A stretch of DNA of 39,624 nucleotides from the IMG/VR virus record IMGVR_UViG_3300040801_002038, positions 1 through 39,624 of that record; one strand, 5' to 3'. Positions 1-39,624 of this stretch are shown piece by piece (within the stretch, counting starts at the first letter, position 1; every line of letters starts with the position of its first letter). The notes beneath the pieces were generated by a model that saw nothing but the letters and a program-made list of their open reading frames with translations, was not told where the DNA came from and searched no databases. This DNA is from a virus. The position numbers and the translations under genes were made by a program.

Positions 1-117
1 CGGGCACGCTGCAGCAGCTGGCCGAGGCCGTCGGCGTGTCCCAGTCCAGCGTGTGGAACTGGACGCAAGGCACCACCGCACCCAGGCTGCAGGCGCGCAA
101 CGCGCTGGCCGCGGCGC
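1..117. repeat. Left copy of exact 117-bp terminal direct repeat (identical to 39508-39624); circularisation overlap of a complete genome
   Basis: Both ends read cgggcacgctgcagcagctggccgagg...cgcaacgcgctggccgcggcgc. The repeat lies inside an ORF that is intact only when the ends are joined. Confidence 0.9.
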
Positions 118-341
118 TGGACGTCGAACCGTTCGCCGTCGAGGCGGCCGTGCTCGAGACGATGCGCGCGCGTGCCGGCCGCAACGACGCCGTACTGCTC
201 GAGGATGCCGAATCCTTGCTGACATGTGTCGGCAATCTGAACGGACGGCGCGTGTCGCAAGCGTTCGCAAGCGACTGTCGCCAGCTGTCGGCCGAGATCG
301 GCGAACGCTTGGCGGCGCAGGTCGAGGGAACAAGGCGCTAG
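3..341 (+). CDS. XRE/Cro-CI-type helix-turn-helix protein, C-terminal part (gene wraps; N-terminal part at 39459-39624; 129 aa when joined)
   Basis: Frame is continuous with ATG 39459 through the repeat. Motif LQQLAEAVGVSQSSVWNWTQGTTAPRLQARNALAAAL is a classic HTH. TAG 339-341 overlaps GTG of the next gene. Confidence 0.7.
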   Translation, partial: GTLQQLAEAVGVSQSSVWNWTQGTTAPRLQARNALAAALDVEPFAVEAAVLETMRARAGRNDAVLLEDAESLLTCVGNLNGRRVSQAFASDCRQLSAEIGERLAAQVEGTRR

Positions 342-1186
342 TGGCCACCACCGAACAGATCGTCGCGAAGATGTCGCCGTCGAAACACGACCTGCTGATG
401 CGCTGTCACTTCGCATTCGCGTGCCGCTACGTCGAGGGCATCAAGTCGCCACCGAACGCAGCGCTGGCATTCGGGCGCGCGTTCGACACGATGGCGAACA
501 GCCAGGCGACCGACAAGCTGCTGAACGACCAGCAGCAGCCGCGGCCCGAGGTCGCTGCCGAGTACTTCGACGCGGCCTGGTCGCTCGAGCGCGACGCCGT
601 CGCCGACTGGCCAGACGATGACCCGGGCACGCTGCTCGACAAGGGCACGGCGCTGTCGGCGCGCTGGTCCTCGAGGTTCCTGCGCCAGGTGCTGCCGCGC
701 CAGACGCAGCCGCGCCTCGAGGTCGAGGTCGAGGTCGAACCCGGCGACACCTTCCGAGCGTTCGGATACGCCGACCTGGTGTGCGACCTCGACCTGCCGA
801 CGTTCCAGGGTCGCAGCGCCATCGTCGACAACAAGGCCAGCCGATCGCGCTGGCCACTCGATCGTTTCCAGTCGAGCACCCAGGCGGCGTTTTACGTCGA
901 GGCGATCCGCCGGCGGGGCGGTCCGGTGGCGGAACTCGATACCGCTGTCTGGGTGGTCGGCATTCATGGTCGGAAAACGCCCGACCTGCAGGTGCTGTCG
1001 AGGCGTGTCGACACGCACGAACGCGACGGCATCCTGCGCCGGTTCGCTGGCGCGCGGTCACTGATCCGCGCGCTGGCCACGTCGGGCACGTGGCTGCCGA
1101 ACCGATCGAACCACCTGTGCTCGAGGCGCTGGTGCGCCTACTGGTCGCGATGCGAACGCGCGTTCGGCGGCCGTGTGAAGGATTGA
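341..1186 (+). CDS. PD-(D/E)xK exonuclease, Cas4/RecB-like with Cys (Fe-S type) cluster
   Basis: GTG 341 overlaps the upstream TAG. Motifs: RCHFAFACRYV (N-terminal Cys), GYADLVCDL...AIVDNKAS (D...DxK), QAAFYVEA (QxxxY), C-terminal CSRRWCAYWSRC. Adjacent to RecT. The track ORF 53..1186 extends upstream over the HTH gene and is not used. Confidence 0.75.
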   Translation: MATTEQIVAKMSPSKHDLLMRCHFAFACRYVEGIKSPPNAALAFGRAFDTMANSQATDKLLNDQQQPRPEVAAEYFDAAWSLERDAVADWPDDDPGTLLDKGTALSARWSSRFLRQVLPRQTQPRLEVEVEVEPGDTFRAFGYADLVCDLDLPTFQGRSAIVDNKASRSRWPLDRFQSSTQAAFYVEAIRRRGGPVAELDTAVWVVGIHGRKTPDLQVLSRRVDTHERDGILRRFAGARSLIRALATSGTWLPNRSNHLCSRRWCAYWSRCERAFGGRVKD

Positions 1187-1193
1187 ACCCCCG

Positions 1194-1457
1194 ATGACCG
1201 ATACCCCACTGCGGAGAATCCTAGTCCATGCCGACGACCTGCTCGGCCGCCAGTTCGAGGTCGAGCCAGCGCACGAGGGCGAACAGCTATTCGTGCTCGA
1301 ATCCGTGCTCGGCTCGCCTGGCGCGCTGCGTGCTGTGCCTGTGACGGTGTGGCGACCAGTCGAGGCCAGCGACATCGAATTCGAGGTCGAGCAGGAACAG
1401 CCAGCCACCACCACCACCACCACCCGCAAGCGCGGAAAGCGAGAACCCAAGCGATGA
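1194..1457 (+). CDS. Hypothetical small protein (87 aa) with T6 run and basic tail
   Basis: ATG 1194, eight nt after the upstream TGA. Stop sits in an ATGA overlap with the recT start. No recognisable motif. Confidence 0.5.
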   Translation: MTDTPLRRILVHADDLLGRQFEVEPAHEGEQLFVLESVLGSPGALRAVPVTVWRPVEASDIEFEVEQEQPATTTTTTRKRGKREPKR

Positions 1458-2941
1458 CCGATACCCCCGACAACGCACCGCAGGTGCCGACCCTGCAGCC
1501 CGACCGGCTGCCGTCTGTGTTCGAGCAGTCGTTCGCCCTGGCTGCCCTGCCGCCCGAGGCGCTCGACCCCGTCGTGCTGCTCGGCAAGTACACCGCGCAC
1601 CCCTACGCGATGCAGTACGCGCAGCGGTTCGCGGCCGAAATCGAGCGCAGCAACATGACGCCGAAAAGCCTGCGGCAGAGCACGCGCGACGGCTACGACG
1701 AACGCGGCACGCAGGCCGCCGTGTGCATCGCGATACTGCACGGCGCGCGCCTCGGGTTCCACCCGTTGCAGGCCGTCCAGAACATCGCATGCGTGAACGG
1801 AAAGCCCGGAATCTACGGCGACGCGTACCCGGCCCTGATGCAGTCACACGGCATCAAGCTGGCCACCGGCGACAACGGCAAGCCATGGGGCCCGGAGTTC
1901 GAGGCGTGGGCGACCATCGAACGCGACGGCCACCTGACCCGGCGCACGTTCTCGTACGACGACGCGAAGCGCGCCGGCCTGCTCACGAAAGATGGCCCGT
2001 GGAAGAACTACCCGACGCGCATGTGCATGCACCGCGCGCGTACGTGGGCGTGCCGCGACGGCGCGGCCGACATCACCCAGGGCATCGACAACGTCGAGGA
2101 AATGGTCGACACGCCCGAGGCGCTGCCGGCGCCGGTGGTGCAGGTGTACAACCACGCCACCGGGTCGACCGAACAGCTGCAGCCGGGCCCGACGGCGGTG
2201 GCCGACGTGGCGCTCGGCCAGCACGTCGCACCGCAGGTTTCCGACCCTGACCCCGAACCACCGGCCGAGGCCGATCCGCCGGCCGAGGTCGACCTCGGCG
2301 CCGAACCGCGCCAGTCGAAGCTGTGGCGCACGAAAACCCGCCGGAAGCCCAAGAACGCCAAACCCGGCGATCGCTGGGAATCCGAGGCCGACGCCGGCGT
2401 CGTGCACGTGCTGGACGTCGACAAGCTGTGGCACGTGTTCGCCGACCCCGCGGCCGCGGCCGCTGCCGTGTGCCTCGAGGTTTTCGAGGCCGGCCTCGAG
2501 GATCGCGAGCCGATGCCGCAGGCCGAGACCAGCGAACCGGAGCAGCACGACGACGCGGTCGAGGCCGACACGGACCAGGGCGAAACGCCCGACCAGGGCG
2601 AACCCGACACGGAACCCGAGGCGCCCGAGGCCGACGCCGACACGGTCGAGGCCGGAGATTCGCCGGAAACCGCCGAGGATGCCCCCGACGTCGCGTTCGA
2701 CGTGTCCGACGCGCAATCACCCCTGCCAAGCGCCGACGCGCTCAGGCGGCGTCTGGCGCGCCAGCAGCGGTATCACAAGCTGCCGGCCCGGGCCATCGGC
2801 GACATCGTGTCGGCTGTGCTCGAGCGCCCGGTGAAGTCGTCTGCCGAGTTGACGGCGCACGAACTCGACCGCGTCTGCAGCGAAATCGAGTTGCGGCACG
2901 GGTTCGAGGCCGACGACGTGCCACCCGACGGCGCCGCCTGA
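1454..2941 (+). CDS. recT: RecT-family single-strand annealing protein with ~275-aa C-terminal extension
   Basis: ATG 1454 (ATGA overlap). Core LGFHPLQAVQNIACVNGKPGIYGDAY...TFSYDDAKRAGLL.KDGPWKNYPTRMCMHRARTWACRD matches the RecT pattern (GPW...M..+A). The rest is a basic patch, an acidic low-complexity stretch and a helical tail. Confidence 0.75.
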   Translation: MTDTPDNAPQVPTLQPDRLPSVFEQSFALAALPPEALDPVVLLGKYTAHPYAMQYAQRFAAEIERSNMTPKSLRQSTRDGYDERGTQAAVCIAILHGARLGFHPLQAVQNIACVNGKPGIYGDAYPALMQSHGIKLATGDNGKPWGPEFEAWATIERDGHLTRRTFSYDDAKRAGLLTKDGPWKNYPTRMCMHRARTWACRDGAADITQGIDNVEEMVDTPEALPAPVVQVYNHATGSTEQLQPGPTAVADVALGQHVAPQVSDPDPEPPAEADPPAEVDLGAEPRQSKLWRTKTRRKPKNAKPGDRWESEADAGVVHVLDVDKLWHVFADPAAAAAAVCLEVFEAGLEDREPMPQAETSEPEQHDDAVEADTDQGETPDQGEPDTEPEAPEADADTVEAGDSPETAEDAPDVAFDVSDAQSPLPSADALRRRLARQQRYHKLPARAIGDIVSAVLERPVKSSAELTAHELDRVCSEIELRHGFEADDVPPDGAA

Positions 2942-3333
2942 TGGCCAACAGCCCGACCAGCCGCACGCTGCAGGTGCTGCGTTCGCACGACGTGCTGGCG
3001 CAGGTCGTCGAGCGCTGGAACCCGCACGCGCGAGTGCGGCAGGACCTGTTCGGCTTCATCGACATCCTGGCGGTAAACCCGATGCGCACCGGCTGCCTCG
3101 GCATCCAGGCGACCAGCGGCAGCAACATGGCCAGCCGGGTCGCCAAGGTGGTCGAGCACCCGCATGCGCGCGTGTTCCTCGAGGCGCAGAACAGCCTGCA
3201 GGTTTGGGGCTGGCGGCAGCTCAAGATCGACGGCCGGCCGACCTGGCGGGCCCGCATCCAGGTGGTCTACCTAGCCACCGACAGCAAGGTGCGCGCAGGC
3301 GACCCCCTGGAACTCGAGCAGCTGCTGCTGTAA
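2941..3333 (+). CDS. Small nuclease-like protein (possible Hjc/PD-(D/E)xK-type resolvase), 130 aa
   Basis: TGATG overlap with recT. The VERW...DLFGFIDILAV...LGIQATSG...R..K layout resembles E-D-(E/Q)x(K/T) restriction-fold cores. Last gene of the recombination operon. Confidence 0.4.
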   Translation: MANSPTSRTLQVLRSHDVLAQVVERWNPHARVRQDLFGFIDILAVNPMRTGCLGIQATSGSNMASRVAKVVEHPHARVFLEAQNSLQVWGWRQLKIDGRPTWRARIQVVYLATDSKVRAGDPLELEQLLL

Positions 3334-3384
3334 ACGTCTGGACAGGGAACGCACCCGGTCCCCCCCCACCCGTTCGAGCCGCCC

Positions 3385-3414
3385 GGGGCGGCAGCTCTGA
3401 CCAGCTGCCGCCCC
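3385..3414. terminator. GC-rich hairpin between the convergent rightward and leftward gene strings
   Basis: ggggcggcagct-ctgacc-agctgccgcccc gives a perfect 12-bp stem and 6-nt loop, followed on + by accttt (weak U tract). There is no U tract for the minus strand. Confidence 0.6.
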
Positions 3415-3419
3415 ACCTT

Positions 3420-3527
3420 TCACCGCGCGCCGGCGGCCTGGCCAGCCAGCGCCAGCAGCAGCAGCAGCAAGGCGCAGGCGATCACCACCACCTCGAACCG
3501 GTCGAGTTGATCGTCGCGGCGCGACAT
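3420..3527 (-). CDS. Unlisted 35-aa single-pass membrane peptide (below ORF-track size cut-off)
   Basis: Hand translation gives MSRRDDQLDRFEVVVIACALLLLLLALAGQAAGAR. ATG 3527 overlaps the upstream TGA by 1 nt (TGATG). It ends 5 nt before the terminator hairpin. Confidence 0.45.
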   Translation of the reverse strand: MSRRDDQLDRFEVVVIACALLLLLLALAGQAAGAR

Positions 3528-3889
3528 CACCCGCCCGACTGGTCGATATGACGGCGCGCCATGATGCGCAGCGCGTCGGCCTCGGCCTTCGGCATCGGCT
3601 TGCGCGGCCCACGTACCCGGTTGACGCCGAGGAACGCCAGCACGCCGGCGCCGACGACCTCGCCGAGCAGGCGCAACGCATCTTCCCAGCTGAACCCGTC
3701 GGCCGCGTCCTCGATCGCCTGGCGCGCGCCGGTGGCCTGCTCCGGTGTCAGGGTGCCGTCGGCCTCGAGGCGGTCGACGGTCGCGATGGCCGCGGCGGTG
3801 GTGTCAGGGTCCCACGGCGTCGTGCAGGCCGGCGTCGTCAACAGAACGGCAGCCAGGACGGCGGCCAGTAGCAGGCGGGTGCGTGTCAT
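3527..3889 (-). CDS. Secreted or lipoprotein-like protein with C-terminal hydrophobic segment (spanin-like candidate)
   Basis: Signal-like N-terminus MTRTRLLLAAVLAAVLLTTPAC (non-canonical lipobox TPAC). C-terminal LLGEVVGAGVLAFLGV followed by a basic tail. ATGA overlap with the upstream gene. Confidence 0.5.
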   Translation of the reverse strand: MTRTRLLLAAVLAAVLLTTPACTTPWDPDTTAAAIATVDRLEADGTLTPEQATGARQAIEDAADGFSWEDALRLLGEVVGAGVLAFLGVNRVRGPRKPMPKAEADALRIMARRHIDQSGG

Positions 3890-4308
3890 GCTTCGGTTTC
3901 CTCCGGTTCGTCTGGTTCTGCGTCGGCGCCCTCGTCGGGCATCCGACAGCCGTTTGCCGTGTGCACGGCCTCGATCGCCTCGAGGCGGTTCCCGAACTCG
4001 TCGAGCTTTGCGTCGATCGCACCGACGAACTCGACGACCTTGTCGCCTGTGTCGAGCGGGCCGTCGTCGTAGCTACGTTTCCAGCCGACCAGCTCAGCGC
4101 AGTGCGACGTGTTCTGCACCAGCTGGCGCGACATTCCGAGCACCAGTTCGTACAGCTTTGGGTCGCTGGCGCTGCGATCGTTCACCGCTGCGTTGATCTG
4201 CCCGGCGCGCGCGTTGCCTTCCTTCGCTTGCCGGTGCGCACGTGCGGCGAACCAGGCGCCGACGGCGCCGATGATCGCGGTGGCGATGGTGGCCAGGTGC
4301 TCGGACAT
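3886..4308 (-). CDS. N-terminally anchored membrane protein with helical and acidic ectodomain (i-spanin-like or holin-like candidate)
   Basis: ATG 4308 (TAATG overlap). MSEHLATIATAIIGAVGAWFAARAHRQ forms one TM segment, followed by helical sequence and an acidic tail DEGADAEPDEPEETEA. Confidence 0.5.
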   Translation of the reverse strand: MSEHLATIATAIIGAVGAWFAARAHRQAKEGNARAGQINAAVNDRSASDPKLYELVLGMSRQLVQNTSHCAELVGWKRSYDDGPLDTGDKVVEFVGAIDAKLDEFGNRLEAIEAVHTANGCRMPDEGADAEPDEPEETEA

Positions 4309-4559
4309 TACGCCGACCCGCCCCTTTCCGCCTCGGCGCGCAGCAGCGCCCGGGCCCGGTTCAGTTTTTCGCGCCTGGTCGTCGTCGGCAGCTGGTCGTC
4401 GCTGGCTTCCGCCAGCAGCTGCTCGACCATTCCCAGCGCATCCCGAGGCGGTTCGGCCGTTCCGGTGCGGGCCAGTTCGCCCTCGAGCGCCACCAGCTGC
4501 TGTGCCATCCGCTGCAGCCTGGCCGTTCGTTGCGGGTTCGTTCGGGGTGCTGTGTTCAT
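4308..4559 (-). CDS. Hypothetical helical protein (83 aa)
   Basis: ATG 4559 in an ATGA overlap. Heptad-like QRMAQQLVALEGELARTG. No TM segment. Confidence 0.45.
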   Translation of the reverse strand: MNTAPRTNPQRTARLQRMAQQLVALEGELARTGTAEPPRDALGMVEQLLAEASDDQLPTTTRREKLNRARALLRAEAERGGSA

Positions 4560-5035
4560 GGTGTCCCATCGCCAGGCGATCTATCCCGGCGCCTAACTTG
4601 GTTAGGGCCCGACATCACGAAACCCAGCGCCAGAACAGCCAGCGCCCGGGTCGCGTCGTCGGGAACGCTTGCGATCACCTGGCGCAGATCGCCCTCGACC
4701 TGGCGCCGGTTCGTGCCACGCAGCCCGGCAAGAATCGCGCGCGCTGCCAGTTTCGTCTGTGGGCCCGCGTTCGGCAGCAGGTCGAGCAGCTGCTGCAGCG
4801 CCTGGCGTTCCCGACGACGCGTCAGGCCCGACGGTGCCGACACCTGGCCGGGTTCCTCGCCCTCGGGCACCCCGTCCCACGTTTCGGACCGGTAGCCGAT
4901 CCGCACCGTGCCGTCGGGGTTCTCGGCCAGCACGTACACCTCGAGGGTTTGCGGATCGTCGGGCCCGTCGGGGTCCATCCCCCAGGGGTCGAGGTCGGTC
5001 GGCGTCGTGCGGGTGTGCCAGGTGGCGCGCATCAT
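4556..5035 (-). CDS. Hypothetical protein downstream of tail fibre (159 aa; fibre accessory?)
   Basis: ATG 5035 in an ATGA overlap with the fibre stop. The longer track ORF (to 5464) overlaps the fibre gene and is not used. Confidence 0.45.
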   Translation of the reverse strand: MMRATWHTRTTPTDLDPWGMDPDGPDDPQTLEVYVLAENPDGTVRIGYRSETWDGVPEGEEPGQVSAPSGLTRRRERQALQQLLDLLPNAGPQTKLAARAILAGLRGTNRRQVEGDLRQVIASVPDDATRALAVLALGFVMSGPNQVRRRDRSPGDGTP

Positions 5036-7308
5036 GGTGGTGTCGATCCTGCGGCCAGGGTGTCGCGGGTCCAGGCTGGCGGTTCCATGGCAGCATCCGG
5101 CCGCGTCGTGTTGCTGCTGTCCTTTTCCAACTGCAGGAACGGCCGGCACGCGCGGCTGGTGTCGTCGCTCGGAATGTTCGTGGTGTTGGTTGCCTCGAGG
5201 GTATGAGTGCCGTCGGCGTCGTCGGCGTACAGCTTCACGCTGCTGGTTGACTCGAACACCAGCCACAGGGTTTTCCCGCCGCTGCTGTTGTTCAGGTCGT
5301 TCAGCACCAGCGACGTGCAGGCCGTGGCCGTCACTGTCGAGCCGTCCGACGTGCACAGGTAGATCACCGTGGCCGACACCGTCGAATCCCATTCGATCCA
5401 CACGCCACCGGCTGGCCGGCCGGATGCGTTCGGGCTGGTGTCGTCGTCGCTGTGCAGGCCCCATCGGGCAGCCAGCGCGCCGGCCGTGTTCGCCAGGCGC
5501 ACCCGGAACCGGAACGCGCGCAGGTCGGCCAGCCAGACGCGCGAGAAGTAGTACACGATCCGCGCCTGCGTGCTGCCGGTGCTCGACTGTCCGTCTATCT
5601 TGACCATCGGCGCCGCGTCGATGGTCTTTTCGGCCGGTATGTAGCGAGGGTTCCCGACGTAATACGTGGGCGATCCGGTCGCAGCGCTACCGAGGCCCTG
5701 CGTGCCGTTCAGGTACCCGTCGGCACGTGTCAGTGCGACCGACCCGGCGTCGATCTTGGCCAGCAGCGCCGCGGCCAGGTTGCTCTCGGCCACGCTGTTC
5801 AGGTAGGCCAGGGCGCCCAGCGCGACAGCCGTCTGCGCTTGCCACTCGCCTGCGCCGGCGTTGTAGCTCAGCTGCTCGCCACCGAACAGCGTGCCGAACG
5901 CCCCCACGTCGTCGAGGTCGTCGAGGTTCAGGCCGTCGAGTGCGGCCAGCGCGCCGCTGTCCGTCACCTGCGCCAGCGTGTGCACGTGGCTGGCCAGCGC
6001 GTAGCCGGTCAGCAGGCCGGCCACGTAGCCGAGGTTCGTAAGGTGCGTAGTCAGGGTCGGGTCGGGCGCGACCACGGGGCCCGTCAGGGTGCCGCCGGAC
6101 AGCAGCAGGTACTGCGGGTGTGCGAGGTCGCCATCCCGATTTCCGAGCAGCTGGTGGTCGGTGATCGCACCGACTCCGCCAGCCGACCCGCCGACACCAC
6201 CGCGCCAGTCGATGTAATCGGCGCCGGCGTCGGTGCTGCGAAAACGCGACTTCACGGCGTTCCCGTAGGCGTTGCCAGTTTCGACGATCAGGGTGGCAAT
6301 CGGCACGTTTTCGGGCGTCAGCACCTCGAGCACGCCGAACGCCAGCGAACGTATTTCGACCTCGGCACCCTGGCGTGCTGATGCCACGGTCGGATACGTG
6401 GCGTGGCCGACCATGCCGATGATCGGGTGCCGCGTGTCGCCAGTCGCGAACAGGTGCACGCACGCAAAGTCGTTGTTCCCGACCTCGGACAGCTGCCAGG
6501 TGCTGCCGGTGTATTCGTTCCACGCGCACCGGCCGGTGCCGGTGGTGGCCACCGGGTAGTTCGTCGCTGCCAGCCGGTGCCAGTCGCCGTTGACGCCTGA
6601 ACGGTAGAACATCGGCACTTGCGCGATCGGCGCCAGGGTTTGCGGGGCGCCATTAGTCACCACGTGTTCGATGTCCTCGTCCCACAGGCTGCCGTCAGAC
6701 ACCGACAGCTGCGCGGCGCTTGCGTCGTCGCCACTGCCGTCGATGTCGAGGTCGCCCAGCGCCAGGCCACCGCCCCAGCGCGCGCCGAACGTGCTGTGGT
6801 TGTAGCGGTGCGTGGCGCTGTCCATGTCGCGGCCGTGGCGTTCATCGCCAACGATGATGGCCTCGGCCTCGGCAACGTCCCATTCCACCGCCGCCACAAA
6901 CGGAAACTCGGTGATGATGTCGAGCGAAAACGTCGTCGTGACGGACAGCACGCCGGCGTCGTAGTAGATGTAATGCAGCCCCTCGGTGTCGGTAATCTGC
7001 ACAGCATCCGGCGCCGACTTTTCGTACCGCACCCCGCGCTGGTAGAACACGAACGACGCGCCGGTCGGGCTGATCGTCAACGTGCGCGTGGCATCGTCCC
7101 ACGAAATGGCCGACTCGCTGCGGTCGACGAACCCCGATTCGTTCACCAGGCCGGCCGGCACCACGTCGTCGGGGTCGACCTCGAGGGCGCGGCCCTTGTC
7201 ACCTACCAGCAGCACGCGCCCGGTCGCTGCGTCGATGCGCAGCTTTCCGGCTGCCACGTAGCGGCCGCCGGTCACCAGCGGGTTACCGTTCGCGTCGTTC
7301 TGCGGCAT
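5032..7308 (-). CDS. Tail fibre / receptor-binding protein (758 aa)
   Basis: Sits distal to the J-like gene. Carries the fibre-type motif HPQYLLLSGGTLTGPV, a Gly/Ala-rich shaft and a beta-rich C-terminal ~170 aa. Confidence 0.7.
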   Translation of the reverse strand: MPQNDANGNPLVTGGRYVAAGKLRIDAATGRVLLVGDKGRALEVDPDDVVPAGLVNESGFVDRSESAISWDDATRTLTISPTGASFVFYQRGVRYEKSAPDAVQITDTEGLHYIYYDAGVLSVTTTFSLDIITEFPFVAAVEWDVAEAEAIIVGDERHGRDMDSATHRYNHSTFGARWGGGLALGDLDIDGSGDDASAAQLSVSDGSLWDEDIEHVVTNGAPQTLAPIAQVPMFYRSGVNGDWHRLAATNYPVATTGTGRCAWNEYTGSTWQLSEVGNNDFACVHLFATGDTRHPIIGMVGHATYPTVASARQGAEVEIRSLAFGVLEVLTPENVPIATLIVETGNAYGNAVKSRFRSTDAGADYIDWRGGVGGSAGGVGAITDHQLLGNRDGDLAHPQYLLLSGGTLTGPVVAPDPTLTTHLTNLGYVAGLLTGYALASHVHTLAQVTDSGALAALDGLNLDDLDDVGAFGTLFGGEQLSYNAGAGEWQAQTAVALGALAYLNSVAESNLAAALLAKIDAGSVALTRADGYLNGTQGLGSAATGSPTYYVGNPRYIPAEKTIDAAPMVKIDGQSSTGSTQARIVYYFSRVWLADLRAFRFRVRLANTAGALAARWGLHSDDDTSPNASGRPAGGVWIEWDSTVSATVIYLCTSDGSTVTATACTSLVLNDLNNSSGGKTLWLVFESTSSVKLYADDADGTHTLEATNTTNIPSDDTSRACRPFLQLEKDSSNTTRPDAAMEPPAWTRDTLAAGSTPP

Positions 7309-7311
7309 GGC

Positions 7312-7911
7312 TCAGCTCGAGAAATACCCCTCGAGGATCACGACCAGCTGCGAAACGGTCGTCGCCGTGCCAGCTTTCGTCGCCGTGAACTCGAGCACGT
7401 CGTCGGGGTCGAGGGTCAGGTTTTGATCGGGGATCAACGGGTACGCCGTGTCGGCGGTCAGGTCGCCGTCGGTCACGGTGTCGGGGTCGGTGGCGAACAG
7501 CTCGGCCGCGTCGGTTTTGTTCGTCAGGCTGAACGTCCATTCGTTCCCGGCCGTGCTGGTCGTGGTGGTGTCGCTCAGAAGCAACAGCCGCGTGACCGTG
7601 AACCCGACCGGCGGCGCCCACAGCAGCCGCGCCGTCGTCGCCGACAGCGACAGCAGTTCGGCCCGCACCACCTGGCGCGACAGCATGCCGAGCAGCGGCC
7701 CCAGCGTCACCCATCCGGTGTTGGCTGCGTTGCGCTGTTTCAGCTCGCTGTTGCCGGTGTCGGCCCACAGCATGTACGCCGTGGTGGTGGTCGGTTCGGC
7801 GGCGCCGGCGAACATCGTTCGCAGCGACTCGAGCGCCGCCGGCAGGTCGGTTTTGAGGAACTCGCCGGCACGGTCGGTGCCCTGCGGTGGAATCGGCCAG
7901 GTTTGTGCCAT
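7312..7911 (-). CDS. Tail fibre-associated structural protein (199 aa)
   Basis: Lies between the J-like and fibre genes. N-terminal pattern P..G.D......DLPAALESL...F.G...P......LWADTGN..LKQRNAANTGWVTLG is common at fibre N-termini. Confidence 0.5.
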   Translation of the reverse strand: MAQTWPIPPQGTDRAGEFLKTDLPAALESLRTMFAGAAEPTTTTAYMLWADTGNSELKQRNAANTGWVTLGPLLGMLSRQVVRAELLSLSATTARLLWAPPVGFTVTRLLLLSDTTTTSTAGNEWTFSLTNKTDAAELFATDPDTVTDGDLTADTAYPLIPDQNLTLDPDDVLEFTATKAGTATTVSQLVVILEGYFSS

Positions 7912-7923
7912 GTTGGGTGCCTC

Positions 7924-10900
7924 TCAGAGTGTCACGGATGCCTCGAGCGACTCGAGCATCACGACAAGGTCGTCGGATTCACGCCACAAGCTGGCGCGCA
8001 GCTGCACGCGGCTGGCGCGTCGCAGGCCGTTGCTGTGCGGTGCCCACGACGACCAGGCGCCGCCGGTGTAGTACCGCGACTCGAGGTTCAGGCCGTAGCG
8101 CCGGCCGATCTCGCCGGGATGCACCCAGCACGGCACGCGCGCCTGGTCGACATCGTCGAGCGTGCGGCCGTCGAACCAGTCGTCGATGGTGTCCTCGAGG
8201 ATGCCCGGCAAGCCCAGCGTGGCCGGCCGAATGTCGATCGACCGGTGCATGCCTTCGCCGTTGCCGACACGCCACGTCCAGTCGTCGAGCGTTTCGGAAT
8301 CGCGCGCCCAGATTGCAGGCACGACAGACCAGTGCGCCAGCGCCTCGAACTCGACGCCGTCGTCGTCGAGCAGCACGACCTCGGTTTCGGCCGACGTGTA
8401 GCTGCCGTCGCTGGCGCCGGCTGCCATCGCAAAACCTTCGTGCAGTTCGTCGTCGGTGCCGTGCACCAGGTTGTCGAGAGTTCCGCCGGGTACCGGGTCC
8501 ACCAGTTCGGCCGTTGCGACCACCGCGGTTCCACCGCCAGCGAACACGGACTGCGCGCCGGCCATGCCAGCGACATCGGTGGCGGCCGTGGCGGGCCCGT
8601 ACAGCCCGTCGGATGCCCGGCCGGCAACCCAGTAGCTCGGCGCCTTGTCGGCTGTCATACGCGCCGCGTCGTAGTCGACGAACTCGGCCGCCGTCGCCGG
8701 CAACACGGCAACCTGCGCGCCGTGGTCCCAGGTCAACCCCTTGCGCACCTCGACCGCGACCACGTCGTCGGTCGGCTGCCACCGCACGCGGATGTTGCCG
8801 GCACCGATCGGCTCGAACGCCACGTCGCGCATCACGATGCTGTGCGACAGCCAGGGCACGTCGCGGAACTCGGGCACCACCAGCGCTGCCGCGTCGGCCT
8901 CGGCCACCGGCGGGAACACACCACGCCGGTTCGTCACCACGACGACCACGTCGAGCGCGTCGCCGATGTTCACGTCGGCAAGGTCGCACCAGGTTCGGCG
9001 CGCGCCGACCTCGACCTGCAGCAGGAACGGCGCGCCGCTGTTCGTGCGCCTGACGTAGACACGCGACGACGCGTCGAGGCTGCGCCCGTACGGGTGCGCC
9101 CACGCCAGTTCCCAACCGGGCCCGTCGTACTTCCGATACAGCCGGATGGTGCTGGGATCGACCCGGAAAACGTCGGTGCTGTACGTGCTCTGGCCGGTGT
9201 CGTTGTCTCCGACCGACCCCTCGGCAATCTCCGGCGCGCCGTCGCTGAACCCGGATTCGGGCGGCACGTCGTAGGCGTCGGGGGTCCACTCGAGCGCCGT
9301 CACCTGGCGGTCGAGATTCTCCTCGAGGGTCAGCGACGTGATTTCGTACAGCTCGACCACCTGGTCGACGACGCCGATGCTGGCCGGCGCGCCGTCGTAG
9401 ATGTCGACAGCCGACTGCAGCGTGATCGCGTCGCCGGGCTGGTACGTGCCGGCTGCGTTCTGCACGCGCGCCTGTTCGACACTGCCGTCGATGCTGCGCG
9501 CCAGCAGGTCGTACGTTTTCGCGGCCTCGATCACGACCACCTGGTCGACGGTCACGGACGTGACACCGACACCGCCCTGCAGCACCGTCAGGCCCAGCGA
9601 TTCGTTTTCGAACGGCAGCACCACGTCAGTCTGTAGTGCGACCAGGTCGCCGACCTCGGCCGCCAGCGCGAAGAACGGCACGCGGAACGTCACGCGCTTG
9701 CGCACCAGGCGCGCGATTCGGTGCTCGAACACGCCTTGGCGGTACAGCTGCTCGGCACGCGTGATGCCGAACACCTGGTTGACCTGTTTGCTGGGTTCTG
9801 GCGCGTTGAACGCAGCGGGACCCGTTGCGGTGTCGGGGTCTTCGACGTCGAGCACGTCGCCGACGTAGTTCTTTTCGGCGTTCAGGTACTGGTACGCCAG
9901 CACGTGCGGCCGCTGTTTCGTCGGCAGCCACTCGACGCGCATGTCGCGGATCATCGGCGCGCTGATCAACTGCGTGGCGTCGCGGGTGCCGACGGCAAAC
10001 GGGGTGCCGCTGCCGTGGCTGTCGCGGTACCGGTAGACCACCGACACCGTGTTGCCACGCAGGAAGATCGACGCAGCGCCAGCGCTGGCGATCATCTGCA
10101 GCGTTTCCCATGCCGGTTTTTGCCGGTCGAGCACGCCGTCGAACGCGTAACGCGGACCCTCAGACCAGCCGGCCGGGATTTCGTCGCAGTAGACTGCCCA
10201 GCGGCCAAACGCCTCGAGGTCGATCTGCGTTTCGGCGATCAGGGAACCGAGGCCCCACGGCGCCAGCAGGAACTCGACGGCCAGCCATGCCGGGTTTTGC
10301 CCGATCGGGTGGTCGTAGATGTTCCACGGTGCCAGCAGCGGCCGCTGCCAGCCGTAGTCTGACCAGCCGCTGTTCGGGTCCCACGCGCGCACCCGGATGC
10401 CCTGCACCCGCAGCTTGAACTCGGGCAGACCAACCTGGCCGCTGCTGTTCGCATCGACCGACAGCCCGACCAGGCCGATGCGTGGATAGGCGAACGCGTT
10501 TCCGGTTGCCCACTCGACGTTCCGCAGCAGGCACGGGCTGGCCGGTGCGAACGAACCGTCGCCGTTGTTGCTGCCGAGCCAGGTATTGTTTGCCGCCAGC
10601 GAAACCTCGATCGGGCCCGAAACCGTTTGGCTGGCCGGCAGCAGGTTTAGCCGCCACTCGCGGGCTGTCGGCCGCAGAAACGCCACGCTCTGGCTGTTGT
10701 TCGGCCCTGTGCGCGTGAACCGCAGTAGCGGCACCACCTGGCCGGCGTCGTCGTAAAACGGACGCCACGCCGACTCACCGACCGGTCGCCATTCGACCAG
10801 GTACGACGCCGGGTCGGCGATGATTTGGCCCGACCCGGTGTTGCCACCTTGCACCGATCCGAACAACCCCTGCGGCGCGAACAGGATCAGCGACACGCTT

Positions 10901-11772
10901 TGGATGGGCGCAACGTCCAGAATGGTGTACGTCGCGCGGCCGGTGTTGGGGTACTGCGGCAGCGAAATGTCGGGCGCGTCGATCACTGACGAACCGATGA
11001 ACGGTGCAGGTAGTGGCGACTGGTCTAGTTCGCCACCGCGGTACCAGACACGGATGCCCGGCGTGGCCGCGTCGGCTTCGTACGTGTTGCCGTTCACCCG
11101 CACGTTGCTCGGAATCGGCGGGCCGGGGTTCGGGTCGCCGGGGCTGCCGCCCATTCCGTCCACTTCGCCGAAATCACCACCGACAACGCCACCGACCGAT
11201 TCGATGCGGCCCTCGGACAGCGCCAGGATGAACTGCCCTTTCTCGGTCGACTCGCCGATGAAACTGGCACCGCCGGCGCTGTTGTTCTGCAGCACCAGGT
11301 CGACCTGCAGCCGCGCGTCGATCACCTGGCCGCCGACGTCGTGTTCGCCGAGCACTATCGGGATGATGTACCCCTGCCCGTACGTGGTGCGGATGCCTGC
11401 GAACCCGTACGTGGGAGACCTGGCGTCGTCGGTTTCCTGGCCGACGCCCTCGGGTTCGGGCTTGGGGATCAGTGCGTTGAGCGCCAGCGACACGCCCACG
11501 GCCAGAATCAGGTTCACGATCAACTGTCCGGCCGTAGCGGCTGCGTCCAGCGTCGGCATCACGATCACGTCGACATCGTCGGGCAGCGAAAGCGCCGCCT
11601 CGGCCTGCGTCAGCTTGCGACCGCTCAAGCCGATGTCGACGCCGACCCCTTGCCATTCCTCGGGCCAGTGATCGACCAGCAGCTCGAGTGCCGACTGCCC
11701 ACGCCATTCGACGTTCAGCGACTCGACCTGGCCCGTGCCGATCACTCCGCGTTTTAGATGTAGCCGGATCAC
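7924..11772 (-). CDS. Fused tail assembly protein I-like domain plus host-specificity protein J-like central tail fibre (1,282 aa)
   Basis: GTG 11772 in a GTGA overlap with the K-like stop. The first ~160 aa parallel lambda gpI (ubiquitin-like start, hydrophobic stretch, PTYGF..I.T.YGQG.IIPIVLGEHDVGGQVI). FILALSEGRIESVGG and YPRIGLVGLSVDA...QNPAWLAVEFLL...DLEAFGRWAVYCDE then parallel lambda gpJ. Confidence 0.85.
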   Translation of the reverse strand: MIRLHLKRGVIGTGQVESLNVEWRGQSALELLVDHWPEEWQGVGVDIGLSGRKLTQAEAALSLPDDVDVIVMPTLDAAATAGQLIVNLILAVGVSLALNALIPKPEPEGVGQETDDARSPTYGFAGIRTTYGQGYIIPIVLGEHDVGGQVIDARLQVDLVLQNNSAGGASFIGESTEKGQFILALSEGRIESVGGVVGGDFGEVDGMGGSPGDPNPGPPIPSNVRVNGNTYEADAATPGIRVWYRGGELDQSPLPAPFIGSSVIDAPDISLPQYPNTGRATYTILDVAPIQSVSLILFAPQGLFGSVQGGNTGSGQIIADPASYLVEWRPVGESAWRPFYDDAGQVVPLLRFTRTGPNNSQSVAFLRPTAREWRLNLLPASQTVSGPIEVSLAANNTWLGSNNGDGSFAPASPCLLRNVEWATGNAFAYPRIGLVGLSVDANSSGQVGLPEFKLRVQGIRVRAWDPNSGWSDYGWQRPLLAPWNIYDHPIGQNPAWLAVEFLLAPWGLGSLIAETQIDLEAFGRWAVYCDEIPAGWSEGPRYAFDGVLDRQKPAWETLQMIASAGAASIFLRGNTVSVVYRYRDSHGSGTPFAVGTRDATQLISAPMIRDMRVEWLPTKQRPHVLAYQYLNAEKNYVGDVLDVEDPDTATGPAAFNAPEPSKQVNQVFGITRAEQLYRQGVFEHRIARLVRKRVTFRVPFFALAAEVGDLVALQTDVVLPFENESLGLTVLQGGVGVTSVTVDQVVVIEAAKTYDLLARSIDGSVEQARVQNAAGTYQPGDAITLQSAVDIYDGAPASIGVVDQVVELYEITSLTLEENLDRQVTALEWTPDAYDVPPESGFSDGAPEIAEGSVGDNDTGQSTYSTDVFRVDPSTIRLYRKYDGPGWELAWAHPYGRSLDASSRVYVRRTNSGAPFLLQVEVGARRTWCDLADVNIGDALDVVVVVTNRRGVFPPVAEADAAALVVPEFRDVPWLSHSIVMRDVAFEPIGAGNIRVRWQPTDDVVAVEVRKGLTWDHGAQVAVLPATAAEFVDYDAARMTADKAPSYWVAGRASDGLYGPATAATDVAGMAGAQSVFAGGGTAVVATAELVDPVPGGTLDNLVHGTDDELHEGFAMAAGASDGSYTSAETEVVLLDDDGVEFEALAHWSVVPAIWARDSETLDDWTWRVGNGEGMHRSIDIRPATLGLPGILEDTIDDWFDGRTLDDVDQARVPCWVHPGEIGRRYGLNLESRYYTGGAWSSWAPHSNGLRRASRVQLRASLWRESDDLVVMLESLEASVTL

Positions 11773-12203
11773 GTGCACAGCTCCCAAGTTTGCGAGACCA
11801 CCGAACGCATGTGGCGCCAGTCTACGGACACCACGCCGGTGGTCGGCCTCGAGGTCCAGAACCTGCCGCCGATGACGACACCCACGCCGGCGTTTACGTG
11901 CGACGGTTCGCAGATACTGCTGCGCCCGGGTTCGGTCACGCCGACCAGGCCGTCGGCTGCCACCGCCGGCACCGGGTCGACCTGGTGCCAGCCAGGCGGG
12001 AACCCGCTCGAGGCCAGCGCCGCGGCGCAGCCACCGCTGCGCCACAGGCTTTCCATGCGTTCCCAGGGCGCCGGCAGCAGGTCGTCGGCGACTCCCAGCA
12101 TCGACAGCAGCACGCGCGTCGTGCCGAGGCAATCCAGGCCTTCCGACGGGTCACGGCCGCCGAGCAGGTAAGGCACGCCGAGCAGCTGCGCCGGGCTGTT
12201 CAT
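11769..12203 (-). CDS. NlpC/P60-type tail-tip protein (lambda gpK-like, without an obvious MPN half)
   Basis: GVPYLLGGRDPSEGLDCLGTTRVLL (catalytic Cys block) and a downstream His. Sits between the L-like and I/J-like genes. ATGA overlap. Confidence 0.7.
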   Translation of the reverse strand: MNSPAQLLGVPYLLGGRDPSEGLDCLGTTRVLLSMLGVADDLLPAPWERMESLWRSGGCAAALASSGFPPGWHQVDPVPAVAADGLVGVTEPGRSSICEPSHVNAGVGVVIGGRFWTSRPTTGVVSVDWRHMRSVVSQTWELCT

Positions 12204-12868
12204 GGTGCGCGCTCCGTCGGTACGCCGCGGAACCCGCCGAACCGTTTCGGGTGCAGCCTCGGGATGCGGCGCGCGTCCTCGTCGTCACCCCTGGCGATGC
12301 ACTCGGGAATCGTTTTGTTGCAGGTCGTGAACGCGGCCGCTTCGTTGATTGGGTAACCGCATTCGGGGCCACCGAACACCCAGCGGCACAGCTGCGGGTT
12401 GTACCGGTCGGTCGGCACGCGCCGCAGGAACGGCGACGGCAGCTCGAGCCGAAACGACACCTGCTGCGCGTCGGCCTCGGCGCTGGCGATCTGCCAAACC
12501 AGGGTAGCCTCGGGATGCGTCAACGGGTTGTTGGCGTTCACCAGGCGCGACGTTGCCTGGTTCCCGATGAACCCGTCGGCCTGGTCTAGGTAGGGCATCA
12601 ACCACCGGCCAGCGTTGTCGAAACTCAACGTGAGCGACGGCAGGTCGCCGTCGGCGTTCGCCTGGATCGGCGATTGAGCGATCGGGTACGGGTAGTACGT
12701 GCCGCCACCGATCACGATTTCGTCGTCGGCCGCGACGACGCGCAGCACGGTGCTCGGCGTCGGGCCCTCGTTCACCTCCACCTGGATTTCCCACGCCCAC
12801 AGCAGCGGGTCTGACGGGTAAGGGTTCTGGGATGCGGTCGCCAGGTCGGTCGGCAGGTTGACGGCCAT
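12200..12868 (-). CDS. Minor tail protein L-like (tail tip, Cys-rich Fe-S type C-terminus)
   Basis: LLWAWEIQV..., YYPYPIAQSPIQANADGDLPSLTLSFDN and CRWVFGGPECGY...CNKTIPEC...RFGGFRG parallel lambda gpL (YQPYPIQGSGFE..., CTWTYRGDECGY..., NFGGF). Confidence 0.85.
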   Translation of the reverse strand: MAVNLPTDLATASQNPYPSDPLLWAWEIQVEVNEGPTPSTVLRVVAADDEIVIGGGTYYPYPIAQSPIQANADGDLPSLTLSFDNAGRWLMPYLDQADGFIGNQATSRLVNANNPLTHPEATLVWQIASAEADAQQVSFRLELPSPFLRRVPTDRYNPQLCRWVFGGPECGYPINEAAAFTTCNKTIPECIARGDDEDARRIPRLHPKRFGGFRGVPTERAP

Positions 12869-14683
12869 TCACGCGCCCCCCGTAAACACCAGCTCGAACA
12901 CGCGCACCGATAGGCCGTAGGTCAAGCTCGAATCGCTCGAGGTCGTCGGCCGGTCGGTCACGATGAACGCCGTGGCCACCTGGCCCGGTGGCGTCCAGGC
13001 GAACGTGACGTTTACGCGCAGGAACTCGAGCAGCTGGTCGCGTTCGGATGCCGACAGCCCCACGAACTGCAGCTGCAGCGACCGGCGCGCCTGCGCAAAC
13101 CGTGGCAGGTTCCACCGGTAGCCGGTGTCGCCTTGGAACGTGTGGGCCGGAACGTCCTGCACCTCGGCAATCTGCGCCTGCGGTTCGAACGGCAGCACCT
13201 CGAGCGACCCGACGTCGGGCGATTCGCGGCCCGGCACCAGCGCCACGATCGGCGACGGCGTTACGGCCGGCAGCCCGAACGTCGACGGATCGTTTTCGAG
13301 GCCGAGGCCGACGGCGCGAAACTGCGAACCCGAACGCGGCGCGCCGGGAATGGATGCGATGCCGGACGCGAACAGGATTTCGAACGCAGCGTCGCCGGCC
13401 AGGTCGCGCCCCTCGACGTAAGCCTGAAACGGTGTCGACTCCGGGCCGTACCGTTTCACGTGATTTTTCGCCGGGATCGACACCACCGGCGAACCGTCGG
13501 TGCCGGTGATGAAATGCCGCCACGACTGGAACGCCGGCGCAGCGTTCGCGGCGCGTGCCTGCGTCAGCAGCACGTATTTCGTCGGGTTCACCGGCGTGGT
13601 TTCGAACCGCAGGCCGGGCACGCCCACCGGCGCGAACAGGTCGTCGATCGTCTGGCCGAACTGGCTGTAGTCGTCGTCTACCTTGACGTTGTAGAAGTCG
13701 TCTACGCCCAGCGCGTCGCGGATGCGAACCGCAAACCAGTTGGCGCGCTTCACGGCCGTGTGGAACTGCGGGTTGCCGGCCGTGCCGGCCTGGTACCCGT
13801 CGCGGCCTTGCCATCCCAGCAGGTCGAACGTCGCGCCGCGCTTGTACGTCGTAAACCCGCCCTGAATCAACTGGCGCTGGTTGTCGAGCCACGCCGGTGC
13901 GCCGGCCGCTTGCTCGACCCCATCCATGCCGAGGAAGTCGCGGAAATCCTCGGTAGTGCCGCCACCGGTGGCGCCGTCCGACTGGAACAGCACCAGGGCG
14001 GGCCCGCTCTGCGCCTGGTACGGCCGGTAAGTCCACGAGTGAAACACCAGCCACGTTTCGTCGACTACGGCGCCGCCAGGCCTGAACCCGAAGTCGAGCA
14101 CGCGATAATTAGGCGGTGGCGTCAACGCCTGCGGCTGCCGCGGCGCGTACTCGGCAGCGTCGTACGGCACCGACTCGTCGTCGAGCGTGGCCAGGTCGAA
14201 CGTCAGCACAGTGACGTCGGCAATCTCGAACGACCCACCTTGCCGACCGTCGCCGTTGTCGATCAACCGCCCGACGATCGCCAGCTGATCGGCCACCTTC
14301 CACGCGTCGCCCCACTGCGGGTGCTGGTCGAGGGTCAGCGACGAATCGAGAATCTGCACGATCTGCACCGGGTACGCGTCCTCGCCACCGTTGGGGGACA
14401 AGTGTCCGACGCTGCTGTCGTTCAGGCGTATGCGTAGGCGCTCCCGGCCGTCGGTTTGTGTGATGTTGCCCGACCCGTCGAGCGATGCCATGCACAGTTC
14501 CACCTGGTGCCGGCTGGTGTTGGGGTTCCACGCAAACGAACCGACGCTGGCGTGAATCACGAACGCCAGGCGGCCGCCGACCTGCGTGTGCTCGATCGGC
14601 ACGCGGTGGCAGATCGTCCAGTCGTAGGCGTTGACGCGCTGCACCTGGCCGACCCCCGACGACATACGCGCCAGCTGCGCCAT
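12869..14683 (-). CDS. Tail-tip protein: ~490-aa unknown N-terminal region plus C-terminal gpM-like domain (604 aa)
   Basis: ATG 14683 overlaps the tape-measure TGA (TGATG). The C-terminus FQGDTGYRWNLPRF...LQLQFVGLSASERDQLLEFLRVNVTFAWTPPGQ...VRVFELV parallels lambda gpM (RFGDGYSQRAP...LSVPREEATVLESFLEEHGGWKSFLWTPP...FEQV). Confidence 0.65.
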   Translation of the reverse strand: MAQLARMSSGVGQVQRVNAYDWTICHRVPIEHTQVGGRLAFVIHASVGSFAWNPNTSRHQVELCMASLDGSGNITQTDGRERLRIRLNDSSVGHLSPNGGEDAYPVQIVQILDSSLTLDQHPQWGDAWKVADQLAIVGRLIDNGDGRQGGSFEIADVTVLTFDLATLDDESVPYDAAEYAPRQPQALTPPPNYRVLDFGFRPGGAVVDETWLVFHSWTYRPYQAQSGPALVLFQSDGATGGGTTEDFRDFLGMDGVEQAAGAPAWLDNQRQLIQGGFTTYKRGATFDLLGWQGRDGYQAGTAGNPQFHTAVKRANWFAVRIRDALGVDDFYNVKVDDDYSQFGQTIDDLFAPVGVPGLRFETTPVNPTKYVLLTQARAANAAPAFQSWRHFITGTDGSPVVSIPAKNHVKRYGPESTPFQAYVEGRDLAGDAAFEILFASGIASIPGAPRSGSQFRAVGLGLENDPSTFGLPAVTPSPIVALVPGRESPDVGSLEVLPFEPQAQIAEVQDVPAHTFQGDTGYRWNLPRFAQARRSLQLQFVGLSASERDQLLEFLRVNVTFAWTPPGQVATAFIVTDRPTTSSDSSLTYGLSVRVFELVFTGGA

Positions 14684-17157
14684 CAAGTCACCTGCCTGAC
14701 TGCACGGCGCGACGCGGTCGACGTTTCGAGGCCGTTCTGCTGCACCGACAGCAGCAGGCCACGGTTTTCGAGCAGCCAGCGGCTGGTGTCTTTGCTGTCG
14801 ACCGTCTGCACCACGATCGTGAGACCACCACCGCCACCACCTTGCATATCGACAGGGATTCGCCGGCCGTCAGGCAACGGCACGAACGCTTCGGCACCGC
14901 GGCCCTCGCCGAACACGGCGACCTGTGGCGACCTGGCGATGCCGCCCTGCGCGTACTCGTTCACCGGCAAGGTTTCCGGCCGGCGCATGCGTCCCATCAT
15001 CACGCCACCCGTTTCGAACGTCAGGCCGACAGCAGACAGCGACCGCAGGATCAGGGCGCGCGTGATCAACTGCGACAGCTGGCGCAGCGTGGCCTCGGCA
15101 AACTCGTTGAACGCTTCGCGCGCGTCGCCGGCGCCGGTGGCCACGTCGACCAGCGCGTCGCTCAGTGCGTTCACGCCGTTGTTGATCAGTGACGTGGCCG
15201 CTTCCTGGCCGATTTTCGTCATGTCGAGCAGCGCCGCCGCGGCCTGCTGCGCGCCATCCGCGAACCCTTGCGCGAAGTCACCTCGAGCGCGTGCCGTGGC
15301 GCGTTCGGTGGCCTGCTCGACACCCTCGAGCGCCTGCGCCAGCTGCTCGGCGCTTATGCGTCCGTCGTCGAACGCCTGCTCGAACCCGAGGCGCTGCAGT
15401 TCGCCGTTGATCTCGGCCAGCCTGGTGCGCACCGCCTGCGTCTGCACGTCGAGGCCGAGCACCTGCTGCTCGAATCCGAGGCTTTGCTGCTCGATCGTGC
15501 GACCGATGCGTGCCTGCTCGCGTTCGGCAGCCGCGCCAAGATCCTCGAACGCCTGCGCCAGTTCCTGCGCGCCGATCCGGCCCGACTCGAAAAACTCGAG
15601 CGCCTGGTTTCCAGTCGACAGCAGCTGCAGCTCGGCGTTCGTGGCTGCCAGCGCGCGCTGCACGTCCTCAGTCGCCGGCAGGACACTCAGCAGCGTACGC
15701 TGCAGGTTCAGGAACCGGGTGCCCTCAGCGGCCTGGCCACGTATGTCGCCCTGCGACGCAGCGCCACCGCCGCCGGCGTCCTCGAACGCCTTACGGAACG
15801 CGTCGCCAGCCGCCGCGCCGGCCTCGGCTGCCGCCGATTCGCCGGTCGGCGTAGCCGCCTCGACAAGCTGTTCGATCGCGTCGGCGAATCTCTGCCGGGC
15901 TTGCCGCAGCTGCCCGCTCAACCCGTCGCCGATCACCTGCAACAGTTCCTGGCGCCGTTCGGCCAGGCCGAGTTCCGCCTGCGAAACTGTCGCCAGGAAC
16001 TCGGCCTCGGCACGCTGCAGCGCTTGCTGGCGCTCGAGCCGGATGGCCGACCGGTCGGCCGGATCACGTGCCTGCGCCATGGCGGTCGCGAACGGTTCAA
16101 CGGCTGCCCGTGCCGCGGCATCGCGCCGGCGAATGAACTCTGCCAGCTGCTGTTCGACTTCTCTCAGTTCCCGTTCGAGGTCGGACGAATCGAACAGCGA
16201 CACGCCCGGGATGCGTTCCAGCGTGTCGATGAACTCGATCACTGCGTCGGCCATCAAGTCCAACACGCCGATGAACCCGCGGCCGAGGTCGCGGAAAACC
16301 GCGACGATGCGGTCGCGGTTGTCACTAACGGTTTTCGCCAGCTGCGTGAACACGGCCGAAATGCCCGGCGCCACCTCGAGGAACAGCGCCTCTCCGACAC
16401 CGCGCAGCGACGTGCGGAACCTGGCCAACGCGTCGTTGAACGCAGCGGCACGGTTCAGGCTGTCGCGGTCGAACACCACGCCGAGCCGTTCGGCTTCCTC
16501 GGCCAGTTCGCGGATCGCAGCCGACCCGCCGGCCAGCAGCGGGCCCAGACGCGAACCGCTGCGCCCGAACACGGTCAGCAGCGCGTTGTTTCTCTCGGTG
16601 GCGCTGCCGACCTGCTCGAAACCGTCGGCGACATCGGCCAGCAGGTCGATCAAGTCGATGCGCTGCAGGTCGGCCAGTTCCTCGAGGTTCAGGCCGAGTT
16701 CGCGGAACGCGTCGGCCTGCGCCAGGCTGCCGCGGCGCGCGGCCTCGAGGTTGCGCGAGAAGATCGCCAGCGCGCTGCTGATTTCCGTGAACGCCACCGC
16801 GTTCAGCTCGCCGACAAACCGCAGCGCCGACAGCGATTCGGTGGTCGCCTGCAGCCGGTCGGCGGTCTTCACCACTTCGTCGAGGTCGTCGGCGATGCCC
16901 TGGAACAGCCCGAACGTGCGCCGCACCGCGACCACCGCGACGAACCCCAGCACCAGGTTTTTCGCGCTCAGGATCTTGGACGCCACGCCGTCGATCGCTT
17001 TGCCGGCCAGGCGCAGCGGTGCGGTGATGCCTTTGCCGAACTTGACGAACGCAGCCTGCGTTTTCCCGACCTGCGCGCGAACCTTCGTCAGGCCTTGCGA
17101 CATTCGGTCGCGAAACTGCCCGGTGATGCGCAGTTCGCGGTTTTCACTGGTCGCCAT
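14683..17157 (-). CDS. Tail tape measure protein (824 aa)
   Basis: Long Ala/Leu/Glu-rich helical protein. Internal repeats GRIGAQELAQAFEDLG and GRISAEQLAQALEGVE. Conserved C-terminal AQGGIARSPQVAVFGEGRGAEAFVPLPDGRRIPV. Sits downstream of G/GT. Confidence 0.85.
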   Translation of the reverse strand: MATSENRELRITGQFRDRMSQGLTKVRAQVGKTQAAFVKFGKGITAPLRLAGKAIDGVASKILSAKNLVLGFVAVVAVRRTFGLFQGIADDLDEVVKTADRLQATTESLSALRFVGELNAVAFTEISSALAIFSRNLEAARRGSLAQADAFRELGLNLEELADLQRIDLIDLLADVADGFEQVGSATERNNALLTVFGRSGSRLGPLLAGGSAAIRELAEEAERLGVVFDRDSLNRAAAFNDALARFRTSLRGVGEALFLEVAPGISAVFTQLAKTVSDNRDRIVAVFRDLGRGFIGVLDLMADAVIEFIDTLERIPGVSLFDSSDLERELREVEQQLAEFIRRRDAAARAAVEPFATAMAQARDPADRSAIRLERQQALQRAEAEFLATVSQAELGLAERRQELLQVIGDGLSGQLRQARQRFADAIEQLVEAATPTGESAAAEAGAAAGDAFRKAFEDAGGGGAASQGDIRGQAAEGTRFLNLQRTLLSVLPATEDVQRALAATNAELQLLSTGNQALEFFESGRIGAQELAQAFEDLGAAAEREQARIGRTIEQQSLGFEQQVLGLDVQTQAVRTRLAEINGELQRLGFEQAFDDGRISAEQLAQALEGVEQATERATARARGDFAQGFADGAQQAAAALLDMTKIGQEAATSLINNGVNALSDALVDVATGAGDAREAFNEFAEATLRQLSQLITRALILRSLSAVGLTFETGGVMMGRMRRPETLPVNEYAQGGIARSPQVAVFGEGRGAEAFVPLPDGRRIPVDMQGGGGGGLTIVVQTVDSKDTSRWLLENRGLLLSVQQNGLETSTASRRAVRQVT

Positions 17158-17160
17158 GGA

Positions 17161-18008
17161 TCACCGCCGTTTCGACTTCCGTTTCGATTCGCGCTCGAGC
17201 TTGTCGCGCTCGAGGCGCTGGTACTCGGCCCGTTCCTGCAGTGCGATCACGGCCGCGTCGTACCACGGCGCCGCCTGCTCGGCCCAACCGCCGGACATCG
17301 GCAGCACGCCGAGGTCGAGCAGCGCCAGGCTGTCGCAAACCTGCAGCGCTGCACCCGACACCTGCGACCACGGGCAGCGCTGCAGGTCGACGCGCCCGGT
17401 GCCCTTGCAGGTCGGACAGTTCGGCCGTGGCTGCCGGCTGTCGCACGTCCAACAGTCCAGCTCGAGAAACACCTGCTCGACCTCGGCGTCGCAGCCCCAA
17501 CGGGCACGCAGCTCGAGGCGCGCGGCGCGCTCGCTGGTCGTTTCGCCCGGTGGTGCGGTGCATAGCTTGCAGGTCTGCTCTAGGTGTTTGGTTACGCCGC
17601 CGAACCGCAGCCCGGCGGCCAGCGTCAGTTTCCCCGGTCAGCGTCCGACAGTCCCGACACCTCGAGCACCTTGCTGGCCAGCTCGGCGATCGTGTCCAGC
17701 GCCAGCACGTCGAACGCGGCGTCGGTGATGTAGGAACCGATCGACCCGCCGATCGTCTGGCGGCTGGTCTTGTACGCCACCTCGGTGCCGTCGGCGGTGC
17801 ACAGCTTGCGCCAGCCACGCAGCGAAGCCCTGGCGGCCAGAATCAGCGCCTGCACTTCCCTGCTGCCGCCGATGTCGGCGACGACTTGCTGCCGCTGGCT
17901 TACCGTCAGGGGCGCCAGGTCGAACTCGGTCTGCTGTTCGGGTGGAAGCTCGAGGTCGGCCTCGAGCACGACGGTGGTGGTTTGGTTTGTCGTCAGTGCG
18001 ATGACCAT
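17161..18008 (-). CDS. G-T fusion chaperone produced by programmed -1 frameshift (G frame to 17628, then -1 frame to 17161)
   Basis: Hand translation after the slip, GKLTLAAGLRFGGVTKHLEQTCKLCTAPPGETTSERAARLELRARWGCDAEVEQVFLELDCWTC..., is open and joins track ORF 17161..17472, which is in the -1 frame relative to G. Confidence 0.6.
17625..18008 (-). CDS. Tail assembly chaperone (lambda gpG-like), 127 aa
   Basis: ATG 18008 preceded by gaaagg. Lies between the tube and tape-measure genes. Ends ...GAC CGG GGA AAC TGA, with a canonical slippery heptamer immediately before the stop. Confidence 0.7.
   Translation of the reverse strand: MVIALTTNQTTTVVLEADLELPPEQQTEFDLAPLTVSQRQQVVADIGGSREVQALILAARASLRGWRKLCTADGTEVAYKTSRQTIGGSIGSYITDAAFDVLALDTIAELASKVLEVSGLSDADRGN
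17628..17634 (-). other. -1 slippery heptamer G GGA AAC (X XXY YYZ)
   Basis: + strand gtttccc equals minus GGGAAAC. Zero-frame codons are cgG GGA AAC TGA. Lambda G/GT uses G GGA AAG. Confidence 0.6.
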
Positions 18009-18037
18009 GGCGGGGGTAGCCTTTCGGGTCGCTGGTG

Positions 18038-19492
18038 TCAGAACTTGAAGATGGCGACCTCGTCGTCGCCGGATTCCTGGATACGCCGGCAGCGCAGCGT
18101 GACGTTGTGCGTGGCCAGGCCGTCGGCCTCGCTGTCGGTCACCTCGGTCACCTGGCAGTTTTCGGCGATCATGCCGACGCGGTTGCCGACCTCGGTGCCG
18201 ATGTAGAAACCGATCGACACCGGCCAGGCGTTGCGCTGCGCGCTGAACCAGTTGAACGCGGCCGTGCCGACCTGCTCGACCTCGAGCGTGATAGTCGGGT
18301 CGCGGTCGGTGATCGTCGCGCCCTGCAGCCCGGTCGCCGAGCACGGCGCGCGCCGATCCTCGAGGGTGTTGCCTGGTGCGAACTCCACCGACTTGATCGG
18401 GAAACAATCTTGGAAGTAGCCGTTTCCGTCCTGGTCGCGATCGTAGCCGACGCCCAGTACGGCGCCCTGGAACCTCGGGCCCTGCAGCGTGTCGGACGTG
18501 GCGCCGGTCACCTGCACGGAATCGTCGGCGTCGACGCTCGACCCCTGGAACGTCCAGTTGAACTCGAGCACCTGGCCGACTTCGCCACCGACCGTGAACT
18601 CACCACGGCAACCCAGCGCGCGGCGCTCGAGGCTGTCGAGGTTCGAATACAGGCCGATCGACGGCGACGAAACGATCGTGACGGCGTTGCTGCTCTCGAG
18701 GGTGGCCGACCCGCCGCCGGGTTCGTGCAGCGTGTCGTCGTCCGCCACGCTGCCATAGAACAGCGACACGACCAGCGGGTCGGTGCCCGACACCAGGAAC
18801 GCGCTGCCTTTCTGTTCGCCGGTGGTGCCGTCCTTGATCACCAGCACGTCACCAGCGCTTGGCGTGCCGCCAGACCAGCCACCGGCGGTGATGTCGAGCG
18901 AAAGCGTTTTCGTGCTGTCCGGCAGGTACGCCACGCCCTCGGTCGACGTGCCCGGCGTGGTGGCCGTCGCGATGGTGGCGCCACTCTGTTCGCCGTAGAC
19001 CGCGGTCACGCTGGCATCCCAGGTTCCGGCGATCGGGATGACGTACAGCGTGGCGCCGGCGCCGGTGGCTTTGTTGACGGCCAGGCCCCAGTTCGTCGGC
19101 GTGCCTGCGCCCCAGTCGCTATCGCCGACCCGTTCGCCGATGTAGAACGGGCCGTTTGCGACGGTGCCCGACGATTCGTTCATCGCCTGCGCCCGGAAGC
19201 CCGACGCCCGGATCAGGGCATCCCACGGCGGCACGGTCGCGGCCGAGGTCGTATCGCCGACCAGGTCGCTGCGGAACGTGACGCTGCGCGTGGCGCGGCC
19301 GACGCTGTCGAAACCACGCGACAAGCTGGCGCCGGCGACCTGGCGTTCGTTCAGCTCGACACTGTCGGCGACATCGGGTTCGAACACGGTCAGGAAATCA
19401 CCCGTTGCGGGCGGGGTGCTCGCACCCCACGGGTCGGTGCCTTCGCTCGTTTCGAGCTTGGCTGCAATCTGGTGCTTTCGTCGTAGTGGCAT
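18038..19492 (-). CDS. Major tail tube protein, enlarged (484 aa) with inserted beta modules
   Basis: Immediately upstream of G/GT. Abundant-protein-style start context. C-terminal ...GEFTVGGEVGQVLEFNWTFQG... and the terminal beta strands are typical of tube folds. Confidence 0.6.
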   Translation of the reverse strand: MPLRRKHQIAAKLETSEGTDPWGASTPPATGDFLTVFEPDVADSVELNERQVAGASLSRGFDSVGRATRSVTFRSDLVGDTTSAATVPPWDALIRASGFRAQAMNESSGTVANGPFYIGERVGDSDWGAGTPTNWGLAVNKATGAGATLYVIPIAGTWDASVTAVYGEQSGATIATATTPGTSTEGVAYLPDSTKTLSLDITAGGWSGGTPSAGDVLVIKDGTTGEQKGSAFLVSGTDPLVVSLFYGSVADDDTLHEPGGGSATLESSNAVTIVSSPSIGLYSNLDSLERRALGCRGEFTVGGEVGQVLEFNWTFQGSSVDADDSVQVTGATSDTLQGPRFQGAVLGVGYDRDQDGNGYFQDCFPIKSVEFAPGNTLEDRRAPCSATGLQGATITDRDPTITLEVEQVGTAAFNWFSAQRNAWPVSIGFYIGTEVGNRVGMIAENCQVTEVTDSEADGLATHNVTLRCRRIQESGDDEVAIFKF

Positions 19493-19505
19493 GGTTGCCC
19501 TCGGG

Positions 19506-19883
19506 TCAGGATGCTGCGGAAAGGGCGCGCGCCAGCAGCACGCGAACCCGGGAAACGGTGTTGCTGATCGGCTGCACCTGCAGCGGGCCAGCGTAGATCA
19601 CGCGCCACGGGTCGCTGTCGCAAGGCACGACCAGCAGCCACGGGGCGGCGCAGTAGTACGTTCGGTGATGCAGCCGGAAACTGTCGACCTGGTCGCGCTG
19701 CACGGTAAGCCAGTTGGCGATGAACTCGAGGTCGGTGCGGCCGGCCGGCCGGCGGTCGCGATGCTGGATCGCGCCACCGCGGTGCGGCGTTGGTGTCACC
19801 AGCACCTGGTGTTCGTCGCCGAGTTCGATGCGCTCGACCGGCGGCAGCGCGTCGGCTGCGATGGCGTTGGCCGGAAACGTCAC
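19506..19883 (-). CDS. Tail terminator / head-tail connector candidate (125 aa)
   Basis: GTG 19883 in a GTGA overlap. Called by position directly upstream of the tube gene; no diagnostic motif. Confidence 0.35.
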   Translation of the reverse strand: MTFPANAIAADALPPVERIELGDEHQVLVTPTPHRGGAIQHRDRRPAGRTDLEFIANWLTVQRDQVDSFRLHHRTYYCAAPWLLVVPCDSDPWRVIYAGPLQVQPISNTVSRVRVLLARALSAAS

Positions 19884-20356
19884 GACAGCCCCCCGAACGT
19901 CGACGGGTTGTCGAGGTCGTGTTTGTACTCGACGTCGAGCGACATCACGGCCGCCACGTGCCCGGTGTCCTCGTCGGGCCCGTCGGGTCGGTGGCCGCTG
20001 TAGTCCAGCCGGTAAACGCCGGGCACGGCCAGGATCGGCTGCAGGTCAGACTGCCACGGGATGCGCGCCTCGAGTTCGGCGACAGCGTCGTCGAGCAGGT
20101 CGAACGGGTTACCGTCCTCGCCGGCCAGGCCCGGGTCGACCATCACGCGCACCTCGACCGTCAGGGTGCAGTTGTACTGCCCACCCGAACAGCCAGCGCC
20201 GTCGCGGATCGCCTTGCGTTCGTTCGCGAAGTAGACCACCGCCAGGCGCTCGAACGTGGTGTCGTTCGTCTGGCCGCGTGCGGTCACTTCCCAGCCGAGG
20301 CCGGTGCCCAGGTAGTCGGCCAGCGATTCGACGATGCGTCGGCGTAGCGTGGCCAT
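19880..20356 (-). CDS. Tail completion / neck protein candidate (158 aa)
   Basis: ATG 20356 (TAATG overlap). N-terminus LRRRIVESLADYL and the gene's size and position resemble tail-completion families. Confidence 0.35.
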   Translation of the reverse strand: MATLRRRIVESLADYLGTGLGWEVTARGQTNDTTFERLAVVYFANERKAIRDGAGCSGGQYNCTLTVEVRVMVDPGLAGEDGNPFDLLDDAVAELEARIPWQSDLQPILAVPGVYRLDYSGHRPDGPDEDTGHVAAVMSLDVEYKHDLDNPSTFGGLS

Positions 20357-21141
20357 TAGTCTTTCACCCCTTTGGCTATGTCGCGCAGGATGCGGTCGGC
20401 AGCGAACGCCAGGCGCTTCGCGCGCAGCTGCGCCTGTTTGTCCCACGTCGAGTAGAAACCCAGCGCGCGGCGCAGGTTCACCGACGGCAGCAGCGCCCAA
20501 CGCGGCACCAGCGTGTCGCGGATGGTCTTTCGCTGCCGGCTGCGTACTTCACCGCGCCGGTTCAGCTGCAACCGCTGGCGTTCACCGCTGCGCTTGCGCT
20601 TGCGCTCGAACAGCAGCAGCGTGCCGGAACGCTTCGACTTGCGCGCGATCAGTACGGCTTTCGGCTTGGCCTGGCGGAACCCGTACGGCGTTCGGCGGCC
20701 GCGGCGCGCGCTGCCCGGTGCCTTGATCGGAACGGCCAGCATGCGGCCGCGGCGGGGCCGGATCGTCGTGCCGGCCTCGAACGCCACCAGTACGTTGTTC
20801 CGGGTCAGGATGTCGAGGCCGAGTTCGAGCAGGTCGGCGCTTTTCGCGTTCGGCCTGCGCTTGTCCTCGGGTTCGGTCACCCAGCGGATTCCCGTTTCCG
20901 GGTCGAGGTTGCGTTTGTCGTCGACCTTCGGCGCCTCGATCGGCGGCCGGCGGCCGGCCTTCGGCTTCCGGTTCAGCTTGATTTTCGACACCGCCAGCAT
21001 GCTGCGCCGGTGGTCGATGTTCATGCGCTTGTAAGCTTCGCGCATCCAGAAGTACACCACCGCCGGCGCGGTTTCGAGGGCGCGGTCGACCCCCTCGAAT
21101 CCCTCGACGCCCTCGAACGACACGTCGGCCGTGCTGGTCAC
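20356..21141 (-). CDS. Highly basic connector-module protein (261 aa)
   Basis: GTG 21141 in a GTGA overlap. Arg/Lys-rich core RKPKAGRRPP...RPRRGRMLAVPIKAPGSARRGRRTPYGFRQAKPK...RKSKRSGTLLLFERKRKRSGERQR. Confidence 0.4.
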   Translation of the reverse strand: MTSTADVSFEGVEGFEGVDRALETAPAVVYFWMREAYKRMNIDHRRSMLAVSKIKLNRKPKAGRRPPIEAPKVDDKRNLDPETGIRWVTEPEDKRRPNAKSADLLELGLDILTRNNVLVAFEAGTTIRPRRGRMLAVPIKAPGSARRGRRTPYGFRQAKPKAVLIARKSKRSGTLLLFERKRKRSGERQRLQLNRRGEVRSRQRKTIRDTLVPRWALLPSVNLRRALGFYSTWDKQAQLRAKRLAFAADRILRDIAKGVKD

Positions 21142-21485
21142 TTGATCACCTCGAGCGTGAACCCGCCGGCGTCCTGCGACAGCAGCGTGCGGATGCGACC
21201 AGGCACCGGGTCGGCGCCCTCGTCAAACGCCACGACCAGCACGTCGCCGGGCACCGGCGCGCGTGGTGGGCCGTTCTCGACGCCCACCGGCGGCAGGAAC
21301 ACCTGCACCACCTTGAACGCCAGTTCGCTGTCGTCGTCGGTGATGATGCCGAGCCGCGCGACATCGGCAGACACGTACACCGCATCGGCAGCGCTGCCAC
21401 GCGGCCGAAACTCGAGAGTCTCCCCGAGTCCCGACGCGCGGGTGAGCGCCGCGGCGTCCCGTTGCATGATGTCGCGCAGGCCCAT
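21138..21485 (-). CDS. Head-tail adaptor / head closure candidate (115 aa)
   Basis: Size, position after the capsid genes, and a C-terminal ...GDVLVVAFDEGADPVPGRIRTLLSQDAGGFTLEVIK pattern reminiscent of head-closure proteins. Confidence 0.4.
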   Translation of the reverse strand: MGLRDIMQRDAAALTRASGLGETLEFRPRGSAADAVYVSADVARLGIITDDDSELAFKVVQVFLPPVGVENGPPRAPVPGDVLVVAFDEGADPVPGRIRTLLSQDAGGFTLEVIK

Positions 21486-21501
21486 CGTTCAGCCCCCCGG
21501 A

Positions 21502-21936
21502 TCAGGGAAGATCGGCGCCACGCAGTGCGTCGGCCGAGAACGCGACCAGGCACGTGGTGCCGCTGCTGTGCTGGAACACCCGGCCGCAGGCCAGGTCGTT
21601 GCCCGAGTTCGTCAGGCTGAACGAATCGTCGTCCACCATGTAAACGGGCTTCTTGACGTCGTCGCCACTGTTGACGCCCGTCACGGCGGCCTCGATGACG
21701 CCCTGCGACCGCACGCGCACGCGCTTGGTTCCGTCGCCGAGCACCGACTCGTCGGCGAACCCGACGAAAACCTCGGCGGTATCGGTTCCGACAGGAATGT
21801 ACGCCAGCCCGGTCGCCAGCTCGATCGCCACCGCGCCGCCGGCGTGAATCTGCACGCCCGACTTGACCGCGTGTTCGGCGAAGATCGGCGGCACGTCGGC
21901 GTTGTAACGCCGGTTCGTTGCTGCACTCAGTGCCAT
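21502..21936 (-). CDS. Head decoration / cement-like beta protein (144 aa)
   Basis: Directly downstream of the major capsid gene, with SD aagga. The Gly/Val-rich pattern G..V...G.A....VFVGFADES..GDG...V.V...GV.E resembles DUF2190-type proteins. Confidence 0.4.
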   Translation of the reverse strand: MALSAATNRRYNADVPPIFAEHAVKSGVQIHAGGAVAIELATGLAYIPVGTDTAEVFVGFADESVLGDGTKRVRVRSQGVIEAAVTGVNSGDDVKKPVYMVDDDSFSLTNSGNDLACGRVFQHSSGTTCLVAFSADALRGADLP

Positions 21937-22016
21937 GGTTCTGTGTCCTTTGCTTCTGTGGAGTTGTGGTGGCGACGCGCCAGGCGACGCGCCGCCGGTG
22001 GATCACGGCCGCCGGC

Positions 22017-23015
22017 TCAGGCGGCAAACTCGACCAGCACGGCGTGTTCCCACAGGCCGTACCCGACGCCCGATTCGGCGGTCACGCCGTACTGGTGCGC
22101 GTTGTGGTGGAACTCGAACTCGCTGCCCTCGGCCAGCGCGCCGGCGCTGGCCGCCTCGGCCTGCTGGCGAATGAACGGCTTGACCGGGTTGTCGGACCGC
22201 GCCACGACCATGCGCCGCGTCGATCCAGTCCCCCAGCCGTCCGTGTTCAGGCGGGTATTGTTCGCCAGCGCCCAGGACATTCCCAGCGCTTCGCCGAGTG
22301 CCATCACCGGGCTGTCGATGGCGCCGCCGCTGCCCTGGATCACCTGCAGCCGCAACGCGGCCGACACCGCGCCGATGAACGACGGCGGCGCGATCACCTG
22401 CACGCTGCTGGTGTCCTCGTTCGCCGGCTCGCCCTGCTCGTCGGTGAACCCCATCAGCATCTCGATGGCCTGCTGCAGGGCGCTGTCGACCTGCGCCACG
22501 GTCGGGCGGCCACCCGACAGGCCCGACACCTCGAGCACGTTGTGCTGGCTGTCTCGATGCTTCGTGCCGTCGCCGCTGCGCACGAAAAAGTCGACGCCGT
22601 CGTACGTGGCGCTCGAGCCATACGTCGCGATGGCGGTTTCGCCGTTCAGGATGCTGTTGCTCAGCAGCTTCTGCCAGTGACGGCCGGCGGTGGCCTGCAC
22701 CAGGCCGTTGACGCGGCGCCGGATCAGCCCTTCGCCATCCTTGCGCAGGTCGCGCCGGCTGAACTCGACGGTGGCCTCGTAAGGCTTGTTCTCGACCACG
22801 ACGCCGTGGTCGGACATCTTCAGCGCCTGGCGGCCGCCGACCCACTCACGAAACGCGGGGTTCTGATCCAGCCAGCGGTATTCCTCGCTGTACTGGTCGC
22901 TGCCGTCGTTCATCATCGACACGGCGTCGACCCACGCGGGCGGCGTGGTTTCGCCCAGTGCCTTCTGAAACATGCCGAGGATGGCCCGGCTGGTAATTGC
23001 TGCGTTCTGCCCCAT
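22017..23015 (-). CDS. Major capsid protein, Mu gpT-like family (332 aa)
   Basis: EEYRWLDQNPAFREWVGGRQALKMSDHGVVVENKPYEATVEFSRRDL parallels Mu gpT YGWLGQFPKLREWIGQRVIKDM..YQITNKLFESTVGVKRTDI. YDGVDFF and the C-terminal QYGVTAESGVGYGLWEHAV also match. SD aggaga. Confidence 0.85.
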   Translation of the reverse strand: MGQNAAITSRAILGMFQKALGETTPPAWVDAVSMMNDGSDQYSEEYRWLDQNPAFREWVGGRQALKMSDHGVVVENKPYEATVEFSRRDLRKDGEGLIRRRVNGLVQATAGRHWQKLLSNSILNGETAIATYGSSATYDGVDFFVRSGDGTKHRDSQHNVLEVSGLSGGRPTVAQVDSALQQAIEMLMGFTDEQGEPANEDTSSVQVIAPPSFIGAVSAALRLQVIQGSGGAIDSPVMALGEALGMSWALANNTRLNTDGWGTGSTRRMVVARSDNPVKPFIRQQAEAASAGALAEGSEFEFHHNAHQYGVTAESGVGYGLWEHAVLVEFAA

Positions 23016-23083
23016 GGTCTGGTGTCTCCTGTTTCAGGTTGTGCGGTGCAGGCGGGTGCCTGCGGAATGTTCGGGGGTGGTGC

Positions 23084-24292
23084 TCAGTCGGTGGCGTTCG
23101 GCGCGTGACGGCGCAGGCTGCCGGCCTGCTCGGCCCGGCGGTACGCGACGTACTCATCGCGCAGGCTGAACTCGTTGCGCAGCGCGCTCGAGCGGTCCCA
23201 TTCGGCAGCGAACTGCGCGTCGGTGTCGCCAGCAGGCGCGTCGGTGTCGTCTCCCTCGGGCTGGTTGCGTGCGACGGGTTCGTCGCCACCGGCTGCCAGC
23301 GCCGCCTCGAGGCGCGCGCGCAGGTCGTTGTTGATCGCGGCCGTGGCATCGGCCAGCGGCGTGCCGTCGGCGATCAACTGCGCCGCCAGATCGTGCTGCC
23401 GGCTGTCCGCCTGGTCGAGGATCGCCGACACGCGTTCGCGTTCGCGTTCCTCGCCACGGGCAACGGCGGCGCCGGTCAGCTCGGCGACCTGGTCGGGGTG
23501 CTGCTGCTGCAGCTGCTCGGCCGTCAACGCGACGGCGGGTTCGGCCGGCGGTGCCGGCGTGTCGTTTGTCGTGGCCACGATGGGCACCTCGTACGTTTCT
23601 GCGTCGTGTGACGCTGCGACAGCGGCCTGCGCGGCATCGTCTGCGCCCAGTGCCGTAAATGAGACCTCGCGCACCTTCCACTGCCGGAAGATCGCGCCAG
23701 GCCCGGAAAGGGTGGTGCCGTTGACCTCGGCCTTCTGGCCGTCCTCGATCTGTTCGACGGACAGCGGCACGGCGTGCACCGACGACTGCCACGGGAACCC
23801 GTCGGCCGCGTCGGCCTGCACGGCCTGCGCCGAGGCGCTGTTCGGCAGCAGTTCGCCGCGCGCGACCAGGCCGACGCCATCCTCGACCTCGAGGCGGGTG
23901 GCGAATCCGACGCGCTGGTCAGGGTCGTGGTCCTTGAGCGCCGGAATGGCACGCTGCGGAAGCTGCACGCCCTCGAGGTCGAGCGCCAGGTTTCCCCAGT
24001 ACCAATGCCCCATGATCGGGTTACCCGACGCCACCGGCGACATCGCGAACAGCGGCCGGCCGGATGCCTCGGCGTCGTCGTCCTCGTCGTCCTCGTCGTC
24101 CTCGTCGGGCTCGTCGCCTTCCTCGTCGTCGTCGCCTTCCTCGTCGTCGTCGCCTTCCTCGGCCTGCTCGAGTTCGTCGTCGTCGTCGTCGTCGTCGTCC
24201 GACTCCGCGAACGTCACGACGCCGGTATCGCGGAACGTGATCATGCACGCGCCGGTCGGCACGCGCTTGCTACTGGTCTTCGGTGTCGCCAT
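23084..24292 (-). CDS. Prohead protease fused to scaffold-like C-terminal domain, with N-terminal polyacidic tract
   Basis: ATG 24292 has SD aggag 10 nt upstream. IPALKDHDPDQRVGF...EDGVGL...FPWQSSVHA...VREVSFTALGADDAA resembles HK97/Mu-I type prohead proteases. The helical C-terminus resembles a scaffold. Confidence 0.65.
   Translation of the reverse strand: MATPKTSSKRVPTGACMITFRDTGVVTFAESDDDDDDDDELEQAEEGDDDEEGDDDEEGDEPDEDDEDDEDDDAEASGRPLFAMSPVASGNPIMGHWYWGNLALDLEGVQLPQRAIPALKDHDPDQRVGFATRLEVEDGVGLVARGELLPNSASAQAVQADAADGFPWQSSVHAVPLSVEQIEDGQKAEVNGTTLSGPGAIFRQWKVREVSFTALGADDAAQAAVAASHDAETYEVPIVATTNDTPAPPAEPAVALTAEQLQQQHPDQVAELTGAAVARGEERERERVSAILDQADSRQHDLAAQLIADGTPLADATAAINNDLRARLEAALAAGGDEPVARNQPEGDDTDAPAGDTDAQFAAEWDRSSALRNEFSLRDEYVAYRRAEQAGSLRRHAPNATD
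24068..24205 (-). repeat. Triplet, 9-nt and 18-nt tandem repeats encoding a D/E tract
   Basis: (gtc)n run ~24174-24199. Two perfect 18-nt copies tcgtcgtcgtcgccttcc at 24123-24140 and 24141-24158, plus a partial copy. tcctcgtcg x3 at 24081-24107. Confidence 0.9.
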
Positions 24293-26033
24293 CGGTTTCG
24301 GGCTCCTGTTCGTCGTCGTCGGTGTCTGCGGAAGCGCCACCGGGTTCGCTCTCGATTTGGTCCTCTCTCGCGCTCTCTTCCGAGGTACTACCCCCTGGCG
24401 CCTCGGCTGCCTCCAAACCGGTGAGCGATCCCGGTGGCAAGTCGTTTTCGGCCTCGAGTTCGCGCAGCAGCACCAGTTCGCGCGCGCGTGCTCTGGCCAC
24501 GTCCTGCCAATCCTGGCCGTTTGCGCTGGCCTCGTCGGCCAGCGTGGAAAGTCCGCCCTCGACCGCGTCGCGGCTGGCCTGAATCTCCTTCACAGGATCA
24601 ACCCAACCCCACGCCGGCGGCACCCAGCGCGCACGCAGCAGCGCGTCGCGCCGCTCGAGGAACTGCGGCACCTGCGGCAGCATGCCGCGCGCGTAGGCCT
24701 CGGTCAGCACGCGTTCCCAGATCGGCTGCAGCACGATGCGTGCGAGCATGGCTTGATCGACACGGAAGCCGCGGCGCGTCTCGAGCAGCGCCGCGCGCAT
24801 GCTGCTGTAGTTGGTTTTCGAGAAGTCGCGCACCAGCAGTTCGTACGGAAGCCCGACAGCCGACGCGATCGCGCGCAGGATGCGCTCGACAAACGGGTCG
24901 AACGTGGTGCCCGGCCGGTCGGCCTTGAACGTCTGGATTTCCTCGCCGGGGTCCAGGTACTGGATCGACCCGGGCTCGAGCGATTCGAGCACGGTGCCGT
25001 CGCTCTGCTGCGTCATGCCCGGCCCGATGCCCGACGCGTCGAGCATCCCGGCCTGTTTCACGAACATGGAAATGCACGCCGACACGCGCGCGGCCGTCAA
25101 CTCGGCTTCCATGTACTTCGACAGCATCCGGAACGTCGACAGGACAGGGCACAGGATCGGCACGCCACGGTGCTGGTCGGCCTGGTCGCGCCGGAATAGG
25201 TGCAGCACGTTGCGCTGGCCGTTGCGGAACCGGCGCACGCGCTGCCATTCGATGTTGGGATACCGCAGCGGATCGTCGGGGTTGCCGCTGGCGATCCAGT
25301 ACGCCAACGCCTGGTCACGCTTGCCGACCTCGACGCCCTGGCGTAGCCGTTCGGTCAGGTTGTCGGGCAGCTGCTGCGCGGCGTAGCCGTCGGGGGTCGA
25401 CACACGTTCGGGCGGGATCACCTCGACGGCCGTGCTCAGCAGCCGCGGCGCGGTGGTTTCGGGCAGCGACACCAGGTGCACGAACGCTTCGCCGTCGCGC
25501 TTGTACGATCGGTACAGCAGCGACTGCAGGTCGTAAAACGTGCCGTGGCCGGTGCTGTCGCACAGGTCGCTGCCCGCCCACGCGCTGAAAACGCGGTCGC
25601 ACGCGCGGTTCCATGCCGACACCTGCGCCGAGGTCAGGCCGGTTTCGTCGGCCGTGGCACGCGATTGCGGGCGGATGCCGGTGCCGACGACGTTCTCGTC
25701 GAGCGTGCGCAGCAGGCTGGCGGCGTGTGGTTCCTGGCGCACCAGGTCGCGCGACTTCGCACGCAGCTCGACCAGGTCGTCGACGGCGGCGTCGCCGCTG
25801 TAGCGTTGCGGAGACCAGTCGCCGTGCAGCCTGCTGCCGCGGCCCGACGGGTACGCGTAGTGGAACAGGTGGTGCCGCACCCGGGCCAGCTGGCGTTTCG
25901 CTGCCCACTGGGGCGCGAACACCTGCAGCGCCTGGTCGACGCGTTCGCCGAGCCGTTCAGCGCGCGACAGCGACCTGCCGGTCGCCCTCGAGGCTTCCTG
26001 CAACACGCGGGGTGGTCGGGTGCGGGTCTTCAT
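24270..26033 (-). CDS. Portal protein, lambda gpB family (587 aa)
   Basis: FDPFVERILRAIASAVGLPYELLVRDFSKTNYSSMRAALLE and WGWVDPVKEIQASRDAVEGGLSTLADEASANGQDWQDV parallel lambda gpB (LLRYIAAGLGVSYEQLSRNYAQMSYSTARAS; DGLKEVQEAVMLIEAGLSTYEKECAKRGDDYQEI). Confidence 0.85.
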   Translation of the reverse strand: MKTRTRPPRVLQEASRATGRSLSRAERLGERVDQALQVFAPQWAAKRQLARVRHHLFHYAYPSGRGSRLHGDWSPQRYSGDAAVDDLVELRAKSRDLVRQEPHAASLLRTLDENVVGTGIRPQSRATADETGLTSAQVSAWNRACDRVFSAWAGSDLCDSTGHGTFYDLQSLLYRSYKRDGEAFVHLVSLPETTAPRLLSTAVEVIPPERVSTPDGYAAQQLPDNLTERLRQGVEVGKRDQALAYWIASGNPDDPLRYPNIEWQRVRRFRNGQRNVLHLFRRDQADQHRGVPILCPVLSTFRMLSKYMEAELTAARVSACISMFVKQAGMLDASGIGPGMTQQSDGTVLESLEPGSIQYLDPGEEIQTFKADRPGTTFDPFVERILRAIASAVGLPYELLVRDFSKTNYSSMRAALLETRRGFRVDQAMLARIVLQPIWERVLTEAYARGMLPQVPQFLERRDALLRARWVPPAWGWVDPVKEIQASRDAVEGGLSTLADEASANGQDWQDVARARARELVLLRELEAENDLPPGSLTGLEAAEAPGGSTSEESAREDQIESEPGGASADTDDDEQEPETDGDTEDQ

Positions 26034-26036
26034 GGT

Positions 26037-29000
26037 TCAGTCGAACGACGCCTGCGTGCGGCGCCATCCTTGCGACTTGCTGATCACCTGCGCGTAATAC
26101 ATCCGCAGCGCTTGGATGTCGCGCAGGCTGTTGCGTGTGACCGTGCGGCCGTTGACGGAATAGCTCAGCACCTCGAGGCCGGCCAGGATCGCAGCGTCGC
26201 ACGCTGCGACGATCTGCGTGGCGATCTCGAGTTGCGAACTGCCGGTGATTTCGATAGTGGCGCCGCTCGACACCTGGTCGACGGCGGCCGTGCTGACAGT
26301 GCCACCGCCAGCCGACGCTGTCGCGCTCAGACTCTCGGCGGTTTCGCCCGATCCGGTCGACCCGCTCGAGCCGTCGTCGAACGGGTCGAGTTCGTAGTCG
26401 ATCACCCGCGGGTGGTTGTAGTTCGCCAGGCTGCCGTCGAACCCTTCGCCGAGCAGCAGGCCGGCACGGATCGCGCCGCGGCCACTGCGGTGCACGTCGT
26501 CGTCGATGATCGCCACCGAATCCATGTCGACGGCCACGATATTCGGGTCGCTGGCTGCCTTCGCGTCCTGCGTGGCGCGCACCAGGTCGACGGCCGGCCG
26601 GTGGAACACCTGGCGGTCGTGGTCCATCAACCGGCCGATGATCACCGGCAGATCCTCGTCGACGCGGGTCTGAAAATCCTGCCGGATGCGGTCGATCAAC
26701 TTGTCGAGCGCCGCCGGGTACGAATCGTACCACTCTTCGAACGCGTCGCCCTCGCCCTGGTCGTAAACGAACCCGCGCACGTCGGGCACCTTCCCCTGCT
26801 CGCAAAGCCAGCGCCGTGCCCGATCCCAGCTGTACAACAGGTCGGCGTACAGGTCGCCGGCGTCGGGGTCCCACGACGGAATCAGCGGAATGTTCTGAAT
26901 GCTGGCCGCGTGCCGTGCGAGCTTGATCAAGTACACCCCCTCGGGGTGCCGCTCGCGCAGCATCATGATCAACGACACTTCGGGACCGAACAGCGGGGCG
27001 CCTAGGGTGTTTTGGGTCGGGTGTGTGTTTGTGTTCCCTGGCGCGCCGCCGACGGTTGGTTTGAGTTCCTCGAATTGGTGGCTGGTGTGGTTCCAGATGT
27101 AGGTCTGCCGCTCTCGCAGAATCGCGCCGGTCTGCGCGTCGATCCAGTTGCCGTTGTAGTTCGGGTCCCGGTCGAGATACAGCCAGGCTGCCTCGATCCA
27201 GCCCTGCGTCTGCGACTGCCCGATCAGGAAGTAGACCGGCACGCCGAGTGGTGCGTCGTCGGTCGGATCGACGGCCGTGCCGGCCATGATCGACGACCAC
27301 ACGTCGTAGCACCTCGAGCCGACCTGCAGCATGGTTTCGCCGGTCCAGGTCAGGCCGTCGGCCTGCAGGGTCATGCCTTCCTGGTACGGGTCGACCATCC
27401 CGAGGCGGCCGCCGGCCGCGCCGAGTGCCAGCTGCGTCTGTTCGCGGATCAGCCAGGCGCTGGCCACGTAACGGTTCGTTACTGGCGATTTCAGCACCGG
27501 TATGCCGTTCACCGTCACCAGCTGCTGCGACTGGTCTGGTGAGTAGTTGACGGCCACCCACGGAATCTGCGACGGGTCGGCGGCGTTCGTGATCGGGAAC
27601 CCGAACTCGACGCCCAGCGCTGCGCAATGTTCGCGAATCTGTTTTGCCAGGTTCGCGTACGACAACCAAAACCGGTCGATCTTCTGACTCGACTTCGGCA
27701 GATCGGTCGCCGGCAGACCGGGGTCGGTCGCGACGTCCTCGTCGCGGCCAAACGCCGTGAACAGTCCGGCCAGGTGCGTCGTGACTGCAGGCGACGCGCG
27801 ACTGATCGCGCCGAACAGGTTGCGCAGCAACAGCCGCGCGTGCTCGAGCGCGCTGCCGCCGTTGTGCGGCGTGGTGGTGCCGGTCTGCGTCCGGTAGGCG
27901 TCGGACCACCGCCGGCCGCGCGCGATCCAGGCGTCGCCGACGTCGGTAGGCGTGTCGACGATCACCCCGATTCTGAACGTGTCGTCGTCGACCACCTCGA
28001 GCACCTGGTGCGCGCCGGTGATCGGCACGGCCGACGTCAGGTTGCCGAGCAGCAACCAGTCGCCGACGGTCAGGCCGTGGTCGCGGGTGGTTTTGATTTC
28101 GGTGCCATCGGCTACGGCTGTCACGACTGACGGCACCAGGTCGCGCGCCGCAACGGTGCCGAGGTTCCGGCCATAGAACGGTTCCGCCGACGTGTCGGGC
28201 AGCGCCGCCGGGTCGGCCGGGTAAACCGGGATGCTGATTTGCGAATCGCTTTCGACGGTCGCCAGGTGGTAGCCGGTCAGTTCTTCGAACCCCGGCCCCA
28301 TTTCGACGTGCACGTACACCGTGCCAGACCAGCCATGCACGTTCGGGTTCAGCAGGTCGACGAACAGGTCGAGCAGCGTTTTGCTGTTCTCGGCGTCGAA
28401 CGTGATCGAGTCGACGCCGAACACGCGCGACTGTTCCTGCACAGTCATCGGGTCGAGGGTCGACGGGTCGGGCACCTCGATCGGCACCGACACCGAATCG
28501 GCGTCGACCACCGTGGCGGTGTACCAGTCCGACAGCGACTCGAACCCAGCGCCACCGACCGAAACGTACACCCGTTCGGTGCCGGTCCACCCGTGCGCCC
28601 GGTCAAGGTTCAGCTGCACGCTGGTGTTCGCCGTGATCGTGTACGTGGCCACCTTGATCGGCTTGCTGCCGTCGGCCATCGACGCGGCCAGGCGGCCGCC
28701 GGTCAGGTCGCCGCGCAGCTTGCACACGTACGGCGCGGCGCTGTCGTCGGTCGGCGGCGTGTCGTCGTCGAGCGCGTCGACCACGAACGCGGCCTCGACC
28801 CCGTGCTCGTTCGACGGATACATACCGACGGCCGGCGGCACGAACTCGGTGACGCCGTTCGGGTTGCTGGCAAACGGCGCAAACGGGTTCAGGTAGGTGT
28901 CGAACGACTGTTCGCCGATCTGCGCGAACGCCTGCAGCGTCAGGTTGCTGGTGATGCCGGCGACGGTGGTATGAAACCCGGCCGACCCCTGCTCGCGAAT

Positions 29001-29702
29001 GTACAGCCGCGTGGCCGTCACTTCCTCGAGCCAGTAATCGGTTCGCGCGTTGAACGCGCCGGCGCTGGTGCCGGCAACTGTCAGCAGCTGGCCCGGCCGG
29101 AACCCGTCGGCCAGAAAGTCGCCCGATGTGGCTTCGATGTAGTGCCGCCCGATGCCGCTACCCAGTGGCGACGGCGGCGCATCCTCGCGCGTGATCGTGA
29201 TGCCGCGGCCGCCGGATGCCGTCACCAGCGACGACGCGAACGCGTGCCCGGCGTCGTCGAACTCTCCGGGAATGTCCCAGTTGTCGTTGTCGACGCGCGT
29301 GCCGTAGTGCCAGCCGTTCGGGTCGGCGCCCGACGTGACCACGACACCGCGCACCGTCACGACGGTGTCGTAACTCGACGCGCTGCCGGCCGCCGGCGCG
29401 TACACTCGCGACGTGCCGTCGCCGTTGTCGGCGATCGTCGAAATGGCACGCTGTAGACCGACGTGGTTGTAGATCGTCGGCCGCAGGTCGACGCCGAGTG
29501 CATCCGCGTGCCGCTGGTACCAGTCGTACCGGGCCGTGCGCAGCGCGCGCAGCACGTCCTCGTCGCGCCGGTTCCGGGGAAACTTGCCGTTCTGGAAAAG
29601 CTGCGCGTCTCCGGAAACCAGGCTGCCGACAGTGCGAGCAGGCGCTAGGCCGTCGGCGACGCCTTCGCCGAGGAACAGAAACAGCGGCCGTTCGTCTGCC
29701 AT
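26037..29702 (-). CDS. Giant virion-module protein (1,221 aa): beta-repeat modules, SASA/SGNH-type carbohydrate esterase, G/S linker, gpW-like head-tail joining domain
   Basis: ATG 29702. Esterase blocks VYFLIGQSQTQGW, FVYDQGEGDA and DDDVHRSGRGAIRAGLLLGE. C-terminal LEIATQIVAACDAAILAGLEVLSYSVNGRTVTRNSLRDIQALRMYYAQV follows the gpW pattern. Occupies the lambda W position. The track ORF upstream of 29702 overlaps the neighbouring gene and is not used. Confidence 0.7.
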   Translation of the reverse strand: MADERPLFLFLGEGVADGLAPARTVGSLVSGDAQLFQNGKFPRNRRDEDVLRALRTARYDWYQRHADALGVDLRPTIYNHVGLQRAISTIADNGDGTSRVYAPAAGSASSYDTVVTVRGVVVTSGADPNGWHYGTRVDNDNWDIPGEFDDAGHAFASSLVTASGGRGITITREDAPPSPLGSGIGRHYIEATSGDFLADGFRPGQLLTVAGTSAGAFNARTDYWLEEVTATRLYIREQGSAGFHTTVAGITSNLTLQAFAQIGEQSFDTYLNPFAPFASNPNGVTEFVPPAVGMYPSNEHGVEAAFVVDALDDDTPPTDDSAAPYVCKLRGDLTGGRLAASMADGSKPIKVATYTITANTSVQLNLDRAHGWTGTERVYVSVGGAGFESLSDWYTATVVDADSVSVPIEVPDPSTLDPMTVQEQSRVFGVDSITFDAENSKTLLDLFVDLLNPNVHGWSGTVYVHVEMGPGFEELTGYHLATVESDSQISIPVYPADPAALPDTSAEPFYGRNLGTVAARDLVPSVVTAVADGTEIKTTRDHGLTVGDWLLLGNLTSAVPITGAHQVLEVVDDDTFRIGVIVDTPTDVGDAWIARGRRWSDAYRTQTGTTTPHNGGSALEHARLLLRNLFGAISRASPAVTTHLAGLFTAFGRDEDVATDPGLPATDLPKSSQKIDRFWLSYANLAKQIREHCAALGVEFGFPITNAADPSQIPWVAVNYSPDQSQQLVTVNGIPVLKSPVTNRYVASAWLIREQTQLALGAAGGRLGMVDPYQEGMTLQADGLTWTGETMLQVGSRCYDVWSSIMAGTAVDPTDDAPLGVPVYFLIGQSQTQGWIEAAWLYLDRDPNYNGNWIDAQTGAILRERQTYIWNHTSHQFEELKPTVGGAPGNTNTHPTQNTLGAPLFGPEVSLIMMLRERHPEGVYLIKLARHAASIQNIPLIPSWDPDAGDLYADLLYSWDRARRWLCEQGKVPDVRGFVYDQGEGDAFEEWYDSYPAALDKLIDRIRQDFQTRVDEDLPVIIGRLMDHDRQVFHRPAVDLVRATQDAKAASDPNIVAVDMDSVAIIDDDVHRSGRGAIRAGLLLGEGFDGSLANYNHPRVIDYELDPFDDGSSGSTGSGETAESLSATASAGGGTVSTAAVDQVSSGATIEITGSSQLEIATQIVAACDAAILAGLEVLSYSVNGRTVTRNSLRDIQALRMYYAQVISKSQGWRRTQASFD

Positions 29703-29721
29703 CGAGCCGACGGTGCCACCT

Positions 29722-29735
29722 GCACCCGCCGGAGT
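29722..29735. repeat. Partial copy (gcacccgccggagt) of the recurrent GC-rich element; identical 14-mer at 37136-37149
   Basis: Read directly in the 41-nt gap between the Zn-finger gene and the giant gene. Confidence 0.8.
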
Positions 29736-29743
29736 CCAGCGGG

Positions 29744-30004
29744 CTATTTCTGCACAGCAGAAAACCCGGGGAGTTCCCCCAGATCGTCGGGGTCGATCTC
29801 GAGCGACCGGTACAGCCGCAGGCACGCCCGGCAACGGTGGTACCGGGTGCGACCTCGCTGGCCGTAGGTGCGCGGGTGCACGGCGCCGCAGTGCGGGCAG
29901 CGGAACGGCACGAACGGCACCACCGGCGACCGTTCGGCGTCCTGGTCGGCTGGCGGCCGCTGGCGGCGCCTGTGCGGCCTCAGATCGTCCAGAAACCCAC
30001 TCAT
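29744..30004 (-). CDS. Small Cys4 zinc-finger protein (86 aa), Ogr/Delta-like pattern
   Basis: ATGA overlap with the terL stop. FRCPHCGAVHPRTYGQRGRTRYHRCRACLRLY is CxxC-x18-CxxC, with RYHRC echoing the RYHQC of P2 Ogr. Confidence 0.4.
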   Translation of the reverse strand: MSGFLDDLRPHRRRQRPPADQDAERSPVVPFVPFRCPHCGAVHPRTYGQRGRTRYHRCRACLRLYRSLEIDPDDLGELPGFSAVQK

Positions 30005-31902
30005 GGCCTCGAACCCCGCAGGTCGTCGAGGAACCCGCCACCGGAGCGCCTGGTCTGCCGCTTGCGCTCCCTGATGGCCTCGAGCTTGCTGCGTGCCTGC
30101 TCGGCGCGCGCGGCCGTCGACTTGACCCGGTCAACGCCGAGCATGGTGGCGCCGACCAGGTTGTACACCTCGCAATCCCACGCGTGATCGTGCCGGTGGC
30201 CGGCCTTTGTGCGCCAGCGCTGCCGCGCCTTGCGGCCGCCGGCGGCGCGCTCTGCGACCTTTTCCTGCGACTGCAGCTGGCGCAGGTAGGCCGTCGACAC
30301 GCTGGCGTGCACCTGCCAGCCGCCGTCGCCGTCGTCGTTCAGCGCCTTGGCCAGGCGGTCGCGGAACGAATCCACCCGCACGTTCCAGACGATCAAGCTG
30401 CTGCGCAGCGGGGCGCCGCTCAACGGGTGCCGGTCGACCTTCGTGGTATGGAACAGCTGCACCGCGTCGCCGGCCACGCCCTTGATCGCGCGCACCTGCT
30501 CGAGGCGCTCGCGGGCGAACTCGTACACCTCGTCGGTGCGGTATCGGCTGTCGATGCAGGCCAGGTCGATGCGGTGGCCTTCGTGCCACTCGGTGTCGAG
30601 GAACCCCTCGAGCACGTCCCAGGATCGCGCCAGGCCGTAACGCAGCAGCCAGCTGTCGCCGTCGGCGCCCCATGCCCGAATGGCATACGGCAGTTCGGTT
30701 TTCTGCACGTCGACCCCCATGGTGATCGCCACCGGTTCGGCCGCGTCTGGCAGCGTGTCGCGCTCGTAGCCGCGCACGCGGCGGCCGACGCCCTCCGGGG
30801 TCGGTTCGGCGACAACCTCGCGCCACGGCTCTCCCAGCCAGCTGTTCGTGAAGTTCTGGCGGCCGGCGTCGGTGTCGCGAGACAGCAGCCAGGTGGCGAC
30901 GATCTCGGCCCACGTCAGCCATGGGGAATACCCCGACCACAGGTGGTACGAACGGTGGTCGGTCAGCACGTCGTCGGGCACCACCACCACCGGCACGCCT
31001 AGGTCGGTCACCTCGAGGCGGCCGGCCTCGGGCACCCACACGCCAGCCGCCAGCATCCGGCGTTTGTGCACGTCGTCGATGCGTTCGCCGCAGTGCGGGC
31101 ATTCGTACCAGGCTGCTGCGTTCGCTTTCAGCCGGCGGGGGTCGCCTTCCTGCTCGAGGTCCCAACGCACCTGCCCCCACTCGAGCACCTGGTATTCGTC
31201 GCAGTGCGGGCACGGCACCCAGTAGCGGCGCCGGTCGCCGGCCTCGAACTCCACCGAAATCAGCCCCTCGGGCACCGTCGGCGTCGATACCAGGCCGATC
31301 TTCCGCGACGGGAACGTGCGGGTGCGTTCCTTCGCCAGGTCCCACGGGCTGGCTTCTTTGCCGGTGTAGCGTGGCCACTTGTCGCACTCGTCGCCCACCA
31401 GCAACCCGCCGGCGACCGACGCCAGCGCCGCGGCCGAGTTCGAGGCGCGGCCGTACAGCACGCACCGGCGGAACGCCAGCTCGGCGACCTTCCAGTCGCC
31501 CGACCAGCCGGTGATTTCCTCCGACAGCCGGGGCGACTCCTCGAACATCGGTTTGAGGCGCCGCGAAACCTGCTGGTCGACGTCGGCGTCGCGTGGCAGC
31601 ACCAGCACGATCGGCACCGGGTTTTCGGACACCGTCCAGCCGATCACGTTGTGAAACGCTTCGGTGCCGCCGACCTGCGTCGACTTGCGCAGCGTCACCT
31701 GTTCGACCGTGCGGTCGCGAAACGCGTCCTGAATCTCTCGCAGGTACGGGGTGCGGTCGGTGCGCCACGGGCCCGGTTCGGCCGACACCAGGCGCGACAG
31801 CACGCGGTTTTCGTCGGCCCACTCCGACACCGACTGTTGCCGAGGCGGTCGCCAGGCGTCGCACTCGGCGGGCAGCCACAGCGTGTCGGCGGTGTCAGTC
31901 AC
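30001..31902 (-). CDS. terL: Terminase large subunit, lambda GpA family (633 aa)
   Basis: GTG 31902 (GTGA overlap with terS). Walker-A-like RKSTQVGGTE, DECDKWP, and zinc-ribbon-like YWVPCPHCDEYQVLEW ... YECPHCGERI typical of GpA terminases. Confidence 0.9.
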   Translation of the reverse strand: MTDTADTLWLPAECDAWRPPRQQSVSEWADENRVLSRLVSAEPGPWRTDRTPYLREIQDAFRDRTVEQVTLRKSTQVGGTEAFHNVIGWTVSENPVPIVLVLPRDADVDQQVSRRLKPMFEESPRLSEEITGWSGDWKVAELAFRRCVLYGRASNSAAALASVAGGLLVGDECDKWPRYTGKEASPWDLAKERTRTFPSRKIGLVSTPTVPEGLISVEFEAGDRRRYWVPCPHCDEYQVLEWGQVRWDLEQEGDPRRLKANAAAWYECPHCGERIDDVHKRRMLAAGVWVPEAGRLEVTDLGVPVVVVPDDVLTDHRSYHLWSGYSPWLTWAEIVATWLLSRDTDAGRQNFTNSWLGEPWREVVAEPTPEGVGRRVRGYERDTLPDAAEPVAITMGVDVQKTELPYAIRAWGADGDSWLLRYGLARSWDVLEGFLDTEWHEGHRIDLACIDSRYRTDEVYEFARERLEQVRAIKGVAGDAVQLFHTTKVDRHPLSGAPLRSSLIVWNVRVDSFRDRLAKALNDDGDGGWQVHASVSTAYLRQLQSQEKVAERAAGGRKARQRWRTKAGHRHDHAWDCEVYNLVGATMLGVDRVKSTAARAEQARSKLEAIRERKRQTRRSGGGFLDDLRGSRP

Positions 31903-32420
31903 GCGCGCCGGCCCTTCCCACGCTTGCGCGCCTTGCCGTCGAGCACGGTATCGCCGCGGCTGTAGCGCTCGAGCAGCGCCAGCACCTCGGCCTCGAGGTC
32001 GGCCTCGATCGTGGCTGCGTCCTGGTGCGCCAGGCGCCGCGCCAGCTGCCGCGGCAGCAGCAGCAACCCGGCACGCACCTCGGCGACGCGCATCACGAAC
32101 AACCGCTCGACCTCGTCGCGCCGGATCAACTCACCCTGCCGGGCTTTCAGCTCGACCACCGCCTGCAGGGTGCGCACCCGGCGGTACTCGTCCGACCAGT
32201 TCCGCCGGCTGTCGTCGTCGTCGGGTTCGTCGGGCGCCCGGCGATCCATCCGCGGGGTCAGCGATTCGGTGCCGACGGGCTTGGTGCGGTGCTGTTTCCG
32301 GAAGTCGTCGAGGGTCGCCGGGTCGCGGTCCCAACCTTCGCGCGCGTACTTGGCCAGCGTCGACTTGCTCAGCCCGACCTGGTCTGCCAGTTCCTGCAGC
32401 GTGGGCCGTTTACCTGCCAT
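31899..32420 (-). CDS. terS: Terminase small subunit candidate (HTH, 173 aa)
   Basis: ATG 32420. N-terminal HTH PTLQELADQVGLSKSTLAKYAREG. Overlaps the terL start. Basic C-terminal tail. Confidence 0.6.
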   Translation of the reverse strand: MAGKRPTLQELADQVGLSKSTLAKYAREGWDRDPATLDDFRKQHRTKPVGTESLTPRMDRRAPDEPDDDDSRRNWSDEYRRVRTLQAVVELKARQGELIRRDEVERLFVMRVAEVRAGLLLLPRQLARRLAHQDAATIEADLEAEVLALLERYSRGDTVLDGKARKRGKGRRA

Positions 32421-32431
32421 CGCGTGCGGTT

Positions 32432-32475
32432 CGCACCGGCGGGTGCGAAGTTTGGGACCCGCACCCGCCGGTGCG
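32432..32475. repeat. Inverted pair of the 16-bp element CGCACCGGCGGGTGCG / CGCACCCGCCGGTGCG (12-nt spacer) just upstream of terS
   Basis: 32432-32447 and 32460-32475 are exact reverse complements. The same two 16-mers occur at 37190-37205 and 37231-37246. Confidence 0.9.
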
Positions 32476-32495
32476 ATCGTGGGTTTTCGGGCATA

Positions 32496-32507
32496 AATCC
32501 CGGGATT
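32496..32507. repeat. Perfect 12-bp palindrome AATCCCGGGATT in the least GC-rich part of the terS-upstream gap
   Basis: Read directly: gcataAATCCCGGGATTgtcc. Confidence 0.9.
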
Positions 32508-32570
32508 GTCCAAAATGCTCGCGCGTCCCACGAACCAGGTTCGCCAGGAAGGACCCGCCGAGGCGCCAGA

Positions 32571-32589
32571 CCCGGGCATTTCGCCCGGG
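32571..32589. other. Hairpin cccgggc-atttc-gcccggg downstream of the 89-aa membrane protein gene
   Basis: 7-bp perfect stem. Nested in a second inverted repeat, catttc...gaaatg. Weak U tract on the minus strand. Confidence 0.5.
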
Positions 32590-32625
32590 TGAAATGATCA
32601 TCTGTCGAGGGGCGCGCGCCACGGC

Positions 32626-32895
32626 TCAGTTCCGCAGCACGTCGTGTGCCTGCAGGTCGTGCACCGCTTGCGCTGTCTCGCCACTGACGTGCGCCAGCTT
32701 GTCGACAGCATCGGACAGCGACGCGACGGCACGCACCGTGGCGCTGCGATCATGCTCGAGCTGACCGCGCAGCACCTGCACCTCGAGGCGCATGGCCTCG
32801 AGCTTGCGCGCGTGCTGGCCGGCCGTGGCCAGGCCGATCAGGATGCACACGCCCAGCGCAGCGCCGAGCAGGATCACCGGCAGCGACTCGATCAT
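32626..32895 (-). CDS. N-terminally anchored membrane protein with coiled-coil (89 aa)
   Basis: ATG 32895 in an ATGA overlap. MIESLPVILLGAALGVCILIGLATAG forms a TM segment, then heptad-like KLEAMRLEVQVLRGQLE. Confidence 0.5.
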   Translation of the reverse strand: MIESLPVILLGAALGVCILIGLATAGQHARKLEAMRLEVQVLRGQLEHDRSATVRAVASLSDAVDKLAHVSGETAQAVHDLQAHDVLRN

Positions 32896-35186
32896 CGGTG
32901 CACCCCGTCGCGGAACACGTCCCAGGGCACCACCGCATCGAACCCGCCTGGCGTGCGCATGCCCTCGACCCAGTCGCGGAACACGCCAGCGCGCCGCTCG
33001 ACCTCGGTGCAGACGGCCGGGTCTTGCTGCACCTGGCGGCACAGGTGGCTGGCAATGTCCATGGCCGGCAGAATCCAGCGTGACACGCCGGTGCCGTACG
33101 TCTTCACCCGGTCGGGATCATCCCACGCATCGAACGGCAGCGGCTGCCCGTCCTCGTACGCCAGATACCCGCCGACGTCGAACGTGCCGTCGTCGTGTTC
33201 GCGCACCCCGTGCAGCGTGATCGTCTCGGCCACCTTGTACGCTGCCTCGAGCGCCAGCGCGTCGCCGGTCATGCGCCACAGGCACGCGAACCCCTGCGCT
33301 ACAAACGCTTCCTGCCACGGCGACCAGTTTGGCACGGGCACCGTGCGGCCGTCAGGCCCGAACAGACCAGACACGAACAGCAGGCTGGCGGCCTCGTCGA
33401 GCGCGTCGACTTCACCGGCGACGATGCCGTCGGTCATGGCCTCGAGCATCTCGGGATTGTCGCCGAGCAGCTCGGCGGTGATGGTCGGGCAGTTGTCTGC
33501 CACGGCCATGATCCGGCGCGGCTGTTGGCACGACTCGCGCATGCTCGGCGGCACGTTGACCAGGGACGACGCGCTGAACGCCTGGTCGACATAGTTGCCG
33601 TGCAGCCGGTCAAGCGCACGCTGCAGGATGTCCTGGCGGCCGGTGGCGCAGTGCGCCCACAGCATGGCCAGTGTCATGCGGCCGATCGCACGCGTGCCGC
33701 CGAGGCCGTCGAGGTACGTGCCCGAATCGACGGGATACTGCGCCAGCGCCGTTTCGATCCAGTCGTCGACCAGTTCCTGCAGGATCAGTGACGGCCGCAG
33801 CAGCTGCTGCGCACACAGGAAGTTGATCGACTCATGTTGCGGATCGTACGACTTCCACTGCACCCCGCGGTTGCTGTTGCGGAACCGATAGGTGCCGGCG
33901 TTCTTCCCCAACCGATCCCAACTGTACGAAGGGTGGTAGTGCGTGACGTGCAGATAACAGAACCACTGGGGGTGGTTCGCGTGCGTGACCGGCGACACGT
34001 CGAGTTCGCGGTAATGGCCAGGCCTGCAACCTTCGGCCAGTGCGCTGAACCTCGACGCGTACAGCCGTTCGGGTGCCTCGGGAATCAAGGCCACTTCGCA
34101 CAGCTGCGACACCCCGAAGTCCGCTTGATCGCCGGCCGTGCCCGGAATCTCGAGGCATGAATCGGGGCCCCACGCGAACAGGCCGGCGGTGCGTGGCATG
34201 CGGTCGACGGCGCGCACCGCGTGTCGATGCGCTGCGACCTGTGCGTGCTGCGGGTCGCCGTTGAACCAGTCGGGCAACGTGACCGTGCCAGCTGGCCCGA
34301 ACGCGCGCGCTGCGCCGAACGCGCTGCAGACGTACTCGAGGGGCGCGTCGTCGGCCTCGGCCAGCAGCCACTCGGCCGGCGGGCCCCACAGCTGCTCGTC
34401 GAGTTCGTGAAACTCACCCGGCGGGAACAGAAACGCACCCGTGACGACAGGCGCCTGGCTGTCGCCCCACAGGCCTGCGCCGCCGATCTGCACCACGCTG
34501 GTGCCATCCTCGAGCACCTGCACGCCGATGCCAGACTGCTGCCGGTATCGCACCACGGGGAACGCGCCGCGCACGTGCAGTTCGATGCCGCGCACCAGTT
34601 CGGTGTGCAGCGCGTCGGGCATGCGTTCGTCGTTGAACCCGACACGCAGCGCCCACGTCTGGTACGGCGTGGCGGTCGGTGTCTCGGTCCAGACGCTGGC
34701 CCAAAAGCCCGTGGCGTCGCAGCGACCGTAGAAACGCGACGTGGCGTGCATGCTGGTCGTCGCCACCGGCTGCAGGTGCAGCGGCACGCGCCGGCCGTCG
34801 ATCATCACGTCGATGCCGAACAGGCCGAGGCGCTGGCCGATCCACGGGTGCAGCCCGAACGGCGGCAGCGGAATCTCGGCGTCGCCGGTGCCGTCCTCGC
34901 GCGCGTTGCCGAGGATCGCGAACTGTGACCGGCCCGACGCGAACTGCCCGACGTTGAACTCGAGCGACGCGGTGCGCGCGAACCCATCGGGGCGCAACAC
35001 CTGGTCGCCGATCAGCACGCCACGGCCCGACGTTTCGCCGTCGAGGTCGGCCAGCACGCGAGCACCTGCGTGCAGGTTGTAGTCGTCTGCCAGCGGCACG
35101 CGGGTGCGGCCGATGCCGCGGCGGGCGCGTGCTCCGATGTTCGCCACGTGAAGCGTTGCCAGTGGCCGTTGCTGTTGGTCTGTCAT
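32892..35186 (-). CDS. Large protein of unknown function (764 aa); beta-rich N-half, helical repeat-like C-half (possible alpha/alpha-toroid carbohydrate-active fold)
   Basis: ATG 35186 (ATGA overlap). Protein-like composition throughout. W/H/Y-rich segments HANHPQWFCYLHVTHYHPSYSWDRLG and WSPWQEAFVAQGFACLWRMTGDALALEAAYKVAE. No diagnostic motif recognised. Confidence 0.45.
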   Translation of the reverse strand: MTDQQQRPLATLHVANIGARARRGIGRTRVPLADDYNLHAGARVLADLDGETSGRGVLIGDQVLRPDGFARTASLEFNVGQFASGRSQFAILGNAREDGTGDAEIPLPPFGLHPWIGQRLGLFGIDVMIDGRRVPLHLQPVATTSMHATSRFYGRCDATGFWASVWTETPTATPYQTWALRVGFNDERMPDALHTELVRGIELHVRGAFPVVRYRQQSGIGVQVLEDGTSVVQIGGAGLWGDSQAPVVTGAFLFPPGEFHELDEQLWGPPAEWLLAEADDAPLEYVCSAFGAARAFGPAGTVTLPDWFNGDPQHAQVAAHRHAVRAVDRMPRTAGLFAWGPDSCLEIPGTAGDQADFGVSQLCEVALIPEAPERLYASRFSALAEGCRPGHYRELDVSPVTHANHPQWFCYLHVTHYHPSYSWDRLGKNAGTYRFRNSNRGVQWKSYDPQHESINFLCAQQLLRPSLILQELVDDWIETALAQYPVDSGTYLDGLGGTRAIGRMTLAMLWAHCATGRQDILQRALDRLHGNYVDQAFSASSLVNVPPSMRESCQQPRRIMAVADNCPTITAELLGDNPEMLEAMTDGIVAGEVDALDEAASLLFVSGLFGPDGRTVPVPNWSPWQEAFVAQGFACLWRMTGDALALEAAYKVAETITLHGVREHDDGTFDVGGYLAYEDGQPLPFDAWDDPDRVKTYGTGVSRWILPAMDIASHLCRQVQQDPAVCTEVERRAGVFRDWVEGMRTPGGFDAVVPWDVFRDGVHR

Positions 35187-35998
35187 CGTTTGGGTTCCTC
35201 GCCGTGGTCACGCGCCCAGCGCGCCACCGCTTTCGCCGTCTGGCCGGGTGTCAGGGAAACAACGGCGCGGCGGCCGGCCGCGGCAGCGCCGAACAGGGTT
35301 TGAATGCCCGTGGAACGTGTCAGATCGGCGACGGTGTCGCCGGGTGCAGTGTAGGCGTCGAGCATGGCCTGCAGGTCGAGGCCGGCATCGGCCACCACGA
35401 TGCGGTGGTCGCCCAGCTCGACCGTTTCGCCCACCTGGTGCGTGTGCGTGGTGTCGTCGTCCTCGGGTTCGACGACCTCGAACTCGACGTGCTCTGGTTC
35501 CGGGTCGACGGGTGCCTCGAGCAGGTCGTCGAGGCCCGGGTCGGCCAGGTCGGCGCCGACCGACTCGAACAGCGCGTCGAGGTCGGTTTCGGTGTAGCCG
35601 ACGGCCGACAGCAGGTCGGCATCGGCGTCGAGCGTGGCGAGCACCTCGGCCAGCTTGGCGTCGTCCCATTCGGCCAGGTCGGCGGTGCGGTTGTCGGCCA
35701 CGGCGAACGCGTCGGCCTCGCCGTCGGGAGCCTCGACCACCGCGCAGGCTTTCCAGCCGAGTTCGACCATGCACTCGAGGCGCAAGTTTCCGACGACCAC
35801 GCGCGTGCCGTCGACGACCAGCGGCAAGCGCTGGCCCCAGCGCTGCAGCGATGCGAGCACGGCCGCGCGGTTCTTTGTCGGGTGGCGGCGCGCGTTGCTG
35901 GTGTCGGGCTGCAGCGTGGCAATCGGCACGGCCAAGCTGCGCAGTGGCTTGGCAATGTGGCGAAGCCAGTACGGTTTGACGATTTCGGGATCACTCAT
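35183..35998 (-). CDS. ParB-like N-terminal domain protein with remnant of a DNA methyltransferase (271 aa)
   Basis: LPLVVDGTRVVVGNLRLECMVELG (ParB-N-like), AVADNRTADLAEWDDAKLAEVL...VGYTETDLDALF (linker typical of ParB-methylases), VELGDHRIVVAD (cf. LG.HRL.CGD), then directly PGDTVADLTRSTGIQTLFGAAAAGRRAVVSLTP...ARW (cf. GD.VLDPF.GSGTT..AA...GR...E..P...RW). No DPPY block. Confidence 0.55.
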   Translation of the reverse strand: MSDPEIVKPYWLRHIAKPLRSLAVPIATLQPDTSNARRHPTKNRAAVLASLQRWGQRLPLVVDGTRVVVGNLRLECMVELGWKACAVVEAPDGEADAFAVADNRTADLAEWDDAKLAEVLATLDADADLLSAVGYTETDLDALFESVGADLADPGLDDLLEAPVDPEPEHVEFEVVEPEDDDTTHTHQVGETVELGDHRIVVADAGLDLQAMLDAYTAPGDTVADLTRSTGIQTLFGAAAAGRRAVVSLTPGQTAKAVARWARDHGEEPKR

Positions 35999-36212
35999 CG
36001 TCGCCCCGTTCCTGCTGCGCCTGGTGCTGGCGCCACAAATCGCCGGCCGTGTCGATCACCAGCAGCTCGAACAGCTGCCCGGGAAGCGCATCCGACAGCG
36101 ACTTGTCGGGTTCCTGCTCGAGCTTTCGTCGCAGGTAATGCAACACGGCGCGGCCGCCGTCGCGGAATGCTTCCTGCAGCTGGTGTCGCTGCGCGTCGTC
36201 AAAACTCGACAT
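35991..36212 (-). CDS. Hypothetical small acidic protein (73 aa)
   Basis: ATG 36212. Overlaps both neighbours. No motif recognised. Confidence 0.4.
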   Translation of the reverse strand: MSSFDDAQRHQLQEAFRDGGRAVLHYLRRKLEQEPDKSLSDALPGQLFELLVIDTAGDLWRQHQAQQERGDDE

Positions 36213-36993
36213 CGAACCCCCCGTCGTCTGCAGCGTCCTCGCGCCGCGCCGCGTCCTCGAGAATCTCGGCCATGGTCGGTTTCCGCTGTCGCCAGCCGAT
36301 CGCCTTGTCGACGGCCTGCGCGCCGATCGCGCCGGCTGGTGTGCCTTTCCGCCACCGGGCTTTGCCGCGTTGCTGCTGCTCGCGCAGGTGCTGCAGGTGC
36401 TCGGCGTAGCTGTTGGCCTTGATGTCGTGACGGCGTGCCAGCGCGCGGTCGATCCACTGCACGACCTCGGCCTCGGTCACGCGGTATTCGGCGGCCACTT
36501 CTCGCGGCGTGCGGTGGTCGGCGATCACGCGCACAGCCGCGACCGAGTCGCGCTGCCGCTGCCGGAACTCGCGCAGCGTGATGCCTTCGGCCTCGGCCTG
36601 CCGTTCCTCCCACTCCCGATCCAGTTCCTGCGGCTGGTCGCCGAACCGGCCGTCGTCGGCGCCAGGCACGGCAGCCAGGCGCACCTCGATCCGGCGCGCC
36701 ACGTTGCCGACCACGTCGGGCCAGTCGGGGTCGCCGAACAGCTCGGCCAGGTACAGCCCCTGGTTTTCGGTGCCCCGTGCGTGCGCCTCGGTCACCAGCT
36801 GCTGCACGACCTGGTCGGTCACCAGGTCGCTGCGCGCGCTGCGTTCGATGCGTGTGGCTAGTTCGCGCCTGTGCGGCCGGAACTTGCCCGTATGGACGCC
36901 CCACGACGCCAGCAGGGTGTCGAGGCGCTTCACTTCCTTGGCGCGCTCTGCGTCCGTCACAGGGCGCCCTGCGCCCTCGGTGTGCCTTGTCAT
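36199..36993 (-). CDS. Hypothetical regulator-like protein (264 aa) with HTH-like segment and acidic aromatic C-terminus
   Basis: ATG 36993 with SD aggaga. RTPREVAAEYRVTEAEVVQWIDRALARR resembles an HTH / sigma region-4-like unit. Ends ...AADDGGFDVEF. Confidence 0.4.
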   Translation of the reverse strand: MTRHTEGAGRPVTDAERAKEVKRLDTLLASWGVHTGKFRPHRRELATRIERSARSDLVTDQVVQQLVTEAHARGTENQGLYLAELFGDPDWPDVVGNVARRIEVRLAAVPGADDGRFGDQPQELDREWEERQAEAEGITLREFRQRQRDSVAAVRVIADHRTPREVAAEYRVTEAEVVQWIDRALARRHDIKANSYAEHLQHLREQQQRGKARWRKGTPAGAIGAQAVDKAIGWRQRKPTMAEILEDAARREDAADDGGFDVEF

Positions 36994-37121
36994 CGGTCTG
37001 GTTCTCCTGTGCAGAAATCAGACGCCGGCGCCATCGGCAGAAACGGCCAGCCTGGCACGCGGTCTGCTCTGATGTAGTCGGCGTATGTAGTACGTACTGT
37101 ACTTCTCTTGTGCGGTGCGAA

Positions 37122-37146
37122 CCGCGGGTGCGGTCGCACCCGCCGG
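37122..37146. repeat. Near-palindrome built from two partial copies of the 16-bp element (ccgcgggtgcg-g-t-cgcacccgccgg)
   Basis: Read directly. The right half (37135-37146) matches the element for 12 nt. The left half matches with a 1-nt deletion. Confidence 0.75.
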
Positions 37147-37189
37147 AGTTTTGCCGGATATGTCAGGCGCTGTGCCAAACCGGCAGAAT

Positions 37190-37246
37190 CGCACCGGCGG
37201 GTGCGGGTCATGCTGCGCCGCCTTCCTGATCGCACCCGCCGGTGCG
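37190..37246. repeat. Inverted pair of the 16-bp element (25-nt spacer) straddling the stop codon at 37208
   Basis: 37190-37205 cgcaccggcgggtgcg and 37231-37246 cgcacccgccggtgcg. Identical to the pair at 32432-32475 and in the same relative orientation. Confidence 0.9.
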
Positions 37247-37792
37247 CCTTGCCTTGTTCACGGCTGCGCAGCGCCGCAGCCACCGCTTGCGTTCCGCGTC
37301 GCGACACGGCTGGCACGTCTTCATGCCGGGCACCGCGGTGCGCTTGCCGTGGCATCGGTTGCAGGGTTTCGCTTCGCCGTTACGGCGCCAGCCAGCGCCC
37401 CATTCGGTCGGGTTCCAGCCGGCCAGCTCGACGGCGCCGTCGACCTGCACGACCAGGCCGGCGGCCTCGAGTTGCGCGAGCACTTCCCACAGCTCGAGCA
37501 GCGGCACCCATTCCTCCAGGTGCTCGCCCTCCCTGATCAAGTCGTCGTCGGTCAGCACGCCGGCGCTGCCGCTACGGCCGACCAGCGCGACCAGGGCGAA
37601 GTACAGCGCGACGCCCTTGGCATCGACCTGGCGCAGCTTCGCGTTGCGGGTCCAGTTCTCGTCGAGCTTGACGAACAACGGCCCACGCTTACGATTCGAG
37701 CCAGCTGTCGGCCTGTCATCGCCGGCGGTTCTCCCATCCGGCGCCCTGCGGTCTCGACCGTTGCGGCGCCGGTTGTCTTTTCGGGATGCCAT
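37208..37792 (-). CDS. DNA-binding / replisome-organiser-like protein candidate with C-terminal CxxC...CxxC (194 aa)
   Basis: ATG 37792. Basic N-terminus. FVKLDENWTRNAKLRQVDAKGVALYFALVALVGRSGSAGVLTDDDL resembles phage replisome-organiser/DnaD-like winged-helix N-domains. CNRCHGKRTAVPGMKTCQPC follows. Confidence 0.35.
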   Translation of the reverse strand: MASRKDNRRRNGRDRRAPDGRTAGDDRPTAGSNRKRGPLFVKLDENWTRNAKLRQVDAKGVALYFALVALVGRSGSAGVLTDDDLIREGEHLEEWVPLLELWEVLAQLEAAGLVVQVDGAVELAGWNPTEWGAGWRRNGEAKPCNRCHGKRTAVPGMKTCQPCRDAERKRWLRRCAAVNKARRTGGCDQEGGAA

Positions 37793-37803
37793 CGTCTGAG
37801 GGG

Positions 37804-38115
37804 TCAGGCGAACAGGCCGAGGAAGAAGAGGGTCCCGATAATCAGGACGCCCAGCAGAGCCACCAGGACGCCGCGGAAGCCGTCGAGGTCTTCCCAGGCC
37901 TTCCTTTTCGGAGGGGCCGGCTGGCGGTGGCTGGGCAGGCCTCGGAAGGACCCAGGCGCCACGCCACCGAAGCGCTCCTGGTTCCCACGCCGGCGGCAGT
38001 CGGCGAAGCGCTTCCCGCACGCCCCCGGGTACTGGCCGAGGTAGCCGCAGTGGTGCCCGCGGTACTCAAAGGGGCAGAGGTTGGAGAGGTCATCCCCGTA
38101 GGCGTCCTGGATCAT
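37804..38115 (-). CDS. Tail-anchored membrane protein carrying a gpL-C-terminus-like Cys4 domain (103 aa)
   Basis: ATG 38115 in an ATGA overlap. CPFEYRGHHCGYLGQYPGACGKRFADC...RFGGV has the same spacing as this phage's L-like protein (CRWVFGGPECGY...CNKTIPEC...RFGGF) and as lambda gpL. Ends with the TM segment FRGVLVALLGVLIIGTLFFLGLFA. Confidence 0.6.
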   Translation of the reverse strand: MIQDAYGDDLSNLCPFEYRGHHCGYLGQYPGACGKRFADCRRRGNQERFGGVAPGSFRGLPSHRQPAPPKRKAWEDLDGFRGVLVALLGVLIIGTLFFLGLFA

Positions 38116-38348
38116 CGCCTGCACTCCTCCGGCAGCTGGCCGCCGTTGTCGATGACCTTTCGCGCGCAGGCCGATCCGAACGGAAAACAGCCGAGGTTGT
38201 TGGGGTCATCGTCGCGGAACTGGCGCCGTTCGGCTTCCTCGGTGGTGATGTAGCCGCCCGGTTCGCCCTGGTCGAACACCAGGAACGTGATCCGTTCGGG
38301 GTGCAGCTGCCGGCCGCAAAGCTCGCATCGGTCAAGTGTCGCTGTCAT
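38112..38348 (-). CDS. Small Cys-containing protein (78 aa), first gene of the leftward string
   Basis: ATG 38348 with SD ggagaa 10 nt upstream. CELCGRQL ... GCFPFGSAC. Confidence 0.5.
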   Translation of the reverse strand: MTATLDRCELCGRQLHPERITFLVFDQGEPGGYITTEEAERRQFRDDDPNNLGCFPFGSACARKVIDNGGQLPEECRR

Positions 38349-38362
38349 CGCGTTGGTTCTCC

Positions 38363-38384
38363 GCGGCGCCACTGCGGCGCCACT
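38363..38384. repeat. Perfect tandem 11-mer x2 (gcggcgccact) in the leftward 5' leader
   Basis: 38363-38373 equals 38374-38384. Each copy contains the GGCGCC palindrome. Lies immediately upstream (minus sense) of the SD. Confidence 0.9.
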
Positions 38385-38388
38385 CGGC

Positions 38389-38417
38389 ATGATGCCCGGC
38401 GCCTGGTCTCGCGTCCA
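38389..38417 (-). promoter_or_regulatory. Candidate leftward promoter TGGACG-N17-CATCAT
   Basis: Minus-strand -35 at 38417-38412 and -10 at 38394-38389, each 4/6 to consensus with a 17-nt spacer. The predicted start falls in the tandem 11-mers. Confidence 0.3.
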
Positions 38418-38444
38418 GCCCGTTGCAGTTTTTTCTGGTTTGCG

Positions 38445-38473
38445 TTGCAATGTTCAGCGCTGTCCAGCATACT
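38445..38473 (+). promoter_or_regulatory. Candidate rightward promoter TTGCAA-N17-CATACT
   Basis: -35 at 38445-38450, exact 17-nt spacer, -10 at 38468-38473. ATG 38481 lies 7 nt after the -10, so the mRNA is either leaderless or translation uses ATG 38499. Flanked by GTTGCAGT / ACTGCAAC sites. Confidence 0.45.
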
Positions 38474-38480
38474 GCAACCC

Positions 38481-38681
38481 ATGGAGAACAGCGAAGCGAT
38501 GACCACCAACCCGAACGAAACGCTGCAGGCCGTCAACCAGGCGTGCCGCGACCTGTGCCGCGCGATGGAAAGCGCGCAGGACCAGCACGGCGCCAGCAGC
38601 CGCGAAGCCCGCGAAGCCGAGGCGGCCTACGACCTGGCCACCGAATGCCGGGCCCGGCTCGAACGCCGGTTCGGCTGGTGA
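38481..38681 (+). CDS. Small helical protein (66 aa; 60 aa if ATG 38499), first rightward gene
   Basis: Only sizeable + ORF after the promoter. Sequence MENSEAMTTNPNETLQAVNQACRDLCRAMESAQ... The start choice is uncertain. Confidence 0.45.
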   Translation: MENSEAMTTNPNETLQAVNQACRDLCRAMESAQDQHGASSREAREAEAAYDLATECRARLERRFGW

Positions 38682-38715
38682 GCCGCAACCCGACAGCCAC
38701 CGGAGAACCCACACG

Positions 38716-39462
38716 ATGACCGTACGGCTAACCGTCGAACTCGACGACCCCGACGACCCCACGCTGGCCGACACCACCTCGAGGCGCCGCGCACCGCGCC
38801 GCGTGATCGAACTAGTCGACCCGACATATTACGACGTGACTAAGTTGCGGAACCTGCTGCACCCCGACGAAACCGAACGCCGGCGCGCCGAGTTCCGCCG
38901 CAACTTCGTGCGCACCGACCTGCGCGACCAGGCGCCGCACGATGGACGGACACGCGGGTTGCCGTTCGACGTGCCGTTCGGTGCAGGTAACCAGGCCAGC
39001 GACGCACCGGCAAACGGCCAGGCGCCAGCAACGGCGCCGGAACCGGCGCCGAGTAAGCCCACGCGCCACCGCACCATATGGCAGCCCGAGTTGACCGACC
39101 ACGCGCGGGAAACGCTGTGGCTGCAGCATATGCGCCCGTTACTTCTGGACACGCAGCCGCCGGCAGAACACAACGACACCGGCACGCGGTTGCGGACTCC
39201 GTTTGATACTGGCATGCGTTGGGACCCAGAAACCGGGGTCGTTGCCTACCGGCAGGGCAAAGGCGAAATCCGCGTGCGGCAGCCGGTGCCCGGCAGGGCC
39301 CCCGATGGTTGCCTGCTGTACGAACGCCAGACATCGGGCGCGGTACTGACCGACGATCCGAACGACAATCGCACGCTGCGCGTGCGCTTCACCGTCGAGC
39401 TTGCCAGTGGACGTACGCAGGCCACGTCGTTTCAGCTAACCACGCACCAGGCCAAAGCATGA
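38716..39462 (+). CDS. Hypothetical protein (248 aa)
   Basis: ATG 38716 with SD ggagaa 8 nt upstream. Stop in an ATGA overlap with the HTH gene. Similar beta-like termini TVRLTVELDD and LRVRFTVELASG. Confidence 0.55.
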   Translation: MTVRLTVELDDPDDPTLADTTSRRRAPRRVIELVDPTYYDVTKLRNLLHPDETERRRAEFRRNFVRTDLRDQAPHDGRTRGLPFDVPFGAGNQASDAPANGQAPATAPEPAPSKPTRHRTIWQPELTDHARETLWLQHMRPLLLDTQPPAEHNDTGTRLRTPFDTGMRWDPETGVVAYRQGKGEIRVRQPVPGRAPDGCLLYERQTSGAVLTDDPNDNRTLRVRFTVELASGRTQATSFQLTTHQAKA

Positions 39463-39624
39463 CAGCCCGACCGTTGACCCTTCCCGCCCTGATCGCCGAA
39501 CAGTGGTCGGGCACGCTGCAGCAGCTGGCCGAGGCCGTCGGCGTGTCCCAGTCCAGCGTGTGGAACTGGACGCAAGGCACCACCGCACCCAGGCTGCAGG
39601 CGCGCAACGCGCTGGCCGCGGCGC
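39459..39624 (+). CDS. XRE-type HTH protein, N-terminal part (continues at 3-341 after joining ends)
   Basis: ATG 39459-39461 overlaps the upstream TGA. MTARPLTLPALIAEQWSGTLQQLAEAVGVSQSSVWNW... Confidence 0.7.
   Translation, partial: MTARPLTLPALIAEQWSGTLQQLAEAVGVSQSSVWNWTQGTTAPRLQARNALAAA
39508..39624. repeat. Right copy of exact 117-bp terminal direct repeat
   Basis: Identical to nt 1-117. Confidence 0.9.

Follow-up and report, generated by a model that had tools for sequence, protein, structure and literature searches.

The window, by which we mean the whole 39,624-nt stretch of viral DNA that was analysed, has a GC content of 68% and carries on its minus strand a stop-free open reading frame (ORF) of 1,221 codons, which runs from ATG 29702 to TGA 26037 and has a GC3 of 0.84. 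This gene, its domains and its neighbours are listed below in the order of transcription.

30001–31902, minus strand: large terminase subunit terL, GpA type (GpA_ATPase, 1.3e-71; GpA_nuclease, 1.7e-53)
29744–30004, minus strand: 86-aa zinc-ribbon protein, CxxC...CxxC (sequence; weak zinc-ribbon Pfam matches)
26037–29702, minus strand: whole gene for the 1,221-aa esterase-adaptor fusion (open ORF, GC3, homologues; stop codon 26037–26039)
27237–29702, minus strand: N-terminal region, aa 1–822, without family assignment (no match in Pfam or PHROG)
26448–27236, minus strand: SASA-type SGNH carbohydrate O-acetylesterase domain, aa 823–1085 (Pfam PF03629, E=1.5e-14)
26232–26387, minus strand: low-complexity linker rich in G/S/T/A/E, aa ~1106–1157 (sequence)
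26040–26231, minus strand: head-tail adaptor domain of predicted gpW fold, aa ~1158–1221 (phrog_118, 8GTD_M, AF2, Foldseek, orthologue P0006)
24270–26033, minus strand: lambda-family portal protein, expected partner for docking of the adaptor domain (Pfam Phage_portal_2, 5.9e-100)

The ATG at 29702 is likely the start of the fusion gene, because the N-termini of its homologues (M-ERPTFLF...) line up with it. At the other end, the junction sequence shows the portal ATG 4 nt past the stop codon, and the portal itself is homologous to lambda gpB (8K38, 7e-30) and to the portal of phage R4C (8GTD_A, 1e-20). A sequence-only reading of this DNA had placed the uninterrupted ORF between a GpA-type terL and a lambda-type portal. 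Both flanking families were recovered, but terL does not adjoin the fusion gene: the zinc-ribbon ORF, which is not W-like, had been overlooked. It occupies the same place in locus L002, in 12 IMG/VR loci (L005–L016) and in contig L077. The fusion gene thus lies directly upstream of a lambda-family portal gene and downstream of terL, the gene position of an Ad1-type adaptor, and this gene order is common to the same loci. The window also encodes a prohead protease (23084–24340) and an 824-aa ORF which matches no family and is, by position only, a candidate tape measure gene.

Domains of the encoded protein

The Pfam SASA profile (PF03629) was matched with 54.6 bits, against a gathering cut-off of 24.8, over model positions 4–221 of 226. 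All three motifs quoted in the sequence-only reading were located, VYFLIGQSQTQGW at aa 823, FVYDQGEGDA at aa 978 and DDDVHRSGRG at aa 1067. The catalytic elements, which from general knowledge of SGNH hydrolases we take to be the Ser of GQS (block I), QGExD (block III) and Asp-x-x-His (block V), would correspond here to the putative Ser830 (codon 27213–27215), QGEGD at aa 982–986 and Asp1068/His1071. In an alignment of five sequences, G828, Q829, S830, Q982, G983, E984, D986, D1068 and H1071 are invariant, and when the domain is aligned, albeit weakly, with the SASA-fold esterase 2APJ, block III and the DxxH block fall opposite their counterparts. The clear Pfam match and the conserved putative catalytic residues uphold the assignment as a SASA/SGNH esterase, and, judged from its sequence, the domain is intact and apparently active.

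The C-terminus had been described as gpW-like, and the ORF does contain the C-terminal sequence given there as well as the preceding G/S/T/A linker. In this domain, two helices flank a beta-hairpin whose tip bears an invariant N-G-R, and the second helix is followed by an extended C-arm (...GWRRTQASFD). The Pfam gpW profile (PF02831, threshold 22.5 bits) matched neither the whole protein (E<=1) nor its last 87 aa (E<=0.1), while the same library scored lambda W at 5.8e-38 as a control, and hhalign of the adaptor family against lambda W was not significant (E=0.26). The domain did match PHROG 118 "head-tail adaptor" (E=7.9e-8, profile positions 4–61 of 76), phrog_5774 (E=7.6e-4) and the R4C adaptor 8GTD_M, the latter with E=7e-4 as a single sequence and E=1.9e-7 as a family profile. 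The family-profile alignment covers chain residues 109–178 of 178, comprising the tube domain and the C-terminal portal hook.

The AF2 model of the domain (pLDDT 88) comprises H8–25, E30–34, E37–41, H44–61 and an extended tail, a predicted gpW-type fold with a two-helix bundle, an inserted beta-hairpin and an extended C-arm. Foldseek ranked lambda gpW first among 350,542 PDB chains (2L6Q; prob 0.92, TM 0.51/0.57, rmsd 2.7 Å over 57 columns), with 1HYW in third place. The E-values of the gpW matches are weak, about 0.09–0.3 (0.088 for 2L6Q), because the domain is short. The hairpin N-G-R and the C-arm are conserved across the adaptor-domain family, and hhalign pairs the N-G-R with the DGRR of lambda gpW, in which Arg32 clamps DNA (PMC10721106). 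The gpW-like description therefore did not hold at the level of the Pfam profile, but it is supported by PHROG 118, homology to the R4C adaptor, the modelled fold and a stand-alone orthologue (see below).

When the window was scanned in six frames with an HMM of the adaptor-domain family, the only match was the C-terminus of the fusion ORF (E=1.7e-31), in agreement with the earlier statement that no separate small W gene is visible. Lambda W and lambda FII as queries found nothing in the window. Downstream of the gene for the major capsid protein (MCP), the genes carry no annotated function, those at 21502–21936 and 21138–21485 among them, and therefore leave room for a further adaptor with another fold.

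The N-terminal region has a beta-rich middle (aa ~84–595) with small beta-barrel repeats, followed by an alpha/beta segment (aa ~616–806). Its AF2 model is poor (pLDDT 49.6), and the only high-probability local Foldseek matches from this model are to E1 FCCH-type beta-barrels. As to a possible second, degenerate SGNH domain composed of aa 1–80 and aa 600–815, an hhalign comparison of the region with the SASA domain was not significant (E=0.14), whereas the relatives P0017 and L075 show two SGNH-like halves. The N-terminal region is conserved only in P0002–4 and P0008. Every large member of the family has, ahead of its adaptor domain, a low-complexity linker comparable to that of the window; these linkers vary in sequence and have no conserved cleavage motif. 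The sole in-frame start codon in the window linker is a GTG at aa 1144, without a Shine-Dalgarno-like motif, and in L006 and L009 the stretch from the esterase to helix 1 is devoid of ATG, GTG and TTG. No internal start is conserved among the linkers of the window and its homologues.

Conservation of the fusion

The fusion recurs in other genomes, as a survey of relatives proposed in the sequence-only reading now confirms. The independent contig L076 carries the same fusion reading frame in a 99.76% identical sequence, the differences being a single SNP and an indel of 18 nt elsewhere. The homologues P0002–P0004 are 44–57% identical to the fusion protein, and one of them (P0003, 45% identical overall) represents the same fusion in the same gene order in L002. 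In each of the 12 IMG/VR loci, terL and the zinc-ribbon gene are followed by a gene whose product of 650–1,144 aa has the adaptor domain at its end, and then by portal, protease and MCP genes. When 1.84 billion representative proteins were searched exhaustively, 19 matches were obtained, 11 of which are proteins of 660–1,100 aa with the adaptor domain at the C-terminus or <=4 residues from it; most of these 11 clusters show SASA/GDSL matches or GQS/GDS motifs. The same fusion was also found in a MAG contig. It is retained between lineages whose terL proteins are only ~40% identical, and the extension is always N-terminal of the adaptor domain, which fits the need for a free C-arm.

Two further arrangements were observed. 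In L077, whose terL and portal are 53% and 54% identical to those of the window, the W position is occupied by a stand-alone 74-aa protein, P0006, which is 48% identical to the adaptor domain; on this sequence evidence, the adaptor domain is orthologous to the stand-alone adaptor gene. In L001 and L003, homologues of the esterase body lack the adaptor domain and are flanked by the major capsid gene on one side and a gp6-type adaptor gene (phrog_477) on the other, and therefore covalent attachment is not strictly required by the esterase body.

Proposed role of the fusion protein

We consider it likely that the fusion protein is a head-tail adaptor (lambda W or 'Ad1' role) with an N-terminal extension of ~1,150 residues that places esterase arms at the neck. 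Once the DNA has been packaged, a twelve-membered ring of the C-terminal ~65 residues would form under the portal clip. The free C-terminal arm (...RRTQASFD) would hook the portal, and the hairpins with the invariant Asn-Gly-Arg tip would line the channel and offer a surface to the stopper protein. With the adaptor's N-terminus facing outward, the flexible linker of ~50 residues would lead in each subunit to an external arm made of the beta-rich region and the SASA-type SGNH esterase, so that twelve such enzyme arms probably encircle the neck of the virus. This ring probably strips O-acetyl groups from a polysaccharide of the host's surface or matrix (capsule, EPS, LPS or wall glycans), and deacetylation would aid reversible binding, passage through the glycan layer, or escape. 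In a siphovirus, the neck is far from the tail tip (the candidate tape measure, by position only, has 824 aa), and therefore the benefit of an enzyme there is not obvious.

The alternative that survives best, to which we give a minor but real chance, is that cutting of the linker leaves an adaptor of gpW size on the portal and sets the esterase free or lets it be kept only transiently, in which case the fusion would serve co-expression or delivery of the enzyme and not its display. The SASA esterase gp84 of phi24B is cleaved, once anchored, in its interdomain linkers, and the capsid shows only the anchor (bioRxiv 10.64898/2026.04.10.717836); the long linkers of all family members and the unfused bodies of L001 and L003 point in the same direction. 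Against such processing, no conserved cleavage motif was found among the variable linkers, the prohead protease should not reach an adaptor that joins outside the head after packaging, and the R4C accessory domain remains attached in the virion (PMC10276861). Moreover, since the fusion persists down to ~40% terL identity, the covalent link itself appears to be under selection.

A mixed ring, in which internal initiation or another mechanism yields a short adaptor from the same gene and only a few of the twelve positions are armed, seems improbable to us. Twelve arms of 130 kDa would crowd, and lambda-like head genes commonly encode nested in-frame products (annotation of lambda C/Nu3), but the linker GTG lacks a Shine-Dalgarno-like motif, two homologous linkers contain no start codon at all, and, on geometric grounds, a ~50-residue linker could let all twelve arms splay outward. 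Slightly more improbable still is that the protein is not the adaptor: the C-terminal module would then tether the enzyme elsewhere or be a remnant, the true adaptor being a small unannotated protein downstream of the MCP, and the large protein would decorate the head, form a fibre or be no part of the virion. The place of the L001 and L003 homologues beside the major capsid gene, without a W-like module, is compatible with head decoration, and the genes at 21502–21936 and 21138–21485 could provide candidates. However, the module has a stand-alone orthologue at the W position in L077 and is homologous, portal hook included, to the structurally proven R4C portal adaptor; its hairpin N-G-R and C-arm are conserved, it ends <=4 residues from the C-terminus in the fusion proteins, and lambda-family portals take this adaptor type. 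An assembly or sequencing artefact (a frameshift, or a chimeric join of a W gene and an esterase) has only a general prior in its favour, namely that ORFs of great length in high-GC metagenomic contigs may be spurious. It is excluded because the fusion is conserved in L076, a 45%-identical homologue, 12 IMG/VR loci, a MAG contig and 11 protein clusters.

Returning to the adaptor with esterase arms, we propose more tentatively, as a possibility that falls somewhat short of even chances, that in a widespread clade of uncultured high-GC lambda-like siphophages the essential adaptor has become a catalytic organelle for interaction with the host, with twelve full-length copies forming an O-acetylesterase collar of roughly 1.5 MDa that processes host capsule or matrix polysaccharide. 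Such a collar would act as a receptor-destroying or matrix-clearing device, or in reversible binding. If this is true, the collar would be a second adsorption-related site of long-tailed phages, far from the tail tip.

Comparison with known systems

The closest counterpart is the adaptor of roseophage vB_DshS-R4C (8GTD chain M), which has a homologous tube domain, adaptor loop and C-terminal hook. Its gene (004) is adjacent to that of the portal (005), and by cryo-EM it forms a dodecamer on the portal, with an N-terminal accessory domain held by a long flexible loop at the periphery, outside the capsid (PMC10276861). The accessory part of R4C is an Ig-like domain of 106 aa, believed to stabilise the contact with the capsid (PMC10276861), whereas here it comprises ~1,150 aa with an apparently active SGNH esterase. 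Therefore, the earlier remark that no gpW fusion had been described was only partly right, as a homologous module already bears an N-terminal domain in R4C, for which the authors drew no connection with gpW (PMC10276861). Lambda gpW (PF02831; 1HYW/2L6Q) shares with the fusion protein the gene position directly before a lambda-family portal, the size and topology of the module, a portal-binding extended C-arm and a Gly-Arg at the hairpin tip, and, like the R4C protein (PMC10276861), forms by cryo-EM a dodecameric ring on the portal clip that binds the stopper (PMC10721106). Unlike the fusion protein, it is a stand-alone protein of 68 aa, with no significant sequence similarity.

The gp84/NanS-p protein of phi24B is a SASA-family esterase carried in the virion away from the tail by a small anchor and linkers (bioRxiv 10.64898/2026.04.10.717836), as the fusion protein presumably is. 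That phage is a podovirus, and its protein is proteolytically processed and has an N-terminal DUF1737 anchor that sits as hexamers on the capsid hexon centres. In the fusion protein, by contrast, the anchor is C-terminal and would be an essential connector component.

Coliphage G7C gp63.1 is an example of an SGNH deacetylase in a tailspike or fibre. Virion-borne SGNH esterases which deacetylate host polysaccharide at adsorption are known from Vi phages and phage c341 (PMC5380687) and from tail fibres (PMC10684548). They differ in being mounted on the tail or baseplate and not on the head-tail connector, usually as trimers with dedicated tail-attachment domains. Neck-mounted structures include the T4 whiskers and the lactococcal neck passage structures. 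The pre-neck appendages of phi29-type phages are a neck-mounted host-interaction structure, and P22 gp4, an adaptor with reported muralytic activity, is the sole virion lysin listed for the neck (PMC5380687). The neck can thus bear accessory fibres or enzymatic activity, but, except for P22 gp4, these structures are separate proteins docked on the connector and none is a carbohydrate esterase, and in P22 and phi29 the tails are short and the neck is close to the cell. An adaptor with an N-terminal accessory domain is already known from R4C; what appears to be new here is the adaptor's extension of ~1,150 aa with a predicted SGNH esterase.

Gene neighbourhood of the large ORF

Translation of the window confirmed the uninterrupted ORF claimed in the sequence-only reading, which extends over 1,221 codons at 26037-29702 on the minus strand and contains zero stops. 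Its GC content at third codon positions (GC3) of 0.84 resembles that of the neighbouring genes (GC of the window, 68%), which indicates that it is a real gene. The open frame runs upstream as far as a TTG at 30134. Since the N-termini of the homologues (M-ERPTFLF...) line up with the ATG at 29702, this codon is likely to be the start. The predicted gene layout of the window is that of a lambda-like siphovirus:

31899-32579, minus strand: terS (phrog_57)
30001-31902, minus strand: terL (GpA_ATPase 1.3e-71, GpA_nuclease 1.7e-53)
29744-30004, minus strand: zinc-ribbon ORF of 86 aa (CxxC...CxxC)
26037-29702, minus strand: esterase-adaptor fusion gene (ORF, Pfam SASA, phrog_118)
24270-26033, minus strand: portal (Phage_portal_2 5.9e-100), its ATG 4 nt past the stop of the large ORF
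23084-24340, minus strand: prohead protease/scaffold gene, downstream of portal
after the prohead protease, minus strand: major capsid protein of the Mu-gpT type
14683-17157, minus strand: candidate tape measure of 824 aa, by position only, without family match
12200-12868, minus strand: gpL-like protein, a lambda-like tail tip gene
7924-12132, minus strand: gpJ-like central fibre of 1,402 aa (Phage-tail_3)
5032-7911: two ORFs (199 and 758 aa) past the gpJ-like gene, without family match, which could be side fibres

The large ORF had been placed exactly between terL and portal. This was found to be true on the portal side, while terL is separated from it by the 86-aa zinc-ribbon ORF. The latter has no PHROG family and is kept at the same position in the related contigs L002, L005-L016 and L077, with 37-73% identity; being a conserved zinc-ribbon protein that is not W-like, it was ruled out as a separate W. 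The absence of a separate small W gene was corroborated by the HMM of the adaptor family, which found no second copy in the six-frame translation of the window, and lambda W and lambda FII used as queries on the window gave no match. PDB sequence searches with two small post-capsid proteins, seeking a stopper, gave no match either.

Elsewhere in the window, a 764-aa ORF directly upstream of terS (32892-35186, minus strand) has no Pfam or PHROG match, and a PD-(D/E)XK nuclease gene (53-1186, plus strand) lies at the left end on the opposite strand. With its GTG start at 24340, the protease gene shares 71 nt with the portal gene; the true start may differ (the JGI call has 396 aa). Pfam searches on the remaining ORFs of the window gave no host or lysis clue, and no tRNA genes were found in it.

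The C-terminal adaptor domain

The C-terminus of the large ORF had been read as gpW-like. It is not matched by the Pfam gpW model, which gives lambda W 5.8e-38, and the comparison of the domain family with lambda W alone by hhalign was not significant (E=0.26 overall, in an alignment that pairs NGRTV of the family with the DGRRV hairpin of lambda W). The Pfam gpW match therefore failed, while the assignment as a W-type adaptor held, with four independent lines identifying it: profiles, a solved homologue, the predicted fold and orthology.

The last 72 aa matched phrog_118 ('head-tail adaptor', 7.9e-8) and phrog_5774 ('head-tail joining', 7.6e-4). The solved homologue is the adaptor of roseophage vB_DshS-R4C (R4C; PDB 8GTD, chain M), with E=7e-4 against the window domain as a single sequence and E=1.9e-7 against the 20-sequence family profile, the alignment covering residues 109-178, up to the very end of the chain. 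The R4C adaptor, of 178 aa, forms a dodecamer on the portal; its N-terminal Ig-like 'attachment domain' (residues 1-106) is located at the periphery, outside the capsid, and besides a tube domain and an adaptor loop it has a C-terminal hook reaching the portal clip (PMC10276861).

The AF2 model of the domain, obtained with the family alignment, had a pLDDT of 88 and comprises a helix (8-25), two strands (30-34 and 37-41), a second helix (44-61) and an extended tail. In agreement with the gpW-like reading, its best Foldseek match among 350,542 PDB chains was lambda gpW (2L6Q, prob 0.92, TM 0.51/0.57), with 1HYW in third place; the gpW E-values were weak because the domain is short. Lambda gpW in situ has the same parts as this model; its hairpin clamps DNA with Arg32, located at the tip, and its C-arm binds the portal through beta-augmentation (PMC10721106). 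Among the invariant residues of the family are the N-G of the hairpin tip, followed by a nearly invariant Arg. As to orthology, contig L077 (67.9% GC), whose terL and portal are 53% and 54% identical to those of the window, encodes directly before portal a stand-alone 74-aa protein that is 48% identical to the window C-terminal domain. Between its zinc-ribbon gene and the adaptor, L077 has an additional ORF (1242-1544; 100 aa, N-terminus of low complexity) without a window counterpart.

The fusion protein is a member of Pfam SASA and of the PHROG 118/R4C-type adaptor family; by score it is outside Pfam gpW, yet it has the gpW fold and gene position. The best-supported reading is that it is the head-tail adaptor of the window phage.

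The linker of the large ORF contains a sole in-frame start codon, a GTG at aa 1144 without a Shine-Dalgarno-like motif, and in the related loci L006 and L009 there are zero ATG, GTG or TTG codons between the esterase and helix 1; an internal start giving a stand-alone W is thus unsupported. Since the linker offers no usable internal start, the predicted adaptor ring must be built from the fusion polypeptide, whether whole or cleaved. Cleavage after assembly has a precedent in phi24B gp84, a SASA esterase anchored via a small domain, which is cleaved (bioRxiv 10.64898/2026.04.10.717836), and we consider it unlikely. A mixed ring of fusion and short adaptor is improbable, as both the window GTG and the lack of any start in L006 and L009 stand against it. 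We give very little credence to the C-terminal module not being the adaptor, as the four lines identify the module as one.

Recurrence of the fusion and unfused esterase bodies

That the fusion is an artefact can be dismissed almost completely, given that the same fusion is present in L076, L002, twelve IMG/VR loci and the MAG contig L075. The frameshift separating a small W ORF, which the sequence-only reading had considered, is excluded by this recurrence in independent and diverged loci and by the protein matches. The independent JGI contig L076 is 99.76% identical over window positions 20504-28432 and encodes the same C-terminal 795 aa, the only differences being one SNP (23252) and an 18-nt indel (~24111-24128), both in the protease/scaffold gene (23084-24340). 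The indel falls within an acidic GAC/GAG repeat, rich in D/E, and makes the N-terminal acidic part of the protease/scaffold protein vary in length at the population level. In contig L002, protein P0003 is 45% identical overall with the same C-terminal domain, and the order terL, zinc-ribbon, fusion, portal, protease and MCP is that of the window.

When 1.84 billion representative proteins were searched with the 72-aa domain by phmmer, 19 matches were obtained. Eleven were proteins of 660-1,100 aa with the domain at most 4 residues from the C-terminus, four were stand-alone (67-76 aa), three had 109-168 aa and one was P0001, a near-identical 795-aa fragment. A SASA or GDSL Pfam match was obtained in seven of the nine large proteins tested (three weak, E 1e-4 to 2e-3), and GQS/GDS block I motifs are widespread among the large adaptor-domain proteins. 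The survey of related genomes for W fusions was productive as well, the IMG/VR scan giving 70 loci (L005-L074) in three size classes. The first consists of ~71-aa adaptor ORFs. The second, of ~180-198 aa, is very common, mostly on contigs of 43-52% GC and some up to 60%; its N-terminal extension is similar in size to that of R4C, and it is labelled 'R4C type' by size alone. A member of 179 aa was tested and matched the 'head-tail joining' gene of Vibrio phage VP882. The third, of 650-1,144 aa, comprises twelve contigs of 60-69% GC, several of its proteins having SASA matches; the gene order of the window is kept in all twelve, with terL only about 40% identical. In L075, the encoded protein (~630 aa) combines two SGNH-like halves with this C-terminal domain. 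Overall, SGNH-esterase fusions among IMG/VR loci and protein matches span 650-1,221 aa, on contigs of 60-71% GC. In every case the extension is N-terminal, with the conserved ...RRTxxSF end 0-4 residues from the stop codon, as expected if the C-arm must stay free to hook the portal.

A word-indexed homologue search with the 72-aa C-terminus gave no match, the family emerging from the exhaustive representative search. By tblastn with the whole protein and the adaptor-domain matches P0009 and P0018, none of the cultured phages in INPHARED carries the large form, and the closest cultured-phage terL is 36% identical. The GTDB genome scan gave no match with the whole-protein alignment and one MAG contig with the adaptor alignment.

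The whole esterase body is also found without the W-like domain in P0002 (contig L001, 8138-11995) and P0004 (contig L003, 1530-5065), 37-65% identical by segment. The head module of these contigs differs, with a DUF4055 portal, Mu-F and an RcGTA-like (siphovirus) tail. Here the esterase gene has on one side the major capsid gene together with a gene of 61-62 aa, and on the other a gp6-type adaptor gene (phrog_477, E=6e-35; Pfam DnaT_2), to which it appears to be translationally coupled. The 61-62-aa upstream genes were ruled out as W-like on sequence. Recoding that would join esterase and adaptor, by readthrough or by frameshift, was rejected too, since the two junctions need different events and resemble ordinary coupling. 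Therefore, the esterase body moves between head modules, remaining beside an adaptor gene, and a covalent fusion is not obligatory; the same cargo travels beside adaptors of two unrelated folds.

Proposed esterase arms and comparison with known systems

The SASA/SGNH call was borne out by a Pfam SASA (PF03629) match at aa 823-1085, well above the cut-off (E=1.5e-14, 54.6 bits versus 24.8), and all three esterase motifs named beforehand are present in the large ORF. G828-Q829-S830, Q982-G983-E984-x-D986 and D1068-x-x-H1071, which we take to be the residues defining the SGNH active site, are invariant between the window protein and homologues 44-57% identical to it. The SASA-fold esterase 2APJ gave a weak alignment with blocks III and V paired as expected. 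Judged by sequence, the domain looks catalytically competent.

The N-terminal region (aa 1-822) has no Pfam or PHROG family match and is common to only four relatives (P0002-4 and P0008), and a profile search with it added zero new sequences. AF2 of aa 1-815 with a shallow 5-sequence alignment gave a poor, low-confidence model (pLDDT 49.6), with a beta-rich part (aa ~84-595) and an alpha/beta part (aa ~616-806). Its Foldseek output is meaningful only for small beta-barrels, the sole high-probability local matches being of the ubiquitin-E1 FCCH type. They correspond to repeated HGW(S/T)GT...V.V / DHGL.VGDW...TFRI motifs at aa ~375-595 (27918-28580, minus strand), of which the window protein has one extra unit compared with its homologues (insertion at aa ~400-440 in their alignment). 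The region is left unassigned; it could be a spacer or binding array, and possibly a degenerate second SGNH domain. The N-terminus, FLFLGEG..., resembles the block I strand without the serine, and P0017 and the L075 protein have two SGNH-like halves, but the comparison of the region with the SASA domain was not significant (E=0.14).

With the fusion protein as adaptor, twelve C-terminal modules would dock under the portal, a homologue of those of lambda (gpB) and R4C, and each would bear an external arm with the SGNH esterase via a flexible linker of ~50 residues. That the arm points outward is plausible on steric grounds, as the N-terminal accessory domain of the R4C adaptor is peripheral and outside the capsid (PMC10276861). 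On a rough estimate, a fully extended 50-residue linker would measure ~150 Å, leaving room for twelve ~120-kDa bodies to splay around the neck. By analogy with tailspike deacetylases and phi24B gp84, the arms would likely remove O-acetyl groups from host surface or matrix glycans.

Head-tail adaptors are usually regarded as minimal plumbing, about 70 aa long. In the window locus and at least two dozen relatives, the putatively outward-facing N-terminus of the adaptor is the fusion point for large SGNH esterases, and the fusion persists across deep divergence (terL about 40% identical). A practical point for annotation is that the 'missing W gene' of this clade corresponds to the last 65 residues of the large ORF preceding portal. 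No description of an esterase-adaptor fusion emerged from full-text literature searches. Virion glycan-modifying enzymes of tailed phages are almost exclusively located in tail or baseplate, P22 gp4 being the only neck-located virion enzyme in the review (PMC5380687). The closest analogues for the enzyme part are SGNH tailspikes and phi24B gp84, a NanS-p SASA esterase that is a structural protein anchored to the capsid via a small domain (bioRxiv 10.64898/2026.04.10.717836). The closest analogue overall is the decorated adaptor of R4C, whose decoration is a small Ig domain, whereas here it is an enzyme. Arms that stay on the virion would place the receptor-modifying enzymes of siphophages at a new site, broaden the R4C observation from a small Ig domain to enzymatic decoration, and parallel the capsid-anchored NanS-p SASA esterase.

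Follow-up and report, generated by a model that had tools for sequence, protein, structure and literature searches.

The window analyzed here is the whole of a viral DNA of 39,624 nucleotides (IMG/VR record IMGVR_UViG_3300040801_002038), whose first 117 nt are identical to its last 117 nt and whose ends are bridged by three metagenome contigs; the genome, of ~39.5 kb, is therefore complete and either circular or terminally redundant. A divergent intergenic region at positions 38349–38477, containing operator-like CGTTGCA(G/A)T repeats and a tandem 11-mer, separates two gene units. The rightward unit encodes proteins of 66 and 248 aa and then an HTH protein, an exonuclease of the PD-(D/E)XK type and a RecT-like protein. 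The leftward unit begins with a Cys-rich 78-aa ORF (38112–38348, minus strand; CxxC...C-x6-C) that is also called on JGI contigs, followed by the subject of this report, a 103-aa gene at 37804–38115, and by three further ORFs (156, 253 and 73 aa), the gene of a ParB-like nuclease and an ORF of 764 aa. Farther on it continues through TerS, TerL, portal, protease, major capsid and tape-measure genes to a 605-aa ORF, gpL, a 144-aa ORF and an I/J-like ORF (7924–12132). The gene map agrees with the initial annotation in placing the 103-aa gene outside the structural module, ~25 kb from the tail genes and adjoining the divergent control region. This gene order makes it non-structural and promoter-proximal, and it is by position that it would be called an early gene.

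The phage has no close cultured relative by TerL, which is at most 36% identical to that of any cultured phage, and megablast of the region against GenBank phages gave no match. Relatives of the 764-aa neighbor were not found in viral contigs, no diverged relative of this part of the genome was recovered, and the 78-aa ORF has no family match in Pfam, PHROGs, NCBIfam or PADLOC and none by tblastn in GenBank phages. No integrase was recognized among the larger ORFs scanned; the small ORFs at ~2941–5032 were scanned only in part.

Translation of the minus-strand ORF at 37804–38115 (stop codon 37804–37806) gives exactly the 103-aa product originally quoted. Its start is the ATG at 38115, which follows a GGAGGAG Shine-Dalgarno motif and overlaps the TGA stop of the upstream 78-aa ORF in an ATGA coupling; a GTG at 38124, the alternative start, would directly abut the Shine-Dalgarno sequence with no spacer between. 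The frame has a GC3 of 0.88–0.90, matching other genes of the genome, and gene calls on five independent JGI/Logan metagenome contigs, all of the same phage strain, give an identical gene. The ORF is a real gene. Beyond its 3′ end, on the same strand, lies a spacer of ~125 nt (37679–37803) in which GC is flat by codon position in all frames, a terminator scan finds no terminator-like hairpin, and folding is not significant (z-score −0.65).

The gene had been proposed to be a moron of foreign DNA, on the basis of a hand count of CpG dinucleotides. That count is correct for 37801–37920 (11 CpG), and the comparison stretch at 36241–36360 contains 22 rather than 20. With 32 CpG in 312 nt, against a genome average of ~48 per stretch of that length, the 103-aa ORF ranks below every other gene and every other 312-nt stretch, and its observed/expected ratio is 0.87 as compared with 1.13–1.46 in other genes. 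When the amino-acid sequence is re-coded with genome codon usage, 37.9 ± 3.1 CpG are expected (P ~0.04), so that most of the deficit is compositional, as befits a protein rich in Cys, Gly, Leu, Phe and Tyr, and a marginal residue is left. Measured against the rest of the genome, the gene is lowest in CpG but only marginally below what its amino-acid sequence predicts, and its GC content (0.689), GC3 and codon-usage score (−0.859; genome range −0.62 to −1.05) are ordinary. Scans found no promoter-like site upstream of the gene and no terminator or stable hairpin downstream. With neither a promoter-like nor a terminator-like element around it, and with ATGA coupling to its neighbor, the gene is not a moron in the structural sense; codon usage and GC3 are typical, and the case for foreign DNA is weak.

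The first ~55 residues of the product are a true homolog of the C-terminal Cys4 domain of gpL, as had been suggested and as BLASTP, a family profile and hhalign agree. The domain occupies residues 11–52 (37960–38085, minus strand) and contains the predicted motif, C-x8-C-x9-C-x6-C, with cysteines at positions 14, 23, 33 and 40 followed by RFGG at 48–51; the lambda gpL motifs with which it had been compared are likewise correct against the lambda sequence. In the six-frame ORFs of the window the full motif, C-x8-C-x-Y...C-x6-C...[RN]FGG, occurs exactly twice, in the 103-aa gene and in the gpL-like gene, and it is absent from all of 200 Markov-1 random sequences. C14, C23, C33 and C40 are invariant in 28 aligned stand-alone and gpL sequences, and the conserved G24-Y25 after the second cysteine, K35 after the third, N45 and R48-F-G-G51 are all present in the 103-aa protein. 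BLASTP aligns it with the phage's own gpL over 68 columns (34% identity, E 4e-7), and the phrog_18 (minor tail protein) profile matches its residues 11–52 (E 5.9e-4) through the same columns that match the C-terminus of own gpL. As a single sequence it scores 12.9 bits against Pfam Phage_tail_L (PF05100), below the 25-bit cut-off. A profile of the stand-alone family matches lambda gpL (PDB 8iyk_L) with an E value of 1.5e-7, in an alignment that runs through C173, C182, C205, C212 and NFGG and so covers all four ligand cysteines, which coordinate the iron-sulfur cluster in the lambda tail structure (PMC10721106). Direct HMM-HMM comparison by hhalign of the stand-alone alignment with the gpL family alignment gave 99% probability and an E value of 8.6e-18, confirming the proposed kinship at the profile level.

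Wider searches returned few relatives. In 50,697 GenBank phages, tblastn matches are restricted to genes annotated as minor tail protein L, and a word-indexed protein search with the 103-aa protein returned only itself. An exhaustive phmmer search of 1.84 billion protein representatives yielded 26 matches at E <= 1e-3, of which ~17 are left once cysteine-free repeat and PAS proteins are removed; the large matches P0003, P0004, P0005, P0007, P0008, P0015, P0019 and P0025 are spurious hits of this kind. Two gpL-length proteins, P0018 and P0022, are matched at their C-termini (E ~3e-4) and pass the Pfam Phage_tail_L threshold, and P0022 is named 'lambda family phage minor tail protein L' by JGI. 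Structure prediction is less decisive for this part of the protein: AlphaFold2 models of the Cys4 region, both within the full-length protein and for the domain with the 28-sequence alignment (mean pLDDT 64), reach no more than low to moderate confidence (pLDDT ~55–75), and Foldseek of the domain model has 8iyk_L as its top PDB match, a weak one (E 0.3, TM 0.52) that is supportive but not independent. The homology extends to the domain and no further. Pfam and PHROG matches are limited to the C-terminal portion of the profiles, the first cysteine comes after just 13 residues, and the ~150-residue N-terminal, tube-like HDI β-sandwich of a full-length gpL is missing. Judged from its conserved ligand set, the domain may carry a [4Fe-4S] cluster, and zinc could be bound instead.

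The phage has a gpL-like tail-tip protein of its own, 222 aa in length (12200–12868, minus strand; Pfam Phage_tail_L 3.9e-7, phrog_18 7.6e-12), encoded between the tape-measure and 605-aa genes on one side and the I/J-like ORF on the other. Alignment with its relatives locates its Cys4 domain at residues 161–213 (12230–12388, minus strand). The 103-aa protein had been described as a paralogue of this protein with the same cysteine spacing. Spacing is shared in C-x8-C and C-x6-C; between the second and third cysteines it differs, with x9 in the 103-aa protein against x12 in own gpL and its eight relatives, which also carry 11 extra residues ahead of RFGG. The 103-aa protein shares its compact form with the gpL lineages P0012, P0018 and P0022 and with all stand-alone proteins. 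Over the domain it is 30% identical to own gpL, 37–41% identical to the compact gpL C-termini of unrelated phages and 34–53% identical to free-standing small proteins, so that the term paralogue applies in the broad sense of a homologous domain, without any closer relationship to own gpL than to others. Compact loops and identities no higher to own gpL indicate that the 103-aa protein is part of a distinct stand-alone lineage rather than the product of a recent duplication within this genome.

The lineage to which the 103-aa protein belongs contains ~15 small metagenomic proteins whose Cys4 domain is free-standing or fused. Members of 55–114 aa consist of little beyond the domain (P0006, P0009, P0014, P0017, P0023, P0024, P0026, P0027), others are fused to unrelated N- or C-terminal regions (P0010, P0016, P0021), and P0011/P0036 contain two tandem copies. 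Most lack a membrane anchor. The only diverged orthologue with a C-terminal anchor is P0002 (95 aa), which lies, according to the cluster-member list, on a 2.3-kb JGI contig whose neighborhood was not recovered by exact look-up, a viral-contig scan or two metagenome scans. In the contexts with enough contig to read, none of the family genes lies in a tail module and all are found among non-structural genes. The region of P0006 (L007) also carries RNase_T, RusA and replication-type HTH_36 genes; P0023 and P0027 (L013, L015) are just upstream of DUF722 and terminase; P0021 (L017) lies between an HTH gene and terminase; P0036 (L016) comes immediately after a DNA ligase gene in the early region of a prophage, where an integrase and a repressor-type HTH gene are also present; and in L014 the gene belongs to a run of small ORFs. 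The gene upstream of P0020 is unrelated to the 78-aa ORF of the window, so a two-gene cassette is not conserved. The broad domain alignment proved too heterogeneous to be used in scanning for loci, tblastn of P0006 against GenBank phages gave no match, and a scan of genome contigs yielded a single protein, a gpL of 368 aa that contains a large insertion, in a prophage of a Synergistaceae MAG. No family in Pfam, PHROGs, NCBIfam or PADLOC describes the stand-alone proteins, and the literature searched, in which coverage was incomplete and absence is not proof, contained no description of free-standing gpL-C domains. The domain itself is known, while the free-standing early-region gene family and its tail-anchored version are apparently undescribed.

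The C-terminus of the 103-aa protein consists of a single hydrophobic helix, as originally noted, which is predicted to serve as a membrane anchor. Residues 82–103 (37807–37872, minus strand) are uncharged, with a Kyte-Doolittle mean of up to 2.83 over 19 residues, and AlphaFold2 predicts one helix at residues 73–102 with a mean pLDDT of 96–97 across residues 81–100. A flexible, Pro/Arg-rich linker joins it to the domain, a conserved DLDGFRG motif precedes the anchor, and both anchor and motif are kept in P0002, which is 55–56% identical. The N-terminus (MIQDAYGDDLSNL) is acidic, and the sequence has neither an N-terminal signal peptide nor a Tat motif. Charge balance beside the anchor is weak (+1 in the 103-aa protein, about −1 in P0002), and the predicted topology therefore depends mainly on the missing export signal. 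Iron-sulfur domains are loaded in the cytoplasm, and their export would need a Tat signal. An independent member of the family, P0020, is anchored at its N-terminus, with RWRLRRSTR and the domain coming next, an arrangement that is also predicted to leave the domain inside. Given the lack of a Tat signal and the inward domain of P0020, the Cys4 domain of the 103-aa protein probably lies at the cytoplasmic face of the membrane. The tail-anchored, cytoplasm-facing layout that had been put forward is thus the natural reading of a protein with one hydrophobic end helix and no signal peptide, and the domain would have acquired a cytoplasm-side membrane anchor at least twice. We hold the identity and architecture assigned to the 103-aa protein with high confidence.

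As an explanation of the whole, we tentatively favor a tethered, non-virion protein of the gpL-C type that docks a partner at the cytoplasmic face of the membrane, a reading to which we give somewhat less than even weight. The first ~55 residues would fold as a gpL-type four-cysteine metal-cluster domain, and the last 22 would tether the protein to the inner membrane with this domain on the cytoplasmic side. As the second, translationally coupled gene of the unit leaving the control region, it would probably be expressed before, or independently of, the tail genes. The occurrence of free copies in early or replication regions of diverse phages suggests that the domain has a job inside the cell, apart from building the tip. 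In the virion, the lambda gpL domain completes the HDII-insertion domain of gpJ (PMC10721106), and the JBD30 counterpart clips onto the hub (PMC11445458). A free copy may reuse this docking behavior, holding or titrating a protein partner at the cytoplasmic membrane face. The partner might be the phage's own J-type protein, in which case the timing or place of tip assembly would be affected, or its counterpart from a rival prophage or tailocin; alternatively, a host protein could be localized or sequestered by the tether. The docking mechanism itself is drawn by analogy and is possible but rather doubtful, and most family members, being soluble and close to DNA-metabolism genes, would equally fit a role unrelated to tails. 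The analysis demonstrates the homology, the conserved motif, the hydrophobic anchor, the position of the gene in the genome and the family with its contexts, while metal content, topology, expression timing and partner are those that we infer for the protein.

Several other explanations have to be weighed against docking at the membrane. When a small single-pass membrane protein is encoded near a phage control region, it is often an exclusion factor, as exemplified by HK97 gp15, T4 Imm and P22 SieA. The 103-aa protein has a predicted anchor and resembles a tip component, and the initial annotation proposed that it could intercept incoming tail tips or tape-measure complexes, a reading in which a membrane-parked mimic blocks DNA entry by related phages. 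The predicted topology, however, puts the domain in the cytoplasm, behind the inner membrane and with the whole envelope between it and incoming tips, which is the wrong side for interception. The lambda gpL C-domain is on the tip exterior and contacts gpJ, not the tape-measure protein (PMC10721106), so the natural partners of such a domain would not reach one in the cytoplasm. Moreover, an anchor is missing from most relatives, expression from a prophage is not backed by any integrase among the larger ORFs scanned, and the protein matches no exclusion or defense family in PADLOC, Pfam, PHROGs or NCBIfam. We consider superinfection exclusion quite unlikely, chiefly because the envelope separates the domain from the tips and because most relatives are unanchored. 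A functionless fragment of gpL, decaying or arisen by accident in the early region and reading into a hydrophobic tail, would be in keeping with the small number of relatives, the lowest CpG of any gene and the ~125-nt spacer without codon-position GC bias that follows. Against this, a 56%-identical orthologue, P0002, retains the cysteines, linker motif and anchor, codon usage and GC3 are typical of the genome, a Shine-Dalgarno sequence and ATGA coupling are present, and compact free-standing copies are conserved across unrelated phages; of all the readings this is the one to which we give the least credence.

It is also possible that the protein acts through its cluster rather than by docking a tail protein, as a membrane-bound electron carrier, an oxygen or iron sensor, or an acceptor that takes clusters from the host Fe-S supply, for instance so that gpL can be provided with them later. 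Conservation of the four ligand cysteines together with G-Y, K, N and RFGG, as in the cluster-binding gpL, is consistent with this, as is the oxygen sensitivity of the gpL cluster reported in a passage of PMC10721106 that cites Tam 2013. Relatives also adjoin DNA-metabolism genes, among which Fe-S proteins are common. A redox or Fe-S role nevertheless remains unlikely, in that no partner enzyme (reductase, radical-SAM enzyme or RNR) was recognized in this genome and searches of Pfam, NCBIfam and the PDB revealed no sequence resemblance to ferredoxins or HiPIPs. Finally, an early copy of gpL-C might act as a decoy, occupying a host defense sensor or other host factor that recognizes tail-tip proteins and thereby preventing its triggering. 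In siphophage tips the domain is conserved and exposed at the surface (PMC10721106), and free copies are found in the early regions of many unrelated phages, as is typical of counter-defense genes. A decoy would leave the membrane anchor unexplained, and nothing in the context of the window supports one. We know of no defense system that senses gpL, and we regard this explanation as very unlikely.

In the words of the 2023 lambda structure paper (PMC10721106), what the gpL iron-sulfur cluster does 'remains to be characterized'. The presence of the domain as a free-standing gene in several unrelated phages, and its acquisition of anchors, suggest that it can work outside the virion. An easily expressed object of ~55 residues would make cluster binding, redox behavior and partner binding approachable without assembling a tail, and thus offers a tractable route to the role of the cluster. 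We speculate, as an improbable but consequential generalization, that the gpL Fe-S domain is a module able to move and function by itself, deployed early by many phages, free or tethered, to act on another protein, possibly as a tip-surface mimic that titrates the hub or J-type proteins of competitors (prophage or tailocin) or as a decoy for a host sensor of tips. If this were true, the family would provide the first functional handle on the Fe-S cluster of siphophage tips, and if the tethered protein docks on hub proteins, it would represent a new kind of phage-encoded regulator or competitor of tail assembly. Even a merely metal-binding protein of unrelated function would be a useful annotation, as the family is nameless in Pfam, PHROGs and NCBIfam.

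Among known systems, the layout of the 103-aa protein has parallels in small membrane proteins. ElaB and YqjD of E. coli are bacterial C-tail-anchored inner-membrane proteins, and they share with HK97 gp15, T4 Imm and the 103-aa protein a small size, one hydrophobic end helix and the absence of a signal peptide. HK97 gp15 and T4 Imm are also, like the 103-aa gene, located among non-structural genes. None of these proteins is related to the 103-aa protein in sequence, and none has a gpL-type Cys4 domain.

The domain, on the other hand, has its counterparts in virion proteins. RcGTA gp13 contains an Fe-S cluster (PMC10721106), and it exemplifies the Fe-S-bearing C-terminal domain of alphaproteobacterial hub proteins (PF09356, Phage_BR0599), which is the same Cys4 module. 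P0006, P0013 and P0022 show sub-threshold PF09356 matches over the C-x6-C...RFGG half, and the 103-aa protein gives no match to PF09356 in a Pfam search; unlike it, gp13 is a hub protein of the virion and has a large N-terminal domain. Domain II of the JBD30 upper baseplate protein (Cys147, Cys156, Cys238, Cys245), compared here by description, has a Cys4 metal site with both the C-x8-C and C-x6-C pairs and clips onto the surface of the hub protein (PMC11445458). Its authors modeled a 'putative metal ion' only (PMC11445458), which serves as a reminder that domains of this kind do not all have an established metal. The JBD30 protein is structural, unlike the 103-aa protein.

The closest described relative is lambda gpL, whose C-terminal iron-binding domain we take to be residues ~154–232 (PDB 8iyk chain L; C-terminal part of PF05100) and was reportedly characterized as an iron-binding domain by Tam et al. 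in 2013. This domain binds [4Fe-4S]. In contrast to lambda gpL, the 103-aa protein lacks the N-terminal tube-like HDI domain, is encoded outside the tail module, and has a Cys2–Cys3 loop of x9 as compared with x22 in lambda gpL and x12 in the phage's own gpL; its C-terminal membrane anchor occurs in no described gpL. What the two proteins have in common is the core of the domain, C-x8-C ... C-x6-C, with G-Y after the second cysteine, K after the third, and a closing (R/N)FGG.

Identity of positions 1-117 with 39508-39624 gives the window a terminal repeat of 117 nt, and the junction between its ends is crossed by metagenome contigs L001-L003. The window is therefore a complete phage genome of ~39.5 kb, either circular or terminally redundant.

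The divergent intergenic region that separates the leftward and rightward units (38349-38477) contains operator-like repeats. Two copies of CGTTGCA(G/A)T lie in direct orientation at 38421 and 38443, accompanied by an inverted ACTGCAAC near 38469, and the 11-mer GCGGCGCCACT occurs twice as a perfect tandem at 38363-38384. Directly beyond it, on the minus strand, a 78-aa ORF (38112-38348) shows translational coupling with the 103-aa gene that encodes the gpL-C-type Cys4 domain. The CxxC...C-x6-C pattern of the 78-aa product is possibly a zinc ribbon, and searches of Pfam, PHROGs, NCBIfam, PADLOC and GenBank phages found no homologue; this product is a candidate partner for the Cys4 protein. On the other side of the 103-aa gene, in the stretch that separates it from the 156-aa gene (37679-37786, minus strand), GC content is flat across all three codon positions. 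A gene call on one contig lengthens the downstream gene across this stretch, giving it a putative Arg-rich N-terminus (MASRKDNRRR...).

The gpL-C-type Cys4 domain is found in varied arrangements in other contigs. In a prophage of the Synergistaceae MAG UBA5827 (locus L012), the second and third cluster cysteines of a 368-aa gpL-like protein (9023-10129) are separated by an insertion of ~170 residues, which shows that the Cys2-Cys3 loop can tolerate insertions as large as this. A 293-aa protein encoded on a 91-kb contig (L016, JGI Ga0117912_1000084; 10001-10882) carries two such domains in tandem. Its gene immediately follows that for an ATP-dependent DNA ligase, and the surrounding prophage early region also encodes an integrase, an SNF2 helicase and a repressor-type HTH protein.

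Within the tail module of the window, the J-like ORF (7924-12132, minus strand) includes a gpI-like tail assembly segment (residues 189-276, phrog_32). The segment precedes the J core (residues 547-955), which suggests either that I and J are fused or that the start is mis-set. A 605-aa ORF (12869-14686, minus strand) for which no family match was found fills the slot of gpM, the small distal tail protein, between the tape measure and gpL. A very large ORF of up to 1365 aa (26037-30134, minus strand) sits between the large terminase and portal genes, a position that in lambda belongs to the 68-aa gpW. Residues 967-1229 form a SASA carbohydrate-esterase domain (Pfam, 1.8e-14), and the final ~60 residues are similar to a head-tail adaptor (phrog_118, 8e-6). 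This is an unusual location for an esterase.
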